Shown here: piece after piece, positions 1-64,000 of the stretch
How positions within the stretch are numbered: the first letter of the stretch is position 1
Layout of the letters: each line of letters begins with the position of its first letter
Assembly: GCA_017522765.1 (NCBI GenBank)
Contig: JAFWYG010000005.1
Span: 571,048 to 635,047, forward strand
From: Clostridia bacterium
Lineage (GTDB): Bacteria > Bacillota > Clostridia > TANB77 > UBA1234
Direction: 5' to 3'
Length of the DNA stretch: 64,000 nucleotides
The notes under the pieces: generated by a model
What the model saw: the letters and a program-made list of their open reading frames with translations, nothing else
Databases searched by the model: none
Told to the model about the DNA's origin: nothing
Translations under genes and position numbers: made by a program

Positions 1-552
1 TCTTTTTGCCATAGCAGATCTAATAATATTATCTACTAATTGAGCAACGTCTTTACCGTAAGAATCAAGAGCTTTTTCGTCTTCTAGTCTACTTTCAATT
101 CCTTTGATAATTGCATCTACATATGATTCAAAAGTAACATATACGTCCATCGAAAGACCTTTGTTTAATAAAATTAAACGTATCATCTTTTGAACGTCTT
201 TGTCTGTAGGATCTGCAAATGCAACCTTTATTCTATTATCATTTATTTCGAAAGGCATAACTTTATGTTGTTTAACGATATCCATTGATAAATATTGTGT
301 AAAGTTAAACTTAAAAGATTTAGGATCAAGTTGAACAGCTTTAAATCCTATAACCTCTCCTATTGTATTAATCAAATCTTGATCATTACATACTTGTAGT
401 ATGTGGAACGCTTCACCCAATTTAATTCCTTTATGAAGTCTTTGATATTCAATTGCCTTATCAATGTCTGAATCTTTTATTAAACCTTTTCTTATAAGTG
501 TAACGCCTAGTGGTGCTTTTTGCGCATTACTTTTGCTTTCAAAGATTGCCAT
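1..552 (-). CDS. Type IV pilus/T2SS assembly ATPase (PilB/GspE family), N-terminal GspE_N/MshEN domain only; the gene continues beyond the window start
   Basis: The reverse translation from the ATG at 552 gives MAIFESKSNAQKAPLGVTLIRKGLIKDSDIDKAIEYQRLHKGIKLGEAFHILQ...VMPFEINDNRIKVAFADPTD, the typical GspE N-terminal domain fold pattern. It lies in the pilus gene cluster. Confidence 0.6.
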   Translation of the reverse strand, partial: MAIFESKSNAQKAPLGVTLIRKGLIKDSDIDKAIEYQRLHKGIKLGEAFHILQVCNDQDLINTIGEVIGFKAVQLDPKSFKFNFTQYLSMDIVKQHKVMPFEINDNRIKVAFADPTDKDVQKMIRLILLNKGLSMDVYVTFESYVDAIIKGIESRLEDEKALDSYGKDVAQLVDNIIRSAMAKR

Positions 553-671
553 TTATAAGTCCTCCTCTTTTGTAAATCTATTTTTCCTAATTACTATTTT
601 ATAATATTTAATTCATAAGTCAACAAAAAACGACTCGCTTCATTTATTTACCAAGTATGGAAAAACATGCA

Positions 672-866
672 TTACTTAGCAAAAGCATCTGCAATCTCAT
701 ACATTCTATCTACATCTTTTGAATATGCTTTTTCTATTCTTATAAGTTCATCTTGTTGAATCTTGTAAGCAGTTACACTTCTACCATACACAGCTATACC
801 ATATATAGAAAAAATAAGCATCGCCATAAGTGCAGTAAGTGTAATAGAACCTCTATCTTTCCACAT
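672..866 (-). CDS. Minor pilin / pseudopilin-like protein
   Basis: Short positively charged leader MWKDRG followed by a hydrophobic helix SITLTALMAMLIF (prepilin-type signal). Located in the pil cluster. Confidence 0.45.
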   Translation of the reverse strand: MWKDRGSITLTALMAMLIFSIYGIAVYGRSVTAYKIQQDELIRIEKAYSKDVDRMYEIADAFAK

Positions 867-878
867 ATTCCTCTCTCC

Positions 879-1349
879 TTATCTTCCAACTTTCACATAG
901 ATGTCTCCACCTGTAAAAGAAGAATCCATCATTGTTATCTTAACCCATTCAGTTTGCTCAGTACCATTTTTCTTTTGACCAAAACCAAATGATAAGTTTG
1001 TCATTTCATCAGTTATCAACACATCATCTCTATACAATTCATAAACACTATATGATTGTGTCCCTGTTTGTTTTTCATTAGCACGATATTTAATGTAATA
1101 AGTTACACCGTTATCTAACACTAATTCATTTTCTGAAAAACTTAACACTCTATTAGCAGCTTTAATATCTGTAATAAGTGAAGCTTGTGCTTTTAAAACT
1201 TCATTTGATTTTTCACTTTCTTGAGACAGGTCTGCAATTTGCGACATAACATTTATGTTTAAGAAAGAAAGTGATGCCAAGATAACTATTGAAACTACTA
1301 TATAAACACTAAGTGACGTTAGCGTCACACCTTTATTATTACGTACCAA
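879..1349 (-). CDS. Pilin-like protein (prepilin-type N-terminus)
   Basis: MVRNNKG|VTLTSLSVYIVVSIVILA, a leader peptide with G at -1 and a hydrophobic stretch. Overlaps the upstream gene by 11 bp, which suggests an operon. Confidence 0.5.
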   Translation of the reverse strand: MVRNNKGVTLTSLSVYIVVSIVILASLSFLNINVMSQIADLSQESEKSNEVLKAQASLITDIKAANRVLSFSENELVLDNGVTYYIKYRANEKQTGTQSYSVYELYRDDVLITDEMTNLSFGFGQKKNGTEQTEWVKITMMDSSFTGGDIYVKVGR

Positions 1350-1830
1350 GTGCTTTACCCCCTATCTTTAGAGTTTGTAAAGTCATTGTTCTTTTACTTG
1401 TTGGATCACTAGTTCTTGTATAATATACCGCTTCTGATGTAACAAGTTTAACTGGTGAATCTACATAGCTCTTTCCATCTTTTGTTGGTAATATTTCTAT
1501 TGTTGTAGTAATTACGGTATTTGTTGTAATTAAATCACTAACATTTGGAATTGTTGTGACTACAACTTTTTTTAACTTTGTGTCTTCTTGAAGTTGCGTG
1601 TTTGCTGGGTTATCTGTAATAGGCATTTCGATTTCATCCAACAATGCATTTTCAATTGATTTAATTAAGTAGCCCATTATAATATTTCTTTGTTCCACAT
1701 ATCTATAAGTATTATAGGTGGCTTTCAACATCGTAACACTGTAATACATAAACACAACTATAATTACAAGTCCTACACCTATCTCTAAAAGAGAATATCC
1801 TTTTTGTGATTTAAGGTTCAAAATTAACAC
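1339..1830 (-). CDS. Type IV pilin (prepilin with G|YSLLE N-methylation-type motif)
   Basis: MLILNLKSQKG|YSLLEIGVGLVIIVV shows the classic class III signal with Glu at +5. Confidence 0.6.
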   Translation of the reverse strand: MLILNLKSQKGYSLLEIGVGLVIIVVFMYYSVTMLKATYNTYRYVEQRNIIMGYLIKSIENALLDEIEMPITDNPANTQLQEDTKLKKVVVTTIPNVSDLITTNTVITTTIEILPTKDGKSYVDSPVKLVTSEAVYYTRTSDPTSKRTMTLQTLKIGGKALGT

Positions 1831-1839
1831 CTCGTTCTT

Positions 1840-2646
1840 TTAAAAAATAAAAAATGTAATGTTCATTAAATCAGTAAGTTCTTTTAAATATGGACTAAAT
1901 ACCAGTACAATTACTGAACCGATACTTAAGAAATACCCGAAAGGAATTTCTTTATATTTTTTTACCAATGTTGTAATTAAAGCAATCACTATTGAAACTA
2001 AAATTGCTAAGACTTGTAGTCCAAACCCCATAAATAAACCTAGTAACGCAATATATTTTATATCGCCAAATCCAATTATTTTATTTTCATCCTTACCCAA
2101 TTTCTTTAATAGATAAACTACTATTAATAATATAGTAGGAATTCCTAAAAATCCAACTAAGTTCATTGTCATATATTGATTATAAAAATACGCGTTAAAT
2201 AAGCCATATACCAAAGCAACAACAATACCATATAACAACGTACCATTATGAATTTTTAGAGTTTCTTTATCTATTCCACCAATAATATAAATTGCGCAGA
2301 AAAATAAATATATAAAAAATAAATTTATAAATTCTAATAATGTGCTATATGCTGAAATTTTCAAAGTGTATGCAATTAGCATAAAAGCAAGTCCAGAAAA
2401 TATTTCTAAAAGTATGTATCTACTTCTTATTTTTGATTTGCAATATCTGCATTTACCACCTAAAAACAAGTAGCTCCATACAGGAATTAAATCCCAAAAA
2501 TTCAAATTGTGGTTACACGTTGTACAATGTGAACGCACATAAGTTATATTTTCTTTTCTAGGTAATCTATATATTGCAAGCGTAAAAAAGCTACCAAAAA
2601 CAGTACCCATTATGAAAATAACTACATAAATCATTACATCTAACAT
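1840..2646 (-). CDS. pilD: Prepilin peptidase (A24 family)
   Basis: Polytopic membrane protein with the N-terminal Cys-rich box CTTCNHNL...CRYCKSKI and a peptidase A24-like arrangement. Directly upstream of the pilin genes. Confidence 0.8.
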   Translation of the reverse strand: MLDVMIYVVIFIMGTVFGSFFTLAIYRLPRKENITYVRSHCTTCNHNLNFWDLIPVWSYLFLGGKCRYCKSKIRSRYILLEIFSGLAFMLIAYTLKISAYSTLLEFINLFFIYLFFCAIYIIGGIDKETLKIHNGTLLYGIVVALVYGLFNAYFYNQYMTMNLVGFLGIPTILLIVVYLLKKLGKDENKIIGFGDIKYIALLGLFMGFGLQVLAILVSIVIALITTLVKKYKEIPFGYFLSIGSVIVLVFSPYLKELTDLMNITFFIF

Positions 2647-2754
2647 TACATCAAATCCAATCTAAAATTTAAGGGATATACCAAATCAGCATATCCCTTA
2701 GTGTCAAATCATTAATTTATATTTTTCGAGACATTTAAATATATTTAAGTTGTC

Positions 2755-3105
2755 TTATTGTTGAACGTCGCCACTTCCGCCACCTATTGTTTCTGTAGGC
2801 AAATCATTTACAGATGAACTAGAAACAAAAGGATTTACAGTTCCTGGAGTATATCTATACTCTGTTAAATCATCTTCTATTTGTGAAGAAGAAACTTCGT
2901 AAGTTTGAGTAGCATTTTGTGCATCTTGAATGTCACCAACTACTTTGTACAAGTCTCTGTTTATAGTCGAATATTCATTTGCAGCAGGAACATCCATTGT
3001 CTTGAAGTAAATATCTTTAAACAAAAAAGCATCTACTCCCAAAGCAACTATTAAAAGTAACAAACATATTCCTACTTCTTTAGCTATCACTCCAAATTTT
3101 CTCAT
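2755..3105 (-). CDS. Small membrane protein in the pilus operon (PilP-like position), hypothetical
   Basis: A single N-terminal TM (GICLLLLIVALGV) and a GGAGGG RBS before the internal ATG (MRKFGV). Confidence 0.4.
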   Translation of the reverse strand: MRKFGVIAKEVGICLLLLIVALGVDAFLFKDIYFKTMDVPAANEYSTINRDLYKVVGDIQDAQNATQTYEVSSSQIEDDLTEYRYTPGTVNPFVSSSSVNDLPTETIGGGSGDVQQ

Positions 3106-3119
3106 ATAACCCTCCAAAT

Positions 3120-3722
3120 TTATTCGCCTGGCGATGTGATTACATTTACGTCTTTAACAACGAAATTAGCTTTTACTATTTGATCTGAACTTCCACCTTC
3201 TACTACGATACCATCAACTTTAAAGTTTAATTCGGCATCATTTTGAATGTCATAAATGAAGTTTATTACAGATACATATGAACCTGTGATATCGAAGCTT
3301 AATGTAGCATCCGCATCGTTTGGTGTCATTTTAAATTTAACTGCATTGTCATTAGCATAGTTTCCTACTCTAATCCATAAGTAATCTAATAAATATCTTT
3401 CAATTTTATTAGCTTCGGCTATATCTTCTTTTGATGCAGTTAATGCCAAAGTATCATATTCATTTTTCTTAGCTTCGTAATTTTTTTGCTCAAGTCTTAC
3501 ATTTTCAGCAGCTTCATCTAACTTAGTAGAATTTAAGCTGTTTAGTTGCTTCATATCATTGTCTAACTTTGTTCTGTTAGCTTTTAAATCTTCATATGAA
3601 ACAACATCCATCTTCAATTGGAACTTTTGAGTAACTAGTCCAAAATATCCTTTAGCAAAAGATGTGTAAGAACCATATGCACATATAACTATCGCTACTA
3701 ATAAGAGTAATTTCTTAATCAT
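3120..3722 (-). CDS. PilO-like pilus assembly protein
   Basis: N-terminal TM followed by a coiled-coil-rich periplasmic part. The start overlaps the stop of the PilM/N gene by 4 bp. Confidence 0.5.
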   Translation of the reverse strand: MIKKLLLLVAIVICAYGSYTSFAKGYFGLVTQKFQLKMDVVSYEDLKANRTKLDNDMKQLNSLNSTKLDEAAENVRLEQKNYEAKKNEYDTLALTASKEDIAEANKIERYLLDYLWIRVGNYANDNAVKFKMTPNDADATLSFDITGSYVSVINFIYDIQNDAELNFKVDGIVVEGGSSDQIVKANFVVKDVNVITSPGE

Positions 3723-5497
3723 GGCAAGACCCCACTAACTATAATTTTAATATTTCCATCTACACTTACTACTTCCATATCAACATCTACTAATGCTTTC
3801 TCAAGTTTAATTCTTGAAACTAAGAAACCAAGTTGAGCATATTGACCAGATTCAGCTCTTAATGAAACATCTCCAGTTTCTAAGACATTGATTGATGTCA
3901 CTTTAACACCTGCTGGCATAATAAACATCAATTTACTCATGAAGTTTGGAACGTTGTATGTCTTTCTAGATTCTTTATTAATCTTTGTAATTATTGCACT
4001 TAATTTTTCTGTGATTGCTACATATTCATCAGCACGACCTTTTAAATAAGTAGCATCTTCATCAGCTTTTGCTATTGCTGCATTTACTTTAGAAATTTCA
4101 GAATTTACTTCTTTATCTTTTGCAAGAATTCTGTTGTTTATCATCGTTCCTGCAACTATATATCCTATTAATAATGAAGCAACAAAAACTGTAGTCTTGG
4201 TAAGTATACTATCTATTCTTCCATATGATGTATCTGTGATTTCTCCATCGCCAGCCTCATCAAGCAAACTTTCGTCAAAATCAACATTTCTCTTTTTCTT
4301 CTTACTACCTATAGGAGCATTTAGCTTTTTGATAAAATCTCCAGCAGCCACCTTGGCATTTTTTATTCTACCTTTTATATCAAAAGCTTTGATTTTATCT
4401 GTTACTACTTTTGCACCTTGCAAATTCGCAGCTTTCTTTGAAGCAGCTATGAAGTTTAAGTCTTTATCACTCATACCTACACCATCAAGCGCAAGAGCGA
4501 TAGCACTGTTTACTTCAATGATTTCTTTCATATTTTCAGAATCTCTACCAGCGAAGAATGGTTTTAATATCTTACATGGTGTATCTAAAAATACTTCTCC
4601 GAAATACAAATCAATATTATTTATAACTGCACCAGCACCTGTTATATAGATAGCTTTTGCATCTTTTAAGTACGGTGTAACAATTGCATCAACTTGTTGA
4701 CGGATATCATATAACACAGGGATTACTACATCAAGAATATTTCTTGACTCATCATCCATATCATAAGAATCTTCAATATAAGCAGAAACTTTTTTCAAAG
4801 CTTCATACGCTTTTGATGCAGAATTATATTTTTCAGCAAGTTTACTGATTATTTCTTGTGTGCCAAGCGGAAGTGAAGTTACATATTGGATTTCACTTCT
4901 GTGGAAAACTGTAATTGTAGTTTTATCTTCTATATTAACTACTATGGCTTCTTCATCGATACCTTGATTTTCAAATAAGTTTTTAACACTGATTGAAAGT
5001 GGACATATCGAATCAACTTTATATTTTTCATAATTTCGTCTTATATTTGCAAGTTCACCAGTAGACGTCATAGCACATATTGCTAAGTGCTTATCGATTG
5101 ATCCACTATTTAACGCAAGCTTAACTCTCATTTCCATAACAGAACTTGATAATGCATTCTCACCCATTTTTTCTTGGTATTCAGAAAGAATAAGTTGATG
5201 CATATCTTTTTTCTTAAGATTAGCAAATACGTCTGTAATATAGAATTCTTCATTTGAAAGAGCTAAAGCTACAGAAGTAGCATTATTACTGCTTAATGTG
5301 ATTTGTCCAGGTGTTGCTGGAGCACTCATTCCTACTTCTTCAGCAATTTCATCAATTGTGGCTTGCAGATTGTCATAAAACTTGACACCATATGCATCTA
5401 ACGTAAGTATTTGCCCTGCAATCTTTTCAGTTACAGATGTTACTTTAGCGTATTTAATCATATTTCTGTCAGTGTAAATTCCTAAACAACTTGGCAT
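3719..5497 (-). CDS. PilM-PilN fusion protein (actin-like ATPase domain, then TM and PilN-like domain)
   Basis: The N-terminal half has an actin/FtsA-like PilM architecture. After residue 440 comes a TM (TTVFVASLLIGYIVAGTMI) and a PilN-like tail. Confidence 0.6.
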   Translation of the reverse strand: MPSCLGIYTDRNMIKYAKVTSVTEKIAGQILTLDAYGVKFYDNLQATIDEIAEEVGMSAPATPGQITLSSNNATSVALALSNEEFYITDVFANLKKKDMHQLILSEYQEKMGENALSSSVMEMRVKLALNSGSIDKHLAICAMTSTGELANIRRNYEKYKVDSICPLSISVKNLFENQGIDEEAIVVNIEDKTTITVFHRSEIQYVTSLPLGTQEIISKLAEKYNSASKAYEALKKVSAYIEDSYDMDDESRNILDVVIPVLYDIRQQVDAIVTPYLKDAKAIYITGAGAVINNIDLYFGEVFLDTPCKILKPFFAGRDSENMKEIIEVNSAIALALDGVGMSDKDLNFIAASKKAANLQGAKVVTDKIKAFDIKGRIKNAKVAAGDFIKKLNAPIGSKKKKRNVDFDESLLDEAGDGEITDTSYGRIDSILTKTTVFVASLLIGYIVAGTMINNRILAKDKEVNSEISKVNAAIAKADEDATYLKGRADEYVAITEKLSAIITKINKESRKTYNVPNFMSKLMFIMPAGVKVTSINVLETGDVSLRAESGQYAQLGFLVSRIKLEKALVDVDMEVVSVDGNIKIIVSGVLP

Positions 5498-5521
5498 AAC
5501 CTTTCCCCTTTTCTTTTGATC

Positions 5522-6397
5522 CTACTTATATTCTATAATTCCGTCTTCTGTCTCTCCATCTTCGCCTTCTTCAACTTCTACTGGATTGAAATCAAAAGTT
5601 TCAAATCTTCTGAAGAAAGTAAACATTTCTGCGTAAGTTAAATTTTCTTCTAACATCAAGCTATCTGAGTAACCTAAGATAACGCCTGATTCACTAAATT
5701 GATTTATAATTTCATCTTCACTAACATTTTGATCTGATAGCAAACTAAACATTACTACTAAGAATTCTTTTCTAGATATATCTGCTAGATATGGTTTAAT
5801 GCCATATTTAACTAAGTCTTTGTGTTTAACAGCTCCAACATTATGTGTCTTTGTAGGCGCTAGATTTAAAAGTACTAAATTTCTATAATCTCTATCGCTA
5901 ATTTTGTTAGCACATTCAAATTTAGTAAGTGATAAATATAGGTTAAGTTCTTTTAAATCATCTCTATTTAAAAGATCTGCATGATCAGCAATGATTTCTT
6001 TTACATGTTCAATGTAAGTAGCAAGTTCTCTGTATTCAGTTATAGTCAAAGATTCTTTTGATGAATAATTACCTACAGATTTAACAACGCCTTCAAGCAT
6101 CTTGTTTTGACTCTTGTATTCACCAACATTTTGCATTACAACACGGCCAGGATAAATCCCTTTGTATTTTAAATATTTTAAAACCGTAGCGTAAAAATTA
6201 TCATGTGACACTTTATTATTTAAAGCAGAGTTGTTAGCCATTGTAGTTAAGCCTTTACTTCTTGCCCATTCATAACCAGGTGTACCCCACCAAGCAGCAA
6301 AAGTAGCCGTTGAAAGAGTAGTTAAAAGTATAGTTAATGACATAACAATTTTTATAACATTGCTCATTTTCTTTCTCATGTTTTCACACCTTTTCAC
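5522..6397 (-). CDS. Secreted protein with SLH-like motifs, hypothetical
   Basis: Signal peptide LTILLTTLSTATFA, then WWGTPGYEWARSKGL and a C-terminal GVILGYSDSLMLEENLTYAEMFTFF, both resembling S-layer homology repeats. Confidence 0.35.
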   Translation of the reverse strand: MKRCENMRKKMSNVIKIVMSLTILLTTLSTATFAAWWGTPGYEWARSKGLTTMANNSALNNKVSHDNFYATVLKYLKYKGIYPGRVVMQNVGEYKSQNKMLEGVVKSVGNYSSKESLTITEYRELATYIEHVKEIIADHADLLNRDDLKELNLYLSLTKFECANKISDRDYRNLVLLNLAPTKTHNVGAVKHKDLVKYGIKPYLADISRKEFLVVMFSLLSDQNVSEDEIINQFSESGVILGYSDSLMLEENLTYAEMFTFFRRFETFDFNPVEVEEGEDGETEDGIIEYK

Positions 6398-6614
6398 TTA
6401 AAAATAATCTATATTGAAAATCTTGCAAATTCGTATATGCGTAAGAATATACCAACACACATTAATGCTACAATTATTCTACCTTTTTACCTATTTTTAA
6501 GCAATACATGTAACTAAAATGTAACAAAAGTGTAATATATAGGTAACTCTTATTGCTCTAATTTTTCCCTTTTTAAGAAATTTTATTCGTTCTAGACTTG
6601 AGAGAAACTAAAAA

Positions 6615-6661
6615 GGGACAGTCCTTGTTTGAAAAAGTTTTTTCAAACAAGGGCGTGCCCC
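6615..6661. repeat. Copy A of an intergenic palindromic repeat family (unit AACAAGG-RSY-GTCCCC, in inverted pairs)
   Basis: gggacagtccttgttt ... aaacaagggcgtgcccc. Same unit as at 31068-31150 and 33133-33220. Sits at the 3' end of ileS. Confidence 0.6.
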
Positions 6662-6673
6662 TAATTCAAGCAT

Positions 6674-9600
6674 TTATTTAACTACAACTAATTTAACTTT
6701 TAGCTTTTCTCCATTGATATCTAATTCATTCTCGCCTTCGCCAGCTGTTACTAAATCAGCAAGTGTTTCATCAGCGATTTGTTCTTTATTTCTTTCAATT
6801 ATTTCAGCTAATTTTTCGTTATCTGAGTAATACATTTCGATATGATTTTGAACCTCGAATCCAGAATCTTTTCTTAAATTTTGGATCTTAGAAATTAATT
6901 CTCTTACAAAACCTTCTTCGATTAATTCATCTGTTAATTCAATATCAAGAACTACTGTTGTAGCACCTTCTTGAGATGAAATGTATTTTTCAGATTTAGT
7001 TGTTTCAATTAATAAATCTTCTTCTAACAATTCAACTTTTGCATTTCCGATTTCAAGTGTTACTTTACCTTCTGTCTTTAATTCTTTAACAAAAGCAGTA
7101 CCATCTCCACCGCGAAGCATTTGGTTGATTGAAGGAAGTATTGCACCATATTTTGGTCCAACAGTTTTTAAGTTAGGTTTAACATTGTATGAAACAAAAT
7201 CACTTACATCATCTTTGAATTCAATATCTTTAACATTTAATTCTTCTTTTATGATGTAGTAATATTTTTCATCTAAAGAACCTTCTGTTGCAACATAAGC
7301 TTTAGCAAGTACTTGTCTATTTTTCATGTTAGAAACATTTCTACAAGCTCTGCCTAAAGTTACGATTTCAAGAACTTTTTCCATGTTAACTTCTAATCTT
7401 GCATCAATCATACTTTCATCAGCAACCGGGAAGTCACATAAATGTATACTTTCAGGAGCTGTTTTATCAAAGTTTCTTACTAAGTTTTGATAAATCTTTT
7501 CAGTCATGAATGGTACAAATGGAGCTGTAACTTTTGCAAGAGTTACTAAAGTTGTGTATAGAGTCATATAAGCATTTATCTTATCTTGTTCCATACCACT
7601 ACCCCAGAATCTTTCTCTACATCTTCTTACATACCAGTTAGAAAGTTCATCAGTAAAGTCTTGAATTAATCTAGCGCTTTCAGTTATCTTGTATTCTGTC
7701 ATTCCAGCATCTACATCTTTGATTAATGTGTTTAATCTAGATAATACCCATTTATCCATTTGAGATAATTTATCGTATTCTAGTTTGTATTTTGTTGGAT
7801 CGAATTTATCGATGTCAGCATATAAAACATAGAATGCATAAGTATTCCAGAAAGTTCCGATGAATTTTCTTTGATACTCACTTATTCCCTCCGGATAGAA
7901 TCTAGTTGGAAGCCATGGAGATGAACTTGCACAGAAATACCATCTAACAGCATCTGCACCTTGTTTATCTAAAACAGTCCATGGATCAACTACATTACCT
8001 TTATGTTTAGACATCTTCAAACCATCTTTATCTTGAACGTGACCTAAAACTAAGCAGTTCTCAAATGGTGATTTATCAAATAGCAATGTAGATATAGCCA
8101 TAAGTGTATAGAACCAACCTCTAGTTTGGTCGATAGCTTCACTTATAAATTGTGCTGGGAAATGTTTTTCAAACAATTCTTTATTTTCAAATGGATAATG
8201 ATATTGAGCAAAAGGCATTGAACCTGAGTCAAACCAACAGTCAATAACTTCTGGAACTCTAGTCATCATCTTTCCACACTTAGGACATTTAATCTTAATT
8301 GGATCTAAGTATGGTTTGTGTAGTTCTACATTATCAGGAACATTATCTCCTAATTCTTTAAGTTCTTCTCTACTTCCAATTACATGATAGTGACCACACT
8401 CACATTCCCAAACAGGAAGTGGTGTACCCCAATATCTTGAACGAGAAAGACCCCAGTCAATAACATTTTCTAAGAAGTTACCAAAACGACCTTCTTTGAT
8501 ATTATCTGGCATCCAGTTAACAGTGTTGTTGTTAGCAACAAGTCTATCTCTTAATGCAGACATCTTAATAAACCATGTGTCGATAGCATAGTAAAGAAGT
8601 GGTGTGTCACATCTCCAGCAGAAAGGATATGAGTGCTCATAAGGAAGAGCAGCAAATAATAATCCTCTAGCTTTTAAATCTTCAAGAACAAGTTTGTCAG
8701 CATCTTTAACAAAAGTACCAGCCCACTCACCTGTTTCTTTTGTGAAGTTACCAGCTTCATCAACTAATTGTAAGAATGGTAAATCATTATCTTTACCAAC
8801 TCTAGCATCGTCTTCACCAAATGCTGGAGCAATGTGAACAACACCAGTACCATCAGTTAAAGTAACGTAACCATCTGCAACTACGAAATATGCTTTTTTA
8901 TCTAAGTTAGCAAAATCAAATAATGGTTCATATTCCATACCATATAAATCATTACCAACATATTTTTTAAGAACATCATAGCTTTCAGAAATTACGCTAT
9001 CAACTAACGCTTCTGCTAAGATATAAACATCTCCGCTTTCAACTTTAATTTCAACATATGTATCTTTAGGGCTAACGCAAAGTGCAACGTTAGAAGGTAA
9101 AGTCCATGGAGTAGTTGTCCATGCAAGAATGTATTTATTATCTTCGCCTTTAACTTTGAACTTAGCTATACAAGAAGTTTCCTTAACATCTTTATATCCT
9201 TGGGCAACCTCGTGTGAAGATAAAGAAGTACCACATCTTGGGCAGTAAGGAACAATCTTGTGTCCTTTGTATAATAAACCTTTATCATTGATAGTTTTAA
9301 GAGCCCACCATTCAGACTCGATATAATCATCATGGTAAGTAACATATGGATCATCCATATCAGCCCAGAAGCCAACACGATCACTCATAACTTCCCATTC
9401 GTGTTTATATTTCCAAACACTCTCTTTACATTGTTTAATGAAAGGTTCAACACCATATTTTTCGATTTGAGGTTTACCATCGATACCAAGCATCTTTTCA
9501 ACCTCAAGTTCAACTGGTAAACCGTGAGTATCCCAACCAGCTTTTCTAGGAACTTCATAACCTTTCATAGTCCAGAATCTTGGAACAACATCTTTGAAAA

Positions 9601-9814
9601 CACGTGTTTCAATATGTCCTATATGAGGCTTACCATTAGCTGTTGGTGGACCATCATAGAACATAAAAGTAGGATGTCCTTCACGATTTTTAATACTCTT
9701 TTTGAAGATATCATTCTTTTTCCAAAACTCGATAACTTCTTTTTCTCTTTCAACGAAATTTAAGTCCGTTGAAACTTTCTCGTACATTGAATCACATTCT
9801 TTGCACATTTTCAT
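6674..9814 (-). CDS. ileS: Isoleucine--tRNA ligase, apparently type 2 (eukaryote-like)
   Basis: 1046 aa. FMFYDGPPTANGKPHIGH (HIGH) and KMSKHKGN (KMSKS) motifs. No C-terminal Cys zinc knuckles, and only 70 bp of upstream spacer. Confidence 0.95.
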   Translation of the reverse strand: MKMCKECDSMYEKVSTDLNFVEREKEVIEFWKKNDIFKKSIKNREGHPTFMFYDGPPTANGKPHIGHIETRVFKDVVPRFWTMKGYEVPRKAGWDTHGLPVELEVEKMLGIDGKPQIEKYGVEPFIKQCKESVWKYKHEWEVMSDRVGFWADMDDPYVTYHDDYIESEWWALKTINDKGLLYKGHKIVPYCPRCGTSLSSHEVAQGYKDVKETSCIAKFKVKGEDNKYILAWTTTPWTLPSNVALCVSPKDTYVEIKVESGDVYILAEALVDSVISESYDVLKKYVGNDLYGMEYEPLFDFANLDKKAYFVVADGYVTLTDGTGVVHIAPAFGEDDARVGKDNDLPFLQLVDEAGNFTKETGEWAGTFVKDADKLVLEDLKARGLLFAALPYEHSYPFCWRCDTPLLYYAIDTWFIKMSALRDRLVANNNTVNWMPDNIKEGRFGNFLENVIDWGLSRSRYWGTPLPVWECECGHYHVIGSREELKELGDNVPDNVELHKPYLDPIKIKCPKCGKMMTRVPEVIDCWFDSGSMPFAQYHYPFENKELFEKHFPAQFISEAIDQTRGWFYTLMAISTLLFDKSPFENCLVLGHVQDKDGLKMSKHKGNVVDPWTVLDKQGADAVRWYFCASSSPWLPTRFYPEGISEYQRKFIGTFWNTYAFYVLYADIDKFDPTKYKLEYDKLSQMDKWVLSRLNTLIKDVDAGMTEYKITESARLIQDFTDELSNWYVRRCRERFWGSGMEQDKINAYMTLYTTLVTLAKVTAPFVPFMTEKIYQNLVRNFDKTAPESIHLCDFPVADESMIDARLEVNMEKVLEIVTLGRACRNVSNMKNRQVLAKAYVATEGSLDEKYYYIIKEELNVKDIEFKDDVSDFVSYNVKPNLKTVGPKYGAILPSINQMLRGGDGTAFVKELKTEGKVTLEIGNAKVELLEEDLLIETTKSEKYISSQEGATTVVLDIELTDELIEEGFVRELISKIQNLRKDSGFEVQNHIEMYYSDNEKLAEIIERNKEQIADETLADLVTAGEGENELDINGEKLKVKLVVVK

Positions 9815-9885
9815 TTCCTCCTTTATATAAACATATAATTTTTAACTATATATTTTCGATTGGCATATCGCCAATCTGCAAATAA

Positions 9886-10623
9886 CTATCCTTCCGGTTC
9901 AGGATCTATATCTACAAACTTCATGTATTCTTCAACCATTTTAGGGTTATGACCAAACGCAATCGTGTGAAGCAAATATTGATTCACAAGTTCTTCATCA
10001 TTATCTTGAGTAAGAACTTCGTAACTTTTTAACAAATACTTTTTTAAACCTTCAATCTTACGATTAATCGGCTCACCTTTTAAAGTTGGTTTAAGTCTCG
10101 AAAGCGAAGAAGCATAAAATAATCCATAAAACAATAACGCTATAGCAGCAAATTCACAAAGGTCATACCAATAGCTGTCCTCCCCAGCAAAAATTGCGCA
10201 GAAAAACAAGAATATAATTGCCAAAATTATCATTTTTCCATGACCTTTATGCTTAGGGTTATTTTTTTCCAAAAGATTCATACCATCCACCAAGTCTTTA
10301 GCAGCATAAATATCAAGGTCAGAATAAAAAGAACTTTCAGTTCCCATTTTAAATCTTCCTTCTTTGATCTTACTAAGCAAAAACTTCTCACATTCAAAAG
10401 AAACGTTATCATCAATTACAATAAGAAATGGTCCATCAATTTTCACCTTTTTCTTGCGAATAAGGTCAGCTAACCCTGCCACAAAAACATTTTGATTCAT
10501 ATTTCTTCTACCATTTGGGTCATTAAGATATTTAGTAAGTATAGGAGAACCAAGTTCAAAAACTTCTTTGTAATATTCCAGATTGTCATCATAATCAGCT
10601 ACAATAAACTCTTTTTTACTCAT
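9886..10623 (-). CDS. Hypothetical membrane protein
   Basis: RBS AAGGA before the internal ATG (MSKKEF). One central TM (MIILAIIFLFFCAIFA). Preceded by a leader and terminator structure. Confidence 0.5.
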   Translation of the reverse strand: MSKKEFIVADYDDNLEYYKEVFELGSPILTKYLNDPNGRRNMNQNVFVAGLADLIRKKKVKIDGPFLIVIDDNVSFECEKFLLSKIKEGRFKMGTESSFYSDLDIYAAKDLVDGMNLLEKNNPKHKGHGKMIILAIIFLFFCAIFAGEDSYWYDLCEFAAIALLFYGLFYASSLSRLKPTLKGEPINRKIEGLKKYLLKSYEVLTQDNDEELVNQYLLHTIAFGHNPKMVEEYMKFVDIDPEPEG

Positions 10624-10671
10624 AAAAATCCTTTCCCTTGCCAAGATAAATAAAACAAAAAGCACTTTGTC

Positions 10672-10706
10672 CCATTGCTAGGACAAAGTGCTAAAACTTT
10701 GCTATA
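10672..10706 (-). terminator. Intrinsic terminator / attenuator hairpin immediately upstream of the 10623 start
   Basis: Perfect 12-bp stem agcactttgtcc/ggacaaagtgct, followed on the minus strand by TTTTTGTTTT. Confidence 0.55.
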
Positions 10707-10709
10707 CCA

Positions 10710-10960
10710 CCTACATACAATCATATGGATCCTCTATAACGTGAGAAAAAACGTCAAAACTTACTAGATTCAGTTTTGAAACTCAGAGGTGATTTTCGAG
10801 AAACTGTTCAACCACTGGCTTTCACCGTACCCAGCTCGCTTATTGGCCTAGAAGCAACCTACTCTCCTCTTCATAGTCATATATATTGGCACTAGTGTGC
10901 CGTACGAGTAGTATTATAACAAGGATTCTGTAGATTGTAAAGATATAAAATGGAGAATTT
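10710..10960 (-). promoter_or_regulatory. Candidate structured 5' leader (promoter, about 230 nt, then terminator); possible riboswitch or attenuator of unidentified class
   Basis: On the minus strand there is an extended -10 TGTTATAAT. A GC-richer 230-nt segment follows, ending in the terminator hairpin and then the RBS and ATG of the downstream gene. No known riboswitch consensus was recognised. Confidence 0.3.
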
Positions 10961-10968
10961 TAGTGTTT

Positions 10969-12510
10969 TTAAGCTTCTTCCATTTCTACTTTCTTTCCTT
11001 TATTTAATATAAATTTGGCTAAACTCTTAAAATATGCAAATTCTTCTGATTTTCTATAAATCAAGAATAATATTAAGTTAGGCACTACCAAGCATAGAGC
11101 TACTCTAGCGATGACATCCAACCACAAATTAGATATTGCAAAAGTCATTGATATTCCATAAGTAATAACGGCAATAACTACAAATAATAAGAAATATGTA
11201 AGATTTTCTTTTATATACTTTGAATATTTGCCACCAAGTAAATTTTTGTATACAAACTTAGGATATGTATAACACCATAAAGCCATGCTACTTATAATAG
11301 TTCCCATAAACACACCAGCAAGACCAAATGGTTTTATAAGTATGATAGAAAATATAATATTTAAAAGTGATTCGACAATTGGTACGTATTTAGTTTCAAT
11401 ACAAATACCTGCAGCATTATTAAATACATCATTAGTTTGTCTCATCATTTTTTGATATTGATTTATAACTAACACCACTAATACAGCTATCGAAAGTAAA
11501 AATTCTTCACCCATCCAAAGTTTTATAAAACTTTGCGTAACAATCAAGATTGAAATTGTTGAAAATGTTGTTATCCAGAAGTTAAAAAATCTAATTTTTT
11601 TATAAACGTCAAAAGAACGTTCCTTATCATTTTCTGTCAATAAATCTCCAACACTTGGCACTAAAGCAGATATCATTTGATTAACAACTTCTGAAACAGC
11701 ATAAATTATCATAAAATAATTCGAATATAATCCAGCAACGAGCAATCCAAAAAATTTAGAAATTATAATATTGTCTGTGCCATTTACAATAATACCGCCT
11801 ACTCTATGAAACAGTTGTGCCTTGATTCTAGCAAATATATCTTTTTCAAGTTCTTTATCTATTTTTTGTACATTCTTATCTTTTATAAAAGCATGTTTTT
11901 TATTTGCCACAAAAGTAATAACTATATTTTCAATTAATATACATACACTCTTAATTGCCAAATATAAATAATAATTTTTAGTAAAATACAAAATACCTAA
12001 TTGTGCTGCATTCATCGCAACAATATAAAACATATCTATTATGCTAACCATATAGTTTTCTTGATACGCATACAAAATCGAACGTTTATATGTTAATACA
12101 TATGATGCCAACGATTGTGATAAAAATAATATATACACAAGAACGAAGTTTAAGTCTAAAGTTGTTTCACCTATAAAAAAGTCCAAAAATGGTATCAAAG
12201 AAACACCTATAATAGCAACAATAACTGTAATCCAATTATATGCTTTTTTATATAAATTCATTAACGATTTAATGGTCTCTTTATCGTCATTTGCAATTGG
12301 TTTATATAAATTAAAAATAATAGCTTGTCCTATTCCAAGTTCAGCCAAACTTAACAATCCAATAACATTTGTAAATAAACCATTCGCACCTAAATATTCA
12401 GCATCTAATATTAAGACAAATATTTTTTGCGCAAGAAAAGTTATTAATATTTTTATTACCATCATCATTGTTGCAAATAAACTATTTTTTACCGAAGATT
12501 CTGTACGCAT
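10969..12510 (-). CDS. Polysaccharide biosynthesis flippase (Wzx/MOP family)
   Basis: 513 aa with about 14 TM segments. Typical Wzx N-terminus (LFATMMMVIKILITF...GLFTNVIGLLSLAELGIGQAII). Confidence 0.75.
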   Translation of the reverse strand: MRTESSVKNSLFATMMMVIKILITFLAQKIFVLILDAEYLGANGLFTNVIGLLSLAELGIGQAIIFNLYKPIANDDKETIKSLMNLYKKAYNWITVIVAIIGVSLIPFLDFFIGETTLDLNFVLVYILFLSQSLASYVLTYKRSILYAYQENYMVSIIDMFYIVAMNAAQLGILYFTKNYYLYLAIKSVCILIENIVITFVANKKHAFIKDKNVQKIDKELEKDIFARIKAQLFHRVGGIIVNGTDNIIISKFFGLLVAGLYSNYFMIIYAVSEVVNQMISALVPSVGDLLTENDKERSFDVYKKIRFFNFWITTFSTISILIVTQSFIKLWMGEEFLLSIAVLVVLVINQYQKMMRQTNDVFNNAAGICIETKYVPIVESLLNIIFSIILIKPFGLAGVFMGTIISSMALWCYTYPKFVYKNLLGGKYSKYIKENLTYFLLFVVIAVITYGISMTFAISNLWLDVIARVALCLVVPNLILFLIYRKSEEFAYFKSLAKFILNKGKKVEMEEA

Positions 12511-12522
12511 TTTTTCACCTCT

Positions 12523-14340
12523 TTATTCGTTATAGTCGAACATGTAATACCATACTACTTTTTCGTACTCTTTTATTTTTTCATAATATGGTGAACTCTC
12601 ATCATCATAAGAATAACGTTCCCCATTATTTCCAATATAATAATTAGCTGTAATTACCGGAATACTTTCTCTCATTTCTTTCATATAACTTGCATATTCA
12701 TCCAAAGGAATTCCAGCAGCCTCTAATAGAATACTTTGTAAATAGTTCACACTCGTTTCAACATCTGTTTGTTCTGGTATATCATAATTTGCATATATCA
12801 AAAACGGTACTATATATTTAGCTTCCTCTTCATCTACTAAAGTATCATACTGTTCTTGTCCAACATTAGGTTGATGGTCTCCAAAAAACAAAAGAATTGT
12901 ATCTTCTGGATATTCATCTATATATGCAACTAACTCTTTCAAAGCCTCCTCTGACATCTTCATTCTTTGAAGATATACATTTAATTCTTCATTACCTTCA
13001 ACATATTTTTCTCCAGAGCTTTCGTTGTAAGGTAAATGATTTTGCATAGTTACTATAAAAGAAAAATTGTTTTCACCTGACTCTTTCGAATCCATTATTT
13101 CATACCATTGTTCATATGTAGACTCATCTGTTGGATAACCTTCTTGTTCGTAAACTAGGTCGTCCATGTCTTCTTCGAATTTAATATTTTCAAATTCAAA
13201 CAATTCATATACTTTTTTACGACTATATCCAGACGCATACCATGAATGCATTCCATGCGATTCATAATCTAATTCTTCTAATGATGCAACAATAGATTCC
13301 GGAACTTCTTCAAACACATATTGTTGATATGGAATCGATCCTTTCGGTAAAAACGCAGTTGTGTTTTGAGTTAGAAATTCATATTCACAATTTGAAGTTT
13401 TTCCAGCAAAAACTGAGGAATGTAATTTTCCCTCTATGATATTTTCTTTATCTGATAATTGATTAAAGAAACTCATTACTTCTTTCTTTTGGTCAAAACC
13501 ATATATTTCTGTCAAATCCGAAAAAGATTCATTCATTACAACTAAAATATTTGGTGTTTTCTCATCAATCAAATTTGTCTTGGTGTCGTATTTTTCTAAA
13601 AGATGTTTTGTTTCAGTTGAAGAATATTGATTTGGCATATCTAACGATAAATTTTCTTTAAGCATCTTAACTAAAGACAAGCCTGCCCCCCAATCTCTAT
13701 AAGCATTATTTAAATTCCACATTTCCATTTTTGCAAACACTGAATTACTAAAGAATATTATTAAGATAAGAATCGTACCAACAAAAAAATTTGTTATGCA
13801 ATTCAAAAAATCTCTATTTTGTTTTTTATTTAACACCTTGAACATCACAGCATTAACAAGAAAAAAAATAAAGATAGATACAACGCAAAAGAAATCTATT
13901 TTTAACCTTAATCCTTTTGAAACATTAAGCGCTGTTTTTATTGTAAAAAAATCTGCTATACATATAGCCGATCCTCTAAATTGTATTACTGCATAATTTA
14001 CCAAAGCAAACAACCAACTCATTGTAGAAACAAGTAACGCTGAAATTTTTCGATTATTGATTAAAGATTCAAAGATGCAAAAAGTTCCAATATACAGCAA
14101 CATATTTAATAATATTTTTCTTGGTCTTACAAAGTAATATATTAATAGCAAGCACTCTTTTCCAAAAGTCTTTATAGAAGAAGCTTCCGCAAAAAGTTCT
14201 CTATATTTATAATTATTTAAAAGTTCACAAGCACCATAAACCAATAAAAAATAAATAATCACAAATATATATTGGTTCTTAAAAAGATTTTTTAATCTTA
14301 TCGAAAAATTTTTCTTAGCAACAATAATTTCTTTTGTCAT
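12523..14340 (-). CDS. LtaS-like membrane sulfatase-family transferase (phosphoglycerol/alkaline phosphatase superfamily)
   Basis: N-terminal 5 TM, then a sulfatase-like domain (NILVVMNESFSD..., GKTSNCEYEFLTQ, FFGDHQP). Confidence 0.65.
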   Translation of the reverse strand: MTKEIIVAKKNFSIRLKNLFKNQYIFVIIYFLLVYGACELLNNYKYRELFAEASSIKTFGKECLLLIYYFVRPRKILLNMLLYIGTFCIFESLINNRKISALLVSTMSWLFALVNYAVIQFRGSAICIADFFTIKTALNVSKGLRLKIDFFCVVSIFIFFLVNAVMFKVLNKKQNRDFLNCITNFFVGTILILIIFFSNSVFAKMEMWNLNNAYRDWGAGLSLVKMLKENLSLDMPNQYSSTETKHLLEKYDTKTNLIDEKTPNILVVMNESFSDLTEIYGFDQKKEVMSFFNQLSDKENIIEGKLHSSVFAGKTSNCEYEFLTQNTTAFLPKGSIPYQQYVFEEVPESIVASLEELDYESHGMHSWYASGYSRKKVYELFEFENIKFEEDMDDLVYEQEGYPTDESTYEQWYEIMDSKESGENNFSFIVTMQNHLPYNESSGEKYVEGNEELNVYLQRMKMSEEALKELVAYIDEYPEDTILLFFGDHQPNVGQEQYDTLVDEEEAKYIVPFLIYANYDIPEQTDVETSVNYLQSILLEAAGIPLDEYASYMKEMRESIPVITANYYIGNNGERYSYDDESSPYYEKIKEYEKVVWYYMFDYNE

Positions 14341-14369
14341 CTTTATTTTTCCACCTTACTGTAACAGCT

Positions 14370-15410
14370 TTATTTTTTCCAAAACATCATTTTTCTTATT
14401 ATCTTTCTTAATTTGTAATATAAAATCAAACTTTTTTTTCTGTTTTTTTTAATAAAAGTTATATGAATAGCCAAGTGCCAAGGCAAATTCCTTGTGTTAA
14501 CATTTTTCATAGCATTTTTCACTTCTTCGCTTTGCATTAACTGTTTTGTTTCTGTTTGCAGTTTTTTGTCGCCTGTTGCAAACGCCATAAAAGCATGATT
14601 AGCTATCAAATTCGCCATATTTGTATTTACTATATCTATTCTTTTATGTTTTTCAAATTTATCACGTTCAATTTGATTTAATAAATATTCACGTACCTTC
14701 AAAAAACTTTTTATTTTTTTTATATAATTATTTTTAGAATTAACACAGCCCTCTTCATTACAAAAATAATGATATGTTGGTTTATTTAAAAAATATATTT
14801 TATCAATAACATTCATTAAATCGCAATAAAAAACCGTATCTTCCATCACCGGTATTTCCTTTTGAAATAAAGGCGTCTTTAAAACACTTTCTTTCTTTAT
14901 TAAAAGTAGCCAAATATATCCTGGCATATTACCATTTAAAATTTCACAAATCACTTTTTGACAAAAGTCTTTTTCTTCAGTAGATACACATCGATTTAAT
15001 ATTGCCTCATCTATTTGTACTCCTAAATATTCTTTATTGCCTTCATTTATATAATAAGCCCCTCTGACAACATCAACCTTGTTTTCTACCAACGCCTCAA
15101 ATAAATTTCCAATCGCATCTCTTTCTAGCCAATCATCAGAATCTAAAAACGCAATATACTCCCCTGTACTATTTTTTATTCCATCATTTCTTGCTTCACT
15201 TACGCCTGCATTCTGCTTATTTACTATCACAACTCTACTGTCTTTAGCACTATATTCTTCCAATATTTTCAAACTATTATCTTTTGAACCATCATTAACG
15301 CAAATTATTTCAATATTCTTGTATGTTTGATTTATGGCTGAATCTAGACATTTTGAAATAAATTTTTCGGCATTATAAACAGGTATGATTATCGAAATTT
15401 TAGGATTCAT
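14370..15410 (-). CDS. Family 2 glycosyltransferase
   Basis: ISIIIPVYNAEKFISKCLDS...NDGSKD...FLDSDDW, the GT2 DXD architecture. Confidence 0.85.
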   Translation of the reverse strand: MNPKISIIIPVYNAEKFISKCLDSAINQTYKNIEIICVNDGSKDNSLKILEEYSAKDSRVVIVNKQNAGVSEARNDGIKNSTGEYIAFLDSDDWLERDAIGNLFEALVENKVDVVRGAYYINEGNKEYLGVQIDEAILNRCVSTEEKDFCQKVICEILNGNMPGYIWLLLIKKESVLKTPLFQKEIPVMEDTVFYCDLMNVIDKIYFLNKPTYHYFCNEEGCVNSKNNYIKKIKSFLKVREYLLNQIERDKFEKHKRIDIVNTNMANLIANHAFMAFATGDKKLQTETKQLMQSEEVKNAMKNVNTRNLPWHLAIHITFIKKNRKKSLILYYKLRKIIRKMMFWKK

Positions 15411-15420
15411 TTTTTCACCT

Positions 15421-16398
15421 CTATTTCATTTTTCCATTCGCTATCATCGCCATTTTCCTTAACAAGAAAATACATTTTAAATTAAACGCTTGCACATATA
15501 GTCTTGTTTTTAACGGCTCTTTTTTCAGATAAATATTTTTTGTGTATTTTGGATATTTTTCCTTCATTACTTTCAATGCTTTTTCTAATCTTGGTGCATA
15601 TATTTCTTTATCATATTTTAAGATTTCCATTGTGTACATTATTATCAAATGCTTTATATGTAGATATTCTATTTCGTTTTTATACTTATCGTAATTTCCA
15701 TGCTCTTTAAATGTGTTTTCAAGTGTTTCTAACGATATAAATTTGTCGTCCCTGTTAGGTTTAAATTTCACTTCTCTCATTATTGAGTTTGTTCTCACTA
15801 CATAATAGTACAAATATTCATCTATATGGCCTATGTTAGTTGTGTAATTTACTAGTCCTGGAGTTAATGCTAAATCTTCATAAATTATTCCTTTTTTGTA
15901 TTCTAAATTATTGTTTTTCCAGAAGTCATATTTGTATACTCTTCTCCATGCTGCCGGTGCAGAAAGCATGAATTTTATTTCATTGCCAACATCCCAATCC
16001 ATTTGTTTTGATTTTACTTCTTCTGTAGCTCCGTCAGAATATACGTAATTATTAAAACTCAAAATATCATACGGATGTTTTTCTAATTCTGTATTAAGTT
16101 TTTCTAATGCATCTTCTGTTATAAAGTCATCTCCATCTAAAAAGAAAACATATTCTCCTGCCGCATGTTTAAAACCGTAATTCCTTGCATCTGAAAGTCC
16201 ACCATTTTCTTTTTTTAAATGCTTGAATCTTGAATCTTTTGCTTCATATTCTTTACAAATTTGTGCGCTATTATCTGGAGAACCATCATCTACTAATAAC
16301 ACTTCAAAATCTTTATGTGTTTGATTTGTTATTGATTCTAAACATTTAGGTAAATATTCTTCAATGTTGTATATTGGTACTATTATAGAAAACTTCAT
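15421..16398 (-). CDS. Family 2 glycosyltransferase
   Basis: FSIIVPIYNIEEYLPKCLES...DDGSPDNS...FLDGDD. Confidence 0.85.
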   Translation of the reverse strand: MKFSIIVPIYNIEEYLPKCLESITNQTHKDFEVLLVDDGSPDNSAQICKEYEAKDSRFKHLKKENGGLSDARNYGFKHAAGEYVFFLDGDDFITEDALEKLNTELEKHPYDILSFNNYVYSDGATEEVKSKQMDWDVGNEIKFMLSAPAAWRRVYKYDFWKNNNLEYKKGIIYEDLALTPGLVNYTTNIGHIDEYLYYYVVRTNSIMREVKFKPNRDDKFISLETLENTFKEHGNYDKYKNEIEYLHIKHLIIMYTMEILKYDKEIYAPRLEKALKVMKEKYPKYTKNIYLKKEPLKTRLYVQAFNLKCIFLLRKMAMIANGKMK

Positions 16399-16417
16399 CT
16401 ACATTCCTCTTTTCGTA

Positions 16418-17383
16418 TTATCTTAATTTTAAATACATTTTTAAAAGTCTTGCTGTTATTTTAATTCCGCAGATTTTTCTTATCTTATTTACTAATTTTA
16501 CTTTTGGGTTGTTATCGTATTGTAAAATCCATTTATATTCATAAACATTATCTGTTACTTTTATTTTTTCTTCTTTAGACAAACTTAAATTATTAGCAAG
16601 TAAAATTATATATTCATATGCCAAGAAATTATTTATACATTCGTTTTCCTTATTGTTTGGATTTTTTATTGCATGTTTCTTTATAATTTCAATCAATGCA
16701 TTCACATTTCTTGCTTTTACCGTGTGAGTTATAGAACCAGCTCTATTTTGTCTGTAATAGTAATACGGAGTATTGTTGTAATCAATTGTTTTAGAAGCTT
16801 TTAACGCTCTAATCATCCACTCTATATCTTCAGATACCAAACCTTTTTCAAAGAACAACTCATTCGCTAATATAAACTCTCTTCTAAAAGATTTTGTACA
16901 TGCACTCCCCGGGAATTTTTTTAAAGAAGTTATATAGTTTAATTTTTCTTCTTTATTTTTTAGTTCATCCATATTTAGATCTTCATCTAATTCTTGTGTT
17001 TCTCTTGTGTCTGTAAAAAATTTAAAACCTTTTAAAAAGATTATATCTGCATTTTTTTCTTCACATGTTTTTGAAATTTTACTTAATGAATTTTCATGTA
17101 TGAAATCGTCCGAATCCAAGAAAATTATATACTCTCCTATAGATTCTCTTGCTCCACAGTTTCTAGCATCTGAAAGTCCACCGTTAGGTTTGTGAATTAC
17201 TTTTACTCTCTTATCTTGTTCTGCATACTCATCACAAATTTTTACACTATTGTCCGTTGAACCATCATCTACTAATATCAATTCATAATTTTCGAAATCT
17301 TGTTTTAATACACTATCCACACATTCTTTTAAATAATTTTCCGTATTATATATTGGAATTATTATGCTAAATTTGGGAGTCAT
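16418..17383 (-). CDS. Family 2 glycosyltransferase
   Basis: FSIIIPIYNTENYLKECVDS...DDGSTDNS...FLDSDDF. Confidence 0.85.
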   Translation of the reverse strand: MTPKFSIIIPIYNTENYLKECVDSVLKQDFENYELILVDDGSTDNSVKICDEYAEQDKRVKVIHKPNGGLSDARNCGARESIGEYIIFLDSDDFIHENSLSKISKTCEEKNADIIFLKGFKFFTDTRETQELDEDLNMDELKNKEEKLNYITSLKKFPGSACTKSFRREFILANELFFEKGLVSEDIEWMIRALKASKTIDYNNTPYYYYRQNRAGSITHTVKARNVNALIEIIKKHAIKNPNNKENECINNFLAYEYIILLANNLSLSKEEKIKVTDNVYEYKWILQYDNNPKVKLVNKIRKICGIKITARLLKMYLKLR

Positions 17384-17508
17384 TTTTTCACCTCTTCAAT
17401 TTGTTATTCTACTCTCATTTTGCTTCTTATAGTATATATAACAAGAGCCTATTTTTCAAGAAATACATAAAAAGAGCCTCGGCCATTTTTATAGCCAAGG
17501 CTTGTGTT

Positions 17509-18054
17509 TTATATACTTATTCCTAATTTTTCCATTGCAACTTTGTGATCTTCTCTTGTGATGCTTCCTATCCATTCGCCTTTTTCTTGCATTTCCATCA
17601 TTTCGTCTATTGTTACCCATTTAGCTGCGATTGCTTCTCCGTCTGGGAACGTTACTAATTCTGCTGGGATGTCTGTTCTAAATAGCCAGTAGTCTTTGAA
17701 ATATACATCTCCTTTGTGTGTTCTTAGGAATACGGCTTCTTCTTCTCTAAAGACTAGTCCAAGTTCTTCTTCCATTTCTCTTAAGATCGCTTGTACACTA
17801 GTTTCATCTTTTAATGCTGAACCACCGTTACATTCCCACATTAATGGATATTTTTTATGTGCAGCTCTTTGACTTATTAAGATTTGTCCTTTACTATTTA
17901 GTATCATCGCTTCTATTGCTATGTGGTACTCTCCTGGTTGTAATTTTGTCACTCCTCTTTCTGCTATTTTGCCTGTTTTGTTTTTGTTTTCATCATAGAT
18001 ATCCCATAATTCTCCCATGATCTTTCTTCCTTTCCTTTTTATTTCAAAAGGCAT
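17509..18054 (-). CDS. NUDIX hydrolase
   Basis: Nudix box GGSALKDETSVQAILREMEEELGL. Confidence 0.85.
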   Translation of the reverse strand: MPFEIKRKGRKIMGELWDIYDENKNKTGKIAERGVTKLQPGEYHIAIEAMILNSKGQILISQRAAHKKYPLMWECNGGSALKDETSVQAILREMEEELGLVFREEEAVFLRTHKGDVYFKDYWLFRTDIPAELVTFPDGEAIAAKWVTIDEMMEMQEKGEWIGSITREDHKVAMEKLGISI

Positions 18055-18077
18055 CGAGTTTCCCCAATGCCTCTTTT

Positions 18078-20327
18078 TTAATGTCCTATTTCCACTTCTT
18101 GATTACGCTCTCTAGTTTGTTCTATTGAATCTCCTGGTGCTCTTGTTTCTATGTGTTTTCCAAGGTATTGATCTATCCTTGGATCTCCTGTTTCGAATGT
18201 CATACTTTCAGCTCTGCCAGCTAATGTTTGCAAACTTCCCATTAATTGCACTTGTGCATCTGCAAGCATCGCTTGTTTTCTTCCGAATCCAAATGAGTTC
18301 ATCATTGCGATTTCACCTACAGTTAAGTTTGCTCCATCTCTTGTAATTGTTGCACACCAGTTATGTGCGTTTCCAATTATATATTTATTTTGATCTTGTT
18401 CAGTAAAGTCTCCAAGTCCGGCTTCTTCTCTTAATCTTCTAAATCCTTTTGCTTGTTCTGGAGTAAGGTCTGCAACTCTTAATACATCTCCTAAATCTCC
18501 TCTTGCACGATCTTGAGTTCCTGGAGAAATTACTTCGTATTGGCTATATACTAATTTCTTTTGTAGTTCTTTTATTTGTTCTGGATCTGATATTGCTGGA
18601 ACTTTATCTGATCTACCATCATACAAACTTCTTTGTTCATGTACAGCATCTGAATATGTTTGTCCATGTACTTTTTTGCGTTTTAATTTATGCGAACCAA
18701 TTGCACCCCAAGCTAAAAACGCTCCACCTACTAATGGTTCTGCAACCATCATAGCCGCACCTAAAGCAACGCCCGCCATTGTCATTCCTCTTGTTACTTT
18801 TCTTAAAAGTTCAGGACCTGTTACTCTATGTGCTTTTTTGTATATTGATTTATCTTTTTGAATGGCTGGTAATAGTTCCATTTCTTTTTTATCTAATTGT
18901 GGTAAATCTCCCAAGTACATACTTACTGGATTTCTACCAACTGTGATTCTACCATTTTTTATTAGCAATCTGTCATGTTCTTCTTGAGTTATTTCACCTT
19001 TTGCAAGTTGATCTCCTCTTTTTTGTTCATCTGCAGTCATTATATCTTGTGCTGCTGATTGATATGCTTCCATGATTTTTTTGTTTATTCTTAACGCTTC
19101 TAAATCTTTTTTGCTAATATGTTTTTGTTCAGGATTTTCCGCGAAGTATGCTTCTATCGTATCTATATCTGCATTTGGAATTATTCCTTTTTTCACAAGC
19201 TTATTTAATTTCTTTAATGTCTTTGAATATGCAACTGCTTTTATAGGAAGTTTTGATGCATTTACTTCTATACTATCAAAGCACACATAACTTCTCCCAT
19301 CTTTGTCTATCTTGTGTGTTACAAAGCTTCCCGCAACTGGTTTTCCTTTTTCATCTGAGACTATTACAACACGTGATGTTGCTTCGATAGCACTGTTTAT
19401 CATTGAAGTTTCTGCAGCGTTTCCTAAAGCTTGACAACACTTAACAGTTTCACCAAAACGCATTACTCGGATATCGTCAAATCCTAAAACTTCATAGCTA
19501 TATCCTTTATCTGTAGTGCCTTCTATTGTTGGCATTGAAGTTTCTGTACGACCTCTCATTTGGTCATATATTATTTTATATTTTTCTATTTTACTTTGTG
19601 GCACATTGTGATATGCCATGTAAGTATCAAATTCGTTTCCACCTTTTTCTTGAGATATTTGGATATATCTTTGAATGTTTTCAGGTGTTTTTATATCTAC
19701 ACATCTAGAAATACTTTCCCAGTGACTTTGTAGCTCTGCTAAGTTCATTGTGGTTAGTAGTTCTGGATTTTCTTTTACTAATCTAAAAAATTGCGGATCA
19801 TATTGCATTTCTAATCCGTTAAAGTGTTCTAAATCTTCAAAAGTTTTTCCTTGAAGCATGTTTACCAAACTGCTTAGTCTTGGACCAGCATCTGGATCAT
19901 TTTCAAACACACCATATATCCCCGCAAGTGTAAGCGCTAATTTTCTGCCATCATAATCTGCTTTTTTGAAATAATCTGTTTTAGTTAATGGTGCCCATGC
20001 TGATTGACTAAAGTTTTCTATATATTCTTTAGGAAATTCTTTTACTAATAGCGGTGGTGCAAAGCCGTGATGTTCTATAAATTTACTTGTATTTCCCGCA
20101 TAGTTAATTAATTCACCTATCTCTAATTCGCCAGCTTCTGCAAAGATTTTGTCTAGTGATGTAACATGTTTTTTTCCACCTACAACAATATCTGAAAGCG
20201 CACCAATTAAAGCCTGGCTTTCTATTCCTTTACTTTGGAAGAAAGCAGCTTTGTCTTCTTGGGTTCTTTCACTTGCTTGCAAATATGAAATTATGTCTTG
20301 AAAATCACCATAACTTATCCTTGCCAT
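18078..20327 (-). CDS. Large hypothetical protein (749 aa) with an internal TM segment
   Basis: No recognisable catalytic motifs. Hydrophobic stretch MTMAGVALGAAMMVAEPLVGGAFLAWGAIGS near residue 520. The start is 5 bp from the upstream stop. Confidence 0.5.
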   Translation of the reverse strand: MARISYGDFQDIISYLQASERTQEDKAAFFQSKGIESQALIGALSDIVVGGKKHVTSLDKIFAEAGELEIGELINYAGNTSKFIEHHGFAPPLLVKEFPKEYIENFSQSAWAPLTKTDYFKKADYDGRKLALTLAGIYGVFENDPDAGPRLSSLVNMLQGKTFEDLEHFNGLEMQYDPQFFRLVKENPELLTTMNLAELQSHWESISRCVDIKTPENIQRYIQISQEKGGNEFDTYMAYHNVPQSKIEKYKIIYDQMRGRTETSMPTIEGTTDKGYSYEVLGFDDIRVMRFGETVKCCQALGNAAETSMINSAIEATSRVVIVSDEKGKPVAGSFVTHKIDKDGRSYVCFDSIEVNASKLPIKAVAYSKTLKKLNKLVKKGIIPNADIDTIEAYFAENPEQKHISKKDLEALRINKKIMEAYQSAAQDIMTADEQKRGDQLAKGEITQEEHDRLLIKNGRITVGRNPVSMYLGDLPQLDKKEMELLPAIQKDKSIYKKAHRVTGPELLRKVTRGMTMAGVALGAAMMVAEPLVGGAFLAWGAIGSHKLKRKKVHGQTYSDAVHEQRSLYDGRSDKVPAISDPEQIKELQKKLVYSQYEVISPGTQDRARGDLGDVLRVADLTPEQAKGFRRLREEAGLGDFTEQDQNKYIIGNAHNWCATITRDGANLTVGEIAMMNSFGFGRKQAMLADAQVQLMGSLQTLAGRAESMTFETGDPRIDQYLGKHIETRAPGDSIEQTRERNQEVEIGH

Positions 20328-20331
20328 ACGC

Positions 20332-21267
20332 CTACACCATTCCTACCTTTTTATAATACATATCTGCTATATATATGTCTAACTCTCTTGCTATTGATGG
20401 ACTTGCATTTATAAATGAGAATTTGCATTTTACTCTTTTCATAAATACTCTTTGTGTTTCTGCATCATTTGAGAATATTGCAGCTGCATATCCTGCACCT
20501 TCTTTGTTGATGCGATTAATAGCCTCTTCAAAATTTGCAACTCTTGTGCCTGGCAAGTCTGTTGCTAAACTTTCTTTTACATATAGTTGTATGTTGTAAT
20601 CTACTTTTGATAACAGCTCTTTTACAAACTTTTCGTTTTCTAAATCATCTACATATATTTCACCATGACCATAACCACTTTTTAGTGTGTTTAGGTTTAA
20701 TGAGTTTACTCTAGTTTGTTTTGCTCTATCTCCGATTACTATAATTTGATCTAGGTCTTCGTTGGCAAGCTCTTCATTTTCCGAAAAATTTATTTCGACC
20801 AAACCTGCTGGTTTGTTATTCTTTTCTAATATTTCTTTTATACTTTTTACAATTAAGTTGTTGGTACCGATGTAATCATTTATACCAACGTTTAATATGA
20901 TAGCATTATTTGTTTTTAATGCTTTGGTTATAAGCTCTATTGTGGCATAAACATCGCCGTTATATATTACTCCTATAACGCCCATGTTTTGTTTGAATTC
21001 AAGTACTCTTCTTTCATCTATCATTTCATGAACTTCAGTATCGGCAAATTGATAATCTATAGTATCTTGAACGGCATCCAACATTCTTTTAATTATTAGA
21101 TTTTCTTTCTTGTTTGTGCCTTCTTTATCCACTTCATAACATTGTTTCAAAGAGTCTTCGTTTGCATCAAGCATATCGTATATATCTCTCAATACTTTTT
21201 GAACACCATCTGTGCTTGCAAATGCCATTTCTCTCATCACTTTTATTCTTTCAGATAACTCGCTCAT
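20332..21267 (-). CDS. ProA-like (gamma-glutamyl phosphate reductase / ALDH superfamily) domain protein, short
   Basis: MGVIGVIYNGDVYATIELITKALKTNNAIILNVG resembles the ProA NAD-binding motif. RBS AAAGGAG before the internal ATG (MSELSERIK). It is shorter than canonical ProA. Confidence 0.4.
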   Translation of the reverse strand: MSELSERIKVMREMAFASTDGVQKVLRDIYDMLDANEDSLKQCYEVDKEGTNKKENLIIKRMLDAVQDTIDYQFADTEVHEMIDERRVLEFKQNMGVIGVIYNGDVYATIELITKALKTNNAIILNVGINDYIGTNNLIVKSIKEILEKNNKPAGLVEINFSENEELANEDLDQIIVIGDRAKQTRVNSLNLNTLKSGYGHGEIYVDDLENEKFVKELLSKVDYNIQLYVKESLATDLPGTRVANFEEAINRINKEGAGYAAAIFSNDAETQRVFMKRVKCKFSFINASPSIARELDIYIADMYYKKVGMV

Positions 21268-21367
21268 AACGTTTTCTCCTTTGTAACCCATATATAAAAA
21301 TTTTAACATTTTTGGCAATTTGTGTCAACGCATGTACCCAACCGAGGCAACGGCTTTCCATATAAAA

Positions 21368-21400
21368 AACAGCGCCCCTCACGGGACGCCGTTTCTTGCT
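21368..21400 (-). terminator. Intrinsic terminator
   Basis: Minus strand ggcgtcccgtgaggggcgc followed by TGTTTTTT. Confidence 0.5.
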
Positions 21401-21814
21401 TTAATATAGGATCCAGAAGATAAATGCACTGATATATCCATATATCTTAGCTAAAAATAGAACACCGAAAGCAATGCTTGAAGCTAAATTGTGGGTGCCC
21501 ACGCAAAGGAAGCCCACTAACAAGCAAGTTACAACCACTACAACACATGCCAAAGAATTAGCCATCATGCATTTGCCAGCACGCGTATTGCGGTGATCAC
21601 TTCCATGGACAAACAACGCTAACATGCACAGCGCCCACACCATTAAGGTTGCACCAAGCAATCTTACGAAGTCGTTGGATGCAGTGCCACTTTTGTAGAT
21701 ACTTACCACATCTTCAAGATACATGTTGGTAAGCCCCAAAAATGTGCTAACTAGCAAAGCAATGAATGCAATTGCAGGGAGCCAGCTTTCGTTTCTACGT
21801 TCGTTTTTTCTCAC
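21401..21814 (-). CDS. Small 4-TM membrane protein, hypothetical, in a high-GC islet
   Basis: GTG start after GGAGG. About 47% GC against a 28% background. Four predicted TM helices. Confidence 0.5.
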   Translation of the reverse strand: MRKNERRNESWLPAIAFIALLVSTFLGLTNMYLEDVVSIYKSGTASNDFVRLLGATLMVWALCMLALFVHGSDHRNTRAGKCMMANSLACVVVVVTCLLVGFLCVGTHNLASSIAFGVLFLAKIYGYISAFIFWILY

Positions 21815-22059
21815 TTTAATACCTCCGTGAGAGCTTTTCAGCTTTCGCTTACTCAGATGAGAGTTTTGTGAATCGCACTCTCTTGCGAAAATAATTGAGT
21901 TGTCTTCTTTAATTGAGAAGACCGTTAGACAGACATGTCATAACAGTATTATTATAGCATATTTTAGCCTCTTTTTCAAGTTTTTACCAATTTCATCCCA
22001 CAATGAGTTCGTCCCCCAGCGGGACAAAAAAAGACGCCGAATAGTCGGCGCCATTAAAA

Positions 22060-23703
22060 TTATATTCTTGCGAATCTTTTTTGGATTCTTTCTGTTCCAA
22101 GATTTTTTAGAATTTCATATAGGTCTGGTGTATTTTTTCTACCAGTTAAAGCTACTCTTATTACTGTGCTTATATCTCCTACATGTCCTTTATAGTTTTC
22201 TGGGTTTTGTTTGTATTCTTTTACTTCTCTTGCGTAACCTAATTTTTCAGCTACGTCTTTCATTTTGCCGAACCATGTGTCTTTGTCATCAGCTGCATCG
22301 TATACTTTCATATACTCATCAAGAATTGCTTTGATTTCAGCTTTGTCTGTTACACTTTGCCATTCGTCTTCATGTTCTTTTTCAAAGAATACTTCATCAT
22401 ATAAATACTCTAAGTTGTCTCTTAATTCAGACCATTTAGCTATATCTTTTCTAACTTTTGTTCCTGTTCTTTCGATGTTTAATATGTTCTTTGTAAACTC
22501 AGCATGTGTTTTCATAAGTTCAGCTAAATCTTTATCATATTCTTCAGCCCATTCTAATCCTTCACTGTATACCTTGTCCGCTGTAAAGAATGATATTGTA
22601 TTTTTAGCTACGTCGTTTAATTTTACTAAATCAAATAACGCACCGCTTGAACTTATTTTGTGTGGGTCTACTTTAAACTCAGCTAAATCTGCGTGTGGAT
22701 TTTGTTTTCTCCACATTTCGAAGTTTGAGTTTAATATATTCATCAAGTAATCGATAACTGCTTCTTTTGGAATTCCGTTATCTTTATAATATGAAGCAGA
22801 AGCTTCTGGATCTTTTCTCTTACTAATTTTTCTCTTGCTTCCATCTTCTTCTTTCATAATTGTTGGTGTATGAATATATTCAGGCATATCAAATCCTAAA
22901 GCCTTGAACAATTCTACATGTAGTGGTACTGATGAAATCCATTCTTCTCCTCTGATTACGTGTGTAGTTCTCATTAAATGATCATCTACCGCGTGTGCAA
23001 AGTGATATGTTGGAAGTCCATCAGATTTGATAATTACTATATCTTGTACATTTTCAGGAAATTCAATTATTCCTCTGATCATGTCTTTAAATCTAATTTT
23101 TCTGCTCATGCTTCCTTGAGATTTAAGTCTGATGATATATGGATCTCCTTTTTTGATTCTTTCTATCATTTGACTTTCGCTCATTTTTCTGCACGCTGCA
23201 AAATCACCATAGTAACCTGGAACTATCTTTAATTTTTCTTGTCTTTCTCTTATTACATCAAGTTCTTCTGCTGTACAGAAACAAGGATATGCTAAACCTT
23301 TTTCAATTAAAGATTTCGCATAGCATTGGTAAATATCTTTTCTTTGACTTTGGATGTATGGGCCATAGTTCCCATTGCTTCCTTCTGTGCCTTTTGGACC
23401 TTCGTCAAATTCTATTTCAAATACTTTTAGACCATTGATTACAAGATTGATACCATCATCAACTTCTCTTTTTCCATCAGTATCTTCAATTCTTAGATAA
23501 CAAACACCGTTTGTCTGTGTTGCTAATCTTCTATCTAGGTTAGCACCAAATAGTGAACCTACATGTATAAAACCTGTTGGGCTTGGAGCAAATCTTGTTA
23601 CCATAGCTCCTTCAGGTAAGTTTCTCTTTGGATATAATTCTTCGTAATATTCTGGTGTTTTGTCTATATTAGGAAACACCAACTCTGCTAATTCTTTACT
23701 CAT
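22060..23703 (-). CDS. gltX: Glutamate--tRNA ligase
   Basis: VTRFAPSPTGFIHVGSL (HIGH region, GluRS class I) and KISKRK (KMSKS-like). 547 aa. Confidence 0.9.
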   Translation of the reverse strand: MSKELAELVFPNIDKTPEYYEELYPKRNLPEGAMVTRFAPSPTGFIHVGSLFGANLDRRLATQTNGVCYLRIEDTDGKREVDDGINLVINGLKVFEIEFDEGPKGTEGSNGNYGPYIQSQRKDIYQCYAKSLIEKGLAYPCFCTAEELDVIRERQEKLKIVPGYYGDFAACRKMSESQMIERIKKGDPYIIRLKSQGSMSRKIRFKDMIRGIIEFPENVQDIVIIKSDGLPTYHFAHAVDDHLMRTTHVIRGEEWISSVPLHVELFKALGFDMPEYIHTPTIMKEEDGSKRKISKRKDPEASASYYKDNGIPKEAVIDYLMNILNSNFEMWRKQNPHADLAEFKVDPHKISSSGALFDLVKLNDVAKNTISFFTADKVYSEGLEWAEEYDKDLAELMKTHAEFTKNILNIERTGTKVRKDIAKWSELRDNLEYLYDEVFFEKEHEDEWQSVTDKAEIKAILDEYMKVYDAADDKDTWFGKMKDVAEKLGYAREVKEYKQNPENYKGHVGDISTVIRVALTGRKNTPDLYEILKNLGTERIQKRFARI

Positions 23704-23742
23704 TGTATTTCTCCCCTTTTTATGAAAGTTATCTTTATAAGA

Positions 23743-24597
23743 TTATTCTCCCATTTTTCTTGCTACAAAAAATCCAATTACAAAAGTAATTATTGAAGCT
23801 ATCACAGTAAGTGCTGTGCAGCCTGCAAAACTTACTCCGTATAATATTGCAAATGGCGATGTAACAACCAAACCAATTATACCCCACATTGTCGCATTTG
23901 GGTATCTTTTTAGTAATTTCTCTATAATTTTTGCTATTACAACTACTCCTGCAATTACACCTATTCCAAACGGAATCAATGTTTGACAAGCAACCAAAGC
24001 TGTTGCAAAGTCTAACGCCACCGCTGCTTTTATAAAAGTACTAATAGTGCTAATTATCGTTTCATAGTAGCCTAACATCATAAGCATCATCGAACCGCTT
24101 ACACCAGGTATTATCATTGTACCTGCCGAAATCACTCCAAGTCCTGCAAATATTAAAACTGAAAGTAAACTAAACTCCACCGTCTTCATTGCATCTGCAG
24201 CACCTGCTGTAACTATTGTGGGAATTATAATTATAGCAGCCATTATTGCTAGTGTTATTAGATGTGTTGTTTTAAACTTTTCACCCTTTACTCTTCCATA
24301 TATAGAAGGTAGGCCTCCAAGTATCAATCCAACAAAAGCAAGTAACGTAGGAATTTGGAAGTTTGTCAAACAATATTCTATAAGAAATGTAAAGCAAACA
24401 ATTCCAGCTACAAGTCCAATTCCATAAGGAAGTAATGTTTTTAAACTTCCTTTAAAATCTTTCCATATATTATTTACTGCTCCAAGAATTTTTTCGTATA
24501 CTCCCATAGAAAGTGCTATTGTTCCGCCACTAAGGCCAGGAATTATATTAGCAACTCCTATGAAAACACCTTTTAAAATTTCTTTTAAGTATCCCAT
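23743..24597 (-). CDS. DUF368 family membrane protein (undecaprenyl-phosphate translocase UptA/PopT-like)
   Basis: Duplicated GLSGGT / PGVSGS motifs in a polytopic membrane protein. Confidence 0.75.
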   Translation of the reverse strand: MGYLKEILKGVFIGVANIIPGLSGGTIALSMGVYEKILGAVNNIWKDFKGSLKTLLPYGIGLVAGIVCFTFLIEYCLTNFQIPTLLAFVGLILGGLPSIYGRVKGEKFKTTHLITLAIMAAIIIIPTIVTAGAADAMKTVEFSLLSVLIFAGLGVISAGTMIIPGVSGSMMLMMLGYYETIISTISTFIKAAVALDFATALVACQTLIPFGIGVIAGVVVIAKIIEKLLKRYPNATMWGIIGLVVTSPFAILYGVSFAGCTALTVIASIITFVIGFFVARKMGE

Positions 24598-24625
24598 CGC
24601 TTTTCCTTTCGTATATTAACTCTGA

Positions 24626-26647
24626 TTAATATTCTATTTCTGAAATTATTGGAATTATCATTGGGTTTCTTCTAGTTTTTGTGAATACAAAGTCGTGAAC
24701 TGTATCTTTAATTCTTGTTTTGATTGTGCCCCAATCTTTGATTCCATTTGCTTGAATTTTTTCCAAATCTTTTAATAATTCTTTTCTCATAGCTTCCATT
24801 AAATCTTCAGATTCTCTAACATATACGAATCCTCTAGAAATAACGTCTGGACCAGACATGATTTGACCACTCTTGCTATCCATTGCTATTACTACAATTA
24901 TTAATCCATCTTGTGATAAATGTTGTCTATCACGAAGAACGATATTTCCAACGTCTCCAACACCTAAGCCATCAACTAATACTTGACCGGCTGGTATTGA
25001 GCCTGTTACTTTACAGAAATTTTTATCTAATTCTAATACATTACCATTTGATAATAATGTGATGTTATCTGGATCAACTCCAACTTTAACAGCTGTTTCA
25101 GCATGTGCTTGAAGATGTCTAAATTCACCATGGACTGGTATAAAATATTTAGGCTTAACTAATGATAAAATTAGTTTTTGTTCTTCTTGGCACGCGTGTC
25201 CAGAAACGTGAATGTCTTTTAATGTATGATAAATAACTTCTGCACCAATTTTAAATAAATCATCAATTACATTTGAAACTAATTTTTCATTACCTGGAAT
25301 TGGTGTTGCAGAAATGATTACTAAGTCTCTATTTGTAATAGTAACTTTTCTATGAGTACCTGCTGCCATTCTTGAAAGACCAGACATTTCTTCGCCTTGG
25401 CTTCCTGTTGTAACAAGTACTAATCTATCTGGAGCATAATTATCTATCTCATCCATATCTATAAGTATGCCATCTGGAATATCTAGATAACCTAAATCTT
25501 TCGCAACTTTCATTACATTTTCCATACTTCTTCCACAGATTGCAACTTTTCTATCATTCTTTGTTGCAGAATTAACAATTTGTTGAACCCTGTGAATATT
25601 TGAAGCGAATGTAGCTACGATAATTCTCTTTTGACATCCGGCAAAAATGCCATCGAATACTTTACCAACATTTCTTTCAGACATTGTGTATCCTTCTCTT
25701 TCGGCATTTGTACTATCTGCCATCAAAGCAAGTACACCTTGTCTACCAAGTTCAGCAAATCTTGGTAAGTCGATTACTTTACCGTCGATTGGTGTGTAGT
25801 CAACTTTAAAGTCACCAGTGTGAATTACTGTACCAACAGGTGTTGTAATAGCTAGTGCTACTGCATCTGCGATAGAGTGATTTACTCTGATAAATTCTAT
25901 TTTAAAGTTACCAAGCTTAATAACGTCTCCCGCTTGAATACATTTAAGAGCTGTTCCTCTAACTAATTTGTGTTCTTCTAATTTATTTTTTATTAAACCT
26001 AAAGTTAATCTTGTACCATAAATAGGTGTGTTAATTTCTTTTAACACATAAGGTACTGAACCGATGTGATCTTCGTGTCCGTGAGTAATAATCATACCTT
26101 GAAGTTTTTCTTTATTTTTAGTTAAGTATGAGAAATCAGGTATAACAAGGTCAACACCCAACATATCATCTTCTGGGAACGCCACACCACAGTCAACAAG
26201 TATCATTTCGTTTCCATACTCAAATACTGTCATGTTCTTTCCTACTTCTTCTAATCCTCCAAGTGGAATGATTTTTAATCTATCTCTTGCTATTCTAATA
26301 TTTTTCTTTTCTAATTTTTCTTCTTTTTGTGCTACTGCTTTCTTAATCTCTGCAGCTTTTTCTTGCACTTTCTTCTCAGCTTTTGGTTCTACTTTTTCTC
26401 TACCCTTTTGCTGTAGTTTTGGTTTGGCTGCTTGTTCTAATTTCTTTCTTCCAGCCATTTTGTTCTTTTCAAATCTTGAAGAAATAGATGTTGATATTTC
26501 TAATGTTTCAAGATTGTTAGTTTCCTTATTATTAGTTGCCTTAGTTTCTTTTGCAGCATTAGTTTTTTTAGTATCTCTAAAACTTTTGCCAAAAGATCTA
26601 CGTGGCTTTTTAGAAACATTTCCGTTCGATTTTGTTTCTTCTGTCAA
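24626..26647 (-). CDS. rnj: Ribonuclease J with a Lys/Glu-rich N-terminal extension
   Basis: Metallo-beta-lactamase HxHxDH motif (ITHGHEDHIGSVPY), a beta-CASP region and the typical RNase J C-terminus. The first 130 aa or so are low-complexity K/E-rich. Confidence 0.9.
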   Translation of the reverse strand: MTEETKSNGNVSKKPRRSFGKSFRDTKKTNAAKETKATNNKETNNLETLEISTSISSRFEKNKMAGRKKLEQAAKPKLQQKGREKVEPKAEKKVQEKAAEIKKAVAQKEEKLEKKNIRIARDRLKIIPLGGLEEVGKNMTVFEYGNEMILVDCGVAFPEDDMLGVDLVIPDFSYLTKNKEKLQGMIITHGHEDHIGSVPYVLKEINTPIYGTRLTLGLIKNKLEEHKLVRGTALKCIQAGDVIKLGNFKIEFIRVNHSIADAVALAITTPVGTVIHTGDFKVDYTPIDGKVIDLPRFAELGRQGVLALMADSTNAEREGYTMSERNVGKVFDGIFAGCQKRIIVATFASNIHRVQQIVNSATKNDRKVAICGRSMENVMKVAKDLGYLDIPDGILIDMDEIDNYAPDRLVLVTTGSQGEEMSGLSRMAAGTHRKVTITNRDLVIISATPIPGNEKLVSNVIDDLFKIGAEVIYHTLKDIHVSGHACQEEQKLILSLVKPKYFIPVHGEFRHLQAHAETAVKVGVDPDNITLLSNGNVLELDKNFCKVTGSIPAGQVLVDGLGVGDVGNIVLRDRQHLSQDGLIIVVIAMDSKSGQIMSGPDVISRGFVYVRESEDLMEAMRKELLKDLEKIQANGIKDWGTIKTRIKDTVHDFVFTKTRRNPMIIPIISEIEY

Positions 26648-26668
26648 ATTTTATCCTTCCTTTCTTTT

Positions 26669-27808
26669 TTATGAGATTCTTTCATATTTCATTTTTGGAT
26701 TTTTCTCCATAACGTTCAACCAATAATATAAATCAAATGTAACTTCTTTTTCTCCACCAGTTGCACGAACTCTTGGTAAAGTCAAAAGATTGTTCTTGCC
26801 CGAATTTGGCGCATACACAGGTTCAGCTCCAACCAAAAGTACTACTTTATTTTCGTAATTTTGTCCTTCATAAGAACCTTTCGCGATATATGATCTATAT
26901 TCTTTTGATGATACTCCATTAGGTAATGCAAGAGCATTTATTTCATAGCCGTTTGTTAATTTTTTCACAGTATTAGCTAAGCTTCCGATTTCTTTTTGAA
27001 TTTCATCTTTAGAAGCTTTACCTAAATTAACATGACTACTTGTGTGATTGCCGATTTCAAATCCTCTTGAAACAAGATAGTTTAATCTTTCTTCGTTTGT
27101 TCCCTCACCTGCAAAGAAAGTACTATTTATAAAAAATGTTCCGTTAAGGCCGAATTCTGGATACTCTTTATAAAACTTCTCCATAATTCCAACTGCCGAG
27201 TCTGGATTTGCAACTAGTTCACCCTTCTCATTTTTCACTAAATTAAATTGACCTTTTGTTCCATCGTCAAATGTGAAAATGATAGGTGTACAACCAACAG
27301 GCACACTCATAGTGTTGTTGATGTAATCTGTCAAAGAGACAGTTCTATATCCGTGATCATAAAGGTATTTTAAATCCTTGTAAAAATTATCATAAGAACG
27401 AGTCCATTCATCAGGTTCTGTACTCGCAAACTTATGGAACATCACGATAATAATTCTACCTGCTTCGTTGTATACACACTTATTATCTATATTCAAATTT
27501 CCAGTGACTTTCTCGTTTTCATCAGAAGGAGTTACCATCTCATTTGTAACTTCTTTTTCACCTGATGGTTCCGGAAAATCATAATCTACTTTGTCCTTTT
27601 CTACGTTTTCGCCAGAAGTAACTACTTGTACAGGTTCGTTTTCATCTCCTGAAACGTCATTTACTTCACCCGAAATAACTTCATTTTCTATTTCATTATC
27701 TGGGTTTTCTATAGGAATAAATAGATTTCCGCTCTTACAACCAACGGCGATTAGTATAACATATATAAAAAGTAAAGTCAATATAGTCAACATAATATAT
27801 TTCTTCAT
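26669..27808 (-). CDS. Polysaccharide deacetylase family lipoprotein (NodB domain)
   Basis: Lipobox LIAVGC, FTFDDG and GNHTSSH motifs. Confidence 0.8.
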   Translation of the reverse strand: MKKYIMLTILTLLFIYVILIAVGCKSGNLFIPIENPDNEIENEVISGEVNDVSGDENEPVQVVTSGENVEKDKVDYDFPEPSGEKEVTNEMVTPSDENEKVTGNLNIDNKCVYNEAGRIIIVMFHKFASTEPDEWTRSYDNFYKDLKYLYDHGYRTVSLTDYINNTMSVPVGCTPIIFTFDDGTKGQFNLVKNEKGELVANPDSAVGIMEKFYKEYPEFGLNGTFFINSTFFAGEGTNEERLNYLVSRGFEIGNHTSSHVNLGKASKDEIQKEIGSLANTVKKLTNGYEINALALPNGVSSKEYRSYIAKGSYEGQNYENKVVLLVGAEPVYAPNSGKNNLLTLPRVRATGGEKEVTFDLYYWLNVMEKNPKMKYERIS

Positions 27809-27985
27809 AATTCAATAAAACCTCCTTCGTTTCATGAAAATTTTACCCTATTTTTGAGTTTTTCTCAATTTTTTACAAGCATTTTTTGAATATTATTTTG
27901 AAAAATTTAAGATACTAAATGTGAATTCATAGATTTTAAACTTAGCAGCGCTTTGCGCAGTTCTATGAATTCCAGGAGGTTTAAT

Positions 27986-28480
27986 ATGTTTAACAAGAAA
28001 ATGCTTTTAACACTTACTCTAGTGCTAAGTTTAATGAGTTTTTCTTTTGTATTTGCTGCTAATGGAAATGGAGCAGTTGCCAATACAACTGGTGGTACAA
28101 CAACCAGAACCACTTCAACAGATACAAAAAACTCTATGTCAAACGCAGTAGATAACGTTGGAAATACTGCAGGCAATATGGTAAGTGATGCTGCTACAGG
28201 TATTGGTGGTGTTATAAACGGTGCTGGAAGTGCTGTAAATAGCGTTGGGAATGCCGTTACTAGAATGGGTCAAGATTTAGACAATGGTATGTCTGGAGGT
28301 AATGATTCAAGAACTGGTACTGACTCTAGAACTTATGATGCTACTAGAACTGCTACAACAGATAACGGAGAAACCACTACTATGTGGACTTGGGTTATCG
28401 TGATAGTTGCTGCAGTGGCGATATTTGGATTGATTGGATATTATGGTATGTCTGGCGATTCGAAACGTGATAACTATTAA
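27986..28480 (+). CDS. Secreted Gly/Thr/Asn-rich low-complexity protein with a C-terminal TM anchor
   Basis: RBS AGGAGG before MFNKKM. Signal peptide, low-complexity repeats, and C-terminal WTWVIVIVAAVAIFGLIGYY. About 43% GC. Confidence 0.5.
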   Translation: MFNKKMLLTLTLVLSLMSFSFVFAANGNGAVANTTGGTTTRTTSTDTKNSMSNAVDNVGNTAGNMVSDAATGIGGVINGAGSAVNSVGNAVTRMGQDLDNGMSGGNDSRTGTDSRTYDATRTATTDNGETTTMWTWVIVIVAAVAIFGLIGYYGMSGDSKRDNY

Positions 28481-28500
28481 TCGCGTATTTTAGTTTTCTA

Positions 28501-28585
28501 TAGCAATAACCCTTTATCGTCGCCGTGCTGTACTCGGAACTAAAGTTCCTGCGAGCGCACTTCTCGGATAAAGGGATTATTGCTT
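28501..28585. repeat. Copy 1 of an ~80-bp hairpin element with a conserved 48-nt GC-rich core; an inverted copy lies at 41316-41393
   Basis: Terminal inverted repeats caataaccctttatc / gataaagggattattg flank the core gtcgccgtgctgtactcggaactaaagttcctgcgagcgcacttctc. Confidence 0.6.
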
Positions 28586-28660
28586 TACATACTAATGAAC
28601 TATATTTCTGATTAATATGAAAAGAGTGGTCTCGCCAGACCACTCTTTTGCATCTTTTTG

Positions 28661-29836
28661 TTAGTTCTGGATTTGGTTCCAGATTGTGCCTACCATTTGT
28701 GTTAGTTCGCAGTATTGTTCCTCTATACTTTGAAGGAGTGCGATTTGCACTCTGGCGCGCTCTAAATTTTTAGTTTCGCGATTGTACATCCTGCCATTTT
28801 CATCAGGAACCAAATTGCTGAAATACTTATCTCCATCGAGATAGTCTGTCAAAAATCTAAGTGCTTGCTCATACGTAATTATCCATGCTGCATCAACCAA
28901 CATATCCACTTCACGCTGAGTAATTACTTCTTTCATTGTGGTCAAAAGACCTTTTACCAAATATGCGAATTTTTGACTATCGAAATGAACTTTTTCTGCT
29001 TCAACAGATTCTTCACTTTCAGTGTTGCATGCATATCTTGCAGCATCGCCTAAATCGTAAAGAACTGTGCCTGGCATAGTGGTATCCAAATCGATGATTG
29101 TTTTTTCCAGACCAGTATATGTGTCAAATAATACATTGTTGAGCTTGGTATCGTTGTGCGATACACGCTTTGGAATTTTTCCTCTTTCCAAAGGATGAGT
29201 AATCGCATCTGCGCGATAGCTTCTCAACACCAAAAACGTGATCTCTTCCATGCATGTTTTGGAACGTTTATATTCATCATCAGCAAGGATGCCTTCAAAT
29301 GTTTTGAAACGTGCCGGCGTGTTGTGAAAATCTGGAATTGTTTCTACAATTTGCTCAAATTTTTCTTTTGGTAAGTCCGAAAGTTGGAGTGAAAACTTAC
29401 CAATCATTCTTCCAAGCGCCAAAAAATCTGCCTCAGATTCTGGTGTGTTCTTTGTTCTTGATTCAATGTAATCACAAACAGTCCAATACTTTTGAGTTTG
29501 AGCGTCAAAATAAACTGTCGGTGATTCGCAGGTCAACTCCCCAATAACCGGATGGAAATACAGGGTTGTTTCACCTTTGTTACGAATGTGTTCAGTAATA
29601 ATTTGTGTGTTGTTCATCATAGCGACAAAATTTTTGAAAACGTGCGTGTTGATTGCCCGAAAAATAAAGGCTTTAAAACCCGCACCCTCAAAAGAAATTG
29701 CCACCTTATATGTCTTGTTGATTCTGCCGTTGTCGATTGGTTCAATAGACATTATCTTGCCTGCCAATCCTTCAAAATGTTCCTGAACCCTCCGTATTTC
29801 CTGGAGTTGTTCTTGAGATATTCCCTTAATTACCAT
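28661..29836 (-). CDS. Phosphotransferase-family kinase (APH/NahK-like)
   Basis: HNDTKLNNVLFD catalytic-loop-like motif and IDLDTTMPG (DFG-like). About 42% GC. Confidence 0.55.
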   Translation of the reverse strand: MVIKGISQEQLQEIRRVQEHFEGLAGKIMSIEPIDNGRINKTYKVAISFEGAGFKAFIFRAINTHVFKNFVAMMNNTQIITEHIRNKGETTLYFHPVIGELTCESPTVYFDAQTQKYWTVCDYIESRTKNTPESEADFLALGRMIGKFSLQLSDLPKEKFEQIVETIPDFHNTPARFKTFEGILADDEYKRSKTCMEEITFLVLRSYRADAITHPLERGKIPKRVSHNDTKLNNVLFDTYTGLEKTIIDLDTTMPGTVLYDLGDAARYACNTESEESVEAEKVHFDSQKFAYLVKGLLTTMKEVITQREVDMLVDAAWIITYEQALRFLTDYLDGDKYFSNLVPDENGRMYNRETKNLERARVQIALLQSIEEQYCELTQMVGTIWNQIQN

Positions 29837-30021
29837 GAGATTATCCTCCTATGTGTGATTTTCCTAATATGTCTTTTGTACTTTCAAGCGAATTCTACCA
29901 CTTTGATTTTTAAAATCAACTCTTGATTTTTCTAAAAAGATGCTTTATAAGTCCTTTATTACCTAATATTGCAGTGAAAACTATTCTATGCTATAATTAG
30001 CTACGTTAGTTAGGAGGATTT

Positions 30022-30489
30022 ATGGCTAAAAATAATGATGATAAAAGAATTATCGCCACTAATAGCAAAGCCTTCCATGATTACTTTATAGATTCTAGAA
30101 TGGAATGCGGTATCGCACTCGCTGGTACTGAAGTTAAGTCTATTAGAGATGGCAAAGTGAATATGAAAGATAGTTATGCCACAATTAAAGATGGTGAACT
30201 TTTTATAAATGATCTACACATTAGTCCCTATGAAAAAGGAAACATTTTTAATAAGGACCCTATGAGAAAAAGAAAACTACTTGTGCACAAACAAGAAATT
30301 TTAAAACTTGTAGGAATGGTAAAACAAAAAGGTGTTGCGCTTATTCCGCTTTCAATGTATTGGGATAAGAATCACGTAAAGGTTGAACTTGGTGTGGCTC
30401 GTGGTAAAAAGTTATATGACAAACGTCAAGACATCGCCAAGAAAGATGCCGAAAGACGAATTGCACAACACATGAATGAGCGTGGATAA
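30022..30489 (+). CDS. smpB: SsrA-binding protein
   Basis: Typical SmpB sequence ([13 protein letters not shown]...[17 protein letters not shown]...LLVHKQEI). Followed by the terminator aaaagcttgtaacgaaaagttacaagctttt. Confidence 0.95.
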
Positions 30490-30537
30490 AATTTAGAAAA
30501 AGAAAAGCTTGTAACGAAAAGTTACAAGCTTTTTATT

Positions 30538-30990
30538 TTATATATTCATTTCTTCAAACGGTGGAAATTGTTTTTCATCAATTAATTTAGTTAGGGCACT
30601 TACTTTTTGAAGTGCGTCTTCTTTTTGATTTTCTGTTATCAATCCCGCTGCAAGTGCCTCATCCAACTCTTCTACATCAACAACTTCGTATATACCATCT
30701 TCATGAATTATTACATCTACTAATAAATCTATCAATGTTATTGAATCTTCATCTTTAATGTGCTCGATGATATCGCAATACCAGTATAATAAGTTGTTGT
30801 TGTGATCGTAGAATTTGCTTATTTTCCAGCCTTTATCTAGCATAGTGTATGACACACCTCTCCCCACATCTGTGCGTGGTTTTATCGGAAGCCATTTTGT
30901 CACTAATAATTTTTCATCTTGATAAACAATCTCATCAGCAGAGATATCTATTATTTCATTTGGAATGTATCTTTTTCTATATATTTTCAT
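30538..30990 (-). CDS. DUF402/FomD-like protein, hypothetical
   Basis: C-terminal LIDLLVDVIIHEDGIYEVVDVEELDEA pattern typical of DUF402. Confidence 0.4.
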   Translation of the reverse strand: MKIYRKRYIPNEIIDISADEIVYQDEKLLVTKWLPIKPRTDVGRGVSYTMLDKGWKISKFYDHNNNLLYWYCDIIEHIKDEDSITLIDLLVDVIIHEDGIYEVVDVEELDEALAAGLITENQKEDALQKVSALTKLIDEKQFPPFEEMNI

Positions 30991-31067
30991 ACGAATTCCT
31001 CTTCTCTTTAGTTAGTTTCTTTATATTTTAATATTTGATATATGATATTGCAATAGGCTTTTTAAAA

Positions 31068-31150
31068 CAGGGACGCCCCTTGTTATAAAAAATTTAATAA
31101 TAAGGACTGTCCCCGTTGTCAAAATTTTTACAACAAGGGGCGTCCCTCTG
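31068..31150. repeat. Copy B (three units) of the AACAAGG-RSY-GTCCCC palindromic repeat family
   Basis: gggacgccccttgtt ... aaggactgtccccgttg ... aacaaggggcgtccc. The outer units are perfect complements. Confidence 0.6.
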
Positions 31151-31204
31151 TAAAAAAAAGAGACAGTTGCATTAAAGCAACTGCCTCTAAAAAGAAATCG
31201 TTAT

Positions 31205-32797
31205 TTATTTTTCTTCTTTTTTGTCTTTAATAATTTTTTTAGGTTCTTCGTTTGAAACGTTATTTACTAGAAGTCCTTTTGCAGGTTCAGTAATACTTCC
31301 TACTAGACCACTAATTTCTTCGTTGAATGATTTGCCATTTAAAGCTTTGTTTTCAACGTCTAATTTTTTCATTAATTCAGGAACATTTGCTAGTGTGTCT
31401 AATAACACATTACCTGTTCCGCCACCTTGTGGTCCACCATTGATATTAACGAACTCAGCGTTCTTACCAATGTCAGCCATGATTTGTGCTGTCTTTGTAG
31501 CAATTTCTACTTTAGCATTCATTTCAATCTTCAAACGTTCAATTTCGAAGTTAACTTTTTCATTAGATGCACGGGCGTCAGCAAGAGCTTTCTCACCTTC
31601 AGCCATAGCAAGTAATTTAACTCTTTCAGCTTCAGCTTCAGCCAAACCTTTTTGTTTGATGATTTCAGCTTCAACTAAACCTTTTTGTTTTACAACGTCA
31701 GCTTCAGCAACACCGTTCATCTTAGTAACTTCGGCTGATGCTTGACCTTCTTTTTTAGCTTTTTCTGCTTCAGCATCTGCAGTAATTTTGATAGCAGTAG
31801 CTTCACGTTCAGCAACTTCTACTAAGTTGTCTGCGTTAATGTTATTAACGTTTGCTTGTGCTTCAGCTTCGATCATTGCTTTTTCTTTAGCAGCGTTTGC
31901 TTCAGTTAATAATACTTCTTTACGTTTTAATGCAGCTAAGTTAGCTTGTTCTTGTCTAACAACTTCTACATGACCTTCTTCTTCAGCGATATCACGCATA
32001 CGAATTGTTGTTTGAAGTTGTCCGGCAATCATAGCGTCAGCATTAGCTTTATCTGTTTCTGCCTTATATTCAGCTTTTTTCAAGTTGTTGTCTCTTTGTT
32101 TTTCTGCAATAGCAAGTGCAGAATCTAATTCTGATTGAGAAGCGATTTGCTCAGATTCAGCTTTTTGTTTACGAACTTCTTGTTCAACAACAGCTTTTTT
32201 CTTAGCAGCTTCACGATGTTTATCTTGCATATCTAATGCAGCGATGTCATCATAGTATCCATTCTTATCTGAAATATCTTGGATGTTTAGTGATACAAGT
32301 TCCATACCCATGTTAATCATTTCGTCATTAACTGTATTCTTAACTTTTTGAGCGAACTCAACTTTATCTCTAAGAACGGCTTCTGGTGTCATGGAAGCAA
32401 CGATGTCACGAACCGCACCAGTAAGTGTTAATTTAACGTCTTGGATAATACCTTCTTGACCTCTTTCTTTAAATGACACAATCGCTTTTTTCAAGTTTTC
32501 AATATTTGATGTATCTGGTCTGATTTGGGCTGTCCAGTCTGTGATGATTGGAACAGATGTTACTGTACGAATTTCGTCTTTGTCAGCTCGTACTGTTAAC
32601 ATACACAAATCAAAATATGTAGCTTTTCTGAAAATAGGAATTACAAAACTACCTCCAGAAACAACTATCTTTGGTTTCTTTCCACCTGTAATAATTAACG
32701 CTTTGTCAATGTCGGCAACACGATAAATCATACATAGGAAAATAATAAATGCTAGTACTGCACCACCAATGATGCAAGCTAATGTCATAATATCCAT
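31205..32797 (-). CDS. Flotillin-like SPFH/band-7 protein
   Basis: N-terminal TM, SPFH domain and a long A/E/K-rich coiled coil (FloT/YuaG-like). Confidence 0.85.
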   Translation of the reverse strand: MDIMTLACIIGGAVLAFIIFLCMIYRVADIDKALIITGGKKPKIVVSGGSFVIPIFRKATYFDLCMLTVRADKDEIRTVTSVPIITDWTAQIRPDTSNIENLKKAIVSFKERGQEGIIQDVKLTLTGAVRDIVASMTPEAVLRDKVEFAQKVKNTVNDEMINMGMELVSLNIQDISDKNGYYDDIAALDMQDKHREAAKKKAVVEQEVRKQKAESEQIASQSELDSALAIAEKQRDNNLKKAEYKAETDKANADAMIAGQLQTTIRMRDIAEEEGHVEVVRQEQANLAALKRKEVLLTEANAAKEKAMIEAEAQANVNNINADNLVEVAEREATAIKITADAEAEKAKKEGQASAEVTKMNGVAEADVVKQKGLVEAEIIKQKGLAEAEAERVKLLAMAEGEKALADARASNEKVNFEIERLKIEMNAKVEIATKTAQIMADIGKNAEFVNINGGPQGGGTGNVLLDTLANVPELMKKLDVENKALNGKSFNEEISGLVGSITEPAKGLLVNNVSNEEPKKIIKDKKEEK

Positions 32798-33132
32798 AAC
32801 GATTTCCTCCTTTGTTTATGTGATATATTTTAAAAATTAAATTTCCAATAATTTCTAACTACAATGATATTATACGCCTCTAATTTTTAACCGTCAACAC
32901 ATTTTTGCTCGCAAACCCTTGATACAAGCGGATTTGAGCTGTGCAAAACTTGATTTACTACTTACGGAAATAAAGGGTTTGCGGACTCAAAAATTCAAAA
33001 AAAATTTTTTTATTTTATTTTTTTGAATTTTTACCGTTTTTTAGACTTTTTTCGCGCAAAAAAATCCCGCTAAACGCTTATTCCCTAAGGAATTGCTGCA
33101 ATTTAGCAGGATAGATTTTGTGTGAATTTTTT

Positions 33133-33220
33133 GTAACAAGGAGTGTCCCCAACTCGCGAAATTTTTAATTAGGGGACGCTCCTTGTTATCAAAATTTTAA
33201 CAACAAGGACTGTCCCTAGT
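33133..33220. repeat. Copy C (three units) of the AACAAGG-RSY-GTCCCC palindromic repeat family
   Basis: aacaaggagtgtcccc ... ggggacgctccttgtt ... aacaaggactgtccc. Confidence 0.6.
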
Positions 33221-33800
33221 CGCGAAAATCGCGCATTGAGTAGCCTAGTTTTTTTAGTTCATTATAGATTTTGTTTATAGGTAACCCTACCATTGATTTG
33301 TAGTCTCCAATTAGTTCTGTTATAAATAAGGCTGCACATTCGTCTGCAACATATCCAGCACAGTCATATATGTTTGGTTGATTATCTATATACCAATTAA
33401 TCTCATCATCAGATAATTCTTGAAGTTTTACTTTCACGTTATCTGTGAAACTTACCGTCTTATTTTGATATAAGTCTATTATTGTTACACCAGTAATAAA
33501 GTCATTTCCTTTACCTGATAGTTCGCTCATAAAGTTAAATGCTTCTTCTCTATCTTTTGGTTTTTCAAATCTTTTATTGTTCATGTGTCCAATCGTATCT
33601 GCAGCAAGTACTATACCCTCTTTGCATCTCTTTGCTACATCTTCAGCTTTTTCTTTAGAAAGCTCTAACACATACTCTTCTGGATTTGTGTATTCTATAT
33701 TTTCATCGCAATCACTTGGTATTGCTTCACATACAAAACCAGACATCTCCAATAATTGTTTTCTCCATTTTGATCCTGAAGCAAGTATTAATTTAGCCAT
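33216..33800 (-). CDS. maf: Maf-like nucleotide pyrophosphatase
   Basis: LILASGSKWRKQLL N-terminus and the Maf family pattern. Confidence 0.85.
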   Translation of the reverse strand: MAKLILASGSKWRKQLLEMSGFVCEAIPSDCDENIEYTNPEEYVLELSKEKAEDVAKRCKEGIVLAADTIGHMNNKRFEKPKDREEAFNFMSELSGKGNDFITGVTIIDLYQNKTVSFTDNVKVKLQELSDDEINWYIDNQPNIYDCAGYVADECAALFITELIGDYKSMVGLPINKIYNELKKLGYSMRDFRD

Positions 33801-33830
33801 TTAAATCCCCCATTTCTTGATGCAATTATA

Positions 33831-34864
33831 CTATTTAGTATTATAAATCTCAACACCTTGATAATAGTACTTTATTATTTCTTCATACGTAGCTCCAGTC
33901 TTTGCCATGGCATTTGCTCCTTCTTGACTCATTCCGACGCCATGGCCATAACCAATAGTTTTAAATGTCACATCGCCCGATTCGCTATATACTATTTCAA
34001 AATCAGTCGAGCGAAGACCTAATAGACTGCGTAGTGATGTTGCTTTTACCTCATGAATTCCCGCCTTTAAAGTATCTATTCTATTACTCCCTGTATATCC
34101 TAAGACTTCTAACTTTTCACCACTATAGTTAGGATACTTACTTTTTAATTTTGAAGTTAAATCTGCTTGTGAAATAGTTAGTGCATCTTCATAAAGATAA
34201 TCCTCTTTAGCCGGAACACTCTTTAAATATGGAATTTCTTCGTTTCCCCAAACGTATTTTACATCTTCAGTTGCACGTCCACTGTGCGCATGAAAGTATG
34301 CTGCAACTATATCTCCGCTATAAGTAATATATTCCCCAGAAGTTAAATTCACTGCTTTACAAAGTTTTTCCCATTTTGCATTTTCTTCATTGTCATCCCA
34401 AGAAGAAAATGCATACTCTTTTGTTTTAAAGCACTGGCAACAATTTATATCATCACACATGTCCGCACCATTATGTGCTGACGGATTATATTTTAGCTTA
34501 TGCATGGTGTATGATCTAGCAACTAACGCTTGTGCCTTAAGCGCTTCAAGCTCATAAGTAGACGGTACTTCGCCTATCAATACTCCCACCAAATAATCTT
34601 CAAAAGGCATCTCTACAATTTTATTTTCACCGGTTAATAGTAATTTGATATTTTCTTTTTCTTCTATATTTATAGTATCTAAATTATTAGTATCCTTACT
34701 TTCTTCAGGCAACTTGTCTCCACCAATTAATTCTTTTAGCCCTTCTAATACATCTATGTTTTTCACAAATTCACCAGCATCTACAATTAACATATCTCTT
34801 AAAAACAAGCTAGGTGTAGCAAAGCAAATAATCATAAATATAAAAAAGAACACAATAAATCTCA
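33831..34864 (-). CDS. spoIID: SpoIID/LytB domain protein
   Basis: C-terminal GYGHGVGMSQEGANAMAKTG motif. The start was moved to the internal ATG (MRFIVFFF) after a GGAGG RBS, because the longer ORF would overlap rplT. Confidence 0.75.
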
Positions 34865-34983
34865 TAACTCGTCCAACCTCCATTGATAAATTGTATGAGG
34901 ACAAGTTAAATTTAGAACAACAGATTTGTCCTATCTTGGACAAAAAAAAGAGACATCCGAAGATGTCTCGTAAGTTTTTAAAC

Positions 34984-35331
34984 TTATTTAGTAGCTGCAG
35001 CAACAACTTGTGCGAAACCAGCTGGATCATTAACAGCCATTTCAGCAAGCATTTTTCTGTTGATGTTGATGTTAGCTTTTTTCATTCCATTGATTAATGT
35101 GCTGTAGTTAACACCATTTGCTCTAGCACCTGCATTGATTCTTGAAATCCAAAGTTTTCTGAAATCTCTTTTCTTTAACTTTCTTCCAACATATGCATAT
35201 TGTAAAGATTTCATTACAGCTTGTTTAGCCATTCTGAATCTTGTGCTTTTTGCGCCATAATAACCTTTAGCCATTTTTAAAACTTTTTTATGTTTTTTTC
35301 TAGTAATAACCGCTGTTTTTACTCTTGCCAT
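34984..35331 (-). CDS. rplT: 50S ribosomal protein L20
   Basis: [16 protein letters not shown]... is canonical L20. Confidence 0.95.
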
Positions 35332-35365
35332 TTTTCATTAACCTCCTATATATATTCTCTTTAAA

Positions 35366-35563
35366 TTAAGCGTATGGTAGCATTTTCTTAACGTTTGCTT
35401 CCATTGTCTTGTCAACTGTTGTTGGTCTTCTAAGTCTTGCTTTTCTCTTAGCTGTTTTTGCATTTAATAAATGTCTTCTGTTCATTCTGTTTCTTTTAAT
35501 TTTTCCTGTACCTGTTAAGCTAACTCTTTTTGCAGTAGCTCTGTGTGTTTTCATTTTAGGCAT
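35366..35563 (-). CDS. rpmI: 50S ribosomal protein L35
   Basis: MPKMKTHRATAKRV... is canonical L35. Confidence 0.95.
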   Translation of the reverse strand: MPKMKTHRATAKRVSLTGTGKIKRNRMNRRHLLNAKTAKRKARLRRPTTVDKTMEANVKKMLPYA

Positions 35564-35600
35564 GATTTTCTTACTCCCTTCAAATATATTAATAATTAAA

Positions 35601-36125
35601 TTATTGTTGGTTTTTTGGATTAATCATAAGTATCATACTTCTGCCTTCAAGTTTTGGAGCTTTATCTACTGAACCTACATCACTTAGTGCTTCAGCAAAT
35701 TTAGTCAAAACGCTTGCGCCAAAAGCTGTGTTATTAACTTCTCTACCCTTAAACTTAATCGTTGCTTTAACTTTGTCACCAGACTCTAAGAATTTTCTAG
35801 CATTTTTTGCTTTGAATTCAAAGTCGTGTGTGTCAATTGTTGATGACAAACGAATTTCTTTAACTTCAACAATTTTTTGTTTCTTTTTAGATTCTTTTTC
35901 TTTTCTAGCTTGCTCATATTTGTATTTACCATAGTTCATGATTTTACAAACTACAGGATTTGCATTAGAAGCAACCTCTACTAAATCTAATTCCTTTTCT
36001 TCAGCTATTTTCAAAGCTTCAGCAATTGGTAACACTCCAAGTTGCTCTCCGTTTTCATCAATAACCTTAACTTCTTTAGCTACGATTTCCTCGTTTATAG
36101 AAAGTTCTTGTTTGATACAAATCAA
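35601..36125 (-). CDS. infC: Translation initiation factor IF-3 (non-ATG, ATT-type start)
   Basis: Typical IF-3 sequence. GGGAGG RBS followed by TTG ATT. The start codon is probably AUU, as is usual for infC. Confidence 0.9.
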   Translation of the reverse strand: MICIKQELSINEEIVAKEVKVIDENGEQLGVLPIAEALKIAEEKELDLVEVASNANPVVCKIMNYGKYKYEQARKEKESKKKQKIVEVKEIRLSSTIDTHDFEFKAKNARKFLESGDKVKATIKFKGREVNNTAFGASVLTKFAEALSDVGSVDKAPKLEGRSMILMINPKNQQ

Positions 36126-36170
36126 CCTCCCTTAAATTTATAAAGCCCTATGCTCATATTGGGCATAAAA

Positions 36171-36198
36171 AAAGACTTAAGATCAATCTTAAGTCATA
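36171..36198 (-). terminator. Leader terminator/attenuator upstream of infC (consistent with an L20-responsive leader)
   Basis: Perfect 10-bp stem gacttaagat/atcttaagtc, followed on the minus strand by TTTTTTT, about 45 nt before the infC RBS. Confidence 0.5.
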
Positions 36199-36376
36199 CC
36201 ACACAAAAATAACTCGTAAAATAAATACTAATTATTAACCGTTCATATCTCTTTATGACGGTGAGAAGTGGTTGACTTCTTCTTGACTGGTCCTATTATA
36301 ACCCCCTATTTATTTAATGTCAAGCATAAAGTTGGAGATTTTTGGGACTTTTTAGTATTCTTTTGCCATATTTTGG

Positions 36377-37015
36377 TTATTTAATTTTAACTCCTATTAG
36401 ATATAATAAGTCACCCGCCTGATACTCGCCTATTTCGGCTCCACGGATGTCTTCTATAGATATGTTTAGTCCACTAATTATTGCATCAGATAAGTCGATT
36501 CCTTTTAATGATGTCTTGAAGAAATTCGCACTCGTTAAATCAGCTTCTTTAAACACGATGTTTTTTAGCTTATTTTCTTGAAAGTTTGCACTTTTAAGTC
36601 CTGTATTATTAAATAGTATATTTTCTATACTTGCCAAAGATAAATTTGCGTAATTCATATTTGTCTCTGCAAAACAAACATTATACAATCTGCTATCTAC
36701 GAAGTTGCATCCTGTAAGTTTGCAATTATTAAATTCACATCTTACAAAACTAGAATTTTCAAATGAAGTATTTGAAAAGTTGCAATTAACAAATTCTACG
36801 TCTGTAAAGCTACTCTTTTCTAGATTTCCACCAACTATAGAAACATTTTTCAAAACAGCTTTTTCTATAGATACTTCATTAACTCTAGGGTTTTCTATAA
36901 AGCAATTTTCCACCGACACATTTTCAAATTCTGCGTCATCAGTTAATTCTAATGCAAAATTTTCTATCACTTTTAATTTATCAAATAAAACTTTTTGTGG
37001 TTTTAATATATTCAT
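36377..37015 (-). CDS. Pentapeptide-repeat protein (Qnr/MfpA-like)
   Basis: Continuous A(D/N)LxX pentapeptide repeats across the whole protein. Confidence 0.8.
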   Translation of the reverse strand: MNILKPQKVLFDKLKVIENFALELTDDAEFENVSVENCFIENPRVNEVSIEKAVLKNVSIVGGNLEKSSFTDVEFVNCNFSNTSFENSSFVRCEFNNCKLTGCNFVDSRLYNVCFAETNMNYANLSLASIENILFNNTGLKSANFQENKLKNIVFKEADLTSANFFKTSLKGIDLSDAIISGLNISIEDIRGAEIGEYQAGDLLYLIGVKIK

Positions 37016-37281
37016 TATTTAAGCTTCTTCTCCCATACTTTTCTAACCGCTTTTAACGATAACGTAGATAGTTCAAAACCGATTACAGGCACTAAAGAAC
37101 TTAACCACACATTTGTGATTTTACTTATTGAGTATGAATAAATAATAACTACTACATACGTTAAAATTCCGATACAAACTTTTCTAGTACCACTTGTCTC
37201 CCACTTTTTATCTAGTTCTACTCTTGCATTTCTTGCTTTAATTTCTTGAATTTCTTTTTCTAAATTTTCCATATTATTCAC
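37015..37281 (-). CDS. Small membrane protein, hypothetical
   Basis: 88 aa with two TM segments. Sits between the ABC-F gene and the pentapeptide-repeat gene. Confidence 0.4.
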   Translation of the reverse strand: MNNMENLEKEIQEIKARNARVELDKKWETSGTRKVCIGILTYVVVIIYSYSISKITNVWLSSLVPVIGFELSTLSLKAVRKVWEKKLK

Positions 37282-37287
37282 TCCAGT

Positions 37288-38775
37288 TTATTTTTCTAAT
37301 ATAACAATTTTCGTTGCTACTTTTTCTATAAACACATCATCATGTTCTACAAATATAATTGTCGGCGCGTATTTTAATATCACTTCTTCAATCTGAACTT
37401 TTGTAACTATATCTATATAATTAAGTGGTTCATCCCATACATATATATTCGCAGATTCGCTTATACTTTTGGCAATCAAAACTTTCTTTTTTTGTCCTTC
37501 ACTAAAATCACTAATTTCTTTTTCAAAATCTATAGTTGTGAATCCCATCTTCGAAAGCATAGCTTTAAATACACTTTCATTTAAATTATTCTTTTCTGAA
37601 AAGTTTTTCAAAGTTCCTTTTAAGTCTGATGTGCTTTGAGAAACATACGAAATTTTCAAATCATTCGCAACTTTAAATTCGCCTTCAAAATCAATTTTTT
37701 CTCCCATTATTAATTTTAATATACTCGATTTCCCCACGCCATTTTTTCCAACTATAGCTAATCTATCTCCTTGTTTTACTTCAAAAGAAATTGGTGCGAA
37801 TATACTTTTCTCATCGTATTTTATTTGTAATTTATCAGCATATACAATCGGACTTTTCTTTGTTTCTATCGGAATCATTTTCAAATCATCTATTCTATCA
37901 ATGTTATTTAACAATTTAGATTTTTCATCAATTGCTTTTTCAATTCTTTGTTCCATAACCTTCGAACGTTTCATCATCTTAGCCGCTTTATGTCCAACAT
38001 ATCCTTTATCTACAAAACTACCAGAATTACTATCTGGAGCATGCTTTGACTTTTCAACTGCATTTGACCATTTTTCTGTATTTCTCGCTGCAACTTCTAG
38101 TCTGATAATATCTTTTTTTAGTTTTTCATTTTGTGTTATTTCGAAGTTATCTTGTCTATCTTTATTTTCTTGCCAAGAACTAAAATTCCCTTTTTGAATT
38201 GTTATATCAGTATTATTAATTGAAATAATATGATCAACAACTTTATCTAAGAAAACTCTATCATGAGAAACCAAAATAAACCCTTTTTTCTTATTCAGAT
38301 ATTCAACCAAATTGTTTCTGGTTTCTAAATCCAAATGATTCGTAGGTTCATCTATTAATAAAAAGTTATTTCTTTTCAAGAATAAACTAACAAGTAAAAT
38401 TTTAATTTGTTCTCCACCACTTAACGTGTTAAAACTTCTATATAATACTTCAGAATTTGTTTTTAGCAAATTTAATTCTTTAAAAATTTCCCAATCTTCT
38501 GCTTCAGGAGCAATTGAATTTACTATTTCTATAGTCATTTGATTATCATCTTTTACTTCGAAAGGAAAATAATCAAATGAAACATTTTTAGATATATTAC
38601 CTTTGTATTCATACTCACCTAAAAGGAGTTTCAAAAATGTTGTTTTTCCTTTCCCATTACGACCAATAAGTCCTAACTTCCAGTCTGTGTCTATATTTAA
38701 AGAAACATCTTCAAACACATTTTGCACGCTACCATCGTAACCAAATGTAAGATTTGTAACACTTATTAAAGACAT
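37288..38775 (-). CDS. ABC-F family ATPase (two ABC domains, no TM; ARE/ribosome-protection type)
   Basis: Two Walker A motifs (GRNGKGKTT and GKNGVGKSS) and a signature LSGGE, with an interdomain linker. RBS AGGAGG before the internal ATG (MSLISV). Confidence 0.85.
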   Translation of the reverse strand: MSLISVTNLTFGYDGSVQNVFEDVSLNIDTDWKLGLIGRNGKGKTTFLKLLLGEYEYKGNISKNVSFDYFPFEVKDDNQMTIEIVNSIAPEAEDWEIFKELNLLKTNSEVLYRSFNTLSGGEQIKILLVSLFLKRNNFLLIDEPTNHLDLETRNNLVEYLNKKKGFILVSHDRVFLDKVVDHIISINNTDITIQKGNFSSWQENKDRQDNFEITQNEKLKKDIIRLEVAARNTEKWSNAVEKSKHAPDSNSGSFVDKGYVGHKAAKMMKRSKVMEQRIEKAIDEKSKLLNNIDRIDDLKMIPIETKKSPIVYADKLQIKYDEKSIFAPISFEVKQGDRLAIVGKNGVGKSSILKLIMGEKIDFEGEFKVANDLKISYVSQSTSDLKGTLKNFSEKNNLNESVFKAMLSKMGFTTIDFEKEISDFSEGQKKKVLIAKSISESANIYVWDEPLNYIDIVTKVQIEEVILKYAPTIIFVEHDDVFIEKVATKIVILEK

Positions 38776-38809
38776 TGCTCCTCCTTTCATTAGTAAGTAT
38801 CCTTACCAT

Positions 38810-39379
38810 TTATATATTTAAACTTTTTAACTTTTCTGTAAGTCTTCTATAAATAGGTTTCATTTTTTCTTCTGTTGTATAATTTTCAACTTCATCAAAA
38901 TCTATCCATTTTACACCGCTGTTTTCATCTTCTTTTATTCTTAAAACCTCTTCTTCATCAGCTTCGAATAAGAATTCAACATCGAAATGAAGATGTGAAT
39001 TTACAATCTTACCTCTCTTAATATGGTTATCTACGGTAACAATATTTACACCATATATATCATCTTGCAAAAGTTTAATATTAGTTAATCCTGTTTCTTC
39101 TTCAATTTCTTTTTTTACAACGTGAAGTAAATCTTCATCTCCATCAGCATGTCCACCTACCCATGCCCAAGAGTCATAAATGTTGTGGTAAATCATAAGT
39201 AGTTTTGTTCTGTCTTTGTTTGTTATCCAAGCTGATGTTGTCATATGTGCGATTTTATTGTTTCTTGTTAATACATCTTCGTTGCTTGCAATAAAATCCA
39301 AAATAACAGCCTTGTCTTCGCTCTCCTTATCATCATAAGGAACATACCCAGAAATTTTTTCGTACAAATACTTATTCAT
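38810..39379 (-). CDS. NUDIX hydrolase
   Basis: GGHADGDEDLLHVVKKEIEEETGL Nudix box. Confidence 0.8.
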   Translation of the reverse strand: MNKYLYEKISGYVPYDDKESEDKAVILDFIASNEDVLTRNNKIAHMTTSAWITNKDRTKLLMIYHNIYDSWAWVGGHADGDEDLLHVVKKEIEEETGLTNIKLLQDDIYGVNIVTVDNHIKRGKIVNSHLHFDVEFLFEADEEEVLRIKEDENSGVKWIDFDEVENYTTEEKMKPIYRRLTEKLKSLNI

Positions 39380-39414
39380 AATAAACCTCCATTAAAAATT
39401 TAACTAATATTAAA

Positions 39415-39804
39415 TTAATCTTCTTTTTCTGTTAGTCTTTTCTTTTGCCAACTTTTTTCTTCGCAATTAGGGCATCTCATATATCTTGTTCTTCCCATAT
39501 GTGGAGCCCAAAGCACACTTGAATATGTTGGGACATGTCTATGTCCACATTTTCCACATTCATAAAAGCCTGTTTCTGCTTCAATTTTGATTCCAAAAGC
39601 ACAAGCAACAATAAGTTCTGCAACGGCTATTGTTATCATTGCGGTTTGCCATACTATGCTTTGAACCGCATACGCTGCTGCAAAAATTAACACAAGAAAA
39701 GAAAATAAAGCGATGTATACAATTACAAATTCATACATCAAAAACTTCTTGTTGGTTTCACGTTGTTCATTAATCTTTGCTTTTTTTCCAAACAAATCGA
39801 TCAT
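39415..39804 (-). CDS. Membrane protein with a C-terminal zinc-ribbon (CxxC...CxxC)
   Basis: Two TM segments, then YECGKCGHRH...MRCPNCEEKS. RBS GGAG before the internal ATG (MIDLFG). Confidence 0.5.
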   Translation of the reverse strand: MIDLFGKKAKINEQRETNKKFLMYEFVIVYIALFSFLVLIFAAAYAVQSIVWQTAMITIAVAELIVACAFGIKIEAETGFYECGKCGHRHVPTYSSVLWAPHMGRTRYMRCPNCEEKSWQKKRLTEKED

Positions 39805-39997
39805 AAAATCAACTCCTTTATAGCTAGAATCGCTTTCGCGCAATTCCGCCAAATTACGATAAAATTATACCATATAGAATGTAGAAAATAAACCTTCGTA
39901 CCAACAATTCTTTCGTTGATACGACCTTTCTTTGACTTTTCAAGATTTCCTTGGTATAATCCACCCGTACTAAATATTTATAAGGAGGAACGCTCTA

Positions 39998-41101
39998 GTG
40001 AAAAATATTCATCGGATTGTATTAACCGGCGGACCGTGCGCTGGCAAAACTACTGCTTTCGCGCGGATTGAAACAGAACTCACAAATTTGGGCTATAAGG
40101 TTTTCGTTATGCCAGAAACTTTCACCGAGATGTACGGTGGCGGAATAAAGCTTCTCGAATACCCTAATGTAGAATTTCAAGACATGCTTTTTAGATTGCA
40201 GCGTGCTAAAGAACACATTTATGATGAAGCTGCTGAAAAGTGTGAAACTGAAAATGTAGTCATACTGTATGATCGCGGTCTGGTAGACGCTCTCGCATAT
40301 ACCTCTCCCGAAGATACTGAAGAAATCCTTCGTCGCAATAAGGTAACTATCAACACACTTATGAACATGTACGATGCTGTAATCCATATGGTTACTGCAG
40401 CAGATGGCGCAGCGGAAGCCTACATCGCTAACAAAGAAAACAACCCTGCGCGCTATGAATCTGTCGAAGACGCAATTAAGGTAGATCATGCTTTGAAAAA
40501 TGCGTGGACCGGTCATCCTCACCTTCGCATCGTGGATAATAGCACCGACTTTGCAAATAAGATTAATCGCATGATGGCTGAAATTTTTGCCGTTCTTGGC
40601 GAACCTGTGCCGTTGGAAATCGAAAAGAAATTCCTTATCAAAGCACCTGTTCTTGCAAACCTTTCTCAACATATTAATTTCTCTGAGCAGCAAATTATTC
40701 AGACTTATCTTTGTGACAACGGTAACGGCATCGAAAGACGTATTCGTATGCGTGGTACTGAAGGCGACTACACATTCTTCTACACCGAAAAGAAGTTTAT
40801 TCGTCCTGGTGTAAGAGTTGAAACCGAACGTAAGATTTCCGAAAGAGAATACATCAACTATCTGATGCAGACCGATTGTCAAAAACGTCAAATCCGAAAG
40901 ACTCGCTATTGTTTCATTTACAATAACCTGTACTATGAGCTGGACGTCTATCCCTTCTGGGAAGACAAAGCTATCCTCGAAATCGAGCTTTCTTCTGAAG
41001 CTTCGAACTTTGAAATTCCCGACTTCATTAGTCCTATCAAGGATGTTACTGATAACCCTGCATACAGCAATTATATGCTGGCAAGTAAAATCCCTGATTA
41101 A
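39998..41101 (+). CDS. P-loop NTPase (AAA_28/NadR-kinase-like) fused to a CYTH (triphosphate tunnel) domain
   Basis: Walker A GGPCAGKTT. The C-terminal domain has the CYTH hallmarks LEIEKKFLIK (ExExK), RIRMRG and a terminal EIELSSE. 45-53% GC. Own sigma-A-type promoter (TTGACT-17-TATAAT), GTG start after AAGGAGG, and a rho-independent terminator at 41119-41154. Confidence 0.7.
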   Translation: MKNIHRIVLTGGPCAGKTTAFARIETELTNLGYKVFVMPETFTEMYGGGIKLLEYPNVEFQDMLFRLQRAKEHIYDEAAEKCETENVVILYDRGLVDALAYTSPEDTEEILRRNKVTINTLMNMYDAVIHMVTAADGAAEAYIANKENNPARYESVEDAIKVDHALKNAWTGHPHLRIVDNSTDFANKINRMMAEIFAVLGEPVPLEIEKKFLIKAPVLANLSQHINFSEQQIIQTYLCDNGNGIERRIRMRGTEGDYTFFYTEKKFIRPGVRVETERKISEREYINYLMQTDCQKRQIRKTRYCFIYNNLYYELDVYPFWEDKAILEIELSSEASNFEIPDFISPIKDVTDNPAYSNYMLASKIPD

Positions 41102-41315
41102 TCACACAATTCATATCTATGATGCCCGCGCTATTTTAGCGTGGGCATCATTTTTCATTTGACATATCCTTCATCTATATATATAATGTTCGTAATAAAC
41201 AATCAAAAGTAAGGGATAGCCGATAAAAACAAATTAACATCATAATGCTAACGCAAAGTGGACCAAGCAAAGCTTGGTCCTTTGCCGTTTTATAAGACTT
41301 GTATTTTATATTTAC

Positions 41316-41393
41316 AATAAACCTTTATTTGAGAAGTGCGCTCGCAGGAACTTTAGTTCCGAGTACAGCACGGCGATGATAAAGGTTTATTGT
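41316..41393. repeat. Copy 2 (inverted orientation) of the ~80-bp hairpin element seen at 28501-28585
   Basis: caataaacctttat ... core (reverse complement of the copy-1 core, with 1 mismatch) ... ataaaggtttattg. A perfect 14-bp terminal stem with one compensatory pair change relative to copy 1. Confidence 0.6.
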
Positions 41394-41556
41394 TTTTATC
41401 TTTCTGTATAGTTTTTAAAAAGTAAGTACCCTTATGGTTCACTTTTGTAACAAACTTGTAATTTGAATACACAATATTCTTGTGATAGAGTTTAATCGGA
41501 AGTGTATATAACTAATTTATTCGACTATCAGTTTTTTCTGAAAGGAGGCAAATTCA

Positions 41557-42792
41557 ATGTGTGAGAAAACAAACACCACGTGGCGTGATCTTGCGCAGAA
41601 TCTTCATGAAGAAGGAACACCTGTAGAAGAAATTTGCAGTAAAGTGTATGAAGAATTTGGCTCGGCATTCAAGGCTAAGGACTCTTCTGCTCGGACTGTA
41701 AAGCGCTTTCTTCGTGAGACTTTTGGTGCCGCAAGCATCGCGCCTCCACCGAAGACTTTTGAGGAACAAGTATCCGAACGTCGCGACAAAATCTTAAGTT
41801 CGGAAGCCGCCAAACAAGACAAAAAGTTGCTTACCAAGATTGCTGTTACCGAAATGATTATTGACTCCATTCGCGATGTTGTTCGCGAACGTCCTTTTAG
41901 AGACATCAAACCCTTCGAGGTAAAAGTCGACCGCAACTATTCTGAAGAGACTATCGTGCTCATGATTTCCGACATTCAAGCGGGCACGTACATTTCTAAA
42001 GAATCCAGCGGTGGTCTTAATGAGTACAACTGGGATATCCTTGAGAAACAGTTTGTACAACTCTATAAAGGACTTGAAGAAATCGTCACTCGTCACAAAC
42101 AAGTCGCTCCCATCTCTTCTTTGCATGTGCACCTTATTGGCGACATCGTCGAGGGTTACGATATCTTCAAAGGACAAACCAGACAGATTGACCGCGAAAT
42201 TACCGAACAGGCAATTGGTGTTAAGGATTTGCTCTGCGAATTCCTTATCAAGACGCTCTACCTTTTCGATAAAGTTCACGTGGTAGCTGTTCCTGGTAAC
42301 CATGGTCGTATTGGTTCTAAGGGTGAAAACCTGCACTACGTAAGCTGGGACTACATCGTATACAAGTGGATGGAATCCGAGCTGAAACAGTATGACAGAA
42401 TCACCTGGCAAATCACAAAATCTTGGTGGCAGATGGACACAATCTATGGCTTCAACTTCTTGATGTTCCATGGTGATGACATTCGTTCTTGGCAAGGTAT
42501 TCCCTATTACGGTATCGACCGTGCAGCTAAGAACTATACTGAGCTTTTGCAGCTCATCGGACTCAACTACAACTACCTTGAGCTCGGTCATTTCCACGTT
42601 CCATCTGAACTTCCTGGTGTCACCACCGAAAAGTTTATCAACGGTTGTTGGCCTGGCGGCAGCTTATATTCCATGAAAGGACTTGTAACTGCAAACTATC
42701 CTGTACAAAAACTTTTTGCCGTTCATCCAACGCAAGGTGTAACCTATCGTTATCCTTTGCGTCTCACACTTCCGAAGAAAGGCAAGAAATAA
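41557..42792 (+). CDS. Calcineurin-like metallophosphoesterase with an N-terminal extension of about 130 aa
   Basis: Motifs LMISDIQAG, HLIGDIVEG (GDxxxRG-like), AVPGNHG (GNH), FHGDD and GHFH. About 43% GC. RBS GGAGG and the terminator aagactagagttgaaaagctctagtcttttt. Confidence 0.7.
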   Translation: MCEKTNTTWRDLAQNLHEEGTPVEEICSKVYEEFGSAFKAKDSSARTVKRFLRETFGAASIAPPPKTFEEQVSERRDKILSSEAAKQDKKLLTKIAVTEMIIDSIRDVVRERPFRDIKPFEVKVDRNYSEETIVLMISDIQAGTYISKESSGGLNEYNWDILEKQFVQLYKGLEEIVTRHKQVAPISSLHVHLIGDIVEGYDIFKGQTRQIDREITEQAIGVKDLLCEFLIKTLYLFDKVHVVAVPGNHGRIGSKGENLHYVSWDYIVYKWMESELKQYDRITWQITKSWWQMDTIYGFNFLMFHGDDIRSWQGIPYYGIDRAAKNYTELLQLIGLNYNYLELGHFHVPSELPGVTTEKFINGCWPGGSLYSMKGLVTANYPVQKLFAVHPTQGVTYRYPLRLTLPKKGKK

Positions 42793-42917
42793 TTTTCGAG
42801 TTGTCATATGATGAGAAAAGACTAGAGTTGAAAAGCTCTAGTCTTTTTGATTGAAAAACCTTCTTAAATATTGTATGCTATACGTATTATTAAATATTTG
42901 AGGAGGTATTATTTTAT

Positions 42918-43466
42918 ATGAAGAAAACATACGAAAACATTGAAAGAATACTTATTTCAAAAGATGAATTATCACAAAGAGTTAAAGAACTTGGCGCACA
43001 AATTACCAAAGATTTCGAAGGTGAAGAAGTTATTGTTGTTGGTGTCTTAAAAGGTTCTGTACTTTTTATGACTGATTTAATTAGAGAAATCGACCTTCCT
43101 ATGGATATTGATTTCATGGTAGTTTCAAGTTATGAAGGCTCTACTGTTTCTTCTGGAAATGTGAAAATTATTAAAGATGTAAACATCGATGTTGCAGGTA
43201 AAAACGTAATCATCGTAGAAGATATTATCGACTCAGGACGCACAATGCATAGTTTAAAAGAACTTTTTGAAGTTAGAGATTGTAAAGTGTTTAAAATATG
43301 CACTCTACTTGATAAAAAAGAAAGACGTAAAATTGAAATTGATGCCGACTATGTTGGCTTTGATGTACCTAACGAATTTGTTGTGGGATACGGCTTAGAC
43401 TACGATGGCAAATATAGAAACTTAGAAGATATCGGAGTATTAAAACCTGAAATATATACTAAATAA
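42918..43466 (+). CDS. hpt: Hypoxanthine phosphoribosyltransferase
   Basis: PRPP-binding motif VIIVEDIIDSGRTM and the Hpt family pattern. Low GC, so this is a native gene. Bidirectional terminator at 43468-43507. Confidence 0.9.
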   Translation: MKKTYENIERILISKDELSQRVKELGAQITKDFEGEEVIVVGVLKGSVLFMTDLIREIDLPMDIDFMVVSSYEGSTVSSGNVKIIKDVNIDVAGKNVIIVEDIIDSGRTMHSLKELFEVRDCKVFKICTLLDKKERRKIEIDADYVGFDVPNEFVVGYGLDYDGKYRNLEDIGVLKPEIYTK

Positions 43467-43509
43467 AAACAAGAAACCCGGCTGCTTTTTATTGCAGTCG
43501 GGTTCTTTT

Positions 43510-44217
43510 TTATTTGTTAAAAACTTGCATTGCTTTTGCGTAAATTTCATCGTGGATGTCATCGATAGTACGCAAGTTACCATTCTCATCAACGCAGTCG
43601 ATGATAGTCCAACCGTACTTCTTTGCCACCCAAAGAGATGTCTCGTACGCAGCTTTCAAATGCTCGTCGTCGGCTTCGTGAATGTCACGTTCGCCGCCAG
43701 AAGAAGTTTGTCCTCTTTTTGCCTTGAGAATTTTTGCTTGCTCATGAGGCATGTTCAGAAGGATAACTTCATCGTAATTAGGAATACCCATTATGCCATT
43801 TTCAAATTCGTACAACCAGTCGATAAGCTCTTGCTTCTCTTCTTCAGTCTTAAGCTTACACGCCTGGTGCAGAATGTTAGATGTGATGTATCTAGCCAAA
43901 AGTACGTTGCCACCAGCGCGGTAGGTTTCGCCCCACTCGCCTTTCATATATGATGCATATCTATCTACAGCGTAAAAGACTGAAGCTGTCTTCGCGCTGA
44001 CGTCAGACGCATTCGCACCGAAATCGCCGTTCAAATACTGTCTAACAAACCAGCTGCTATCAGACGGATAATCAGGGAAACTTGCCGTTGCAAACTTTAC
44101 ACCTTCAGCTTCCAATCTTTCACACAACTTGTTAAACTGTGTAGTTTTGCCACTGCAGTCAGTGCCTTCTATGACTATGATCTTACCCATGAGAAAATTC
44201 CTCCTTTTCAAATTCAT
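43510..44217 (-). CDS. Thymidylate kinase-like (dNMP kinase family) protein
   Basis: P-loop GKIIVIEGTDCSGKTTQ and a DRY-type motif (AVDRYASY). About 45% GC, an HGT signature. Own terminator upstream at 44330-44365. Confidence 0.65.
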   Translation of the reverse strand: MNLKRRNFLMGKIIVIEGTDCSGKTTQFNKLCERLEAEGVKFATASFPDYPSDSSWFVRQYLNGDFGANASDVSAKTASVFYAVDRYASYMKGEWGETYRAGGNVLLARYITSNILHQACKLKTEEEKQELIDWLYEFENGIMGIPNYDEVILLNMPHEQAKILKAKRGQTSSGGERDIHEADDEHLKAAYETSLWVAKKYGWTIIDCVDENGNLRTIDDIHDEIYAKAMQVFNK

Positions 44218-44327
44218 ATAGTTATATCAAATTTGTCTCTGGATTTCTGCTTCATTGATATCTTATATTAATGAAAGTAAAAGTCAACATGAAAAAATTT
44301 ACAATTACGCCCATCAAAAAAGAGCAC

Positions 44328-45431
44328 TTATTGTGCTCTCTTGTTTTTATTCTTTGCTTTCCAGAAAAGTCTCTTTATTCCAGTTAAAAACTTGGCCCAG
44401 TTTGTTTGCTCTTCTACATCAATTAAATATTTGACACCCGGCTCAACGCTAACAATTTCTTCTTTTTGATACACGCCTTTGCGAGCCGCATAAGTTTCTT
44501 CAGCTTCTGCTTGCATCACAGCATCTAATTCTTCAAGAAATTCCGCTACTGTTTTTTCACTAACATTTAGGTACTCTTGCATAAACGCCCAGTCTCCTTT
44601 TCCGTCTTTAATGTGTCTTGCTAATTTAAATAACTTCGTTTGCATATCTTCACCATAACTTGTACATTGTGAAAGCGCAACAGCAAACTTGTTTGCAAAC
44701 GCTGTTGAAAGTTCACCTGTATAAATTGTGTTGTCTATGTAATTAATTAATTTTTTAGTACCTGCTTCCAATAAAATTTCATTATCTTCAGAAACGTTAT
44801 AAATTTCAGCAAGTCCTGCAGAAATTTCTTTATGTCCAATTTCACCAGTTGTAGCTTTGCTCCAAATTGTTAAAAACATTGTTGCACATTTGTTTGGATC
44901 CTTAAAATGATTCTTTTTAACCGCGTGTGCCACAATCACTTCCGGACTCATGTTAAATACATTCTTTTCTTTCATATAATATATGAATGCATTTGAATAA
45001 TATACAGGTAAAAATTCTTTTAATAAAGTATATTCTCCATATTTTGATGCACCTTTTGCTTGCACACTCACCCAACGACGCATAAATTCATAAATCAAAT
45101 TATGAGCAGTATTAATTGTCCCATCAAAGTCAAACTTTGTTCTTTGTCTAATATATTCATTCAATAACGCACCTGATGAATCAATCTTAACAATAAATTC
45201 TTCTGTGAGATGATACACCATCGCGATATCTATTTTCATATCTGTACACGACACATCTATGTAACCATCGCGCACTTCGTCTTCGTAACGCATTAGTTTC
45301 AAAAAGATGTCCATGTTGTTTTGTACAAGTGAGTTATCTTTCAAAACTTGTACAGAACTTTTAATGTACTTCGCTATGGTCGCTTCACGTGCTGTTGCGA
45401 CATTTGTATTATCTGTACTTGTCTTTTGCAT
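44328..45431 (-). CDS. Hypothetical protein (367 aa)
   Basis: Long ORF with the terminator agagcacaataagtgctct+T6 downstream. No recognised motif. Confidence 0.5.
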   Translation of the reverse strand: MQKTSTDNTNVATAREATIAKYIKSSVQVLKDNSLVQNNMDIFLKLMRYEDEVRDGYIDVSCTDMKIDIAMVYHLTEEFIVKIDSSGALLNEYIRQRTKFDFDGTINTAHNLIYEFMRRWVSVQAKGASKYGEYTLLKEFLPVYYSNAFIYYMKEKNVFNMSPEVIVAHAVKKNHFKDPNKCATMFLTIWSKATTGEIGHKEISAGLAEIYNVSEDNEILLEAGTKKLINYIDNTIYTGELSTAFANKFAVALSQCTSYGEDMQTKLFKLARHIKDGKGDWAFMQEYLNVSEKTVAEFLEELDAVMQAEAEETYAARKGVYQKEEIVSVEPGVKYLIDVEEQTNWAKFLTGIKRLFWKAKNKNKRAQ

Positions 45432-45608
45432 AACTCCTCACTTTCTTCTTTAGTAAAAATAAATTTCCATATATAACTATTTTATCAATCTTAAAAATTT
45501 GTGCAATAGTTTTTTCGCTATTTATATTAGTAGAAATTTTAAAAAAATAAAATGGGGAAACCCCCGGGCATCTCAATTAAGAGAATGCTCCGAGGGTTTC
45601 AAAATTTG

Positions 45609-46148
45609 TTAGATGAATTCCAGATTCCATTCAGTGGAACGCAGCGCCTTGAATTCCTCTTCGCCACGCTCCGCCATCTTGTATCTGTCGAGGTCAATGG
45701 TTTTAAGCCAGTGAACATAGCACGCAAAGCGCTTCAGCTCGTAATAAGGGAGCCACAGCTTTGCTGCGACATTAAGAACAATGTCAACGGTTCTGCCGTT
45801 CTCATTGATGTGCAGTGCGGGAGATGCCTGCTTACCCAGGAATGTGTAGTTTACGGTTGCTCCGTATCTCTTGGGAATCGGGGCATTTTCATGCACGCAC
45901 AGCTGACGCATCAGATGAATCAGATAGTAAAGCGGAAGCTTGGTTTCGCCGTTGCTACCACCTTCGCTCACCACTTCGGTGATTTTCGCCGTTGTCGGCT
46001 CCATCTTGAAAAGAATCTCATAGGTGCACGTGCTCCCGTCCTTCTTCTCGATGATTTTGGTTGCTCGAACCATTTTTTCGTTTCCTACGTTTGCTTTTTC
46101 CATGTTGTCATTCCTCCCATGGTTGTTAATCTTCGACTTTGTACTCAC
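45609..46148 (-). CDS. Hypothetical protein, paralog A of a tandem pair (about 50% GC)
   Basis: Alignable to the upstream paralog (TYEILFKMEP / EYEYKIHFHINP; PLYYLIHLMRQL / RPYMLLHLLTRVY; IPKRYGA / GFPRKAEA). Overlaps its partner by 23 bp. Complex terminator at 45555-45600. Confidence 0.55.
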   Translation of the reverse strand: MSTKSKINNHGRNDNMEKANVGNEKMVRATKIIEKKDGSTCTYEILFKMEPTTAKITEVVSEGGSNGETKLPLYYLIHLMRQLCVHENAPIPKRYGATVNYTFLGKQASPALHINENGRTVDIVLNVAAKLWLPYYELKRFACYVHWLKTIDLDRYKMAERGEEEFKALRSTEWNLEFI

Positions 46149-46674
46149 ATGTCCACATCTCAGCGTGAACGGGATTCAGAGTATGATAAGGACTTCTTTC
46201 ACCCTCAGCACACATCAGCTCATAGGTGGGTTCATCATAGAACTGCAAGTTCTGAATGTATCTCACCATCTTGAGAATGTCCGGTGTGCTCATCCAGTCA
46301 CCATTCACCTGCTGATCCAGTCTGTAACGCTTGCCAGACTTAAAAATCTTCAGTGCAGGATGGTGCAGATATTTGCCCTTGGGGTGCTGCTTCGGATTCT
46401 TTACATACTGTGCTTCAGCTTTGCGCGGGAAACCGATCTGTACATTGGTTTCTTCGTAAACGCGTGTCAGCAGGTGCAGCAGCATGTACGGCCGAATCGA
46501 AATCTTGCCTTTCTCAGAGACAAAACGCGGCAGGCCGTTTTCCGGGTTGATGTGAAAATGGATCTTGTACTCATACTCTTTTCCAGAGTTCGACTTGAGC
46601 ATCGCCGTGGCGTACACATGCAAACGCTTCTTGTCTTTGTCGGGGTTGCCAACTTTTCCTACATCAGCTTTCAT
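46126..46674 (-). CDS. Hypothetical protein, paralog B of the tandem pair (about 50% GC)
   Basis: RBS GCAGGAGG. Preceded by promoter-operator element R1. Confidence 0.55.
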   Translation of the reverse strand: MKADVGKVGNPDKDKKRLHVYATAMLKSNSGKEYEYKIHFHINPENGLPRFVSEKGKISIRPYMLLHLLTRVYEETNVQIGFPRKAEAQYVKNPKQHPKGKYLHHPALKIFKSGKRYRLDQQVNGDWMSTPDILKMVRYIQNLQFYDEPTYELMCAEGERSPYHTLNPVHAEMWTCEYKVED

Positions 46675-46755
46675 TGATAAAATTCCTCCTGCATTAGCAG
46701 ATTAGTCAAGAGCTTGTTGCCTTGCTTAGGATATATACAAGTATTCTTGCCGAGG

Positions 46756-46862
46756 TCATTATATCACGACTTTTAAATTATGTAAAGTGTCCCATTTTGG
46801 GACGGACTCTTCGTGGGACAAGTTGTCCCATAATAGGTCCGTCCCAAAATGGGACAAAAACA
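46756..46862 (-). promoter_or_regulatory. Promoter-operator element R1: nested palindromes (GTCCCA-N4-TGGGAC, GGACGGAC, GGGACAA-C-TTGTCCC) immediately upstream of a -35 TTACAT / -10 TATAAT promoter
   Basis: The 19-nt perfect inverted repeat gtcccattttgggacggac / gtccgtcccaaaatgggac flanks the 15-nt palindrome gggacaacttgtccc. About 90% identical to R2 at 47814-47922. Confidence 0.6.
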
Positions 46863-46892
46863 CGAGCGCCACAATATGTGACGCTCGCTTCC

Positions 46893-47753
46893 TTAATATG
46901 TGATTTCGTTGTAGGGTTTGCCCCAGTTGTTTCTTACCCATTCGTTCAACTTCTCAACACCCGCCTCATCAGTGCCAAACTTTCTGCGCATCATGAGAGC
47001 CATATCATTGAAGCTCATATCTTCAGTGAACTTCTCCGGCAACGGCAACTCCCACTTAAGTCTCATATGCTCATAAACACTTCTAAGAGCACAGGAAAGT
47101 TCAAAGACATTCTTTGTCTTGATTCCCCATGCTTTAACAGGTACATCAGGTTTCTTGTTCTGCATTTCATGAAGGCCTGCAGCCACAAAAAGTTCTGTGA
47201 AATACGCCCAGTTCCGACTGTTTCCCCAGCACTCGATTGCGAAGAGATATCCCTCAGCTCTTTCATAAAGCTTCAGACTAAGACCAGATTCCTTATCTTC
47301 CAGAAAGTTTGCGATGTTAAGGAGCTGTTTAGAAACTTCAGACGGCTTCTTGCCCCAAGGCTTTTTAAGTGCCGTACACAACTCCGAAAAAACTGGCTGC
47401 GTGTCTTCCTTTTTGTTAGGAAAAATACTAATATGTGTTTCGTACCAATTCGGGCCACTGCGAGGATTACCATTAAAGGAAAACATCAGCCCACAGCGCT
47501 TCATGTTGATTGCCGCATTCAGCAGCTTACAAAGATTGTCCCGATCGCTTTTTAATGCGACATCAAGATATGCGAAGTGATGATCGCCAGCATCACAGCC
47601 AACAGTCTCAACACCTTTTTTGTGACAAAGCCACAGAAGTTCCTCCAGCATTTTATTACCTTCAGCCCATTCCGGGATAGCCACTTTAAGCTCAGCTTCA
47701 CTCAGCCCACCGATTGGAATCGATTTGCCGCAGTTCCACTTCGACCTATTCAT
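46893..47753 (-). CDS. Hypothetical protein (286 aa, about 48% GC) bracketed by R1 and R2
   Basis: RBS GGAGAAGGAGG before ATG (MNRSKW). The plus-strand ORF 46722..47555 is low-complexity antisense junk. Confidence 0.55.
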   Translation of the reverse strand: MNRSKWNCGKSIPIGGLSEAELKVAIPEWAEGNKMLEELLWLCHKKGVETVGCDAGDHHFAYLDVALKSDRDNLCKLLNAAINMKRCGLMFSFNGNPRSGPNWYETHISIFPNKKEDTQPVFSELCTALKKPWGKKPSEVSKQLLNIANFLEDKESGLSLKLYERAEGYLFAIECWGNSRNWAYFTELFVAAGLHEMQNKKPDVPVKAWGIKTKNVFELSCALRSVYEHMRLKWELPLPEKFTEDMSFNDMALMMRRKFGTDEAGVEKLNEWVRNNWGKPYNEITY

Positions 47754-47813
47754 AGAACGTTTCCTCCTTCTCCTATAGATGATTAGGATCTACAAATTTG
47801 TTTATTAAACAGG

Positions 47814-47922
47814 TGGATTATATCACGGCTTTTAATTTATGTAAAGTGTCCCAAAGGTGGACGGACTCTTCGTAGGACAATTTGTCCCGCAATGGGTCCG
47901 TCCCCTAGTGGGACAACAAAAA
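47814..47922 (-). promoter_or_regulatory. Promoter-operator element R2 (second copy of R1) driving the 46893..47753 gene
   Basis: Same palindrome architecture and the same -35/-10 (TTACAT ... GATATAAT). Followed upstream by the terminator gcgacttgagaaatcaagtcgc+T5 of the giant gene. Confidence 0.6.
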
Positions 47923-47951
47923 GCGACTTGATTTCTCAAGTCGCCTCTCTT

Positions 47952-50900
47952 TTACTCTTTAAACATATTTACGAATTCTTCTTCATTTATTTCGCCATGT
48001 TCTAACAAATATTCAACTACATTAGACATCTTATCTTTGTTATCTCTAATTAATTCTTTAACCTCTTCAAAACATTTTTTCAAGATTCTATTTTCTTCAT
48101 CATATATTGTTTTTTCCAATGCTGTATTATTTGAAGATACTTGTGCTAAACCTAAATCGGACATGCCGTATCTTGTAATCATGTTTCTAGCAACTCTTGT
48201 AGCATGCTCTAAATCAGAGGTTCCACCACTCTTATAGAATCCTAAGAACACTTCTTCAGCAGCAATACCTGCTAGCGATCTCTTTATCGAATTCATTAAT
48301 TCTTCTTTCGAATGAACGTAAGCCGCATTCGAATTGTCATACTCAACATATCCTAAAGCTCCCCAACCTTCTGCTTTACACGTAATCTTTTTGATACCAC
48401 ATCTCTTAACTAACAAGTATCCAACAGTTGCGTGACCAACTTCGTGAATCGCAGTCTTTCTCATTTCTTCTGGAGTAATCTTACTTGGATCAGCCATAGA
48501 TGCTCCGTCAAGCATTGAATTTGTAATCTCTTGTATTGTTGGAATATCTTCTGCTGTTATCGTTGTTACATCAGTTGGTGATGCAGTACCACTCTTAGAT
48601 TTTTCTGCAAAATTCTTAGAATGATTAACCATTGTCTTTGAAAATACTTTATCTGCAAATCTACCATTGCCAATGTTATCAACCTTGTAGAAATACTTCA
48701 TAACTTCTTTTACTTTTTCTATCGCACCATCGCTTAAAGTTAATCCACTCTTTTCAACTTTTCTTCTAAATATTTCTGTAAGTTCAGAATCAGAATAATC
48801 TTCAAAGTTAAATGTGTAACCAATTCTAGATGCAATACCAGGATTTATATCCAAGAAGTCTCTCATCTCTTTTTTGTATCCAGCAAAAATTACTACAAAC
48901 TCACCTTTATGATCTTCCATTGCTTTGATTAAAGTTGCAACAGCTTCTGCACCATAATCATGTCCCGGACCACCATGACCATTTGCAAGTGAGTATGCTT
49001 CATCTACGAATAATACGCCTCCCATTGCACGTTCTACAACTTCATTTGTTTTAATTGCAGTTTGTCCAACATATGCAGCAACTAAATCTTTTCTTTCAAC
49101 TTCTACAAGTTTATTCTCATGGATAACTCCCATATCAAATAACATCTTTGCAATGATTCTTGCTACAGTTGTTTTACCTGTACCTGGATTTCCAGTGAAT
49201 ATCATATGCAGATTTGAATCAGGAAGATTTATATTTTGTTTTTCCGCCTCTTTAATAAACGATACATATGTGCCTAAAGAAATTATTTCTTTCTTCAAAC
49301 TTTCCATACCAACAATCTTAGCTAAAGCTTCTTCAACATTTGCACTAGTACTAATTCCGCTTTCAGTAAGCTCTTCAATAGTTGGAATGTCTGCTTCAGT
49401 TATAAGTTCTATATTTTCTCTATCGGCCAAAGCATGTTTCATCAAAGTTTTTTGAATTACTTTATCAACGAAACGACCATTACCAAAGTTCTTTCTCTTA
49501 ACGAAATAATCACAAACTCTTTTTAATGGAACATCAATATCGTCAGCAAATTTAAAACCTGCTTTCTTCATCTTCATATAGAACATTTCCATTAATTCTT
49601 TTACGTTATAATCTTCGAAGTTAAATGTATAACCAATTCTAGATGCAATACCAGGATTTACATCGAGGAATGTTTTCATCTCATCTCTGTAACCTGCAAA
49701 GATTACTATCAAACTTTCTTTATGATCTTCCATCGCTTTAATCAATGTTGCAATAGCTTCAGCACCAAGTTTATCAGATGCAAGTGTGTATGCTTCGTCA
49801 ATAAATAGTACACCGCCCATTGCATGTTCTATTATCTCATTAGTTTTAATAGCAGTTTCTCCACCATGAGTACCAATTAAATCTTTTCTTTCAACTTCAA
49901 CAAGTTTATTCTCATGGATAACTTCCATATCAAATAGCATCTTCGAAATAATTCTAGCGATTGTAGTTTTACCAGTACCCGGATTACCTGTGAATATCAT
50001 ATGCATATTTGTGCTAGGAATGTTTAGTTTCTTTTGTTCTGCTTTCTTAACAAATTTAGCATACTTACCAAAAGTCCTAATTTCATTCTTCACATTTTCC
50101 ATACCGATAATCTTTTCAAGCATCTCTTCAGCAGTTTCATGCTTACCATTTTTAGACTCGTTTTGATTTAATTGTTCAATGCTTGGAATGTCTTTCTCAG
50201 TAATCATCTTCAAGTCTTCAGAATCACCCAAAGCATGATTCATCAAAGTTTCTTGAATTACTTTATCTACAAAACGACCATTACCAAAACTCTTTCTCTT
50301 CGAATAATAGCTAAAGATTCTCTTAAGTGGAACGTAAACATCATCACCACATTCAAAACCATTTTTTCTAATCTTCACACGGAAGATTTCGATCAATTCT
50401 TCAACTGTATAATCAGGGAAATCAAAAGTATAACCTATTCTAGAAGCTATACCAGGATTGATATCCAAGAAGTCTTTCATCTCTTTTTGATATCCTGCAA
50501 AAATAACAACTAGCTTATCTTTGTGATCTTCCATTGCTTTAATTAAAGTTGCAATAGCTTCACTACCAAAGTCGTTTTTACTTTCACTTGCTAAAGTGTA
50601 TGCTTCATCAACGAATAACACACCACCCATAGCTTTATCTATAACTTCAGTTGTTTTTGTTGCAGTTTGTCCAATATATTCTGCAACTAAATCTTTTCTC
50701 TCAACTTCAACAAGTTTATTTTCTTTTACAACACCAAGATCAAAAAGCATCTTCGCCATAATCCTTGCAACAGTTGTCTTACCAGTACCAGGATTACCTG
50801 TGAATATCATATGCATATTTGAAGAAGCTACTTTCAAACCATTTGCTTTGGCTTGCAATTGGAAGAACATATACTTTTCAAACTCTTTAACTTTTTCTTT

Positions 50901-53774
50901 TACACTATCTAGACCAATGATGTTATCCAAAGATTCTTTCTTATATATGTTTGGTGGGAACACCAATTCATTTCTTGAATTTGCGTAGTTAGCAAGATAA
51001 TTAACAATCTCCGGCTTACTAAATGGCATGAACTTTTGATTCAAGCTCACATACTCATTAAATTGTTTTTTATATTCCTCTTCTGTCTCTCTAAGCTTCG
51101 CAGACAAATCCGGATTCAATATTTTCTTGTAACTTACAAACATATCATCTAAAGAATATGTTGGAATATTAATTATATTATTTTGATAAACGAATTTAAG
51201 TCTTGCATCAAGATCCAAGAAAGATTCAATTTCATCAGGCGTTGCATTGATAATTACATAACCTTTAGAAGTAATATTTGCAAGCACGTCAATAGCATGT
51301 TTTATCATCTTCTTATCAAGATAATTTTTGTTGTAAAAATAGAAATCAGAAACAAATTCGCTAATAGAATCAAGCACATAAATCGCATTTGCTTCTAAAT
51401 TGTTTCTTCTATTAACTGTATATCCACCTCTGTATTTGATGTTGTTATTATCTTTTTTGAAACTTGGTTTTTCCTCTATTTCCAAATCATAATAAACTAA
51501 CTTTTCATCTTTATTGATTCTTAAATCAGTAGTGTGATAATAAAGTTTTGCAAAATGAGATGCCGGAATTTTTCTTACATTATCAATTTGATTTTGATTC
51601 TTAATAAGTTCAATAATCTTATCAATAAAGTTATTCTTTGCAGTCTCATCTTCACCAGCAACAATGCAGTGGAAATTAGTTTTACTACTTTCCATGATGC
51701 TGTTAATTGTCACATTCAGATTCTCAATCTTACCATCATAAGAACCTTTTAAATCTTGAAGTTTTTCTTCTTTCTTTGCATTTAACTCATCAATTTTTTC
51801 TTGTATAAAAGTATTTCTCTTAGCATCAATCTCATCTTTGTGAGCAGCATAAAACTCTCTATCTTCTTGTATCTTATGCTCTTGACCAGACTTAGTTAAA
51901 TACAAAATATATGCAGCAACAACAATTGCACAATAAGGCATTCTACAACTATATGAACCGCACAAATCATCAACTTCAACATTTGGTTTTCTATCTAAAG
52001 CTTTTGCTTTTTCCCAACTTTCTATCGGATTAATTTTATTAATATCAAAATCCGAAAATTGTGAATCAGCACAAGAGAAAAGTTCATCAAAATTCATGTA
52101 ACCATCTTTATCTAAAGATCTGCGAATTCTTATCATGTTTCTTTTTACAATTTCTTGTGCAAAATCAAAAGCTTTATCACTTACATTTTTCAAACCATTC
52201 TTTGTATTCCATTTAAAAGTAAAGAATCCATTATCATCTTTATTTACGTTTTTATATTTTTCTCTTGCAGAAAGCTTATCTCTCAAAAGATTTTTATTCT
52301 TCAAATACAATATGTATGCAGCCAAACGTTTTGGACAAGATTGATACTTACAAGTAAAACAAGAATCAGTACGAAAGAACTTTCCAGTACCAACTTTCCA
52401 AGTTCCACCTTTTACATTCACTCTGAAATTTTTATCTGCATTAGCTTTTTCAAGGAACTCATCATCAGTTTCATCACGATCACAAAAACCATATAATTTA
52501 GAACCAATTGCAACCGTATTATTTTCAAAAGCTAAACTAAGACTACCACGTTCAATTATATTTAGCGCAACTTCAATAGACTTATCATTTGCAGCATTTA
52601 AAAAGTCATCTTCGTCCCAATCAAAATCATAAGCTTTATTTTCAGAATTTCCAGCCTCAATTCGCGCAACAATTTGATCATAATTTAATGCAGGTGCTTC
52701 TGATTTTGGTGTAGACACTTCTTGTTCTGATTTAACTGGTGGTTCTAGTTTTGGTTTTTCAGCCAAGTGTACCGTCTTGTCCGCTGGCGGCGGCACAACC
52801 TTCTTTGCATTCTCATCTCTAAATTTAGGAGGTATCGCACCTTTAACATTCTCCATCTTAGGAGGTGTAGGATTTTTTATCGGTTCCTCTAGTTTAATGT
52901 GTTCTTCAACTTTAATTGGTTCGTCGATTTTAATTGGATCATCAAGTTTAATTGGTTCTTCAATCTTTATCGGATCTTCTACCTTGATTGGATCTTCGAT
53001 TTTTATTGGTTCCTCTACCTTAACCGTTTCTTCTTTCTTAATTGGTTCAACCGGAACCACTGGCTCTACCAAGGTTATTGGAGATATATCATCAACGATA
53101 GGTTCATCAACTTTTATAGGTTCGATGGGTTTTACTTGAGGAACTTCATCCTCCTCAGTTAAAACATTAAGCGTAATCGGTTCATCCTTTACCAACGGTA
53201 CAAAATCTGAAGGCAAATCAGAAAGTTTAATCGAAGTAGAATCTTCTTCTTTTTTTGTTGCTTCAGCCTTCGGCTCCATTCTCTTAGGAGCAGGTTTGGC
53301 CTTAAGCTTTGTCACATACTCATCAACCAATTTCTCGTATAATCTATATGCATCTTTATATTCATCCGTTCCATTTGCATATCTTTTAATACTGCTCGCA
53401 ATATAAAAAATCTCAACAAAAGAAACTATATCATCAAAATTATTTTCAAACTTTAACTCGTCAACAGTTTTAATAATTGCTGTGTTTTTCTCTTCATCAG
53501 ACAAAGCTTCAAATCTCAACATTCTAGCATTGTCTTCAAGCAAAGAAATAATATTTCCTATGTGCGAAGCATTAACTCCATCCTCAGAAAAATACATAGG
53601 AAAACGCGCAACAATCTTTTTATTATCAACTTCAAAAGCTCGATTCGCATCATCAGGACAAGCTATAAAATATTTTTTCGTTTCTTCATCAGGTATTCCA
53701 TAACCGATTAAATATTTATTTAACAGTATCTCTAAAACCGAAACACCATCGTTGAAACCAGTTTCCTTATCCAT
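47952..53774 (-). CDS. Giant (1940 aa) multidomain protein: N-terminal domain, EPIK proline/glutamate repeats, Cys-rich duplicated modules, three tandem SpoVK/CbbX-type AAA+ ATPase modules and a C-terminal FtsH-type M41 zinc metallopeptidase domain; no TM segment
   Basis: Walker A three times (MIFTGNPGTGKTT[VI]ARI) and Walker B three times (GGVLF[VI]DEAY[TS]LA). HEVGHATVGYLL...GGTSDLEHATRVARNMITRYGMSD is the M41 HExxH plus helical bundle. The AAYILYL Cys-flanked motif is duplicated. Strong RBS AGGGGGA. Confidence 0.8.
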   Translation of the reverse strand: MDKETGFNDGVSVLEILLNKYLIGYGIPDEETKKYFIACPDDANRAFEVDNKKIVARFPMYFSEDGVNASHIGNIISLLEDNARMLRFEALSDEEKNTAIIKTVDELKFENNFDDIVSFVEIFYIASSIKRYANGTDEYKDAYRLYEKLVDEYVTKLKAKPAPKRMEPKAEATKKEEDSTSIKLSDLPSDFVPLVKDEPITLNVLTEEDEVPQVKPIEPIKVDEPIVDDISPITLVEPVVPVEPIKKEETVKVEEPIKIEDPIKVEDPIKIEEPIKLDDPIKIDEPIKVEEHIKLEEPIKNPTPPKMENVKGAIPPKFRDENAKKVVPPPADKTVHLAEKPKLEPPVKSEQEVSTPKSEAPALNYDQIVARIEAGNSENKAYDFDWDEDDFLNAANDKSIEVALNIIERGSLSLAFENNTVAIGSKLYGFCDRDETDDEFLEKANADKNFRVNVKGGTWKVGTGKFFRTDSCFTCKYQSCPKRLAAYILYLKNKNLLRDKLSAREKYKNVNKDDNGFFTFKWNTKNGLKNVSDKAFDFAQEIVKRNMIRIRRSLDKDGYMNFDELFSCADSQFSDFDINKINPIESWEKAKALDRKPNVEVDDLCGSYSCRMPYCAIVVAAYILYLTKSGQEHKIQEDREFYAAHKDEIDAKRNTFIQEKIDELNAKKEEKLQDLKGSYDGKIENLNVTINSIMESSKTNFHCIVAGEDETAKNNFIDKIIELIKNQNQIDNVRKIPASHFAKLYYHTTDLRINKDEKLVYYDLEIEEKPSFKKDNNNIKYRGGYTVNRRNNLEANAIYVLDSISEFVSDFYFYNKNYLDKKMIKHAIDVLANITSKGYVIINATPDEIESFLDLDARLKFVYQNNIINIPTYSLDDMFVSYKKILNPDLSAKLRETEEEYKKQFNEYVSLNQKFMPFSKPEIVNYLANYANSRNELVFPPNIYKKESLDNIIGLDSVKEKVKEFEKYMFFQLQAKANGLKVASSNMHMIFTGNPGTGKTTVARIMAKMLFDLGVVKENKLVEVERKDLVAEYIGQTATKTTEVIDKAMGGVLFVDEAYTLASESKNDFGSEAIATLIKAMEDHKDKLVVIFAGYQKEMKDFLDINPGIASRIGYTFDFPDYTVEELIEIFRVKIRKNGFECGDDVYVPLKRIFSYYSKRKSFGNGRFVDKVIQETLMNHALGDSEDLKMITEKDIPSIEQLNQNESKNGKHETAEEMLEKIIGMENVKNEIRTFGKYAKFVKKAEQKKLNIPSTNMHMIFTGNPGTGKTTIARIISKMLFDMEVIHENKLVEVERKDLIGTHGGETAIKTNEIIEHAMGGVLFIDEAYTLASDKLGAEAIATLIKAMEDHKESLIVIFAGYRDEMKTFLDVNPGIASRIGYTFNFEDYNVKELMEMFYMKMKKAGFKFADDIDVPLKRVCDYFVKRKNFGNGRFVDKVIQKTLMKHALADRENIELITEADIPTIEELTESGISTSANVEEALAKIVGMESLKKEIISLGTYVSFIKEAEKQNINLPDSNLHMIFTGNPGTGKTTVARIIAKMLFDMGVIHENKLVEVERKDLVAAYVGQTAIKTNEVVERAMGGVLFVDEAYSLANGHGGPGHDYGAEAVATLIKAMEDHKGEFVVIFAGYKKEMRDFLDINPGIASRIGYTFNFEDYSDSELTEIFRRKVEKSGLTLSDGAIEKVKEVMKYFYKVDNIGNGRFADKVFSKTMVNHSKNFAEKSKSGTASPTDVTTITAEDIPTIQEITNSMLDGASMADPSKITPEEMRKTAIHEVGHATVGYLLVKRCGIKKITCKAEGWGALGYVEYDNSNAAYVHSKEELMNSIKRSLAGIAAEEVFLGFYKSGGTSDLEHATRVARNMITRYGMSDLGLAQVSSNNTALEKTIYDEENRILKKCFEEVKELIRDNKDKMSNVVEYLLEHGEINEEEFVNMFKE

Positions 53775-53914
53775 CGTAAATCCCCCTAATTATCATTTGT
53801 ATAGCTAATTTAAATTATATCTCACTTTGCAAAAAATTTGTATAGTAATTATCAAATAAAAAATAGAAAAAGATGCCATAAAATTTTCATTTATAGCATC
53901 TTAAAAATTATCTC

Positions 53915-54679
53915 CTATTTAGTTGCAACAATTCCATAAAGTACGCGTTTCAAAAGTATCCCCTTATCAGATTTGAACCTTCTCACATACTCATCAAACA
54001 AATCTTTTTCAATCATAGCTTTGTGTTCAAAATCAGAATTATCAAACTCAGAAAAATCATCCAAAATTGGAGCCTTCAAAAGTAGTGCCATCAAATCATC
54101 TTCCGTTTCATAATACTCATCTTCCAAAATCTCAACACGTTCAATTTTAGAAAAACCAGCATCAACTAAATCTTGGTAGTCCTTCTCAGCAATAGAAATA
54201 GGATCATTAAAAGCTTGACCTCTACCAAAAAGTTCTTTCATCTCCCAACAATCTTTTTGATCAACACCTTCAATCACAAGCACGCCACCAGGCACAAGAG
54301 CATCATAAATCTGCTTAGCATGAATAACAGTGTGACGCGCAGAGATAAGATCAAAAGAATTGTTGGGCACCTTCATATTTAAATTGTCCATTTGAGCAAA
54401 CTTAACACGCTTGCCAGGATGCTTCTTCAAATTTTCATTAGCAGTCTTAATCATCTCACTAGAAAAATCCGTAGCAGTAACCATCCCAACTTCCGGATAA
54501 AACTCAAGCACCTTCTCTCCACCACCAGTGCCAAGATCAAGGCAATTAGAAGTCGCGTTAGTATGAGCACGTATCACATCATAAAACTCCCAATCAGTAT
54601 GTCTCACAGTCACACACTTGATGTCATCAAAATTCCAATTGCCAATTCTTTCGTAATAATCAAATTCATTTACTTGCAT
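53915..54679 (-). CDS. Class I SAM-dependent methyltransferase
   Basis: LDLGTGGGEKVLEF (motif I) and an acidic motif II/III spacing. RBS AAGGAGAG before the internal ATG (MQVNEF). Terminator downstream. Confidence 0.7.
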   Translation of the reverse strand: MQVNEFDYYERIGNWNFDDIKCVTVRHTDWEFYDVIRAHTNATSNCLDLGTGGGEKVLEFYPEVGMVTATDFSSEMIKTANENLKKHPGKRVKFAQMDNLNMKVPNNSFDLISARHTVIHAKQIYDALVPGGVLVIEGVDQKDCWEMKELFGRGQAFNDPISIAEKDYQDLVDAGFSKIERVEILEDEYYETEDDLMALLLKAPILDDFSEFDNSDFEHKAMIEKDLFDEYVRRFKSDKGILLKRVLYGIVATK

Positions 54680-54957
54680 AAAAATCTCTCCTTCATTCTT
54701 AGCAGCTTGTAACTTTAGATTTATTTTATCACAAGCTACACTCTCTTTAAATTTGGTTGTAAGTATAAAAAAAGAACCTCCCTTCACAAACAGCAAAAAC
54801 AACCATAATTTTGCTATGGTTAAAATTTTTGCCATTCATAAAGAAAGATTCTCAACATTCTTTATTATAATTTCTCCGGTAACATCACGCGAATGGACGA
54901 ATTGAGATGTTACGAATAGATTATAGCATGGATTTGTCAGTAAATCAATGTTTTAAA

Positions 54958-55761
54958 TTACTCATTTATTAATTGGTTGTCTGCTATTAAAACGCTCTTT
55001 CCATTTTCAATTTTAACGCAATCCTTATATCGATTATTAAACAAATCTTTATATTCTATATAAATTTCACTTATACTAGGCACCTCAACGCCGCTATATT
55101 GATACATTCCTAAATCCGTTATTACAAGATTCATTTCCTTTTCTGAGGCAACATGAATTCTATCTTCATATTTATTTAAATATACTTTTTCAATTGTTGG
55201 CTCTGCATCATTTTCATTCTTATATAATTTTGAAATAATATATGATTTGTCAACATCTATTGCAGCCATCGTTTGCCCAGAATTTAAAATTCTTATAATA
55301 TATTTGTCGGAAGTTTCTTTTTGGTTATCAGAAAAATATATGTATCCATCTAAACCGCTATTAGCAAATCTAGAATTATTTGGAAGTTCTAGTCTTACAT
55401 TTAAGTTTGGACGCTGTGATTCTCTAACATTTTCTGTGTTCGCCTCTCTGTCCATTCTAGTAATGACTATTAAAAATACTGCACTAATTAGAGTTCCTGC
55501 ATATGTACCCAAGAAAGATAACCAATCATAATTCAGTGTTAAATTTTGAGTGAATTTAAAAACAGAAAACCAATCATATCTATCAAAGTAATACAATATT
55601 ACTGGTCCAAAAAATATCCAAAATATAAACTGATGTATCGCTTTATCTCTTTCATTACACATTTTATATTCAACAATTCCTTTTCTTATGTATTCTATAA
55701 TTCTATATACCGGAAACGGAAATATAATAATTATTAACAATAATAAATGCCAAACTTTCAT
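54958..55761 (-). CDS. Membrane protein (3 N-terminal TM plus a soluble domain), hypothetical; 24 bp downstream of the OLD-family gene
   Basis: TM helices LLLLIIIIFPFPVY, IFWIFFGPVILYYF and LGTYAGTLISAVFLIVIT. Confidence 0.5.
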   Translation of the reverse strand: MKVWHLLLLIIIIFPFPVYRIIEYIRKGIVEYKMCNERDKAIHQFIFWIFFGPVILYYFDRYDWFSVFKFTQNLTLNYDWLSFLGTYAGTLISAVFLIVITRMDREANTENVRESQRPNLNVRLELPNNSRFANSGLDGYIYFSDNQKETSDKYIIRILNSGQTMAAIDVDKSYIISKLYKNENDAEPTIEKVYLNKYEDRIHVASEKEMNLVITDLGMYQYSGVEVPSISEIYIEYKDLFNNRYKDCVKIENGKSVLIADNQLINE

Positions 55762-55784
55762 TTTAAATCTCCTTTTTCGCGAAA

Positions 55785-57560
55785 TTATAACAGCTTTCCA
55801 ATAAGTATGTCAAATTTTTTTATTGTTTCTTCATCATATAGAAACTCTTTTTTTTCTATTTTTTTCAGTACAGCTAAAGAATAGTATTTTTTTTCACCTT
55901 CATAATCTTTATTATTAATCCCAATTTCATTTCTATCTCTGTCTGAAAACAATGATTCTATGGTAATACTTTGTTCTTCTTTTGGAAGTCGTTCTGCATC
56001 TACAAATATAATATCATTTTCTTGTACTAAAAGTTTTTTTACCAGAACCTTATATTCATTCCTACCATCTCTATCCTGATCCAACAGAACTTTATATTTA
56101 TACCCCCACCCCATTAATATAGAAACTAAATTGTGAATGTTCGAAACTCCTGATGATGGAATTATATTACAGGTATCCTCGATTCCTTTTTGTATAAAAT
56201 ATGCTTTTAAATAATTAAAATCCGAAATTCCTTCTGTAATAATATTATTTTTTTCTGTACTCATTGCTGAAAAACTATACCCCATTTTCATTCCTATAGC
56301 TTCAAGAATTGGAGTAATAGTCTCTTGTTTTCCTGCCATAGAATGCGGCAAAGAATGGTATGCATTACTTATATTACTATTTTCATTTTCATCTTTTATT
56401 ATGGTTCTAACTCTATCTAAATGTTCTTGATATATCATAGAAGGATGTTGGGTTGTATATATTATTTGATTGTTTTTAGATACAAAATTTTCAAATAATT
56501 CTAGTATCATTTTTTGTGCATTAACATGTAAAAACACACCTGGTTCATCTAGCAAAACAACAAAATTTTCCAAATTTGTTTTTTGAGTTTGCGCAAGCAA
56601 CTGAATATAAAAGCTCAAATACCATTTCAGTCCATTACTTCTTTCGCTTAAATTCAGATATTTCTTGTTCGTTTTCACAAGAAAATTTATATATTCATTA
56701 TTAAAATTCATTCTTAATTCAACATTATCTTGTTTATAAAATTGATTAAATCCTTCCATAAATTTTTGAATTTTTTTATTGATTTCTTCCTGAAAATTAT
56801 ATTTATCGCCATCACAAGATAAAATCCAAAATCTTTTTACCTCATCCTTTTCAACACCTATTACTTTCAAAAAACTAGTCAACACATCATCATGCTTTCC
56901 GTTATCTAACACACTGTTTTTCGTATATTTTGATTCTAATTCTACATTTTTTAAAAATATAAAACGTGGTAATAAAGAATATATTGTTTTTATACGTTTA
57001 ATAAACTCTTCAAAAGTTTTTAAAAATTCTGAATATTTACTATTTCTACTCAAATTTTTAATCATAGTATCCATCATAACTGAATATACAAAAACTTTAT
57101 TCTCTATATTTTTAATATTTTCAATCATTTTATTCATAGTAATGTTATGACTCGGTTCACTAAAAGTAATTCCTTTAGATAGGTTTATCAATTCATTTTT
57201 ATAAAATTGTATATTATTATTTTTGCTTATTATTTCAGATAATCCACCTTCAAATTCAACAGCGCCATTTCCTTTTATTGTAAATTTTGTTTCTTTTTCC
57301 GAAAGATAAATTTCCTTTTCTTTTTCATAAGGGAATGCAATCATTGAAATTACAATTTCATCGTTTATATAATTTTTATTTTTGTCTTCATCATTTAAAT
57401 TTGAAAATCCATCAAAATTCAATTTACTAATAGCGTTAAGAAAATTACTTTTACCAGATTCATTTTTACCAACAATTGTTGTAATTTCTCCCAAATCCAT
57501 TCTATTATTTTCTTCTCCAAAAGACTTAAAATTTTTTATTTTTATAGATGTTATTTTCAT
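55785..57560 (-). CDS. OLD-family nuclease (N-terminal ABC-type ATPase plus C-terminal TOPRIM), class-1 architecture
   Basis: Walker A GKNESGKSN, signature-like LSERSNGLK, Walker B VVLLDEPGVFLH, and H-loop TTQHP. TOPRIM IITEGISD and LLDQDRDG. Confidence 0.8.
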   Translation of the reverse strand: MKITSIKIKNFKSFGEENNRMDLGEITTIVGKNESGKSNFLNAISKLNFDGFSNLNDEDKNKNYINDEIVISMIAFPYEKEKEIYLSEKETKFTIKGNGAVEFEGGLSEIISKNNNIQFYKNELINLSKGITFSEPSHNITMNKMIENIKNIENKVFVYSVMMDTMIKNLSRNSKYSEFLKTFEEFIKRIKTIYSLLPRFIFLKNVELESKYTKNSVLDNGKHDDVLTSFLKVIGVEKDEVKRFWILSCDGDKYNFQEEINKKIQKFMEGFNQFYKQDNVELRMNFNNEYINFLVKTNKKYLNLSERSNGLKWYLSFYIQLLAQTQKTNLENFVVLLDEPGVFLHVNAQKMILELFENFVSKNNQIIYTTQHPSMIYQEHLDRVRTIIKDENENSNISNAYHSLPHSMAGKQETITPILEAIGMKMGYSFSAMSTEKNNIITEGISDFNYLKAYFIQKGIEDTCNIIPSSGVSNIHNLVSILMGWGYKYKVLLDQDRDGRNEYKVLVKKLLVQENDIIFVDAERLPKEEQSITIESLFSDRDRNEIGINNKDYEGEKKYYSLAVLKKIEKKEFLYDEETIKKFDILIGKLL

Positions 57561-57597
57561 TTTTCTTCTCCTTATAATATTTCGTTTTTATAAAAAA

Positions 57598-58065
57598 CTA
57601 ATGTTCTAGCCAATACCCAAAGTTGTTATACCCATCATCCTGCACCCAGTCATATACATTAGCTATTTGAGAAAAATAAACATCCTCACCTCTGCAATCT
57701 TTTCCTAAAATACCAAAGCAAATGCTTCCTTTGTTTGATGTCAAACCAGTTCTCATATCTTTTATTTTGTGAATATATACACCAATAATTTTATTCCCTC
57801 TTTTATAGCTTTCTTGAAGTTCGTACCTCACAAATTTTCTGCTAGCCGTTTCTTCTCCTATTAATACAACTGTAACACTGGTACCTTTCAATTGTTCATC
57901 AATCCAATTGTATATAGCGGGATCTCCCCCTAATTTTATTTTTTCAAAATCTGCTTTATCAATAAAACCAGCCGCTTTATTTCCTGGTATTACCCAACTA
58001 TTTCTAACTACATTTGCTCTATTAACATCGTTCGCATAGTGAAAACTAAAAAATACATTTTTCAT
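57598..58065 (-). CDS. TIR-like domain protein of the ThsB / DUF1863 type (Thoeris TIR component-like)
   Basis: VFFSFHYANDVNRANVVRNSW ... SVTVVLIGEETASRKFVRYELQESYKRGNKIIGVYIH ... VYDWVQDDGYNNFGYW. This is the pattern and the conserved C-terminal tail that I recall for Bacillus ThsB and DUF1863, not verified by search. Confidence 0.65.
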   Translation of the reverse strand: MKNVFFSFHYANDVNRANVVRNSWVIPGNKAAGFIDKADFEKIKLGGDPAIYNWIDEQLKGTSVTVVLIGEETASRKFVRYELQESYKRGNKIIGVYIHKIKDMRTGLTSNKGSICFGILGKDCRGEDVYFSQIANVYDWVQDDGYNNFGYWLEH

Positions 58066-58081
58066 ATAAATCCCTCCATTA

Positions 58082-58537
58082 TTATATAAATTTCAACAAA
58101 ATTGTAATAACTATAAACAATATGTAATATCCCACTATAGAAAATGAAGTAATCGACTCTAACATCAAGCCCACTATTTCATATTTAAAATCTGTATTTT
58201 TGGGCTTCATATTATATATCTCGATTGTTTTTAATTTTCCTTTGTTTAAATCATTTACAAACACATTGTATTTTTGAACATATACTCGTTCTAACGCCAA
58301 ATAATACGCATCCATTAAAGCTCCAATAAAAGTTATTACTATACCAATACACCAGTATGGTTCAAAGATTTCTATAGCCGATAAAACCGTGGCATAAATT
58401 GTGTATATAACCGCAACAAGAGCTTTTGTGTTAGAACTATTAGTCGCCATACGCGAAATATTGTTTTGTAAAAATCCCAAATATGTACAGACAGATTGTT
58501 CGTTTTTGTTTTTTAAGATATTACTATATTTTTTCAT
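58082..58537 (-). CDS. Small 3-TM membrane protein (151 aa), candidate membrane effector/partner of the TIR-like gene
   Basis: TM helices ALVAVIYTIYATVLSAI, WCIGIVITFIGALMDAYYL and SFSIVGYYILFIVITILLKFI. 16-bp gap to the TIR-like gene. RBS GAGGAGG. Promoter TTGATA-17-TAAGAT upstream. Confidence 0.55.
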   Translation of the reverse strand: MKKYSNILKNKNEQSVCTYLGFLQNNISRMATNSSNTKALVAVIYTIYATVLSAIEIFEPYWCIGIVITFIGALMDAYYLALERVYVQKYNVFVNDLNKGKLKTIEIYNMKPKNTDFKYEIVGLMLESITSFSIVGYYILFIVITILLKFI

Positions 58538-58663
58538 ATTACCTCCTCACACAAAAATAAGTAGAGTTCAAAATCCCTACTTATCTTAACTTTCCATATA
58601 AATTTTATCAAAAACGAACATTCTTTCCCATGGACAAAATAAAGCAAACTCTCTGTTTTCTAA

Positions 58664-59035
58664 CTATTTTGTCGCATTTTGTGTCATTTTGTAACTTTCA
58701 AGAAGCAAATCAATATTTTCATATTTCAAAGCATCAAGCGCACCTTCCAAAATTTTTAATTTTCTATCAAAGGTTATATTCGAGCTCTGTAAAAACTTCT
58801 TAAAAATTTCTGTATATTCACTTTCACTTATTACTTTAGTTTCAAATAAATTATCTAGACTAACATTACATTCTTTCGCGATTTTTATAGCATCTTTTAT
58901 ATTCATATCTCGTTTACCATTTTCCCAACTAGATACTTTAGATCTACTTATATCTAATTTTTCTGCAAAATCTTCTTGTGTATAGTTATTTTTTCTTCTT
59001 ATTTCTCTTAGTCTGTTTATAATAGATTTTTTCAT
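58664..59035 (-). CDS. XRE-family HTH transcriptional regulator
   Basis: LREIRRKNNYTQEDFAEKLDISRSKVSSWENGKR is a Cro/CI-type HTH. Confidence 0.8.
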   Translation of the reverse strand: MKKSIINRLREIRRKNNYTQEDFAEKLDISRSKVSSWENGKRDMNIKDAIKIAKECNVSLDNLFETKVISESEYTEIFKKFLQSSNITFDRKLKILEGALDALKYENIDLLLESYKMTQNATK

Positions 59036-59178
59036 TAGCGCACCTTCTTCAAATTTTTCAATACGAATATATAACTCTAAAAAGCTCTAAAAAGCGACAA
59101 ATTTATGCAAATAAAAAAGAGACGCTTCACAGAGCTTCTCTTTTTTAACCTTCCTATTTTTATACACTTCAGCAAACC

Positions 59179-59526
59179 CTAGCAGCTCAACTTATATAAA
59201 GCATACTGATTTAAAGACACACCTTCTCTTTCAGCTTCTACAGTTAATTTATAATGTAATGACTTAGGAATTCTCACAACGAATTTGCCACTAAAATCAT
59301 CATATCCTACAGGCATAGGTATTTCTAACCCCGCTTCCAATTTTGCCTCAATCCATAACTTCATTGCTTCTTTTACATTCTCATAAGCTTCTTCAAAAGT
59401 TTCTCCTGAACTTTGACAACCATCCAATTCCAAAACACGAGCATAAAAATAAGTACCACTCTCATCTTTAATTGGTTGTACAATAAAGTTGTATGGCAAC
59501 TCTAAATACTCCTTAATTTTCTTCAT
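59179..59526 (-). CDS. hicB: HicB-family antitoxin
   Basis: N-terminal HicB/UPF0150 fold (YNFIVQPIKDESGTYFYARVLELDGCQSSGETFEEA) and a C-terminal DNA-binding tail (LNQYALYKLS). Confidence 0.75.
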   Translation of the reverse strand: MKKIKEYLELPYNFIVQPIKDESGTYFYARVLELDGCQSSGETFEEAYENVKEAMKLWIEAKLEAGLEIPMPVGYDDFSGKFVVRIPKSLHYKLTVEAEREGVSLNQYALYKLSC

Positions 59527-59583
59527 AAAAGGTCACCTCCAATAATATCTCTTATCATATAAGATACTCTAAAAGCAATTTCT

Positions 59584-59812
59584 TTATTCTCCAATTCTTT
59601 TGAGCACATCTTTAACATATACTGCTTTCAAAGGATTTTCTTCTTTTATCACAATGACATCCCCTCTCTCGTTAATAAAAACTCTGTGAGATGTTCCGTT
59701 TCTTAGCTTTCATATTATATCCATAGTGTTCCAAAACTCTTGTCAATTCTTGATACCTGATTCCATTAGGTTGTCTTTTCATTTTTAATATTAGCTTATC
59801 AACATCCGGCAT
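59584..59812 (-). pseudogene. hicA: hicA toxin gene with a +1/-1 frameshift (229 nt between ATG and stop)
   Basis: Frame 1 reads MPDVDKLILKMKRQPNGIRYQELTRVLEHYGYNMKAKKRN... and frame 2 reads ...SHRVFINERGDVIVIKEENPLKAVYVKDVLKRIGE. Together they reconstruct a HicA/YcfA-like protein with the GSH..F core. Confidence 0.45.
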
Positions 59813-59973
59813 TTATAACACTCTCCATTCTTAATATAAATACCTTCTATCGATATTTATATAGTACCATATTTAGTATCATTTGTCAAAACAAAAATGG
59901 GAGACAATTAAAGCTGTAAATTAACTCACAACTTCAATTATCCCCCATTTACATTCTACTTTTTATCTAATTT

Positions 59974-60294
59974 CTACTTCTTCCTCTTCTTCGCCTGCAT
60001 TTTCTTAAACTTAATCAAATCTAAAATCTCCGCTTTATCTTCTTTAGACAATTCTTCAAAACTTCTAGCAAAGACTAATGTTTTCTCTTTTTTCTTCTTA
60101 CCCTCCATAAGCTCTTCCATTGTGCAGTTATATATTTTCGCAAATTTAGCTAGTTCCTCTGCAGTAACTTTTCTACCATCGTTTTCAATGTTAGTTATAA
60201 TCACTCTAGAAACTTTAATCATTTTCGCAACGTCTTCTTGTGTTAAACCTTCAGCTTCTCTTATTTCTCTTAATCTTGTTCCCAAACTTTTCAT
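59974..60294 (-). CDS. XRE-family HTH transcriptional regulator
   Basis: LREIREAEGLTQEDVAKMIKVSRVIITNIENDGRKV. RBS GGGGGA before the internal ATG (MKSLG). 4 bp after the NUDIX stop. Confidence 0.75.
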   Translation of the reverse strand: MKSLGTRLREIREAEGLTQEDVAKMIKVSRVIITNIENDGRKVTAEELAKFAKIYNCTMEELMEGKKKKEKTLVFARSFEELSKEDKAEILDLIKFKKMQAKKRKK

Positions 60295-60318
60295 ATGAAT
60301 CCCCCATTTAAACAATTC

Positions 60319-60825
60319 TTACATATTTTCTAAGAACTTGCATACCTTCACAAAGCACGCAATTTGATTCGCATTTAATTCGTTTGTTTCCACCATATGA
60401 TTCAATTCATCCATCGAAAACCATCTAACCTCAGATAGTTCCTCCTCCTGGATTTGCATATCCGCAATGTCCACATCTTTATTCACAAAATACATTTTGT
60501 AGCAATCTCTGCCATCACAACCAGAATCGTATTCGATTAATGTCTCATTAGAAAAATCTAATCCCAACTCTTCTCTTACCTCTGTAATAATTCCCTCAAT
60601 TGGAGTTTCGCCAGCTTTAGGATGTCCACCAGTTACACCCCAGTCGCCACCTTTGCTCTCTACTCTCTTTTGCATAAGGAATTCCCCTTTTGAGTTTCTT
60701 ATCACAATCATAACAACCATAGGATAATACCCTTCAGGAATAGGTTCACCTTTTCTGTAAGTCTTGTCCGTTTTATTACTATTAACATCATATAAATCTC
60801 TTAATTCAGCCATACAATCCACCAT
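60319..60825 (-). CDS. NUDIX hydrolase
   Basis: GGHPKAGETPIEGIITEVREELGL Nudix box. Confidence 0.85.
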   Translation of the reverse strand: MVDCMAELRDLYDVNSNKTDKTYRKGEPIPEGYYPMVVMIVIRNSKGEFLMQKRVESKGGDWGVTGGHPKAGETPIEGIITEVREELGLDFSNETLIEYDSGCDGRDCYKMYFVNKDVDIADMQIQEEELSEVRWFSMDELNHMVETNELNANQIACFVKVCKFLENM

Positions 60826-61013
60826 CTTTCAAATCGAATTTTCGTTTCTACTGACATTATATCATCTTTGTAACATTTAGCAACATTTAATGTAATATTT
60901 TCTTACATTATTTTAGTAGATCTATTGATAAACGAATTTCATTGTTATAACATTAAGAGGTCCTCAGAACCACGGTTCTAATCCCGAGGCGAAAGGAGGA
61001 TTGAATCTACAAA

Positions 61014-61082
61014 TGATAAAACTTTCAATTAAATTTTATGTGTTGGTACTGATATACTTAATACTTAAGTTATTTGACTAAT
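61014..61082 (+). CDS. Candidate small hydrophobic peptide (22 aa; type I toxin-like)
   Basis: MIKLSIKFYVLVLIYLILKLFD. GGAGG 13 nt upstream inside a potential hairpin (cctc...gagg). Followed by a strong bidirectional terminator at 61093-61130. Confidence 0.3.
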
Positions 61083-61263
61083 ACATAAATAAAAAAAAGA
61101 CTAGTGTTGCAGCACTAGTCTTTTTTTGTCCTCTTGGACAAATCTACTAAATAAAACTTTCAATTAAAGTTTAGAAACAACTAAGTTTTCAAGCCAGCTG
61201 CCTCTTTGTAATATATATTTTATACACGAGGTAATTAAAAGTCAACAAAAAGTATACGTTTTA

Positions 61264-61476
61264 TCACCCCTTATTCATTCTTTCAACAATTTCCTTCGCT
61301 TTAGACACTTTCATCTTCTCTAATTCCCTTTTAACTTCATCAGGCTCACAAATATCGATCATAGCATGAACTGTAGCCTCAGCATCATCTAGTTGGGTAT
61401 TTTCTCCACGAAACACTTTTAATTCATATTCTGCAGATTTGGCACTATTGAACTTTTTTGTTTTTTCTAAATCCAT
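61264..61476 (-). CDS. Small acidic hypothetical protein (70 aa)
   Basis: ORF with an RBS GGAGGAAA. No motif recognised. Confidence 0.4.
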   Translation of the reverse strand: MDLEKTKKFNSAKSAEYELKVFRGENTQLDDAEATVHAMIDICEPDEVKRELEKMKVSKAKEIVERMNKG

Positions 61477-61764
61477 TAGTTTTCCTCCTTTCTCCTAAAA
61501 TTTTATAAAGATCTTTATTAATTCAAATTTAAAATACCTGATATCATTTTTTCTAGTCGACTACAAAAGAAAAATTATTATCTCTCCTTCTTATCTCGTA
61601 TATTATCTATTTTTTAAATAAAAGTAAATACAATGATACAAACATAATCGAAAATTGATCAAAATCTGATACAAATATGATACAAATAGTTTTTCGTTAA
61701 CTTTCAAAAACTATTTTCCCCAACAAAAAAGAGGCCTCTCAGCCTCTTTTATCACACATACACC

Positions 61765-62406
61765 TTATATACCATTCGCTCCATACTCCCCCTCAAACTC
61801 CACCACTATCTCACTCAACCTCTCATCCAAATACTCCATCGCTTTTGCTCTCATCTCTTCCGGTATTCCATAGTAAGCTTCGGCGATGCCGCCTGTGATT
61901 GCGCCGATTGTGTCGCTGTCGCCGCCTATAGAAATTGCATTTCGGATGGCATCTTCGAAACTTGTTGATTCTAGGAATGCGGTGATTGCTTGAGGCACGG
62001 TGCCTTGCCAACTTTCGTTGAACGCGTATCTTGGTCTTATCTCATCCAAAGTGAAGTTCATCGGATAATAGTTTGCATCTATGTAATCGTGAATTTCAGG
62101 AATCGTATGGCCTGTCCTTGCAAGATAGATTGCAACGGCTGTTGCTTCAGCGCCTTTGATACCTTAACAACCACCATAACCACAATGCGGATACAGCCTA
62201 CCGATTTCCTTCATATAGAAAATCGTTTTCTCCGACAAATCCTCAAAACCTTCTTGAGACTCGATTATAGCCTTCGCGATAGCAAGCGACATGATAGAAT
62301 CATCTGTACATTCACAATCGCTATGAAAAATCTCAAACTCTTTATTCTTATTATTTTCAAATTCAAATCTCGAACCGGCGATATCGCCGATGATTGCACC
62401 TAGCAT
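61765..62406 (-). pseudogene. ADP-ribosylglycohydrolase (ARH/DraG family) interrupted by a single in-frame TAA (plus coordinates 62164-62166)
   Basis: N-terminus MLGAIIGDIAGSRFEF (ARH signature). The two ORFs 62164..62406 and 61765..62061 are in the same frame. The sequence continues ...GIKGAEATAVAIYLARTGH...GGDSDTIGAITGGIAEAYYG (the second ARH metal-binding region). Confidence 0.65.
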
Positions 62407-62433
62407 GGGGACCTCCTTTTATGTTATTTGTTA

Positions 62434-63315
62434 TTAGATTGCACCATCAAAAGCATTCTCATGAATGTTCCGAGTAAGATATAACATGTATTCTAATTCA
62501 GCTTCATAGCAGTTATTATCATGTTTTACATTATTATTTTGATACTTAGTATAATTTTCTAATAATGTATAATACATATTTGATATTTCTTTACTTATGC
62601 CACCATCTCTCAAGAATTTCAATATTTCTTTAGCATTATTTTCTAAGCTCTTTTTATTTTTAAAAATTTCTTTCATGAGTAATTCTAAACTCAATCTTAA
62701 ATCATCAATTATATTTCTAATATCTTCTTTTTTAGCATACTTTTCTATTGCTTTTTCATATAGTGCTTTTACTTTTGGATATTCATTCAACCAATTTAAC
62801 ATATCATTTACCAAAGCATTATCTAACTCTTTTGCTCCTCTAGGATAAAGCAAATATTTTTTGGCACTTGTTTTCAAAATAACTATGTCTATACAAAACA
62901 GATCTGCAACTTCATTTATTTCCTTACAAAGTTTATTCTTTTCCGAAGCAGAAATTATATCACTTGGCATTAAAAAAATAACTTGAAGATATTTTATTAT
63001 ATTAGAAAGAGAACCTTTTTTAAAAGCTTTTCCAATGCATGTTTGTTCAAACTTTATGTAATTAGCTCCAAAGCAGTCACTCTTAACATTTCGTTGGCCA
63101 TAATCAATTTCTGTAAAAAAATCTATAGGCCTGCCATCCGAATAATCAATCCCAGTGTATTTTATAAAAATTTCTCTAAAAAAATTGTGTAGCGTAATAT
63201 TTCCAATATTATTTTCTAATATTTTCACTAGAGCATTCCTAAATTTTTCTTCGTTTTCATCATTAGTATAAGCTATATCAAATCTTTTCATTAATTCTTT
63301 TAATTCTTTTTCCAT
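62434..63315 (-). CDS. Hypothetical protein (293 aa) directly downstream of a UvrD-like helicase gene
   Basis: ORF with the RBS GGAGAA. No motif recognised. Confidence 0.5.
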   Translation of the reverse strand: MEKELKELMKRFDIAYTNDENEEKFRNALVKILENNIGNITLHNFFREIFIKYTGIDYSDGRPIDFFTEIDYGQRNVKSDCFGANYIKFEQTCIGKAFKKGSLSNIIKYLQVIFLMPSDIISASEKNKLCKEINEVADLFCIDIVILKTSAKKYLLYPRGAKELDNALVNDMLNWLNEYPKVKALYEKAIEKYAKKEDIRNIIDDLRLSLELLMKEIFKNKKSLENNAKEILKFLRDGGISKEISNMYYTLLENYTKYQNNNVKHDNNCYEAELEYMLYLTRNIHENAFDGAI

Positions 63316-63369
63316 ATTTTTTCTATTCTCCCTATATAATCAAAGTTTTATCTAACTTTTATTGTGTGA

Positions 63370-64000
63370 CTATAACAAACCATTTTTTATTCCAAAAACA
63401 TTTTTTTCATCATCTACAACAAAAGTCAAACTATTAACAGCTCTGGTCATTCCAACATATAATTTATTTTTTGTTCCTGAATTTAAAGTTGCTTTTCCTT
63501 TAGATATGTAGTTTTTCAAATCATTTGTTGGATACAACAATACTCTATCATACGTTGCACCCTTTGATTTTCCCATAGTTATCGCACATGACAACTTACT
63601 AACATTTGTTCTAGAATCATATATAATTTGAACAGGTCTATATTTATTTATATATTCTTCAATCTGTTCTTTTCTTATTATGAATACCCCCTGATGACTG
63701 TTTTCTTCAATATCATTACATTCCATAGGAGGATATTCGGCATAAAATTTATTTACAAATTCAATAATATCCTTATGACATCTATAACATTTATTTAATG
63801 TCGTATTATCAATATCACACTCAACGGCTTTGCATTCTTTGCGTATATATTCTTCCACATTTCCGTTTGAATATTGTCTGTTTTTTTGCTCATAATGTGT
63901 TTTATAAATTGTTTGTCTCGGATCACCAACCAAAACAACTTCTTCTGCACTGCTCATAAGTTTTTTTATAAACTCCAAATCATAACCAGCCATATCTTGA
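63370..64000 (-). CDS. UvrD/PcrA-like superfamily 1 helicase, C-terminal part (the gene starts beyond the window end)
   Basis: Helicase motifs VVLVGDPRQTIY (motif III-like), CYRCHKDI (IV), ITMGKSKGATYDRV (V) and YVGMTRA (VI). Confidence 0.7.
   Translation of the reverse strand, partial: QDMAGYDLEFIKKLMSSAEEVVLVGDPRQTIYKTHYEQKNRQYSNGNVEEYIRKECKAVECDIDNTTLNKCYRCHKDIIEFVNKFYAEYPPMECNDIEENSHQGVFIIRKEQIEEYINKYRPVQIIYDSRTNVSKLSCAITMGKSKGATYDRVLLYPTNDLKNYISKGKATLNSGTKNKLYVGMTRAVNSLTFVVDDEKNVFGIKNGLL

Follow-up and report, generated by a model that had tools for sequence, protein, structure and literature searches.

We identified an 80-base hairpin repeat that occurs as two inverted copies in a 64,000-nucleotide stretch of Clostridia DNA (the window), with copy 1 at 28503–28583 and copy 2 at 41314–41393. 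Both are members of a small, lineage-restricted and undescribed family of imperfect-palindrome repeats of around 80–90 nt, the host range of which is a narrow clade comprising a few related uncultured gut Clostridia. The window copies are 80–81 nt long, have terminal arms of 15–17 bp and have no coding capacity. Our best reading, to which we assign a probability of roughly 45%, is that this is a lineage-specific REPIN- or MITE-like hairpin repeat, the fold of which is kept and which acts as a passive hairpin in transcript flanks.

The original prediction had described two inverted hairpin copies, and its coordinates agree with ours to within 2 nt. We refer to the strand with G·U pairs and a purine-rich loop as E+; this is the minus strand for copy 1 (81 nt; CM R1 score of 109 bits, compared with 45 on the plus strand) and the plus strand for copy 2 (80 nt, without the bulge; 101.6 bits). 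A repeat search returned them as a single long inverted pair (28504–28574 and 41322–41392; 71 nt ungapped, 94% complementary), and the homology reaches 28503–28583 and 41314–41393 once a 1-nt indel is allowed. At the centre is an identical stretch of 46 nt, with 28520–28565 (the copy 1 core, minus strand) being the reverse complement of 41331–41376 (the copy 2 core, plus strand); the near-identical core previously reported to have one mismatch is a 47-nt version with the mismatch at its first base. This core holds part of the internal loop, a GUGC/GCAC stem, a GCUC/GAGU stem with a G·U pair, and a GGAAC-UUUA-GUUCC tip. There are exactly two occurrences of the 36-mer GTGCTGTACTCGGAACTAAAGTTCCTGCGAGCGCAC, one on each strand, and it was absent from all 100 dinucleotide shuffles. 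Past the foot of the hairpin, no homology was detected in either orientation (flank alignments against shuffles, p = 0.2–0.6). As initially noted, the copies form high-GC islets, at 49% and 41% GC with a core of 56%, in a window of 33% GC.

Each copy is a long imperfect hairpin, and each strand of either copy folds much more stably than expected (z between −5.0 and −6.5; 0 of 200 shuffles folded as well). The predicted closing stem, CAATAAMCCTTTAT/ATAAAGGKTTATTG, is real; it extends over 15–16 bp in copy 2, and in copy 1 its 16 bp are interrupted by a single bulged base. All seven substitutions between the window copies preserve pairing status and two pairs are altered on both sides: the compensatory change proposed at the outset was recovered at alignment columns 9/74 (C–G versus A–U), and a second lies at the stem end, in columns 1/81 (G–C versus A–U). 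A further pair differs as C–G versus U·G. Relative to the member at the related locus L014, C–G pairs at the tip, in the inner stem and in the outer stem are replaced by U–A, and the G–C at the loop centre is replaced by A–U or U–A. The fold is what is kept, and the stem sequences drift through matched changes.

Inside the hairpin is a purine-rich internal loop, 5′-GANRA/5′-GRN′GA, that is common to all six family members and has a covarying central pair (G–C, A–U or U–A). The loop is symmetric, with tandem G·A pairs flanking this one Watson–Crick pair, and the neighbouring GUGY stem is conserved. In copy 2, the 5′ strand of the loop (41330–41335, plus strand; U GAGAA) lies opposite 41372–41377 (GGCGA U), and its layers, from the inner stem outwards, are A·G, A·G, G–C, A·G, G·A and U·U; in copy 1, on the minus strand, 28561–28566 (C GAGAA) lies opposite 28519–28524 (GGCGA C). 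The pattern A·G, R·R, Watson–Crick, A·G, G·A is found in five of the six members, the sixth (X1, a paralog at L014) having G·G at the fourth layer and an alternative, fully Watson–Crick register that takes the place of the G·A loop. G·U pairs are present on one strand only (G28·U52 in all three E copies of alignment A5; U·G in copy 2), their equivalents on the other strand being A·C mismatches, and the G·U-bearing strand folds better in five of six members.

Read on the plus strand, copy 1 sits in the 3′ flank of a membrane-protein gene (27986–28480, plus strand) whose 164-amino-acid product has a signal peptide, a region of low complexity (G/T/N/S) and a membrane anchor at its C terminus; no Pfam family could be assigned to it. 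Upstream of the copy, a weak terminator-like hairpin with a T-run (28465–28496, plus strand; hairpin at 28465–28486) overlies the stop codon of this gene, and the 3′ half and T-run (TCGCGTATTTT) are kept beside the element in the sister-species locus L013 and in L014 (TCGACTATTTT). A strong bidirectional terminator (28620–28649), common to the membrane-protein gene and a convergent APH-family gene, follows 36 nt past the copy. Because it lies between the weak and the strong terminator on the plus strand, copy 1 is very probably transcribed with the upstream gene. Copy 2 lies around 24 nt downstream of a strong terminator (41253–41296, plus strand; GCAAAGUGGACCAAGC-AAA-GCUUGGUCCUUUGC plus a U-run), so that both copies are found just after terminators, in line with the original prediction. 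Further upstream is a sigma-70 promoter of perfect consensus (41159–41187, plus strand; TTGACA-17-TATAAT), which is predicted to drive a short conserved transcript ending at 41253–41296; the stretch from 41218 through this terminator is the same in L013 and in L002, a strain of the window's species. Downstream of copy 2 is a 411-amino-acid gene of unknown family (41557–42792, plus strand). The two copies are oppositely oriented relative to neighbouring transcription and to replication, and GC skew is uniform across the window.

Several specific identities were considered for the element and not supported. An independent small RNA gene found no support because the G·U-favoured strand has no promoter and the copies are opposite relative to neighbouring transcription; no promoter-like site for this strand was found at site 1 in the window, L013 or L014, and the search at site 2 returned only a 9/12 match overlapping the first bases of the element. 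An intrinsic terminator was set aside because the foot of the stem is AT-rich, only copy 2 has a U-run after its hairpin (plus strand) and a terminator scan calls neither copy. The arms (CAATAAACC/GGTTTATTG in the window and UCAUCUUUU/AAAAGAUGA in L014) were also read for the R″/R′ core sites of integron attC sites (RYYYAAC ... GTTRRRY); this identity was discarded, as a GTTRRRY site, an array and an integrase are all absent.

The history of the family was reconstructed by comparing the source scaffold (L001), two further loci from the window's species (L002 and L005), the sister species (L013, and the contig L078) and L014. The position of copy 1, just past the stop codon of the membrane-protein gene, is the same in three species, among which neighbouring proteins share 64–93% identity (SpoIID, 74–91%). 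L013 carries a member at 15038–15117 (106 bits) and a decayed tandem copy at 14957–15016, and L078 carries one at positions 1–60. The L014 member (15631–15722; 28 bits, E = 4e-4) occupies the same place relative to the gene stop and has a conserved TCGNNTATTTT flank; two more paralogs, X1 and X2, form an inverted pair in the same intergenic region and are alignable over their basal half (nhmmer E = 1e-17 to 1e-20, values that are circular because the alignment behind the profile includes them). There are at least three diverged subtypes (the window type, L014-E and L014-X1/X2) with one common architecture and a conserved non-Watson–Crick loop, and their termini differ completely. We conclude that a founding copy lay ancestrally between the membrane-protein gene and smpB and was retained in three species, and that local duplication of the element gave the tandem copies of L013 and the inverted paralog pair of L014. 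L002 and L005 lack the element at site 1, which we read as deletion because the sister species has it there. Copy 2 is confined to the window's species: site 2 is filled in every examined strain of this species and empty in L013, where the intergenic region upstream of the counterpart of the 411-amino-acid gene is without the element; we therefore read copy 2 as one copying event. Filled and empty alleles of site 1 differ by a 133–139-nt segment bounded by ATTAAT, plus other changes, and at site 2 around 125 nt in the window stand in place of 24 unrelated nt in L013.

The element matched no known family in Rfam, tRNA/tmRNA models, GTDB representative genomes, JGI metagenomes, IMG/VR, plasmids or phages. 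Covariance-model searches with Rfam 15 assigned no family, yielding no match at the gathering threshold across the whole window; the best E-values over the copies were 0.1–0.4, the scores fell below half the gathering score, and these matches were only to generic hairpins or terminators. The two open frames of the element gave no match as protein-search queries. The copy number is 2 in 81 kb of source scaffold, and scans with model R1 and the nhmmer profile over loci totalling 1.32 Mb in this genome and related ones revealed no copies outside the two sites.

ERIC, RUP and BOX are bacterial MITEs of the RNA-hairpin-forming, co-transcribed kind. So are the Correia (CREE) elements of Neisseria, whose RNA forms hairpins and is transcribed jointly with that of their neighbours (PMC2649163). 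The suggestion that the element is a MITE holds in that it is a true repeat family with patchy presence between close relatives. Like Correia-type MITEs, it is small and intergenic, has terminal inverted repeats and no open reading frame, and is present in some but not all of a set of close strains; like them, it could influence adjoining transcripts by stabilising or terminating them or by offering RNase III a target. A MITE in the strict sense is nevertheless not supported, owing to the lack of target-site duplication, clean insertion and cognate transposase and to a copy number that is low in the DNA covered. Correia elements have a TA target-site duplication, whereas no direct repeats were found at the hairpin foot of any copy, so that the duplication sought at the hairpin boundary is missing, and there are no clean empty sites, filled and empty alleles differing by replacements of 125–139 nt. 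Its termini, unlike the inverted repeats that transposases recognise, are not sequence-conserved between subtypes, its copy number in the DNA covered is very low for a bacterial MITE, and no parent IS is known. The Pfam-annotated gene tables, which cover most of the window, list no transposase family.

REPINs are REP doublets that form hairpins and are mobilised by RAYT Y1 transposases (PMC3116915, PMC3337134, PMC2817692). The element resembles them in being a non-coding, extragenic, imperfect hairpin of roughly 70–110 nt, in lying close to the ends of genes, where it is found in either orientation and in clusters, and in having a structure more conserved than its sequence. As in REPIN systems, the lineage encodes a Y1_Tnp protein flanked by palindromic repeats: the only such gene seen in the clade (L078, 6766–7482) lies between GTCCC/GGGAC palindromes, and this GGGAC-type repeat is a second REPIN-like repeat carried by the same genomes. 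Together, the gene and the repeat indicate that the lineage has hairpin-mobilising machinery. In contrast to REPIN–RAYT pairs, the Y1 gene is flanked by this different repeat and not by the element, for which no cognate transposase was found; a tblastn search with the Y1 transposase found no copy in the window. REPINs also usually number tens to hundreds, compared with 2 copies in 81 kb here, and REP hairpins are GC-rich, whereas the element has AT-rich arms and a GC-rich centre. The element is also without the GTAG/CGTC tag found at the foot of REP and REPIN hairpins (PMC3733652), and the six copies share no tetranucleotide beside them.

The element might instead be a genuine structured RNA under selection, either a cis-acting 3′ untranslated element of the membrane-protein mRNA or a small RNA from the G·U-bearing strand, with the double tandem-G·A internal loop as a docking site for an RNA-binding protein and with copy 2 and the L014 paralogs as gene duplicates; we regard this as possible but doubtful. 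With regard to the small structured RNA that was first proposed, the hairpin is maintained by compensatory change and has no Rfam match; the G·U-bearing strand has neither a promoter of its own nor a consistent orientation. The orthologous position in three species despite the divergence of neighbouring proteins, the recurrent internal-loop pattern with its covarying central pair, the G·U pairs confined to the better-folding strand, the GC-rich islet in a 33% GC genome and the placement of copy 1 between two terminators all argue for such an RNA. These features are also those of Rfam-type motifs, which share the GC-rich islet in AT-rich intergenic DNA, the stable fold with compensatory changes, the conserved tandem-G·A loop and a neighbourhood conserved in three species. 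By contrast, Rfam-type motifs differ from the element in that it has no match near any gathering score, no promoter or consistent transcriptional orientation, and is lost in some strains. The favoured strand has no promoter-like site at any locus; at site 1 it runs antisense to the genes on both sides in L013 and L014 and lies behind a terminator in the window, and the strand co-transcribed there is opposite to that at site 2. The element is also dispensable, being deleted in L002 and L005 and visibly decaying in one L013 copy, and X1 swaps the G·A loop for Watson–Crick pairing. The covariation is statistically not strong, as it rests on 3–6 sequences and 53 of 500 shuffles reach the observed score (three close copies). 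Hairpins that are long, almost perfectly paired and able to fold on either strand are a hallmark of DNA repeats.

A duplication relic would be an intergenic hairpin, such as an old terminator or palindrome, copied once by illegitimate recombination, with arms complementary through intrastrand repair or gene conversion only, and with neither function nor mobility. The presence of just two copies in 81 kb, the absence of target-site duplications and of matches in the public collections searched, and the decayed L013 copy, which shows that copies can rot, would fit this account; we think it quite improbable, because at least three diverged subtypes share one architecture, arm-to-arm conversion would erase mismatched loops rather than conserve G·A pairs, and several independent duplications occurred (in L013, L014 and the window's species). 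The original prediction had tied a relic to these two being the only copies, and related copies exist in other species. It had also suggested that the pair might serve as a crossover site for inverting the intervening 12.8-kb smpB/flotillin/infC block. The copies are inverted, and a 46-nt identical core is enough for occasional RecA-dependent exchange. Such an inversion is highly improbable: gene order is collinear in every genome compared, with the same orientation in the source scaffold, L002 and L013 (which lacks copy 2), the Pfam-annotated gene tables for most of the window contain no recombinase or invertase family, and inversion would turn the mostly leading-strand genes of the block against replication, given the uniform GC skew. 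The pair resembles invertons in that inverted repeats bound a segment, and departs from them in that no compared genome shows the alternative orientation, the neighbourhood has no recombinase and the repeats enclose essential genes at a distance of 12.8 kb from each other. Separately, the more distant relatives L025 and L026 carry a 190-bp segment bounded by inverted repeats in opposite orientations within the same intergenic region.

One orthologous site kept through three speciations, with the hairpin maintained by at least five compensatory changes, is unlike a purely selfish, immobile relic; it points to a function for the host or to unseen master copies that repeatedly overwrite the element, and in this respect speaks against our best reading. 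We consider it unlikely that the element is a new structured-RNA or single-stranded-DNA motif, in which a loop of two tandem sheared G·A pairs around a covarying Watson–Crick pair (5′-GANRA/5′-GRN′GA), beside a GUGY/RCAC helix, is recognised by a protein. It would then be either a new class of 3′-flank regulatory RNA at the membrane-protein/smpB locus or the recognition hairpin of a hairpin-mobilising enzyme that has not been described before and is separate from the RAYT/REP pair these genomes carry. As a REPIN- or MITE-like repeat, the element would have spread as DNA through a single-stranded hairpin intermediate, which a trans-acting protein would recognise by its shape and conserved loop. 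Read-through transcription in either orientation would then produce an RNA hairpin of around 30 bp that is not a specific regulator and would act passively, by forming a 3′-end barrier, offering an RNase III-type target or backing up termination.

The long inverted pair 28504-28574/41322-41392 (71 nt ungapped, 94% complementary) is the only one of its kind in the window, and sequence reading together with alignment extends its homology to 28503-28583 on the minus strand (copy 1, 81 nt) and 41314-41393 on the plus strand (copy 2, 80 nt). The copies share an identical core of 46 nt, and their central 36-mer has exactly two occurrences in the window and none in 100 shuffles. We define E+ as the strand reading ACAAUAAACCUUUAUUUGAGAAGUGCGCUCGCAGGAACUUUAGUUCCGAGUACAGCACGGCGAUGAUAAAGGUUUAUUGU, which at copy 2 is the plus strand of the window and at copy 1 its minus strand, and E- as its opposite. 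The fold starts from an AT-rich outer stem, or foot, of 15-17 bp, in which copy 1 has a single bulged base, and continues through a symmetric internal loop of six layers, a GUGC/GCAC stem and a 4-bp stem whose first pair is G.U and which is shifted by 3-nt bulges on opposite strands, to a GGAAC-UUUA-GUUCC tip. Compared with shuffles, either strand folds much more stably (z -5.0 to -6.5); E+ exceeds the other strand in stability by 3-5 kcal/mol, and G.U pairs are confined to E+. All seven substitutions between the window copies keep the pairing status, including two pairs altered on both sides (G-C/A-U and C-G/A-U), a single C-G to U.G change and a C.C mismatch that becomes U.U. The GC content is 49% and 41% in the two copies, compared with 33% in the window. 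Because the repeat pair, its fold, the pair-preserving changes and the GC content were all confirmed, the original observation of an inverted hairpin pair of about 80 bp is correct in all particulars.

Exact matches of its proteins locate the window on a 247-kb source scaffold (ENA ERZ28654271 scaffold_10) from an uncultured gut Clostridia/Eubacteriales metagenome-assembled genome, its lineage taken from related loci. We compared it with L002 (GCA_054275015.1), a second strain of the window's species; with L013 (CAYMVI01; SpoIID 91% identical in amino acids) and L078 (a Logan contig), both from sister species; with the more distant species L014 (CAZEVD01; SpoIID 74%) and L074; and with many further loci from relatives at 50-63% identity. 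Six family members were aligned: both window copies, one from L013, and the element (L014-E) and two paralogs (X1 and X2) from L014. With layers numbered outward from the inner GUGY stem, layer 1 is A.G and layer 5 is G.A in all six; layer 2 is A.G or G.A, layer 3 a Watson-Crick pair (G-C, A-U or U-A), layer 4 A.G in five of the six (G.G in X1) and layer 6 a pyrimidine mismatch or C-G, beyond which lies the AT-rich stem. By strand, the loop consensus is 5'-GANRA and 5'-GRN'GA. Between the window type and L014-E, matched C-G to U-A changes are found in the tip, the inner stem and the outer stem, and the loop centre also carries a matched change. RNAalifold on the six sequences kept 16 pairs, four of them changed on both sides. 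Covariation among the three close copies is statistically thin, the observed score being reached by 53 of 500 shuffles, and X1 can also adopt an alternative, fully Watson-Crick register. The fold and the non-Watson-Crick loop are conserved while the stem sequence turns over, which points to recognition by shape, through either a mobilising enzyme or an RNA-binding protein.

The Rfam check proposed for the element assigned it to no known family: no family reached the gathering threshold of Rfam 15 anywhere in the window, and at E <= 10 nothing meaningful was returned for both copies, the L014 cluster or the region upstream of copy 2. A relaxed search over both copies produced generic hairpin and terminator look-alikes at less than half of their gathering scores, and ARAGORN found neither a tRNA nor a tmRNA. 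By eye, against the consensus sequences, we rejected a K-turn or box C/D motif (the window type has A.A at position 2b.2n, and the register conflicts with the outer stem), a hammerhead (the element is a two-way and not a three-way junction, and CUGA is absent), and also the hairpin ribozyme, bacterial loop E, the RAT antiterminator, attC and ssoA/CS-6.

The pattern ACTCGGAACNNNNGTTCCTGCGAGC had zero matches in GTDB species representatives, JGI metagenomes and IMG/VR, as did a looser pattern covering both subtypes, TTCCGAGTANNNCACN{1,2}CGAYGATAA, in JGI metagenomes. Blastn with copy 1 found nothing in PLSDB plasmids or INPHARED phages, and a protein database queried with the element's two stop-free translations, for spurious ORFs over other copies, yielded no candidates. 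We scanned 1.32 Mb of loci from this genome and its relatives with a covariance model based on the three close copies and with an nhmmer profile for the six members, and neither gave a member outside the two sites. Across 81 kb of the source scaffold (the window and 17 kb past its ends), just copies 1 and 2 are present. In every Logan contig that reaches a copy, the sequence breaks off exactly 30 nt (k-1) inside the shared core; this indicates that a genome has two copies or more and says nothing further. Outside the hairpin, the two window copies have flanks that are unrelated in either orientation; alignments of these flanks, in both relative orientations, were not significant, and on these grounds we discarded a mobile unit larger than the hairpin and also a core inverted within fixed flanks.

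Copy 1 is old: an element lies just 3' of the stop codon of the same 164-180-aa gene in the window, L013, L078 and L014. This gene encodes a protein with a signal peptide and a membrane anchor, and the orientation of the element is constant, with E+ antisense to the gene. Homology search with this membrane protein gave a single match, because the protein is of low complexity. The conserved flank adjoining the element (TCGCGTATTTT in the window and L013, TCGACTATTTT in L014) belongs to a weak terminator that spans the stop codon, of which it forms the 3' half and T-run. In L013 a second, tandem copy has a decayed 3' half. In L014, X1 (15054-15140, minus strand) and X2 (15393-15479, plus strand) are 87-nt hairpins, 90% alike, mutually inverted and about 250 nt apart; their basal loop and stem align with the element and their apical half differs. 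Between them, the spacer holds a possible ORF of 15 codons and a TATAAT box. The site-1 element is absent in two strains of the window's species, L002 and L005: they are without a 133-139-nt segment bounded by ATTAAT and have a different terminator loop, and we read this absence as a deletion because the outgroups carry the element. More distant relatives have a plain terminator only.

The same intergenic region varies in other ways. An APH-family phosphotransferase gene with its own strong bidirectional terminator (28661-29836, minus strand) separates the membrane-protein gene from smpB in the window's species; it is missing in L013, L014, L074 and L075, where these two genes are adjacent. 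Ancestrally, smpB comes next after the membrane-protein gene, and in the window's species the APH-family gene was inserted between the two, apparently into the same hotspot. At the orthologous position in L074, a species at about 74% distance, a different 90-nt hairpin (683-772; GAUGAGGUGU...UUCACACCUCAUC) loosely resembles the family; it was not counted as a member because the covariance model and nhmmer both miss it. Inverted repeats of 20 bp (AAAGAGCGTRCTAAAAGAAA) enclose a segment of about 190 bp that is oppositely oriented in two more distant relatives (L025 4932-5153 and L026 12425-12650) and is a candidate invertible switch.

Copy 2 is young. All contigs of the window's species that extend to the site (L002, L010-L012 and L079-L082) carry it. 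It is absent from L013, in which 24 unrelated nt correspond to about 125 nt of the window (the hairpin and 16 and 29 nt of AT-rich flank); the rest of the intergenic region is about 95% identical. The target-site duplication expected of a MITE was not found in this comparison at site 2.

At site 1, none of the species compared has a promoter-like site upstream of E+, and the sole candidate at site 2 is a 9/12 match overlapping the first bases of the element. Co-transcription with the upstream gene involves E- at site 1 and E+ at site 2. Because GC skew is uniform across the window, the two copies are oppositely oriented to replication. Upstream of copy 2, a perfect sigma-70 promoter (41159-41187, TTGACA-17-TATAAT, 12/12) is predicted to drive a short conserved transcript that ends at a strong terminator, some 24 nt short of the copy. 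This terminator lies about 70 nt after the promoter, and within the resulting unit (41159-41296), positions 41218-41296 are 100% identical in L013 and L002, with variable neighbouring bases. The unit matches nothing in Rfam and is a candidate for a small RNA of about 95 nt or for the attenuating leader that would precede the 411-aa gene.

A second, unrelated palindromic repeat of the form GTCCC...GGGAC (for example, TGTCCCATTTTGGGACGGACTCTTCGTGGGACAA) occurs in the window at 31059-31157, 33162-33216 and 46788-46856. In L078 it lies at 6585-6665 and 7485-7540, on either side of a gene for a 238-aa Y1_Tnp protein (PF01797), which is a hallmark of a RAYT/REP(IN) system; tblastn with this protein found no copy in the window. 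The lineage therefore has hairpin-mobilising machinery, tied to the GGGAC-type repeat and not to the 80-nt element. Elsewhere, a gene for a 495-aa double ABC_tran ATPase (37288-38790, minus strand) is missing from the otherwise collinear L002 (between 16874 and 17148). A ThsB_TIR protein is encoded beside an AAA_15/AAA_21 ATPase, HicB and several HTH genes (~55785-59526, minus strand), and beyond the window's right end (L087 129-9946) lie an OLD-TOPRIM/AAA_15 protein with a UvrD-like helicase (a Gabija-like pair) and a type I restriction HsdR; the neighbourhood resembles a defence island. At least seven periodic 18-nt repeats (six-codon units; 52875-53036) lie within the gene for a 1940-aa multi-AAA/Peptidase_M41 protein, and two sets of three tandem paralogous units (15187-17395 and 48742-50873; about 980 bp and 800 bp each, 60-78% identity) are presumably tandemly duplicated genes.

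The repeat, its fold, distribution, conservation pattern and context, and the collinear gene order around it, are direct observations, and they are best fitted by a small, lineage-specific palindromic repeat of REPIN/MITE-like form. This reading suits homology that is confined to the hairpin, the several subtypes, the local tandem and inverted duplications, the patchy occupancy, the position behind terminators and the occurrence in both orientations. The suggestion of a MITE holds for the form of the element, a palindromic hairpin repeat, but not under strict tests: unlike a strict MITE or REPIN, it has few copies in the DNA scanned and no target-site duplication or conserved termini, and no cognate enzyme was found for it. 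We give a probability of roughly 45% to a repeat element whose effect would be that of a passive RNA hairpin; its mobilisation route, like any effect at the RNA level, is something we infer.

A structured RNA under selection is possible but rather doubtful. The fold is preserved in place at the orthologous site, which leaves room for a host-level role; such a role, if any, might be that of an RNA hairpin in the 3' flank of the gene or of a protein-binding loop. That the element is an inert relic seems less probable still. Least plausible by far is that the inverted pair serves as a substrate for inversion of the intervening 12.8-kb block, as had been proposed: the source scaffold, L002 and L013 agree in gene order and orientation all the way from the deacetylase gene to the 411-aa gene, and the Pfam-annotated gene tables, which cover most of the window, contain no recombinase.

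If the palindromic-repeat reading is right, the element would be one more lineage-specific repeat of this kind among the many already known, and its chief practical effect would be to break short-read assemblies at its copies. It is mildly informative for the conservation of its fold and loop, and for the intergenic hotspot beside smpB, which in these uncultured gut Clostridia has been repeatedly rearranged by duplication, deletion and gene insertion; it would become more important should the loop turn out to be an RNA motif that binds a protein.

Follow-up and report, generated by a model that had tools for sequence, protein, structure and literature searches.

A kinase-CYTH fusion gene and a phage-type metallophosphoesterase gene in a Clostridial chromosome: two adjacent GC-rich genes of probably separate foreign origin

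Two adjacent GC-rich genes in a chromosome of about 31% GC from the gut Clostridia are best explained as unrelated foreign accessory genes which were acquired separately, lie side by side in a variable stretch and are transcribed each from its own unit, without forming a linked module. We give this explanation as a whole a probability of roughly 0.7. The first gene encodes a P-loop kinase fused to a CYTH domain, the second a metallophosphoesterase of a family found in phages.

Composition of the gene pair and its neighbours

The window, i.e. the whole stretch of 64,000 nucleotides that was analysed, contains the pair downstream of infC and a NUDIX gene and around hpt. Both reading frames lie where an earlier note on this DNA had placed them, and the 455-bp spacer between them is real. 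The genes are the following:

39998..41101, + strand: gene 1, P-loop kinase-CYTH fusion, 367 aa, GC 41.8%
41557..42792, + strand: gene 2, phage-type metallophosphoesterase, 411 aa, GC 44.6%
42918..43466, + strand: hpt, hypoxanthine phosphoribosyltransferase (TIGR01203, 216 bits against a cut-off of 150)
43510..44217, - strand: thymidylate-kinase-like (tmk-like) gene, GC 43%, GC3 0.46

Background windows of 1.1 kb have a mean GC content of 31.7% (standard deviation 3.2, maximum 39.5) and none of them attains 41.8%; measured against these, gene 1 has a z-score of 3.2 and gene 2 one of 4.0. GC3 is 0.41 in gene 1 and 0.47 in gene 2 compared to 0.18–0.25 in the flanking genes, and as the excess sits at synonymous sites an effect of amino acid composition is ruled out for both. 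The high GC content reported in the earlier note is therefore genuine, but the 45–53% given for gene 1 is too high, the real value being 41.8% (39–46% in 300-bp windows). The same holds in part for the proposed islet, since the GC-rich genes exist but do not form a single block. The spacer has a host-like GC content of 32%, hpt, which stands between gene 2 and the next GC-rich gene, is host-like as well (GC 31%, GC3 0.21), and one further gene of 34% GC is interleaved, which makes the stretch a mosaic of separate GC-rich genes. The family of the tmk-like gene is a common Clostridial one, and the gene product is 50% identical to a protein of Hungateiclostridium (Clostridium) thermocellum named thymidylate kinase by its source. 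As the relatives are 226 aa long, the true start is probably located nine codons downstream.

The kinase-CYTH fusion

Gene 1 starts with a GTG codon, 9 nt past an AGGAGG sequence, and has the following features:

39932..39960, + strand: promoter-like site, TTGACT, 17 nt, TG-extended TATAAT, 11/12 consensus matches
39983-39988, + strand: ribosome-binding site AGGAGG
39998-40597, + strand: AAA_28/thymidylate-kinase-like domain, residues 1-200, with Walker A GGPCAGKT and a D92-R93-G94 motif
40607-41092, + strand: CYTH domain, residues 204-365
41119..41151, + strand: terminator-like hairpin, 15 pairs (8 G-C), then a T run TTTTTCATTT

The fusion predicted from the letters alone was confirmed for both halves. 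Residues 6-187 match AAA_28 (PF13521) with 72.1 bits against a cut-off of 27 in Pfam, the Walker A motif is invariant in an alignment of 43 homologs, and the nearest folds found by Foldseek are thymidylate and deoxynucleoside kinases, with a TM score of 0.68 for the thymidylate kinases. The CYTH profile PF01928 matches neither the full protein (E <= 0.01) nor the isolated C-terminal 164 aa (E <= 1), and is present in many homologs at 50% identity. The domain was identified by other means: the profile of the gene 1 family matches NeuTTM (PDB 3typ/2fbl) with an E value of 1e-12, and Foldseek recovers the same protein (E 4e-10, 28% identity, TM 0.67; TM 0.65–0.68 over 2fbl/3typ).

In the AF2 model (mean pLDDT 91.8, pTM 0.88) residues 206-349 are all beta-strand with a pLDDT of about 92, and the predicted fold is that of a CYTH domain, in which conserved Arg/Lys and Glu/Asp residues line a tunnel of eight strands. 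In detail, these are E207-x-E209-x-K211 (E207-I-E209-K-K211), R248/R250/R252, R273, E275/E277, K301/R303, E314/D316 and E328/E330. Among the 43 homologs the catalytic residues of the ExExK, RxRxR, ExE, KxR and ExE motifs are invariant, E207, E209 and K211 of the first one at least nearly so. The CYTH domain is intact, with every acidic and basic tunnel residue kept. The tunnel may accordingly be pictured as hydrolysing, in a metal-dependent manner, a triphosphate-bearing small molecule, for which inorganic triphosphate, a nucleoside triphosphate or another organic triphosphate would be candidates, and the kinase would phosphorylate a nucleoside-like or nucleotide-like substrate. These substrates are guesses, as are those suggested for gene 2 below.

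Homologs of gene 1 fall into more than 6,700 clusters, and some of them carry an additional HTH_3 or HTH_19 domain. The family, which to our knowledge is uncharacterised, is very large, mostly chromosomal and Clostridial. Only eight phage matches were obtained, all of them partial and confined to the CYTH domain; the kinase-CYTH gene is no phage gene. It is under strong purifying selection (dN/dS 0.06–0.09).

The phage-type phosphoesterase

Gene 2 consists of two parts:

41557-41886: N-terminal residues 1-110, a three-helix HTH-like bundle and one long helix (68-108)
41938-42771: phosphoesterase domain, residues about 128-405

A calcineurin-like phosphoesterase with an extra N-terminal domain had been proposed for this gene, and motifs, fold and family match all agree with this. 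The metal-ligand motifs D139, G195-D196, G247-N248-H249, H305 and G344-H345-x-H347 do not vary among 44 homologs. Motif I reads DxQ (D-I-Q, Q141) in the clade of gene 2 and D-x-H in distant members; as Gln replaces the usual metal-binding His, catalysis could be altered. PF00149 (Metallophos) scores 18.8 bits, below the Pfam cut-off of 21.5. The AF2 model (mean pLDDT 89.5) shows a phosphoesterase fold which according to Foldseek resembles PolD DP1, LpxH, Mre11 and Rv0805, with DP1 being the closest. No significant family match was obtained for the N-terminal domain, which may be HTH-like judging from its predicted fold and from HTH matches in a few homologs.

The phage family PHROG 284, labelled 'exonuclease', matches gene 2 with an E value of 2.2e-39 and 136.5 bits, residues 65-394 covering positions 61-385 of the 398 in the profile, and the full-length fold matches phage proteins in BFVD (E 2e-28, TM 0.65). 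There are 8,833 representative clusters of homologs at E <= 1e-3 and 329 matching phage records, the family being overwhelmingly phage-borne, although gene 2 itself is at most 47% identical to the phage copies. Several of these copies, in the phages at loci L030 and L031, in phiCD211 and in SPbeta-like phages, lie upstream of the terminase; many adjoin DUF7768, and in more distant phages the relatives lie beside DNA_pol_A and SNF2 genes. We know of no characterised member of PHROG 284. The SPbeta protein is presumably YonJ, as its gene directly follows one of the YonK family.

In our explanation gene 2 descends from a phage gene family and persists in this bacterial lineage as a host gene on its own. 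It is under strong purifying selection (dN/dS 0.02–0.045). Its product might act, in the manner of DP1/Mre11, as a DNA exonuclease or phosphodiesterase dependent on Mn2+/Mg2+, with the helical HTH-like N-terminus binding DNA or a partner protein.

Separate control elements

Between the two genes lie the terminator of gene 1 and, within 455 bp, an extra promoter-hairpin unit. The elements of the spacer and of the end of gene 2 are:

41159..41295, + strand: promoter and hairpin unit, perfect TTGACA-17-TATAAT (41159-41187), hairpin 41260-41295
41316..41391, no strand assigned: palindromic hairpin element of 76 nt, found in the window and in L011 and not in L015
41445..41491, + strand: proximal control region of gene 2, direct repeat TTGTAA-N5-TTGTAA at 41445-41461
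41463-41468 and 41483-41491, + strand: candidate promoter of gene 2, -35-like TTGAAT, 17-nt spacer, TG-extended -10-like TAGAGT
41543-41548, + strand: ribosome-binding site AGGAGG of gene 2
42815..42848, + strand: terminator-like hairpin after gene 2, 15-bp stem and T run

A promoter and a terminator for each gene, as the earlier note had claimed, are thus present at the level of consensus matches; taken as a class, promoter-like sites show no enrichment here (16 observed, 22 expected). The segment 42785-42917, around the end of gene 2, has a fold z-score of -6.4. In the first unit of the spacer a G+C hairpin of 9 bp, whose tail is rich in T, follows the promoter after about 75 nt, and the unit may either give a candidate transcript some 100 nt long or open a long, attenuated leader of gene 2. 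Its layout is kept in L015 and L011 and also, though the sequence there has diverged, in L016 and L013; Rfam gave no match to it even at E <= 1. The 76-nt palindrome is present in a single copy in the window.

The proximal region is nearly invariant in five relatives in which the surrounding spacer has diverged. Its direct repeat abuts the -35-like TTGAAT, and similar TGTAAY..TGTAAT-TTGA motifs are found upstream of gene 2 orthologs at other loci (L009, L017 and L018), suggesting promoter and operator roles for this region. The helical N-terminus of the gene 2 product may also repress the promoter of gene 2 via the TTGTAA repeat.

Origin of the two genes

A horizontal origin, as put forward in the earlier note, is supported for both genes. 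Kinase-CYTH homologs elsewhere match the GC content of their own genome over a range from 27% to 62%, so that high GC is not inherent to this family. The GC-rich copies fall into one clade, which is nested within low-GC relatives from the same bacterial group, and the sister clade shows a host-like GC3 of 0.22 at the same radical-SAM/LexA locus. Between L005 and L144 the kinase-CYTH gene is only 70% identical while the flanks are 82–97% identical; that a sister lineage has a GC-rich copy where a closer relative holds a GC-poor and more divergent one points to horizontal replacement. It is a part of our explanation that the GC-rich version spread horizontally within this bacterial group. The gene 2 family, in turn, has the GC content of the contig in phage contigs and forms a single-gene GC spike at 12 chromosomal loci.

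The pair might instead be leftover cargo, with the whole of 40-48 kb being what remains of a single decayed prophage or other mobile element; we consider this unlikely but the best of the alternatives. Besides the phage-borne family of gene 2, it could account for the AcrVA2-like gene adjoining the orthologs in L009, L017 and L018, for the four GC-rich ORFs without a family in this stretch, two of which have upstream regions that are duplicates of each other, and for the variable gene content among close relatives. Composition is indeed atypical, as in genomic islands, but the hallmarks of mobility were not found: the window has no tRNA, the ORFs scanned at 36-57.5 kb include no integrase, no direct repeats flank the stretch, and the 40-48 kb stretch contains no terminase or structural genes. 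The interleaved genes of host composition and the non-phage nature of the kinase-CYTH gene also argue against a single element, and the different loci at which the genes occur suggest a separate insertion history for each. Finally, dN/dS values of 0.02–0.09 together with co-divergence with hpt indicate maintenance and not decay of both genes.

That both are vertically inherited core genes appears improbable; a force specific to the gene, for instance selection on codon usage or mRNA, or biased gene conversion at a hot spot of recombination, would then have to keep their GC high. The locus is kept within the genus, the synonymous divergence of both genes equals that of hpt, purifying selection is strong, and a GC3 of 0.34–0.54 persists across orthologs with saturated synonymous sites, a persistence for which repeated transfer accounts only loosely; the single GC-rich clade of the kinase-CYTH gene would fit as well. 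The ordinary core genes with matching GC against which the earlier note had weighed its own reading are nevertheless not what we found: the same genes occur at three or more loci, L005 and L144 are much less alike in the kinase-CYTH gene than in its flanks, and gene 2 has clear phage relatives matched in GC to their contigs. Moreover, infC has a GC3 of 0.21, which suggests that translational selection does not favour GC here, as judged from such genes of the ribosomal neighbourhood.

Linkage of the two genes

The earlier note had joined both genes with the tmk-like gene into an acquired set with a theme of nucleotide metabolism, acting in nucleotide-depletion defence or phage-derived counter-defence. 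All three are GC-rich and lie within 4.2 kb, the arrangement is kept in L011, L015 and L016, an OLD-family nuclease is encoded 13 kb away, and jumbo phages carry CYTH triphosphatases for which NTP degradation has been proposed (PMC7824862). We regard such a module as slightly less probable still than vertical inheritance. Genes 1 and 2 adjoin each other in the closest relatives alone (L011, L015 and, across a contig break, L012/L016; at least 77% identity) and apart in all 17 other chromosomal loci examined. The kinase-CYTH gene occurs without its partner in L005 and L143 to L146, the phosphoesterase in L001, L009 and L017 to L029, and the solo copies are usually still GC-rich. Conserved co-occurrence, which the earlier note had suggested looking for, and co-orientation across divergent genomes would mark a two-gene module and were not observed.

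Neither protein matches a family of PADLOC-DB 2.0 (E <= 0.01), and the tmk-like protein shows a weak match to the candidate model PDC-M51B (E 4.5e-6). The transcription units are separate, host-like hpt and a terminator intervene, and the tmk-like gene runs the opposite way. The shared (poly)phosphate or nucleotide theme is not supported either, as gene 2 groups with DNA nucleases of phage replication and packaging regions and not with enzymes of nucleotide metabolism. Within the genus the adjacency of genes 1 and 2 is kept at a dS near 1, and a lineage-specific functional link between them may exist.

Pnkp of Clostridium thermocellum has kinase and metallophosphoesterase domains, and RNA triphosphatases of the TTM type exist; by this domain-level analogy, and with vaccinia capping enzyme as a weak Foldseek match of gene 1, the pair could be imagined as a duo for healing nucleic acid ends, a polynucleotide kinase with triphosphatase plus a phosphoesterase, but this is very improbable given the absent linkage, a kinase resembling small-molecule thymidylate and deoxynucleoside kinases and not Pnk, and no ligase or Hen1 partner nearby.

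Comparison with known systems

The C-terminal 160 residues of gene 1 align end to end with NeuTTM (Nitrosomonas europaea NE1496), and it shares with the single-domain CYTH triphosphatases the ExExK motif along with the tunnel's pairs of Arg/Lys and Glu residues. NeuTTM is however a stand-alone protein of about 150 aa, whereas in gene 1 a P-loop kinase precedes the tunnel in the same protein. The same order of domains is found in Arabidopsis TTM1/TTM2 (7z67; Foldseek E 2e-9), and the tandem has been termed unique to plants (PMC9582702). The gene 1 family profile gives no sequence match to 7z67 at E <= 1, and a TM score of 0.25 with an rmsd of 20.8 Å between 7z67 and the gene 1 model indicates a different orientation of the domains. 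The kinases differ in type, the plant one being a uridine/cytidine kinase and that of gene 1 AAA_28/thymidylate-kinase-like; the catalytic glutamates have been lost from the AtTTM1 tunnel (PMC9582702) and are invariant in the gene 1 family; and the plant proteins have a C-terminal coiled coil and a membrane anchor, whereas gene 1 ends at residue 367 without either. Membership of gene 1 in the plant TTM1/2 group was rejected for these reasons (other P-loop subfamily, intact tunnel glutamates, no tail), and in the bacterial family the fusion seems to have arisen independently.

NadR, composed of an HTH, an NMN adenylyltransferase and an AAA_28 ribosylnicotinamide kinase, shares the AAA_28 domain with gene 1. 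The adenylyltransferase is absent from gene 1 and the CYTH domain takes its place in the layout. Some relatives have an N-terminal XRE-type HTH, which the protein in the window lacks; as they mirror the NadR architecture, they point to metabolite handling or sensing and not to immunity.

Gene 2 shares its N-terminal helices, predicted fold and metal-ligand motifs with the PHROG 284 proteins of SPbeta and phiCD211 (PHICD211_20178). The phage copies lie in replication modules or just upstream of the terminase, whereas gene 2 is a solo chromosomal gene without phage neighbours. Among solved structures the best match of its phosphoesterase domain is archaeal PolD DP1, a 3'-5' proofreading exonuclease (Foldseek E 8e-12, TM about 0.44; profile E 2.5e-4), the similarity being limited to the phosphoesterase core. 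DP1 has DxH where gene 2 has DxQ in motif I, and an OB-fold domain where the N-terminus of gene 2 is helical; no DP2 partner was found among the neighbouring genes scanned (36-57.5 kb). An orthology with DP1 was rejected because the OB fold and a nearby DP2 are missing, and the kinship is one at the superfamily level.

Gp47 of mycobacteriophage Bxb1 is the sole experimentally tested phage analogue of gene 2 that we found. This phosphoesterase is required in phage DNA replication, has a weak 3'-5' exonuclease activity and doubles as the directionality factor of the serine integrase (PMC11795197). It is likewise a phage calcineurin-like protein with a DP1/Mre11-like fold encoded in a replication module, but has only 255 aa, lacks the N-terminal helical domain and shows no profile similarity to gene 2 past the GHxH motif (hhalign probability 3%). 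Both genes belong to known kinds of protein, and it is their horizontal origin, not a functional module, that is supported.

Linkage of the two genes

The kinase-CYTH gene (gene 1) and the phosphoesterase gene (gene 2) have foreign origins, are not related to each other and are transcribed separately; they lie together in a variable region, and each of them is a further member of a known, functionally uncharacterised family. Their adjacency is restricted to the closest relatives. Both genes are adjacent in the loci L011 (gene 1 identity 87%) and L015 (93% and 97% for genes 1 and 2), and in L012/L016, which belong to one assembly, a contig break falls between them (identities 77% and 92%). At the other chromosomal loci examined each occurs alone. 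Gene 1 homologs are found either flanked by a B12 radical-SAM gene and lexA (L005, L144, L146) or 3' of a release-factor gene with PCRF/RF-1 domains and 5' of a YitT-family gene (L143, L145). Solo gene 2 homologs lie beside DUF2207 and SLH-domain genes (L001, L019), between AIM24-family and Lactamase_B-family genes (L022/L029) or next to an AcrVA2-like gene (L009, L017, L018).

PADLOC returned no match for either protein. The earlier note had raised the question of co-occurrence and had grouped the pair with the tmk-like gene into a set of the kind seen in defence or counter-defence modules; this module reading does not hold up, given the unconserved adjacency and the PADLOC result. Adjacency and a common "phosphate" theme, tempting as they are, do not make a system here.

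The neighbourhood does hold at least one real defence gene, as 11–13 kb downstream there are an OLD-family ATPase-nuclease (55785-57560, minus strand), which matches PADLOC Old at E 8e-27, and a SAM methyltransferase (53915-54835, minus strand) with a mad2-like match. A protein of 1,940 aa (47952-53774, minus strand) has a repeat region rich in Pro/Glu/Lys/Ile, three AAA modules of the SpoVK/CbbX type with AAA_lid_6 and, at its C-terminus, a Peptidase_M41 domain resembling that of FtsH, an unusual giant architecture that is kept in L015 and L016.

Composition and origin

The window has an overall GC content of 32.8%, nearly all of its genes are on the minus strand and the GC at third codon positions (GC3) is near 0.2; the closest species-level genomes are uncultured Eubacteriales/Clostridia of animal gut origin. 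Two plus-strand ORFs, genes 1 and 2, sit between a minus-strand block and hpt:

up to 39852, minus strand: infC, a pentapeptide-repeat gene, ABC-F, NUDIX and a zinc-ribbon membrane protein (end at 39852)
39998-41101, plus strand: gene 1, 367 aa, GC 41.8%, GC3 0.41
41557-42792, plus strand: gene 2, 411 aa, GC 44.6%, GC3 0.47
42918-43466, plus strand: hpt, host-like composition, GC3 0.21
43510-44217, minus strand: tmk-like gene, GC-rich
44328-45431: gene for a 367-aa protein, host-like, GC3 0.27
45609-47753: three family-less ORFs, GC-rich

The value of 45–53% GC given earlier for gene 1 was an overestimate, the measured one being 41.8%; background windows of 1.1 kb have a mean of 31.7% and none of them is as high. 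As the excess lies at synonymous sites, it reflects foreign composition rather than the amino-acid make-up of the proteins. The spacer of 455 bp between genes 1 and 2 is host-like (32% GC), and since this spacer, hpt and the gene at 44328-45431 are interleaved with the others, the "islet" is a mosaic of separate GC-rich genes. Neither tRNAs (scan of the window) nor direct or inverted repeats flanking a putative island were found, the only repeats being internal promoter duplications. GC spikes of one gene each, scattered over the genome, are general in this lineage. Further isolated GC-rich ORFs on the minus strand encode a 137-aa membrane protein (21401-21814, GC3 0.44) and an APH-family kinase (28661-29836, GC3 0.37), and the pattern recurs in related genomes, for example at L001/L019, where a Band_7 gene has 42–49% GC versus a 28% background.

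In other lineages the GC content of kinase-CYTH homologs stays within 0.03 of that of their flanks over a range from 27% to 62%, and the family thus has no built-in GC requirement. In a neighbour-joining tree the GC-rich copies (window, L011, L012, L015, L005 and L146) form one clade, and the sister clade includes L144, which is host-like (GC3 0.22) and shares the radical-SAM/LexA locus with L005. Between L005 (10001-11104) and L144 (8001-9110) the kinase-CYTH gene is only 70% identical (GC3 0.40 versus 0.22), although the flanking proteins are 82–97% identical (ClpC 95%, LexA 97%). The simplest reading is that the native gene was replaced in place by a GC-richer relative, and this locus would be a clean example of such a swap. 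For the phosphoesterase, gene and contig GC agree in L027 and in two phage contigs, L030 and L031, and at 12 chromosomal loci of genomes with about 31% GC the gene is a single-gene spike (0.37–0.47 versus 0.30–0.34). The host-GC homologs elsewhere, the apparent gene swap and the single-gene spikes together support horizontal acquisition well, so that on this point the earlier note was right. A donor lineage of the GC-rich genes was not found; the nearest homologs belong to the same low-GC group or to short contigs.

Within the genus the genes have been passed on together with the locus and have stayed functional, as dN/dS is low (0.06–0.09 for gene 1 and 0.02–0.045 for gene 2, with 0.03–0.10 for hpt) and the synonymous divergence of both genes to L015 and L016 (0.65–1.0) equals that of hpt. 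The one real oddity is that GC3 stays at 0.34–0.54 in orthologs with saturated synonymous sites, a persistence which repeated transfer explains only loosely.

Transcription signals and spacer elements

All promoter, terminator and operator calls were made at the level of consensus matches, and the region shows no enrichment of promoter-like sites taken as a class. The signals around the two genes are:

39932-39960, plus strand: promoter-like site of gene 1, TTGACT-17-TG-TATAAT (the gene also has an AGGAGG ribosome-binding site)
41119-41151, plus strand: terminator-like hairpin downstream of gene 1, 15-bp stem and T run
41159-41187, plus strand: perfect consensus promoter, TTGACA-17-TATAAT
41260-41295, plus strand: G+C hairpin with T-rich tail, about 75 nt after the preceding promoter
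41445-41461: direct repeat TTGTAA-N5-TTGTAA, abutting a weak -35 and then a TG-extended -10 of gene 2
42815-42848, plus strand: terminator-like hairpin downstream of gene 2, 15-bp stem and T run

The promoter of the unit at 41159-41295 may not serve gene 2 directly but drive an attenuated leader or a small RNA about 100 nt long. This layout is kept in L015 and L011 and also, with diverged sequence, in L016 and L013. Rfam gave no match, neither for the whole window at gathering score nor for 39850-42950 at E <= 1, hence the long spacer corresponds to no riboswitch or small RNA already described there. The final 140 nt upstream of the gene 2 start codon, which include the TTGTAA repeat with its -35 and -10, are nearly invariant across five relatives, and similar TGTAAY..TGTAAT-TTGA motifs precede gene 2 orthologs at unrelated loci (L009, L017, L018), suggesting that the operator-like site travels with the phosphoesterase gene. 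Gene 2 may be autoregulated by its N-terminal HTH-like domain via the TTGTAA repeat.

The spacer also contains a near-perfect palindrome of 76 nt (41316-41391), an insertion/deletion-polymorphic hairpin element with one copy in the window, which is present in L011 with its centre inverted and missing from the 97%-related L015. Further downstream, a promoter region of 103 nt is duplicated with 84% identity in minus-strand upstream regions (46758-46860 and 47817-47919), 5' of an ORF pair of 182 and 179 aa and of a 286-aa ORF, and carries GTCCCA-N4-TGGGAC palindromes ahead of TTTACA-17-TG-TATAAT. The family-less GC-rich genes behind it are probably under a common regulator, and the kinase-CYTH promoter resembles the duplicated region around its own -10 (39949-39968, 85% similarity). 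The ORF pair (45609-46148 and 46126-46674, minus strand; 179 and 182 aa) is overlapping and GC-rich (GC3 about 0.6), its members resemble each other weakly (22% identity, E 0.003), neither matches Pfam, PHROG, NCBIfam or PADLOC, and one or both are missing in L016.

The kinase-CYTH protein

The gene 1 protein matches Pfam AAA_28 with 72 bits and thymidylate-kinase models weakly; among the PHROGs, residues 4-126 match thymidylate kinase and residues 206-365 a function-unknown family. The Pfam CYTH model did not detect the tunnel domain, even in the isolated C-terminus, and PDB sequence searches with the single gene 1 or gene 2 protein gave no useful match, so that family profiles were needed. 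The AlphaFold model has a pLDDT of 91.8 and a pTM of 0.88. Among the homologs the Walker A motif GGPCAGKT, DRG, ExExK and the paired basic and acidic tunnel residues are all (near-)invariant, and the tunnel looks catalytically competent by these residues.

The family accounts for more than 6,700 clusters among 8,000 scored candidates. Most members have 360–370 aa and some carry an extra XRE-type HTH. A phage-borne nature of gene 1 was rejected, as only eight phage records match, all in the CYTH half alone. Several of the 27 viral-contig matches lie at contig ends and are probably host flanks of predicted proviruses. The literature on CYTH with AAA_28 or NadR yielded nothing specific.

The phosphoesterase and its phage relatives

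The gene 2 protein scores 18.8 bits with Pfam Metallophos, under the cut-off of 21.5, and matches PHROG 284 ("exonuclease") over nearly its entire length with E 2e-39. When 1.84 billion representatives were searched by profile, 8,833 relatives passed E <= 1e-3 and 3,928 passed E <= 1e-30; tblastn found 329 phage records, and copies occur on at least 104 viral contigs. The metal-ligand residues D139, D196, N248, H249, H305, H345 and H347 are invariant in 44 homologs. The loci scan used an alignment of 21 closer sequences. Motif I (codons 139-141, 41971-41979) reads D-I-Q throughout the chromosomal clade, with Q141 invariant in 21 sequences, whereas distant relatives have D-x-H; the first metal site may be altered.

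In the model (pLDDT 89.5) a three-helix bundle is followed by a 40-residue helix and the phosphoesterase sandwich. The N-terminal domain is predicted to be HTH-like from this model and from HTH matches in a few homologs; Pfam found no significant family when given the N-terminal 115 aa alone, either from the phosphoesterase or from three phage homologs. The earlier domain calls stand for both proteins.

The nearest phage homologs (44–47% identity, on phage contigs of 40–46 kb) have the terminase genes and a DUF7768 gene as direct neighbours. In phiCD211 the phosphoesterase is followed by one ORF, TerL and portal, and in SPbeta-like phages the succession is HU, YonK, phosphoesterase, a few ORFs and portal; literature on YonJ gave nothing specific. 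On more distant viral contigs (25–30% identity) the large genes nearby encode family-A DNA polymerases (8/21 downstream ORFs), SNF2 helicases, ParB or RecA. The setting is thus one of DNA transactions and not of nucleotide pools. The DUF7768 gene (about 110–130 aa) directly adjoins the phosphoesterase in four phage loci (L030, L031, L027, L037), precedes the terminase genes where these are annotated and is missing beside the solo chromosomal copies.

The phosphoesterase occurs at several loci in 14 species-level genomes (L015–L028), 13 of them low-GC, within a family-level group of gut Clostridia with about 31% GC; its dN/dS is 0.02–0.05, and an operator-like TGTAAY repeat goes with it. To a joint reading of these data we give roughly one chance in eight, for all of its parts taken together. 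A phage HTH-metallophosphoesterase associated with replication or packaging would have become a domesticated host gene that stands alone and regulates itself, and which might act as a single-gene nuclease against phages or mobile elements or as a repair nuclease. It would circulate together with kinase-CYTH genes in a GC-rich gene pool among these genomes, with one in-place ortholog replacement, and the raised synonymous GC would be actively maintained instead of being a simple donor remnant.

Comparison with known systems

Bxb1 gp47, which is required for phage replication and has a weak 3'-5' exonuclease activity (PMC11795197), is the sole tested phage analogue found for gene 2; as a relative it was rejected, as profile comparison shows nothing beyond the GHxH motif. 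The best solved-structure match of the gene 2 model is the PolD DP1 proofreading exonuclease (E 8e-12), followed by LpxH, Rv0805 and Mre11; DP1 has D-x-H in motif I where the gene 2 clade has D-I-Q. Predicted phage proteins match much better and over the full length (E 2e-28, TM 0.65), several of them under the name "DNA polymerase II small subunit". PHROG 284 has thousands of members and a conserved site beside replication or terminase genes without an assigned function, and one bacterial lineage keeps a member as a solo host gene.

For gene 1, a profile of 43 homologs matches Nitrosomonas NeuTTM over its full length (E 1e-12), and the predicted structure aligns with NeuTTM at TM 0.67 and with thymidylate kinases at TM 0.68. 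Such a tandem of kinase and TTM has been described as unique to plants (PMC9582702). Arabidopsis TTM1 is matched across both domains at TM 0.25, with a different orientation, and its tunnel has lost the glutamates (PMC9582702), whereas the gene 1 tunnel keeps its catalytic residues. Bacteria hold a very large and wholly uncharacterised family of fusions between a P-loop kinase and a triphosphate tunnel that, by its residues, appears catalytically intact.

Follow-up and report, generated by a model that had tools for sequence, protein, structure and literature searches.

The closest described counterparts of the DNA studied here are the REP/REPIN-RAYT systems, such as the REP/BIME elements of E. 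coli with TnpA-REP and the REPINs of P. fluorescens, and in both cases short palindromic units outside genes are found singly and as inverted doublets, which form a long hairpin (PMC3116915, PMC5581495). The likeness extends to doublets that are heterodimers of two unit subtypes, to units flanking a Y1/HUH transposase at one chromosomal locus across species, and to unit populations that decay where the transposase is missing. The present system differs from those described in its host, an uncultured clostridial (Eubacteriales) lineage of low G+C content, in a unit with a stem of 5 bp and a tail that reads GTCC where a GTAG tag would be expected, in a transposase of about 240 aa with a C-terminal HTH, and in units that lie strikingly often right after terminator T-runs. 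In Clostridia, only Group 1 RAYTs have been reported, with low counts of flanking repeats (PMC5581495).

The CGTC-tagged REP superfamily (Di Nocera et al., 2013; PMC3733652) also resembles the present unit, with a short hairpin, a loop of 4–5 nt, a predominance of head-to-head dimers and common heterodimers, and the reverse strand of our unit reads (GA)GTCCGTCCC, with CGTC inside. The described CGTC REPs have stems of 8–9 bp that start with A/T pairs, a CCA tail and no associated transposase, and they were not found in Firmicutes (PMC3733652), whereas the present stem has five pairs rich in G/C and the units accompany a RAYT-like gene. CGTC occurs in the unit only as part of the string given above, and the unit shows neither the stem nor the tail of CGTC REPs.

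A small palindromic repeat that lies next to promoter elements or carries them, between the gene cassettes of a variable region, is also known from the Correia elements of Neisseria and the PeSL cassettes of T4-type phages. Unlike in these, the promoters described below stand outside the dispersed repeat, and both TA target duplications and a phage context are lacking. In this study of a 64,000-nt stretch of DNA (the window), with about 100 kb of related sequence in the form of 8-kb loci around matches (numbered with an L), we concluded with good confidence that a duplicated 105-bp repeat is a composite of a strong promoter and a REPIN-like doublet, the latter dispersed and transposase-associated, and that its two copies, R1 and R2, are probable relics.

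Layout of the two repeat copies and their promoters

The repeat (R1, 46756-46862; R2, 47814-47922) noted in the sequence-only reading exists, at an identity lower than the "about 90%" given there: a gapped alignment gave 90/109 (83%), and the repeat search of the window aligned 46758-46860 with 47817-47919 ungapped at 84%. By part, 27/29 positions agree in the promoter and 58/71 in the palindrome. Read on the minus strand, each copy has the same layout, in which an intrinsic terminator is followed by a 71-bp palindromic module and then by a near-consensus promoter, TTTACA-17-TGnTATAAT.

The R1 module (46787-46857; nhmmer E = 8.4e-23) is an inverted doublet of REP-like units at 46787-46821 (plus strand) and 46823-46857 (minus strand). 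Its 19-nt perfect inverted repeat, GTCCCATTTTGGGACGGAC at 46789-46807 with the complement at 46837-46855, encloses GGGACAAGTTGTCCC at 46815-46829. The R2 module (47846-47916; E = 4.5e-22 with the nhmmer element HMM), a head-to-head doublet with units at 47846-47880 (plus) and 47882-47916 (minus), is a degenerate copy that the unit HMM also matches. Since only about 14/19 positions of the R2 arms are complementary and one mismatch interrupts the central palindrome of R2, the perfect 19-nt repeat around a 15-nt palindrome that had been claimed for each copy holds for R1 only. As single-stranded DNA, the R1 module folds at -30.9 kcal/mol (z = -11.7) and the R2 module at -20.1 kcal/mol (z = -5.2); as RNA, R1 reaches -50.6 kcal/mol. 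The motif GTCCC-N5-GGGAC had six matches against 0.08 expected, far above chance. Each of the two copies has the same sequence in all of four metagenome assemblies made independently for the window species, an identity that a single strain could explain.

The promoter of the 286-aa gene (47817-47845, minus strand) has its -35 box TTTACA at 47845-47840, a 17-nt spacer and a TG-extended -10 box TATAAT at 47822-47817. The promoter of the operon of the 182-aa and 164-aa genes (46758-46786, minus strand) has TTTACA at 46786-46781, again a 17-nt spacer, and a TG-extended TATAAT at 46763-46758. Both agree with the consensus at 11/12 positions and are the two best promoter-like sites of the region; the promoters and -10 boxes that had been proposed stand, and the -35 box, read as TTACAT, is one base off the better TTTACA. 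The core of the operon promoter, CACTTTACATAA..CGTGATATAATGACCTCGG, was found in L001, L006 and L032, and that of the 286-aa gene is the same in L032, while L001 has TTTACA-17-TATAAT with another spacer and no palindrome. As judged from sequence, two sigma-70/SigA-type promoters conserved in orthologs are supported.

The terminator before R2 belongs to a 1940-aa AAA+/peptidase-M41 gene (47923-47945, minus strand; hairpin GGCGACTTGAGAAATCAAGTCGC, then TTTTTGTTG), with a T-run that continues straight into R2, and it is kept in L001 and L032. The terminator before R1 is that of the 286-aa gene (46863-46888, minus strand; 12-bp stem, then GTTTTTGTCC); its T-run likewise continues straight into R1, and it is kept in L001, L006 and L032. 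The proposal of two minus-strand transcription units is supported: both have a near-consensus promoter of their own, placed directly downstream of the preceding gene's terminator. The promoter cores and 5'UTRs are kept in L001, L006 and L032.

The genes of this island are the 286-aa gene (46893-47753, minus strand; G+C 0.445) and the 182-aa (46126-46674) and 164-aa (45609-46103) genes (together 45609-46674, minus strand), all of unknown function. Their high G+C content, noted earlier, was borne out (0.445–0.487 against 0.328 for the window), and so was the absence of a regulator gene, as no DNA-binding domain occurs in the island genes or their neighbours. The description of the 182-aa and 164-aa genes as a paralog pair is weak, with 22% identity between the proteins (E = 0.003). 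Family searches with these two proteins gave zero matches; the 182-aa protein has three homologs and a poor AF2 model (pLDDT 59). A terminator-like hairpin, predicted from sequence, closes the three-gene module at 45557-45600 (minus strand), and the homology with L006 and L032 stops at 45547, where the BLASTN blocks end.

The 35-nt unit and its occurrence in related genomes

The palindromic module consists of two 35-nt units placed head to head, each of the form TTGTCCC-N5-GGGACGGAC-N7-GGGACAA with a stem of only 5 bp. The GTAG tag is absent from the 5' foot of the hairpin, and the tail beside it is GGAC/GTCC. As single-stranded DNA or RNA, the doublet is predicted to form a single long hairpin with a stem of about 20–22 bp, an internal loop and a 6-bp apical stem, and the single-stranded DNA folds of the doublets range from -20 to -38 kcal/mol (z = -5 to -12). 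In the long-hairpin model, 92% of the cells pair across eight inverted doublets. All five pairs with double changes lie within the N5 segment, where the arms match as ATTTT, AGAGG, AGTTG and GGAGG, and the covariation score was reached by 0/500 shuffles for this set of eight doublets, of which two pairs are orthologous.

In total, HMM and regular-expression searches counted 34 units in 12 loci of at least five genomes, as singlets, one direct doublet and eight inverted doublets. An exact-pattern scan of genome contigs found the module with palindromic double matches at five places, all in the sister MAG CAYMVI01 (L010, L017, L018, L032 and L037, with six copies), to which nhmmer added the R1 orthologue; the remaining exact-pattern matches were single and lay in high-GC coding DNA. 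In the 40 kb covered of CAYMVI01, a biased sample, there are at least six doublets as well as singlets. The R2 ortholog in this MAG is L032 3695-3765, and the R1 ortholog, L032 4747-4816, is degenerate.

In CAYMVI01 and other relatives, the unit stands at many unrelated intergenic sites as singlets and as direct and inverted doublets, and all inspected copies are intergenic. The 69–71-bp module and the 35-nt half lie beside unrelated genes in both orientations, with 3, 3, 7, 11, 18 or 27 nt to the next -35 box, and some units lie inside operons, in the gap between stop codon and RBS, or in 5'UTRs. Elements occur preferentially directly after the T-runs of intrinsic terminators, hence between a terminator and the next promoter. 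The copies next to promoters, namely R1, R2 and their orthologs in L032, all (4/4) turn the same arm towards the -35 box, and module copies other than these have no TTTACA-17-TATAAT attached. In L001 and L006, the same genes, promoters and 5'UTRs are kept and the palindromic module is absent.

Searches in other collections returned little. With BLASTN, 45500-48000 had no match in collections of phages and plasmids, nor had 1-25000 in that of phages, and three patterns searched in viral contigs gave 0 matches or one high-GC chance match. In metagenomes, the first pattern had 0 matches and the second found three true singlets and two chance matches. Rfam gave nothing at the gathering threshold, with sub-threshold miRNA-like hairpin matches on the palindromes only, and the tRNA search found none. 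A literature search on the motif strings returned unrelated primers only, and one on RAYT in Clostridia nothing specific.

The RAYT-like gene and the decay of units in the window genome

In four related species (L037, L050, L052 and L054), the units flank a gene for a RAYT-like Y1/HUH transposase. An association of copies with transposase genes had been named as the observation that would speak for MITE ends instead of an operator, and it is this association that was found. The gene at L037:5255-5971 matches Pfam Y1_Tnp (37 bits against a cut-off of 23) and, over the full profile, NCBIfam NF047646, "REP-associated tyrosine transposase" (E = 1e-19), where its 70.7 bits fall short of the 80 set for equivalogs. 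With a profile built from 29 homologs, the sole significant PDB match was 4ER8, E. coli TnpA-REP (E = 2e-4), in an alignment that covers the HUH motif and the YIxxNPVKxG motif; this only PDB relative of the protein belongs to a described REP system. One homolog carries the JGI name RayT. The Y1 transposase is 238 aa long, with a C-terminal HTH. Its orthologs share 65–71% identity, lie with RNase J, a VCA0040-like gene and GluRS at a common locus, and have units on their flanks. The gene order RNase J, GluRS, RAYT, 139-aa, Aldedh-like is confirmed in three species at 65–99% identity, the sequence of L054 being too short; judging from the 8-kb loci, the RAYT-like gene appears to be syntenically fixed and single-copy. 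The repeat and the RAYT-like gene appear to form a further system of the REP/REPIN-RAYT kind, in an uncultured clostridial lineage. Repeats near a distant RAYT homolog in L056 were set aside as parS sites of a parAB locus.

In the window, tblastn over 64 kb found no RAYT gene, and the alignment with L037 indicates that the RAYT locus is deleted at the syntenic site. A degenerate single REP-like unit (21993-22027, minus strand; unit HMM E = 4.7e-9) lies there right after the GluRS terminator, as placed by synteny and the alignment with L037, at the locus where relatives hold the unit-flanked RAYT-like gene. At 21333-21350 (minus strand), alignment places the remnant TTGCCTCGGTTGGGTACA at the site of a full inverted doublet in L037 (6663-6733); the promoter persists, and the remnant is what the doublet would leave if the sequence between its first and its last GGGAC were taken out. 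The remnant TTGTCCAAGATAGGACAA at 34926-34943 (minus strand), after a terminator, corresponds by alignment to a full inverted doublet in L010 (1267-1337). Sites filled in one genome and reduced or different in another were thus seen for L010 and L037 against the window and for the window against L001 and L006; the window sites are deletion-like, no clean empty site was found, and all these differences could be losses. R2 and the L032 orthologs are decaying. From the transposase-less locus and the eroded remnants, we infer that R1 and R2 are probably immobile relics.

Origin and possible effects of the palindromic modules

In the model that we propose, each copy would consist of two parts of unrelated origin, a 29-bp strong housekeeping-type promoter that would be a property of the downstream gene and occurs in relatives with or without the palindrome, and a 71-bp REPIN-like element. 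By analogy with the REP/REPIN-RAYT systems of Proteobacteria, the RAYT-like enzyme would recognise the hairpin in single-stranded DNA and spread the units. Such elements lie preferentially in the gap between terminator and promoter, and R1 and R2 therefore abut the -35 boxes. The likeness of R1 and R2 beyond the palindrome may stem from the near-consensus promoters together with local copying or gene conversion of "doublet + -35 + spacer"; the R1 and R2 spacers of the window are closer to each other than to those of their own orthologs. Any effect of the element on the two promoters would be incidental: it might replace A/T-rich upstream DNA or form a cruciform, and a very stable RNA hairpin might block or mark read-through from the upstream gene.

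The sequence-only reading had taken the palindromes for a dedicated operator, at which a multimeric transcription factor on GTCCC/GGGAC half-sites would co-regulate both island units. Its appeal lies in the geometry of three 15-bp palindromes, with 26 bp between neighbouring centres and an end 3 nt from the -35 box in both copies, in half-site pentamers that are invariant while the spacers vary, and in the constant arm facing the promoters of R1, R2 and their L032 orthologs. However, the module and its half recur at unrelated loci at variable distance and in either orientation, even in operons and 5'UTRs, the orthologous promoters of L001 and L006 do without the module, the island has no regulator gene, and a transposase gene is found between such units. 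The covariation between the N5 "spacers" of one arm and the other is also that of a hairpin and would be unnecessary at a dimer-binding site, and we regard the operator as very improbable. A broader regulatory variant, in which REPIN-like doublets would act genome-wide as insulators or modulators between terminators and promoters, with GTCCC/GGGAC bound by the RAYT-like HTH or another host protein and R1/R2 retained, in a genome that lost the transposase, to control the acquired three-gene module, appears quite improbable. Small size, terminal inverted repeats of the form TTGTCCC...GGGACAA, intergenic scatter and presence or absence between relatives would also suit a classical MITE, the non-autonomous derivative of a DDE-transposase insertion sequence. 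Such an origin is extremely improbable, as none of the inspected copies has a target-site duplication, the 35-nt half also occurs alone, as direct doublets and in arrays, which is foreign to MITEs, and the one transposase associated with the units is of the Y1/HUH type and has a fixed locus.

It is unlikely, though less so, that R1 and R2 are REPINs that were co-opted, with a REP-like origin and a host function gained at these sites as an insulator or block to read-through, as a stabiliser of the upstream mRNA 3'-end, or as a promoter modulator acting through the Y1 HTH or a nucleoid protein. E. coli REP elements influence mRNA stability and bind IHF and gyrase. Co-option would agree with the perfect palindrome of R1, with the identity of both copies in the four assemblies, with an RNA fold of -42 to -51 kcal/mol predicted for the module right behind a terminator, and with the C-terminal HTH of the Y1 protein family. 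Against it, the same genes and promoters stand without the module in relatives, R2 and the L032 orthologs are decaying, and the identity of the assemblies perhaps reflects just one strain. As R1 and R2 are copies of a dispersed, transposase-associated repeat just upstream of ordinary strong promoters, we consider their palindromes most likely to be selfish or relic DNA and no dedicated regulatory site. The regulatory reading, plausible as it is, is in all probability wrong, and the palindromes are unfit for defining a regulon.

Several other candidates were rejected. The window is chromosomal (IleRS, GluRS, RNase J), and the explanation by phage PeSL-type cassettes was therefore dropped. Integron attC sites and CRISPR repeats were discarded, with no integrase or cas gene nearby and copies that are scattered. 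The module is also no terminator, as no T-run follows its hairpin and the true terminator precedes it.

A REP/REPIN-like family with a RAYT-like transposase thus occurs in uncultured Firmicutes of low G+C content, a lineage for which there are hardly any descriptions of such systems, and its non-GTAG unit, HTH-extended transposase and marked preference for terminator T-runs are unusual. One species that keeps both the transposase and intact doublets can be set against its sister species, in which the transposase seems to be lost and copies are eroding; the two form a natural comparison, useful for the study of how REPIN populations decay and of whether copies like R1 are kept for a host function. 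R1 itself is still a perfect palindrome despite the seeming loss of the transposase, which could also mean selection for a function at the promoter.

Composite anatomy of R1 and R2

R1 (46756-46862) precedes the 182-aa and 164-aa genes (46126-46674 and 45609-46103) and R2 (47814-47922) precedes the 286-aa gene (46893-47753). A repeat search, with the region examined on both strands, returned a single long direct repeat (46758-46860 versus 47817-47919, 84% identical ungapped). The duplication described in the sequence-only reading is real, but it was slightly overstated: the identity, put at about 90%, was 83% (90/109) in a gapped alignment, and the perfect 19-nt inverted repeat assigned to each copy holds for R1 only, as R2 is mismatched in both its arms and its centre. 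Both elements are composites with a common order on the minus strand: the upstream gene's intrinsic terminator (47945-47923, from the 1940-aa gene, before R2; 46888-46863, from the 286-aa gene, before R1), its T-run, a palindromic module of ~70 nt and a promoter. The promoter starts with TTTACA, 3 bases past the module, followed after 17 nt by TATAAT in a TG-extended -10. Each promoter agrees with the consensus at 11/12 positions, and the two rank as the best promoter-like sites within 45400-48100. Between R1 and R2, 27/29 positions are identical in the promoter and 58/71 in the palindromic part. The window contains six instances of the motif GTCCC-N5-GGGAC, where 0.08 would be expected by chance.

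The same genes are present in two related loci, L001 (NCBI GCA_054275015.1) and L006, at ~86-87% DNA identity. Terminators, 5'UTRs and promoter cores are retained in both, the core of the 182-aa gene (CACTTTACATAA..CGTGATATAATGACCTCGG) being common to all three. The interval from terminator to -35 holds unrelated A/T-rich sequence in place of the palindromes, and the element HMM found nothing in these intervals. Because L001 and L006 keep the promoters without the palindromes, the module is best read as an addition specific to this lineage, placed ahead of promoters that were already there and that occur independently of it. The 5'UTR of the 182-aa gene (46675-46757, minus strand) was identical at 80/80 positions in L001 and at 78-79 of 81-83 in L006 and L032, exceeding the ~86-87% overall identity of these loci; its predicted RNA fold is ordinary (z = -1.4).

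Part of the R1-R2 similarity probably arises because both promoters are near consensus, as they are in all relatives. The -35/-10 spacers in the window (TAAATTAAAAGCCGTGA and TAATTTAAAAGTCGTGA) are closer to each other than to their orthologs (286-aa gene: CAAGCGAAATTGCGTGA in L001; 182-aa gene: TAACACAAAAACCGTGA in L032, TAACGCAAAAACCGTGA in L001 and TAACTAAAAAACCGTGA in L006). From this comparison, a block of doublet, -35 and spacer has probably passed from one site to the other by copying or conversion.

Dispersal and hairpin structure of the repeat unit

The repeat is dispersed beyond R1 and R2. When 185,579 species genomes were scanned for the exact pattern, the module gave double, palindromic hits in a single organism, the MAG CAYMVI01 ('uncultured Eubacteriales bacterium', G+C ~0.34), which is 86-90% identical to the window across syntenic blocks. 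Orthologs of both R1 and R2 lie in its locus L032, and the module also occurs at four unrelated intergenic sites (L010, L017, L018 and L037), in both orientations and with 7-27 nt from module end to the next -35, upstream of genes for a small membrane protein, a YibE/F-like membrane protein, a ruvA-like and an aldehyde-dehydrogenase-like product. HMM searches resolved the module into a doublet, two head-to-head copies of a 35-nt unit, TTGTCCC-N5-GGGACGGAC-N7-GGGACAA, which is also found singly, in arrays and as a direct doublet. The total is 34 units across 12 loci; three of these are singlets of another metagenome. From their positions some singlets are certainly transcribed: one sits in the gap from a stop codon to the following RBS, another 13 nt ahead of an RBS, and a third within the 5'UTR of a HIT-family gene. 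The window contains five units, two each in R1 and R2 and a degenerate singlet at 21993-22027.

By inspection, the units almost always start immediately past an intrinsic-terminator T-run, with the hairpin end beside it. Such junctions lie at 46858-46862, 47917-47922 and 22028-22035 in the window and, in relatives, at L010 1260-1268, L018 6480-6489, L037 5068-5077, L050 3675-3686, L052 3830-3838 and L002 7815-7822. This siting could be a target preference of a transposase or just the sole tolerated site.

As single-stranded DNA, the doublets fold into one long hairpin (-20 to -38 kcal/mol, z = -5 to -12), and as RNA they reach -42 to -51 kcal/mol. When eight doublets were aligned, 92% of cells paired under the long-hairpin model, and the variable paired positions were those of the N5 segments only. 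N5 varies among copies (ATTTT, AGAGG, AGTTG, GGAGG) yet agrees between both arms of one copy; with five double-changed pairs, the observed score was reached by 0/500 shuffles, which points to covariation within the hairpin. The N7 segments are unpaired and fall into two subtypes, TCTTCGY and TCAAAGT, and therefore the doublets are heterodimers with a fixed internal loop.

A RAYT-like transposase and the probable origin of the palindromes

Locus L037 of CAYMVI01, syntenic with window 27087-20065, has the order GluRS terminator, two direct units, a 238-aa ORF, an inverted unit, a small membrane-protein gene and a doublet. The ORF encodes a Y1_Tnp protein (Pfam 37 bits, cut-off 23) with the motifs HUH (NHAHFL) and AYIHFNPVKAG, and it matched the full NCBIfam profile NF047646, 'REP-associated tyrosine transposase' (RAYT), at E = 1e-19 and 70.7 bits, short of the equivalog cut-off of 80. 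When a profile built from 29 homologs was compared with all PDB sequences, its sole match was E. coli TnpA-REP (4ER8, E = 2e-4). JGI gives one homolog the name RayT. The protein's C-terminal 40 residues are similar to HTH domains. In other species this locus (RNase J, VCA0040-like, GluRS, transposase, 139-aa gene, Aldedh-like gene) holds orthologs of 71, 68 and 65% identity, flanked by the same 35-nt units; in L050 at least five direct units lie upstream of the transposase and one inverted unit past its stop codon. The unit is associated with a RAYT-like gene whose locus is fixed, and this is the REPtron arrangement as outlined for REP/RAYT systems. The family differs from described REPs in tag, stem length, host phylum and the transposase HTH extension. 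A more distant homolog (L057, 46% identity) has perfect inverted repeats of 23 nt on its flanks, AAAGGGACGGTTCTTTTTTCCAT (2641-2663, 2917-2939 and 3766-3788), sharing a GGGACGG core with the unit, which hints that this core may be what this clade of Y1 enzymes recognises. Another homolog (L056 2697-3985, 48% identity) is inserted with gidB on one side and parA/parB on the other; around it are four parS sites (TGTTTCACGTGAAACA) within 50-90-nt repeats.

At the corresponding locus in the window, only the degenerate unit is left, abutting the sequence that lies past the 3' flanking unit in L037; therefore, the transposase gene is gone from this locus. No Y1 gene was found by tblastn across the 64-kb window. 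A protein search of a collection including assemblies of the window species gave no transposase ortholog between 71% and 99% identity, a gap that indirectly suggests loss. Erosion of units is also apparent from remnants at 34926-34943 (TTGTCCAAGATAGGACAA) and 21333-21350 (TTGCCTCGGTTGGGTACA), where L010 and L037, respectively, have full doublets; TTGCCTCGGTTGGGTACA is exactly the product expected when a deletion has joined a doublet's first and last GGGAC. Each of the two copies, R1 and R2, has the same sequence in four independent assemblies.

The palindromes had been taken for an operator defining a regulon. That reading makes two testable predictions, conservation at orthologous promoters and a fixed position, and fails on both. 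Arm-to-arm matching of N5 would be needed by a hairpin-forming REPIN (an inverted REP doublet), not by an operator bound by a dimer. The sequence-only reading had itself held that copies beside transposase genes elsewhere would speak against it, and units do flank the RAYT-like gene in relatives. We propose that the Y1 enzyme mobilises the units via single-stranded hairpins, with terminator T-runs as their preferred or tolerated target, and that R1 and R2 are probably relics whose effects on the promoters would be incidental at most. That they were co-opted for a function seems improbable.

Host genome and neighbouring genes

The window is part of a low-GC (0.33) bacterial chromosome encoding IleRS, GluRS, RNase J and ABC proteins. 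With these chromosomal genes present and no match in phage and plasmid collections, a phage or plasmid identity was rejected. The 286-, 182- and 164-aa genes have a G+C of 0.445-0.487, and their proteins had no match in Pfam, PHROGs, NCBIfam or PADLOC; homologs are scarce (12 for the 286-aa and 3 for the 182-aa protein). Their neighbourhood is variable: a 1940-aa triple-AAA+/M41 protein is encoded to one side, together with an OLD-family nuclease, and nucleotide kinases to the other.

The 1940-aa protein (47952-53774, minus strand) combines three AAA+ modules with an FtsH-type peptidase M41 domain at its C-terminus, and its gene contains internal DNA repeats of ~1.2 kb. It is kept in all relatives (1935-1972 aa), always adjoining the variable cassette region; its PADLOC matches (IetA, TRIP13) cover the AAA modules only. 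The OLD-family ATPase-TOPRIM nuclease (55785-57560, minus strand; PADLOC Old E = 8e-27; Pfam AAA_15 and OLD-like_TOPRIM) adjoins a methyltransferase (53915-54835), which suggests a defence-island neighbourhood. Since homology ends at window 45547, the three-gene module borders another indel hotspot; a YitT-family membrane-protein gene, absent from the window and L001, directly follows the module in L006 (2251-2947) and in L032 of CAYMVI01 (6127-6717).
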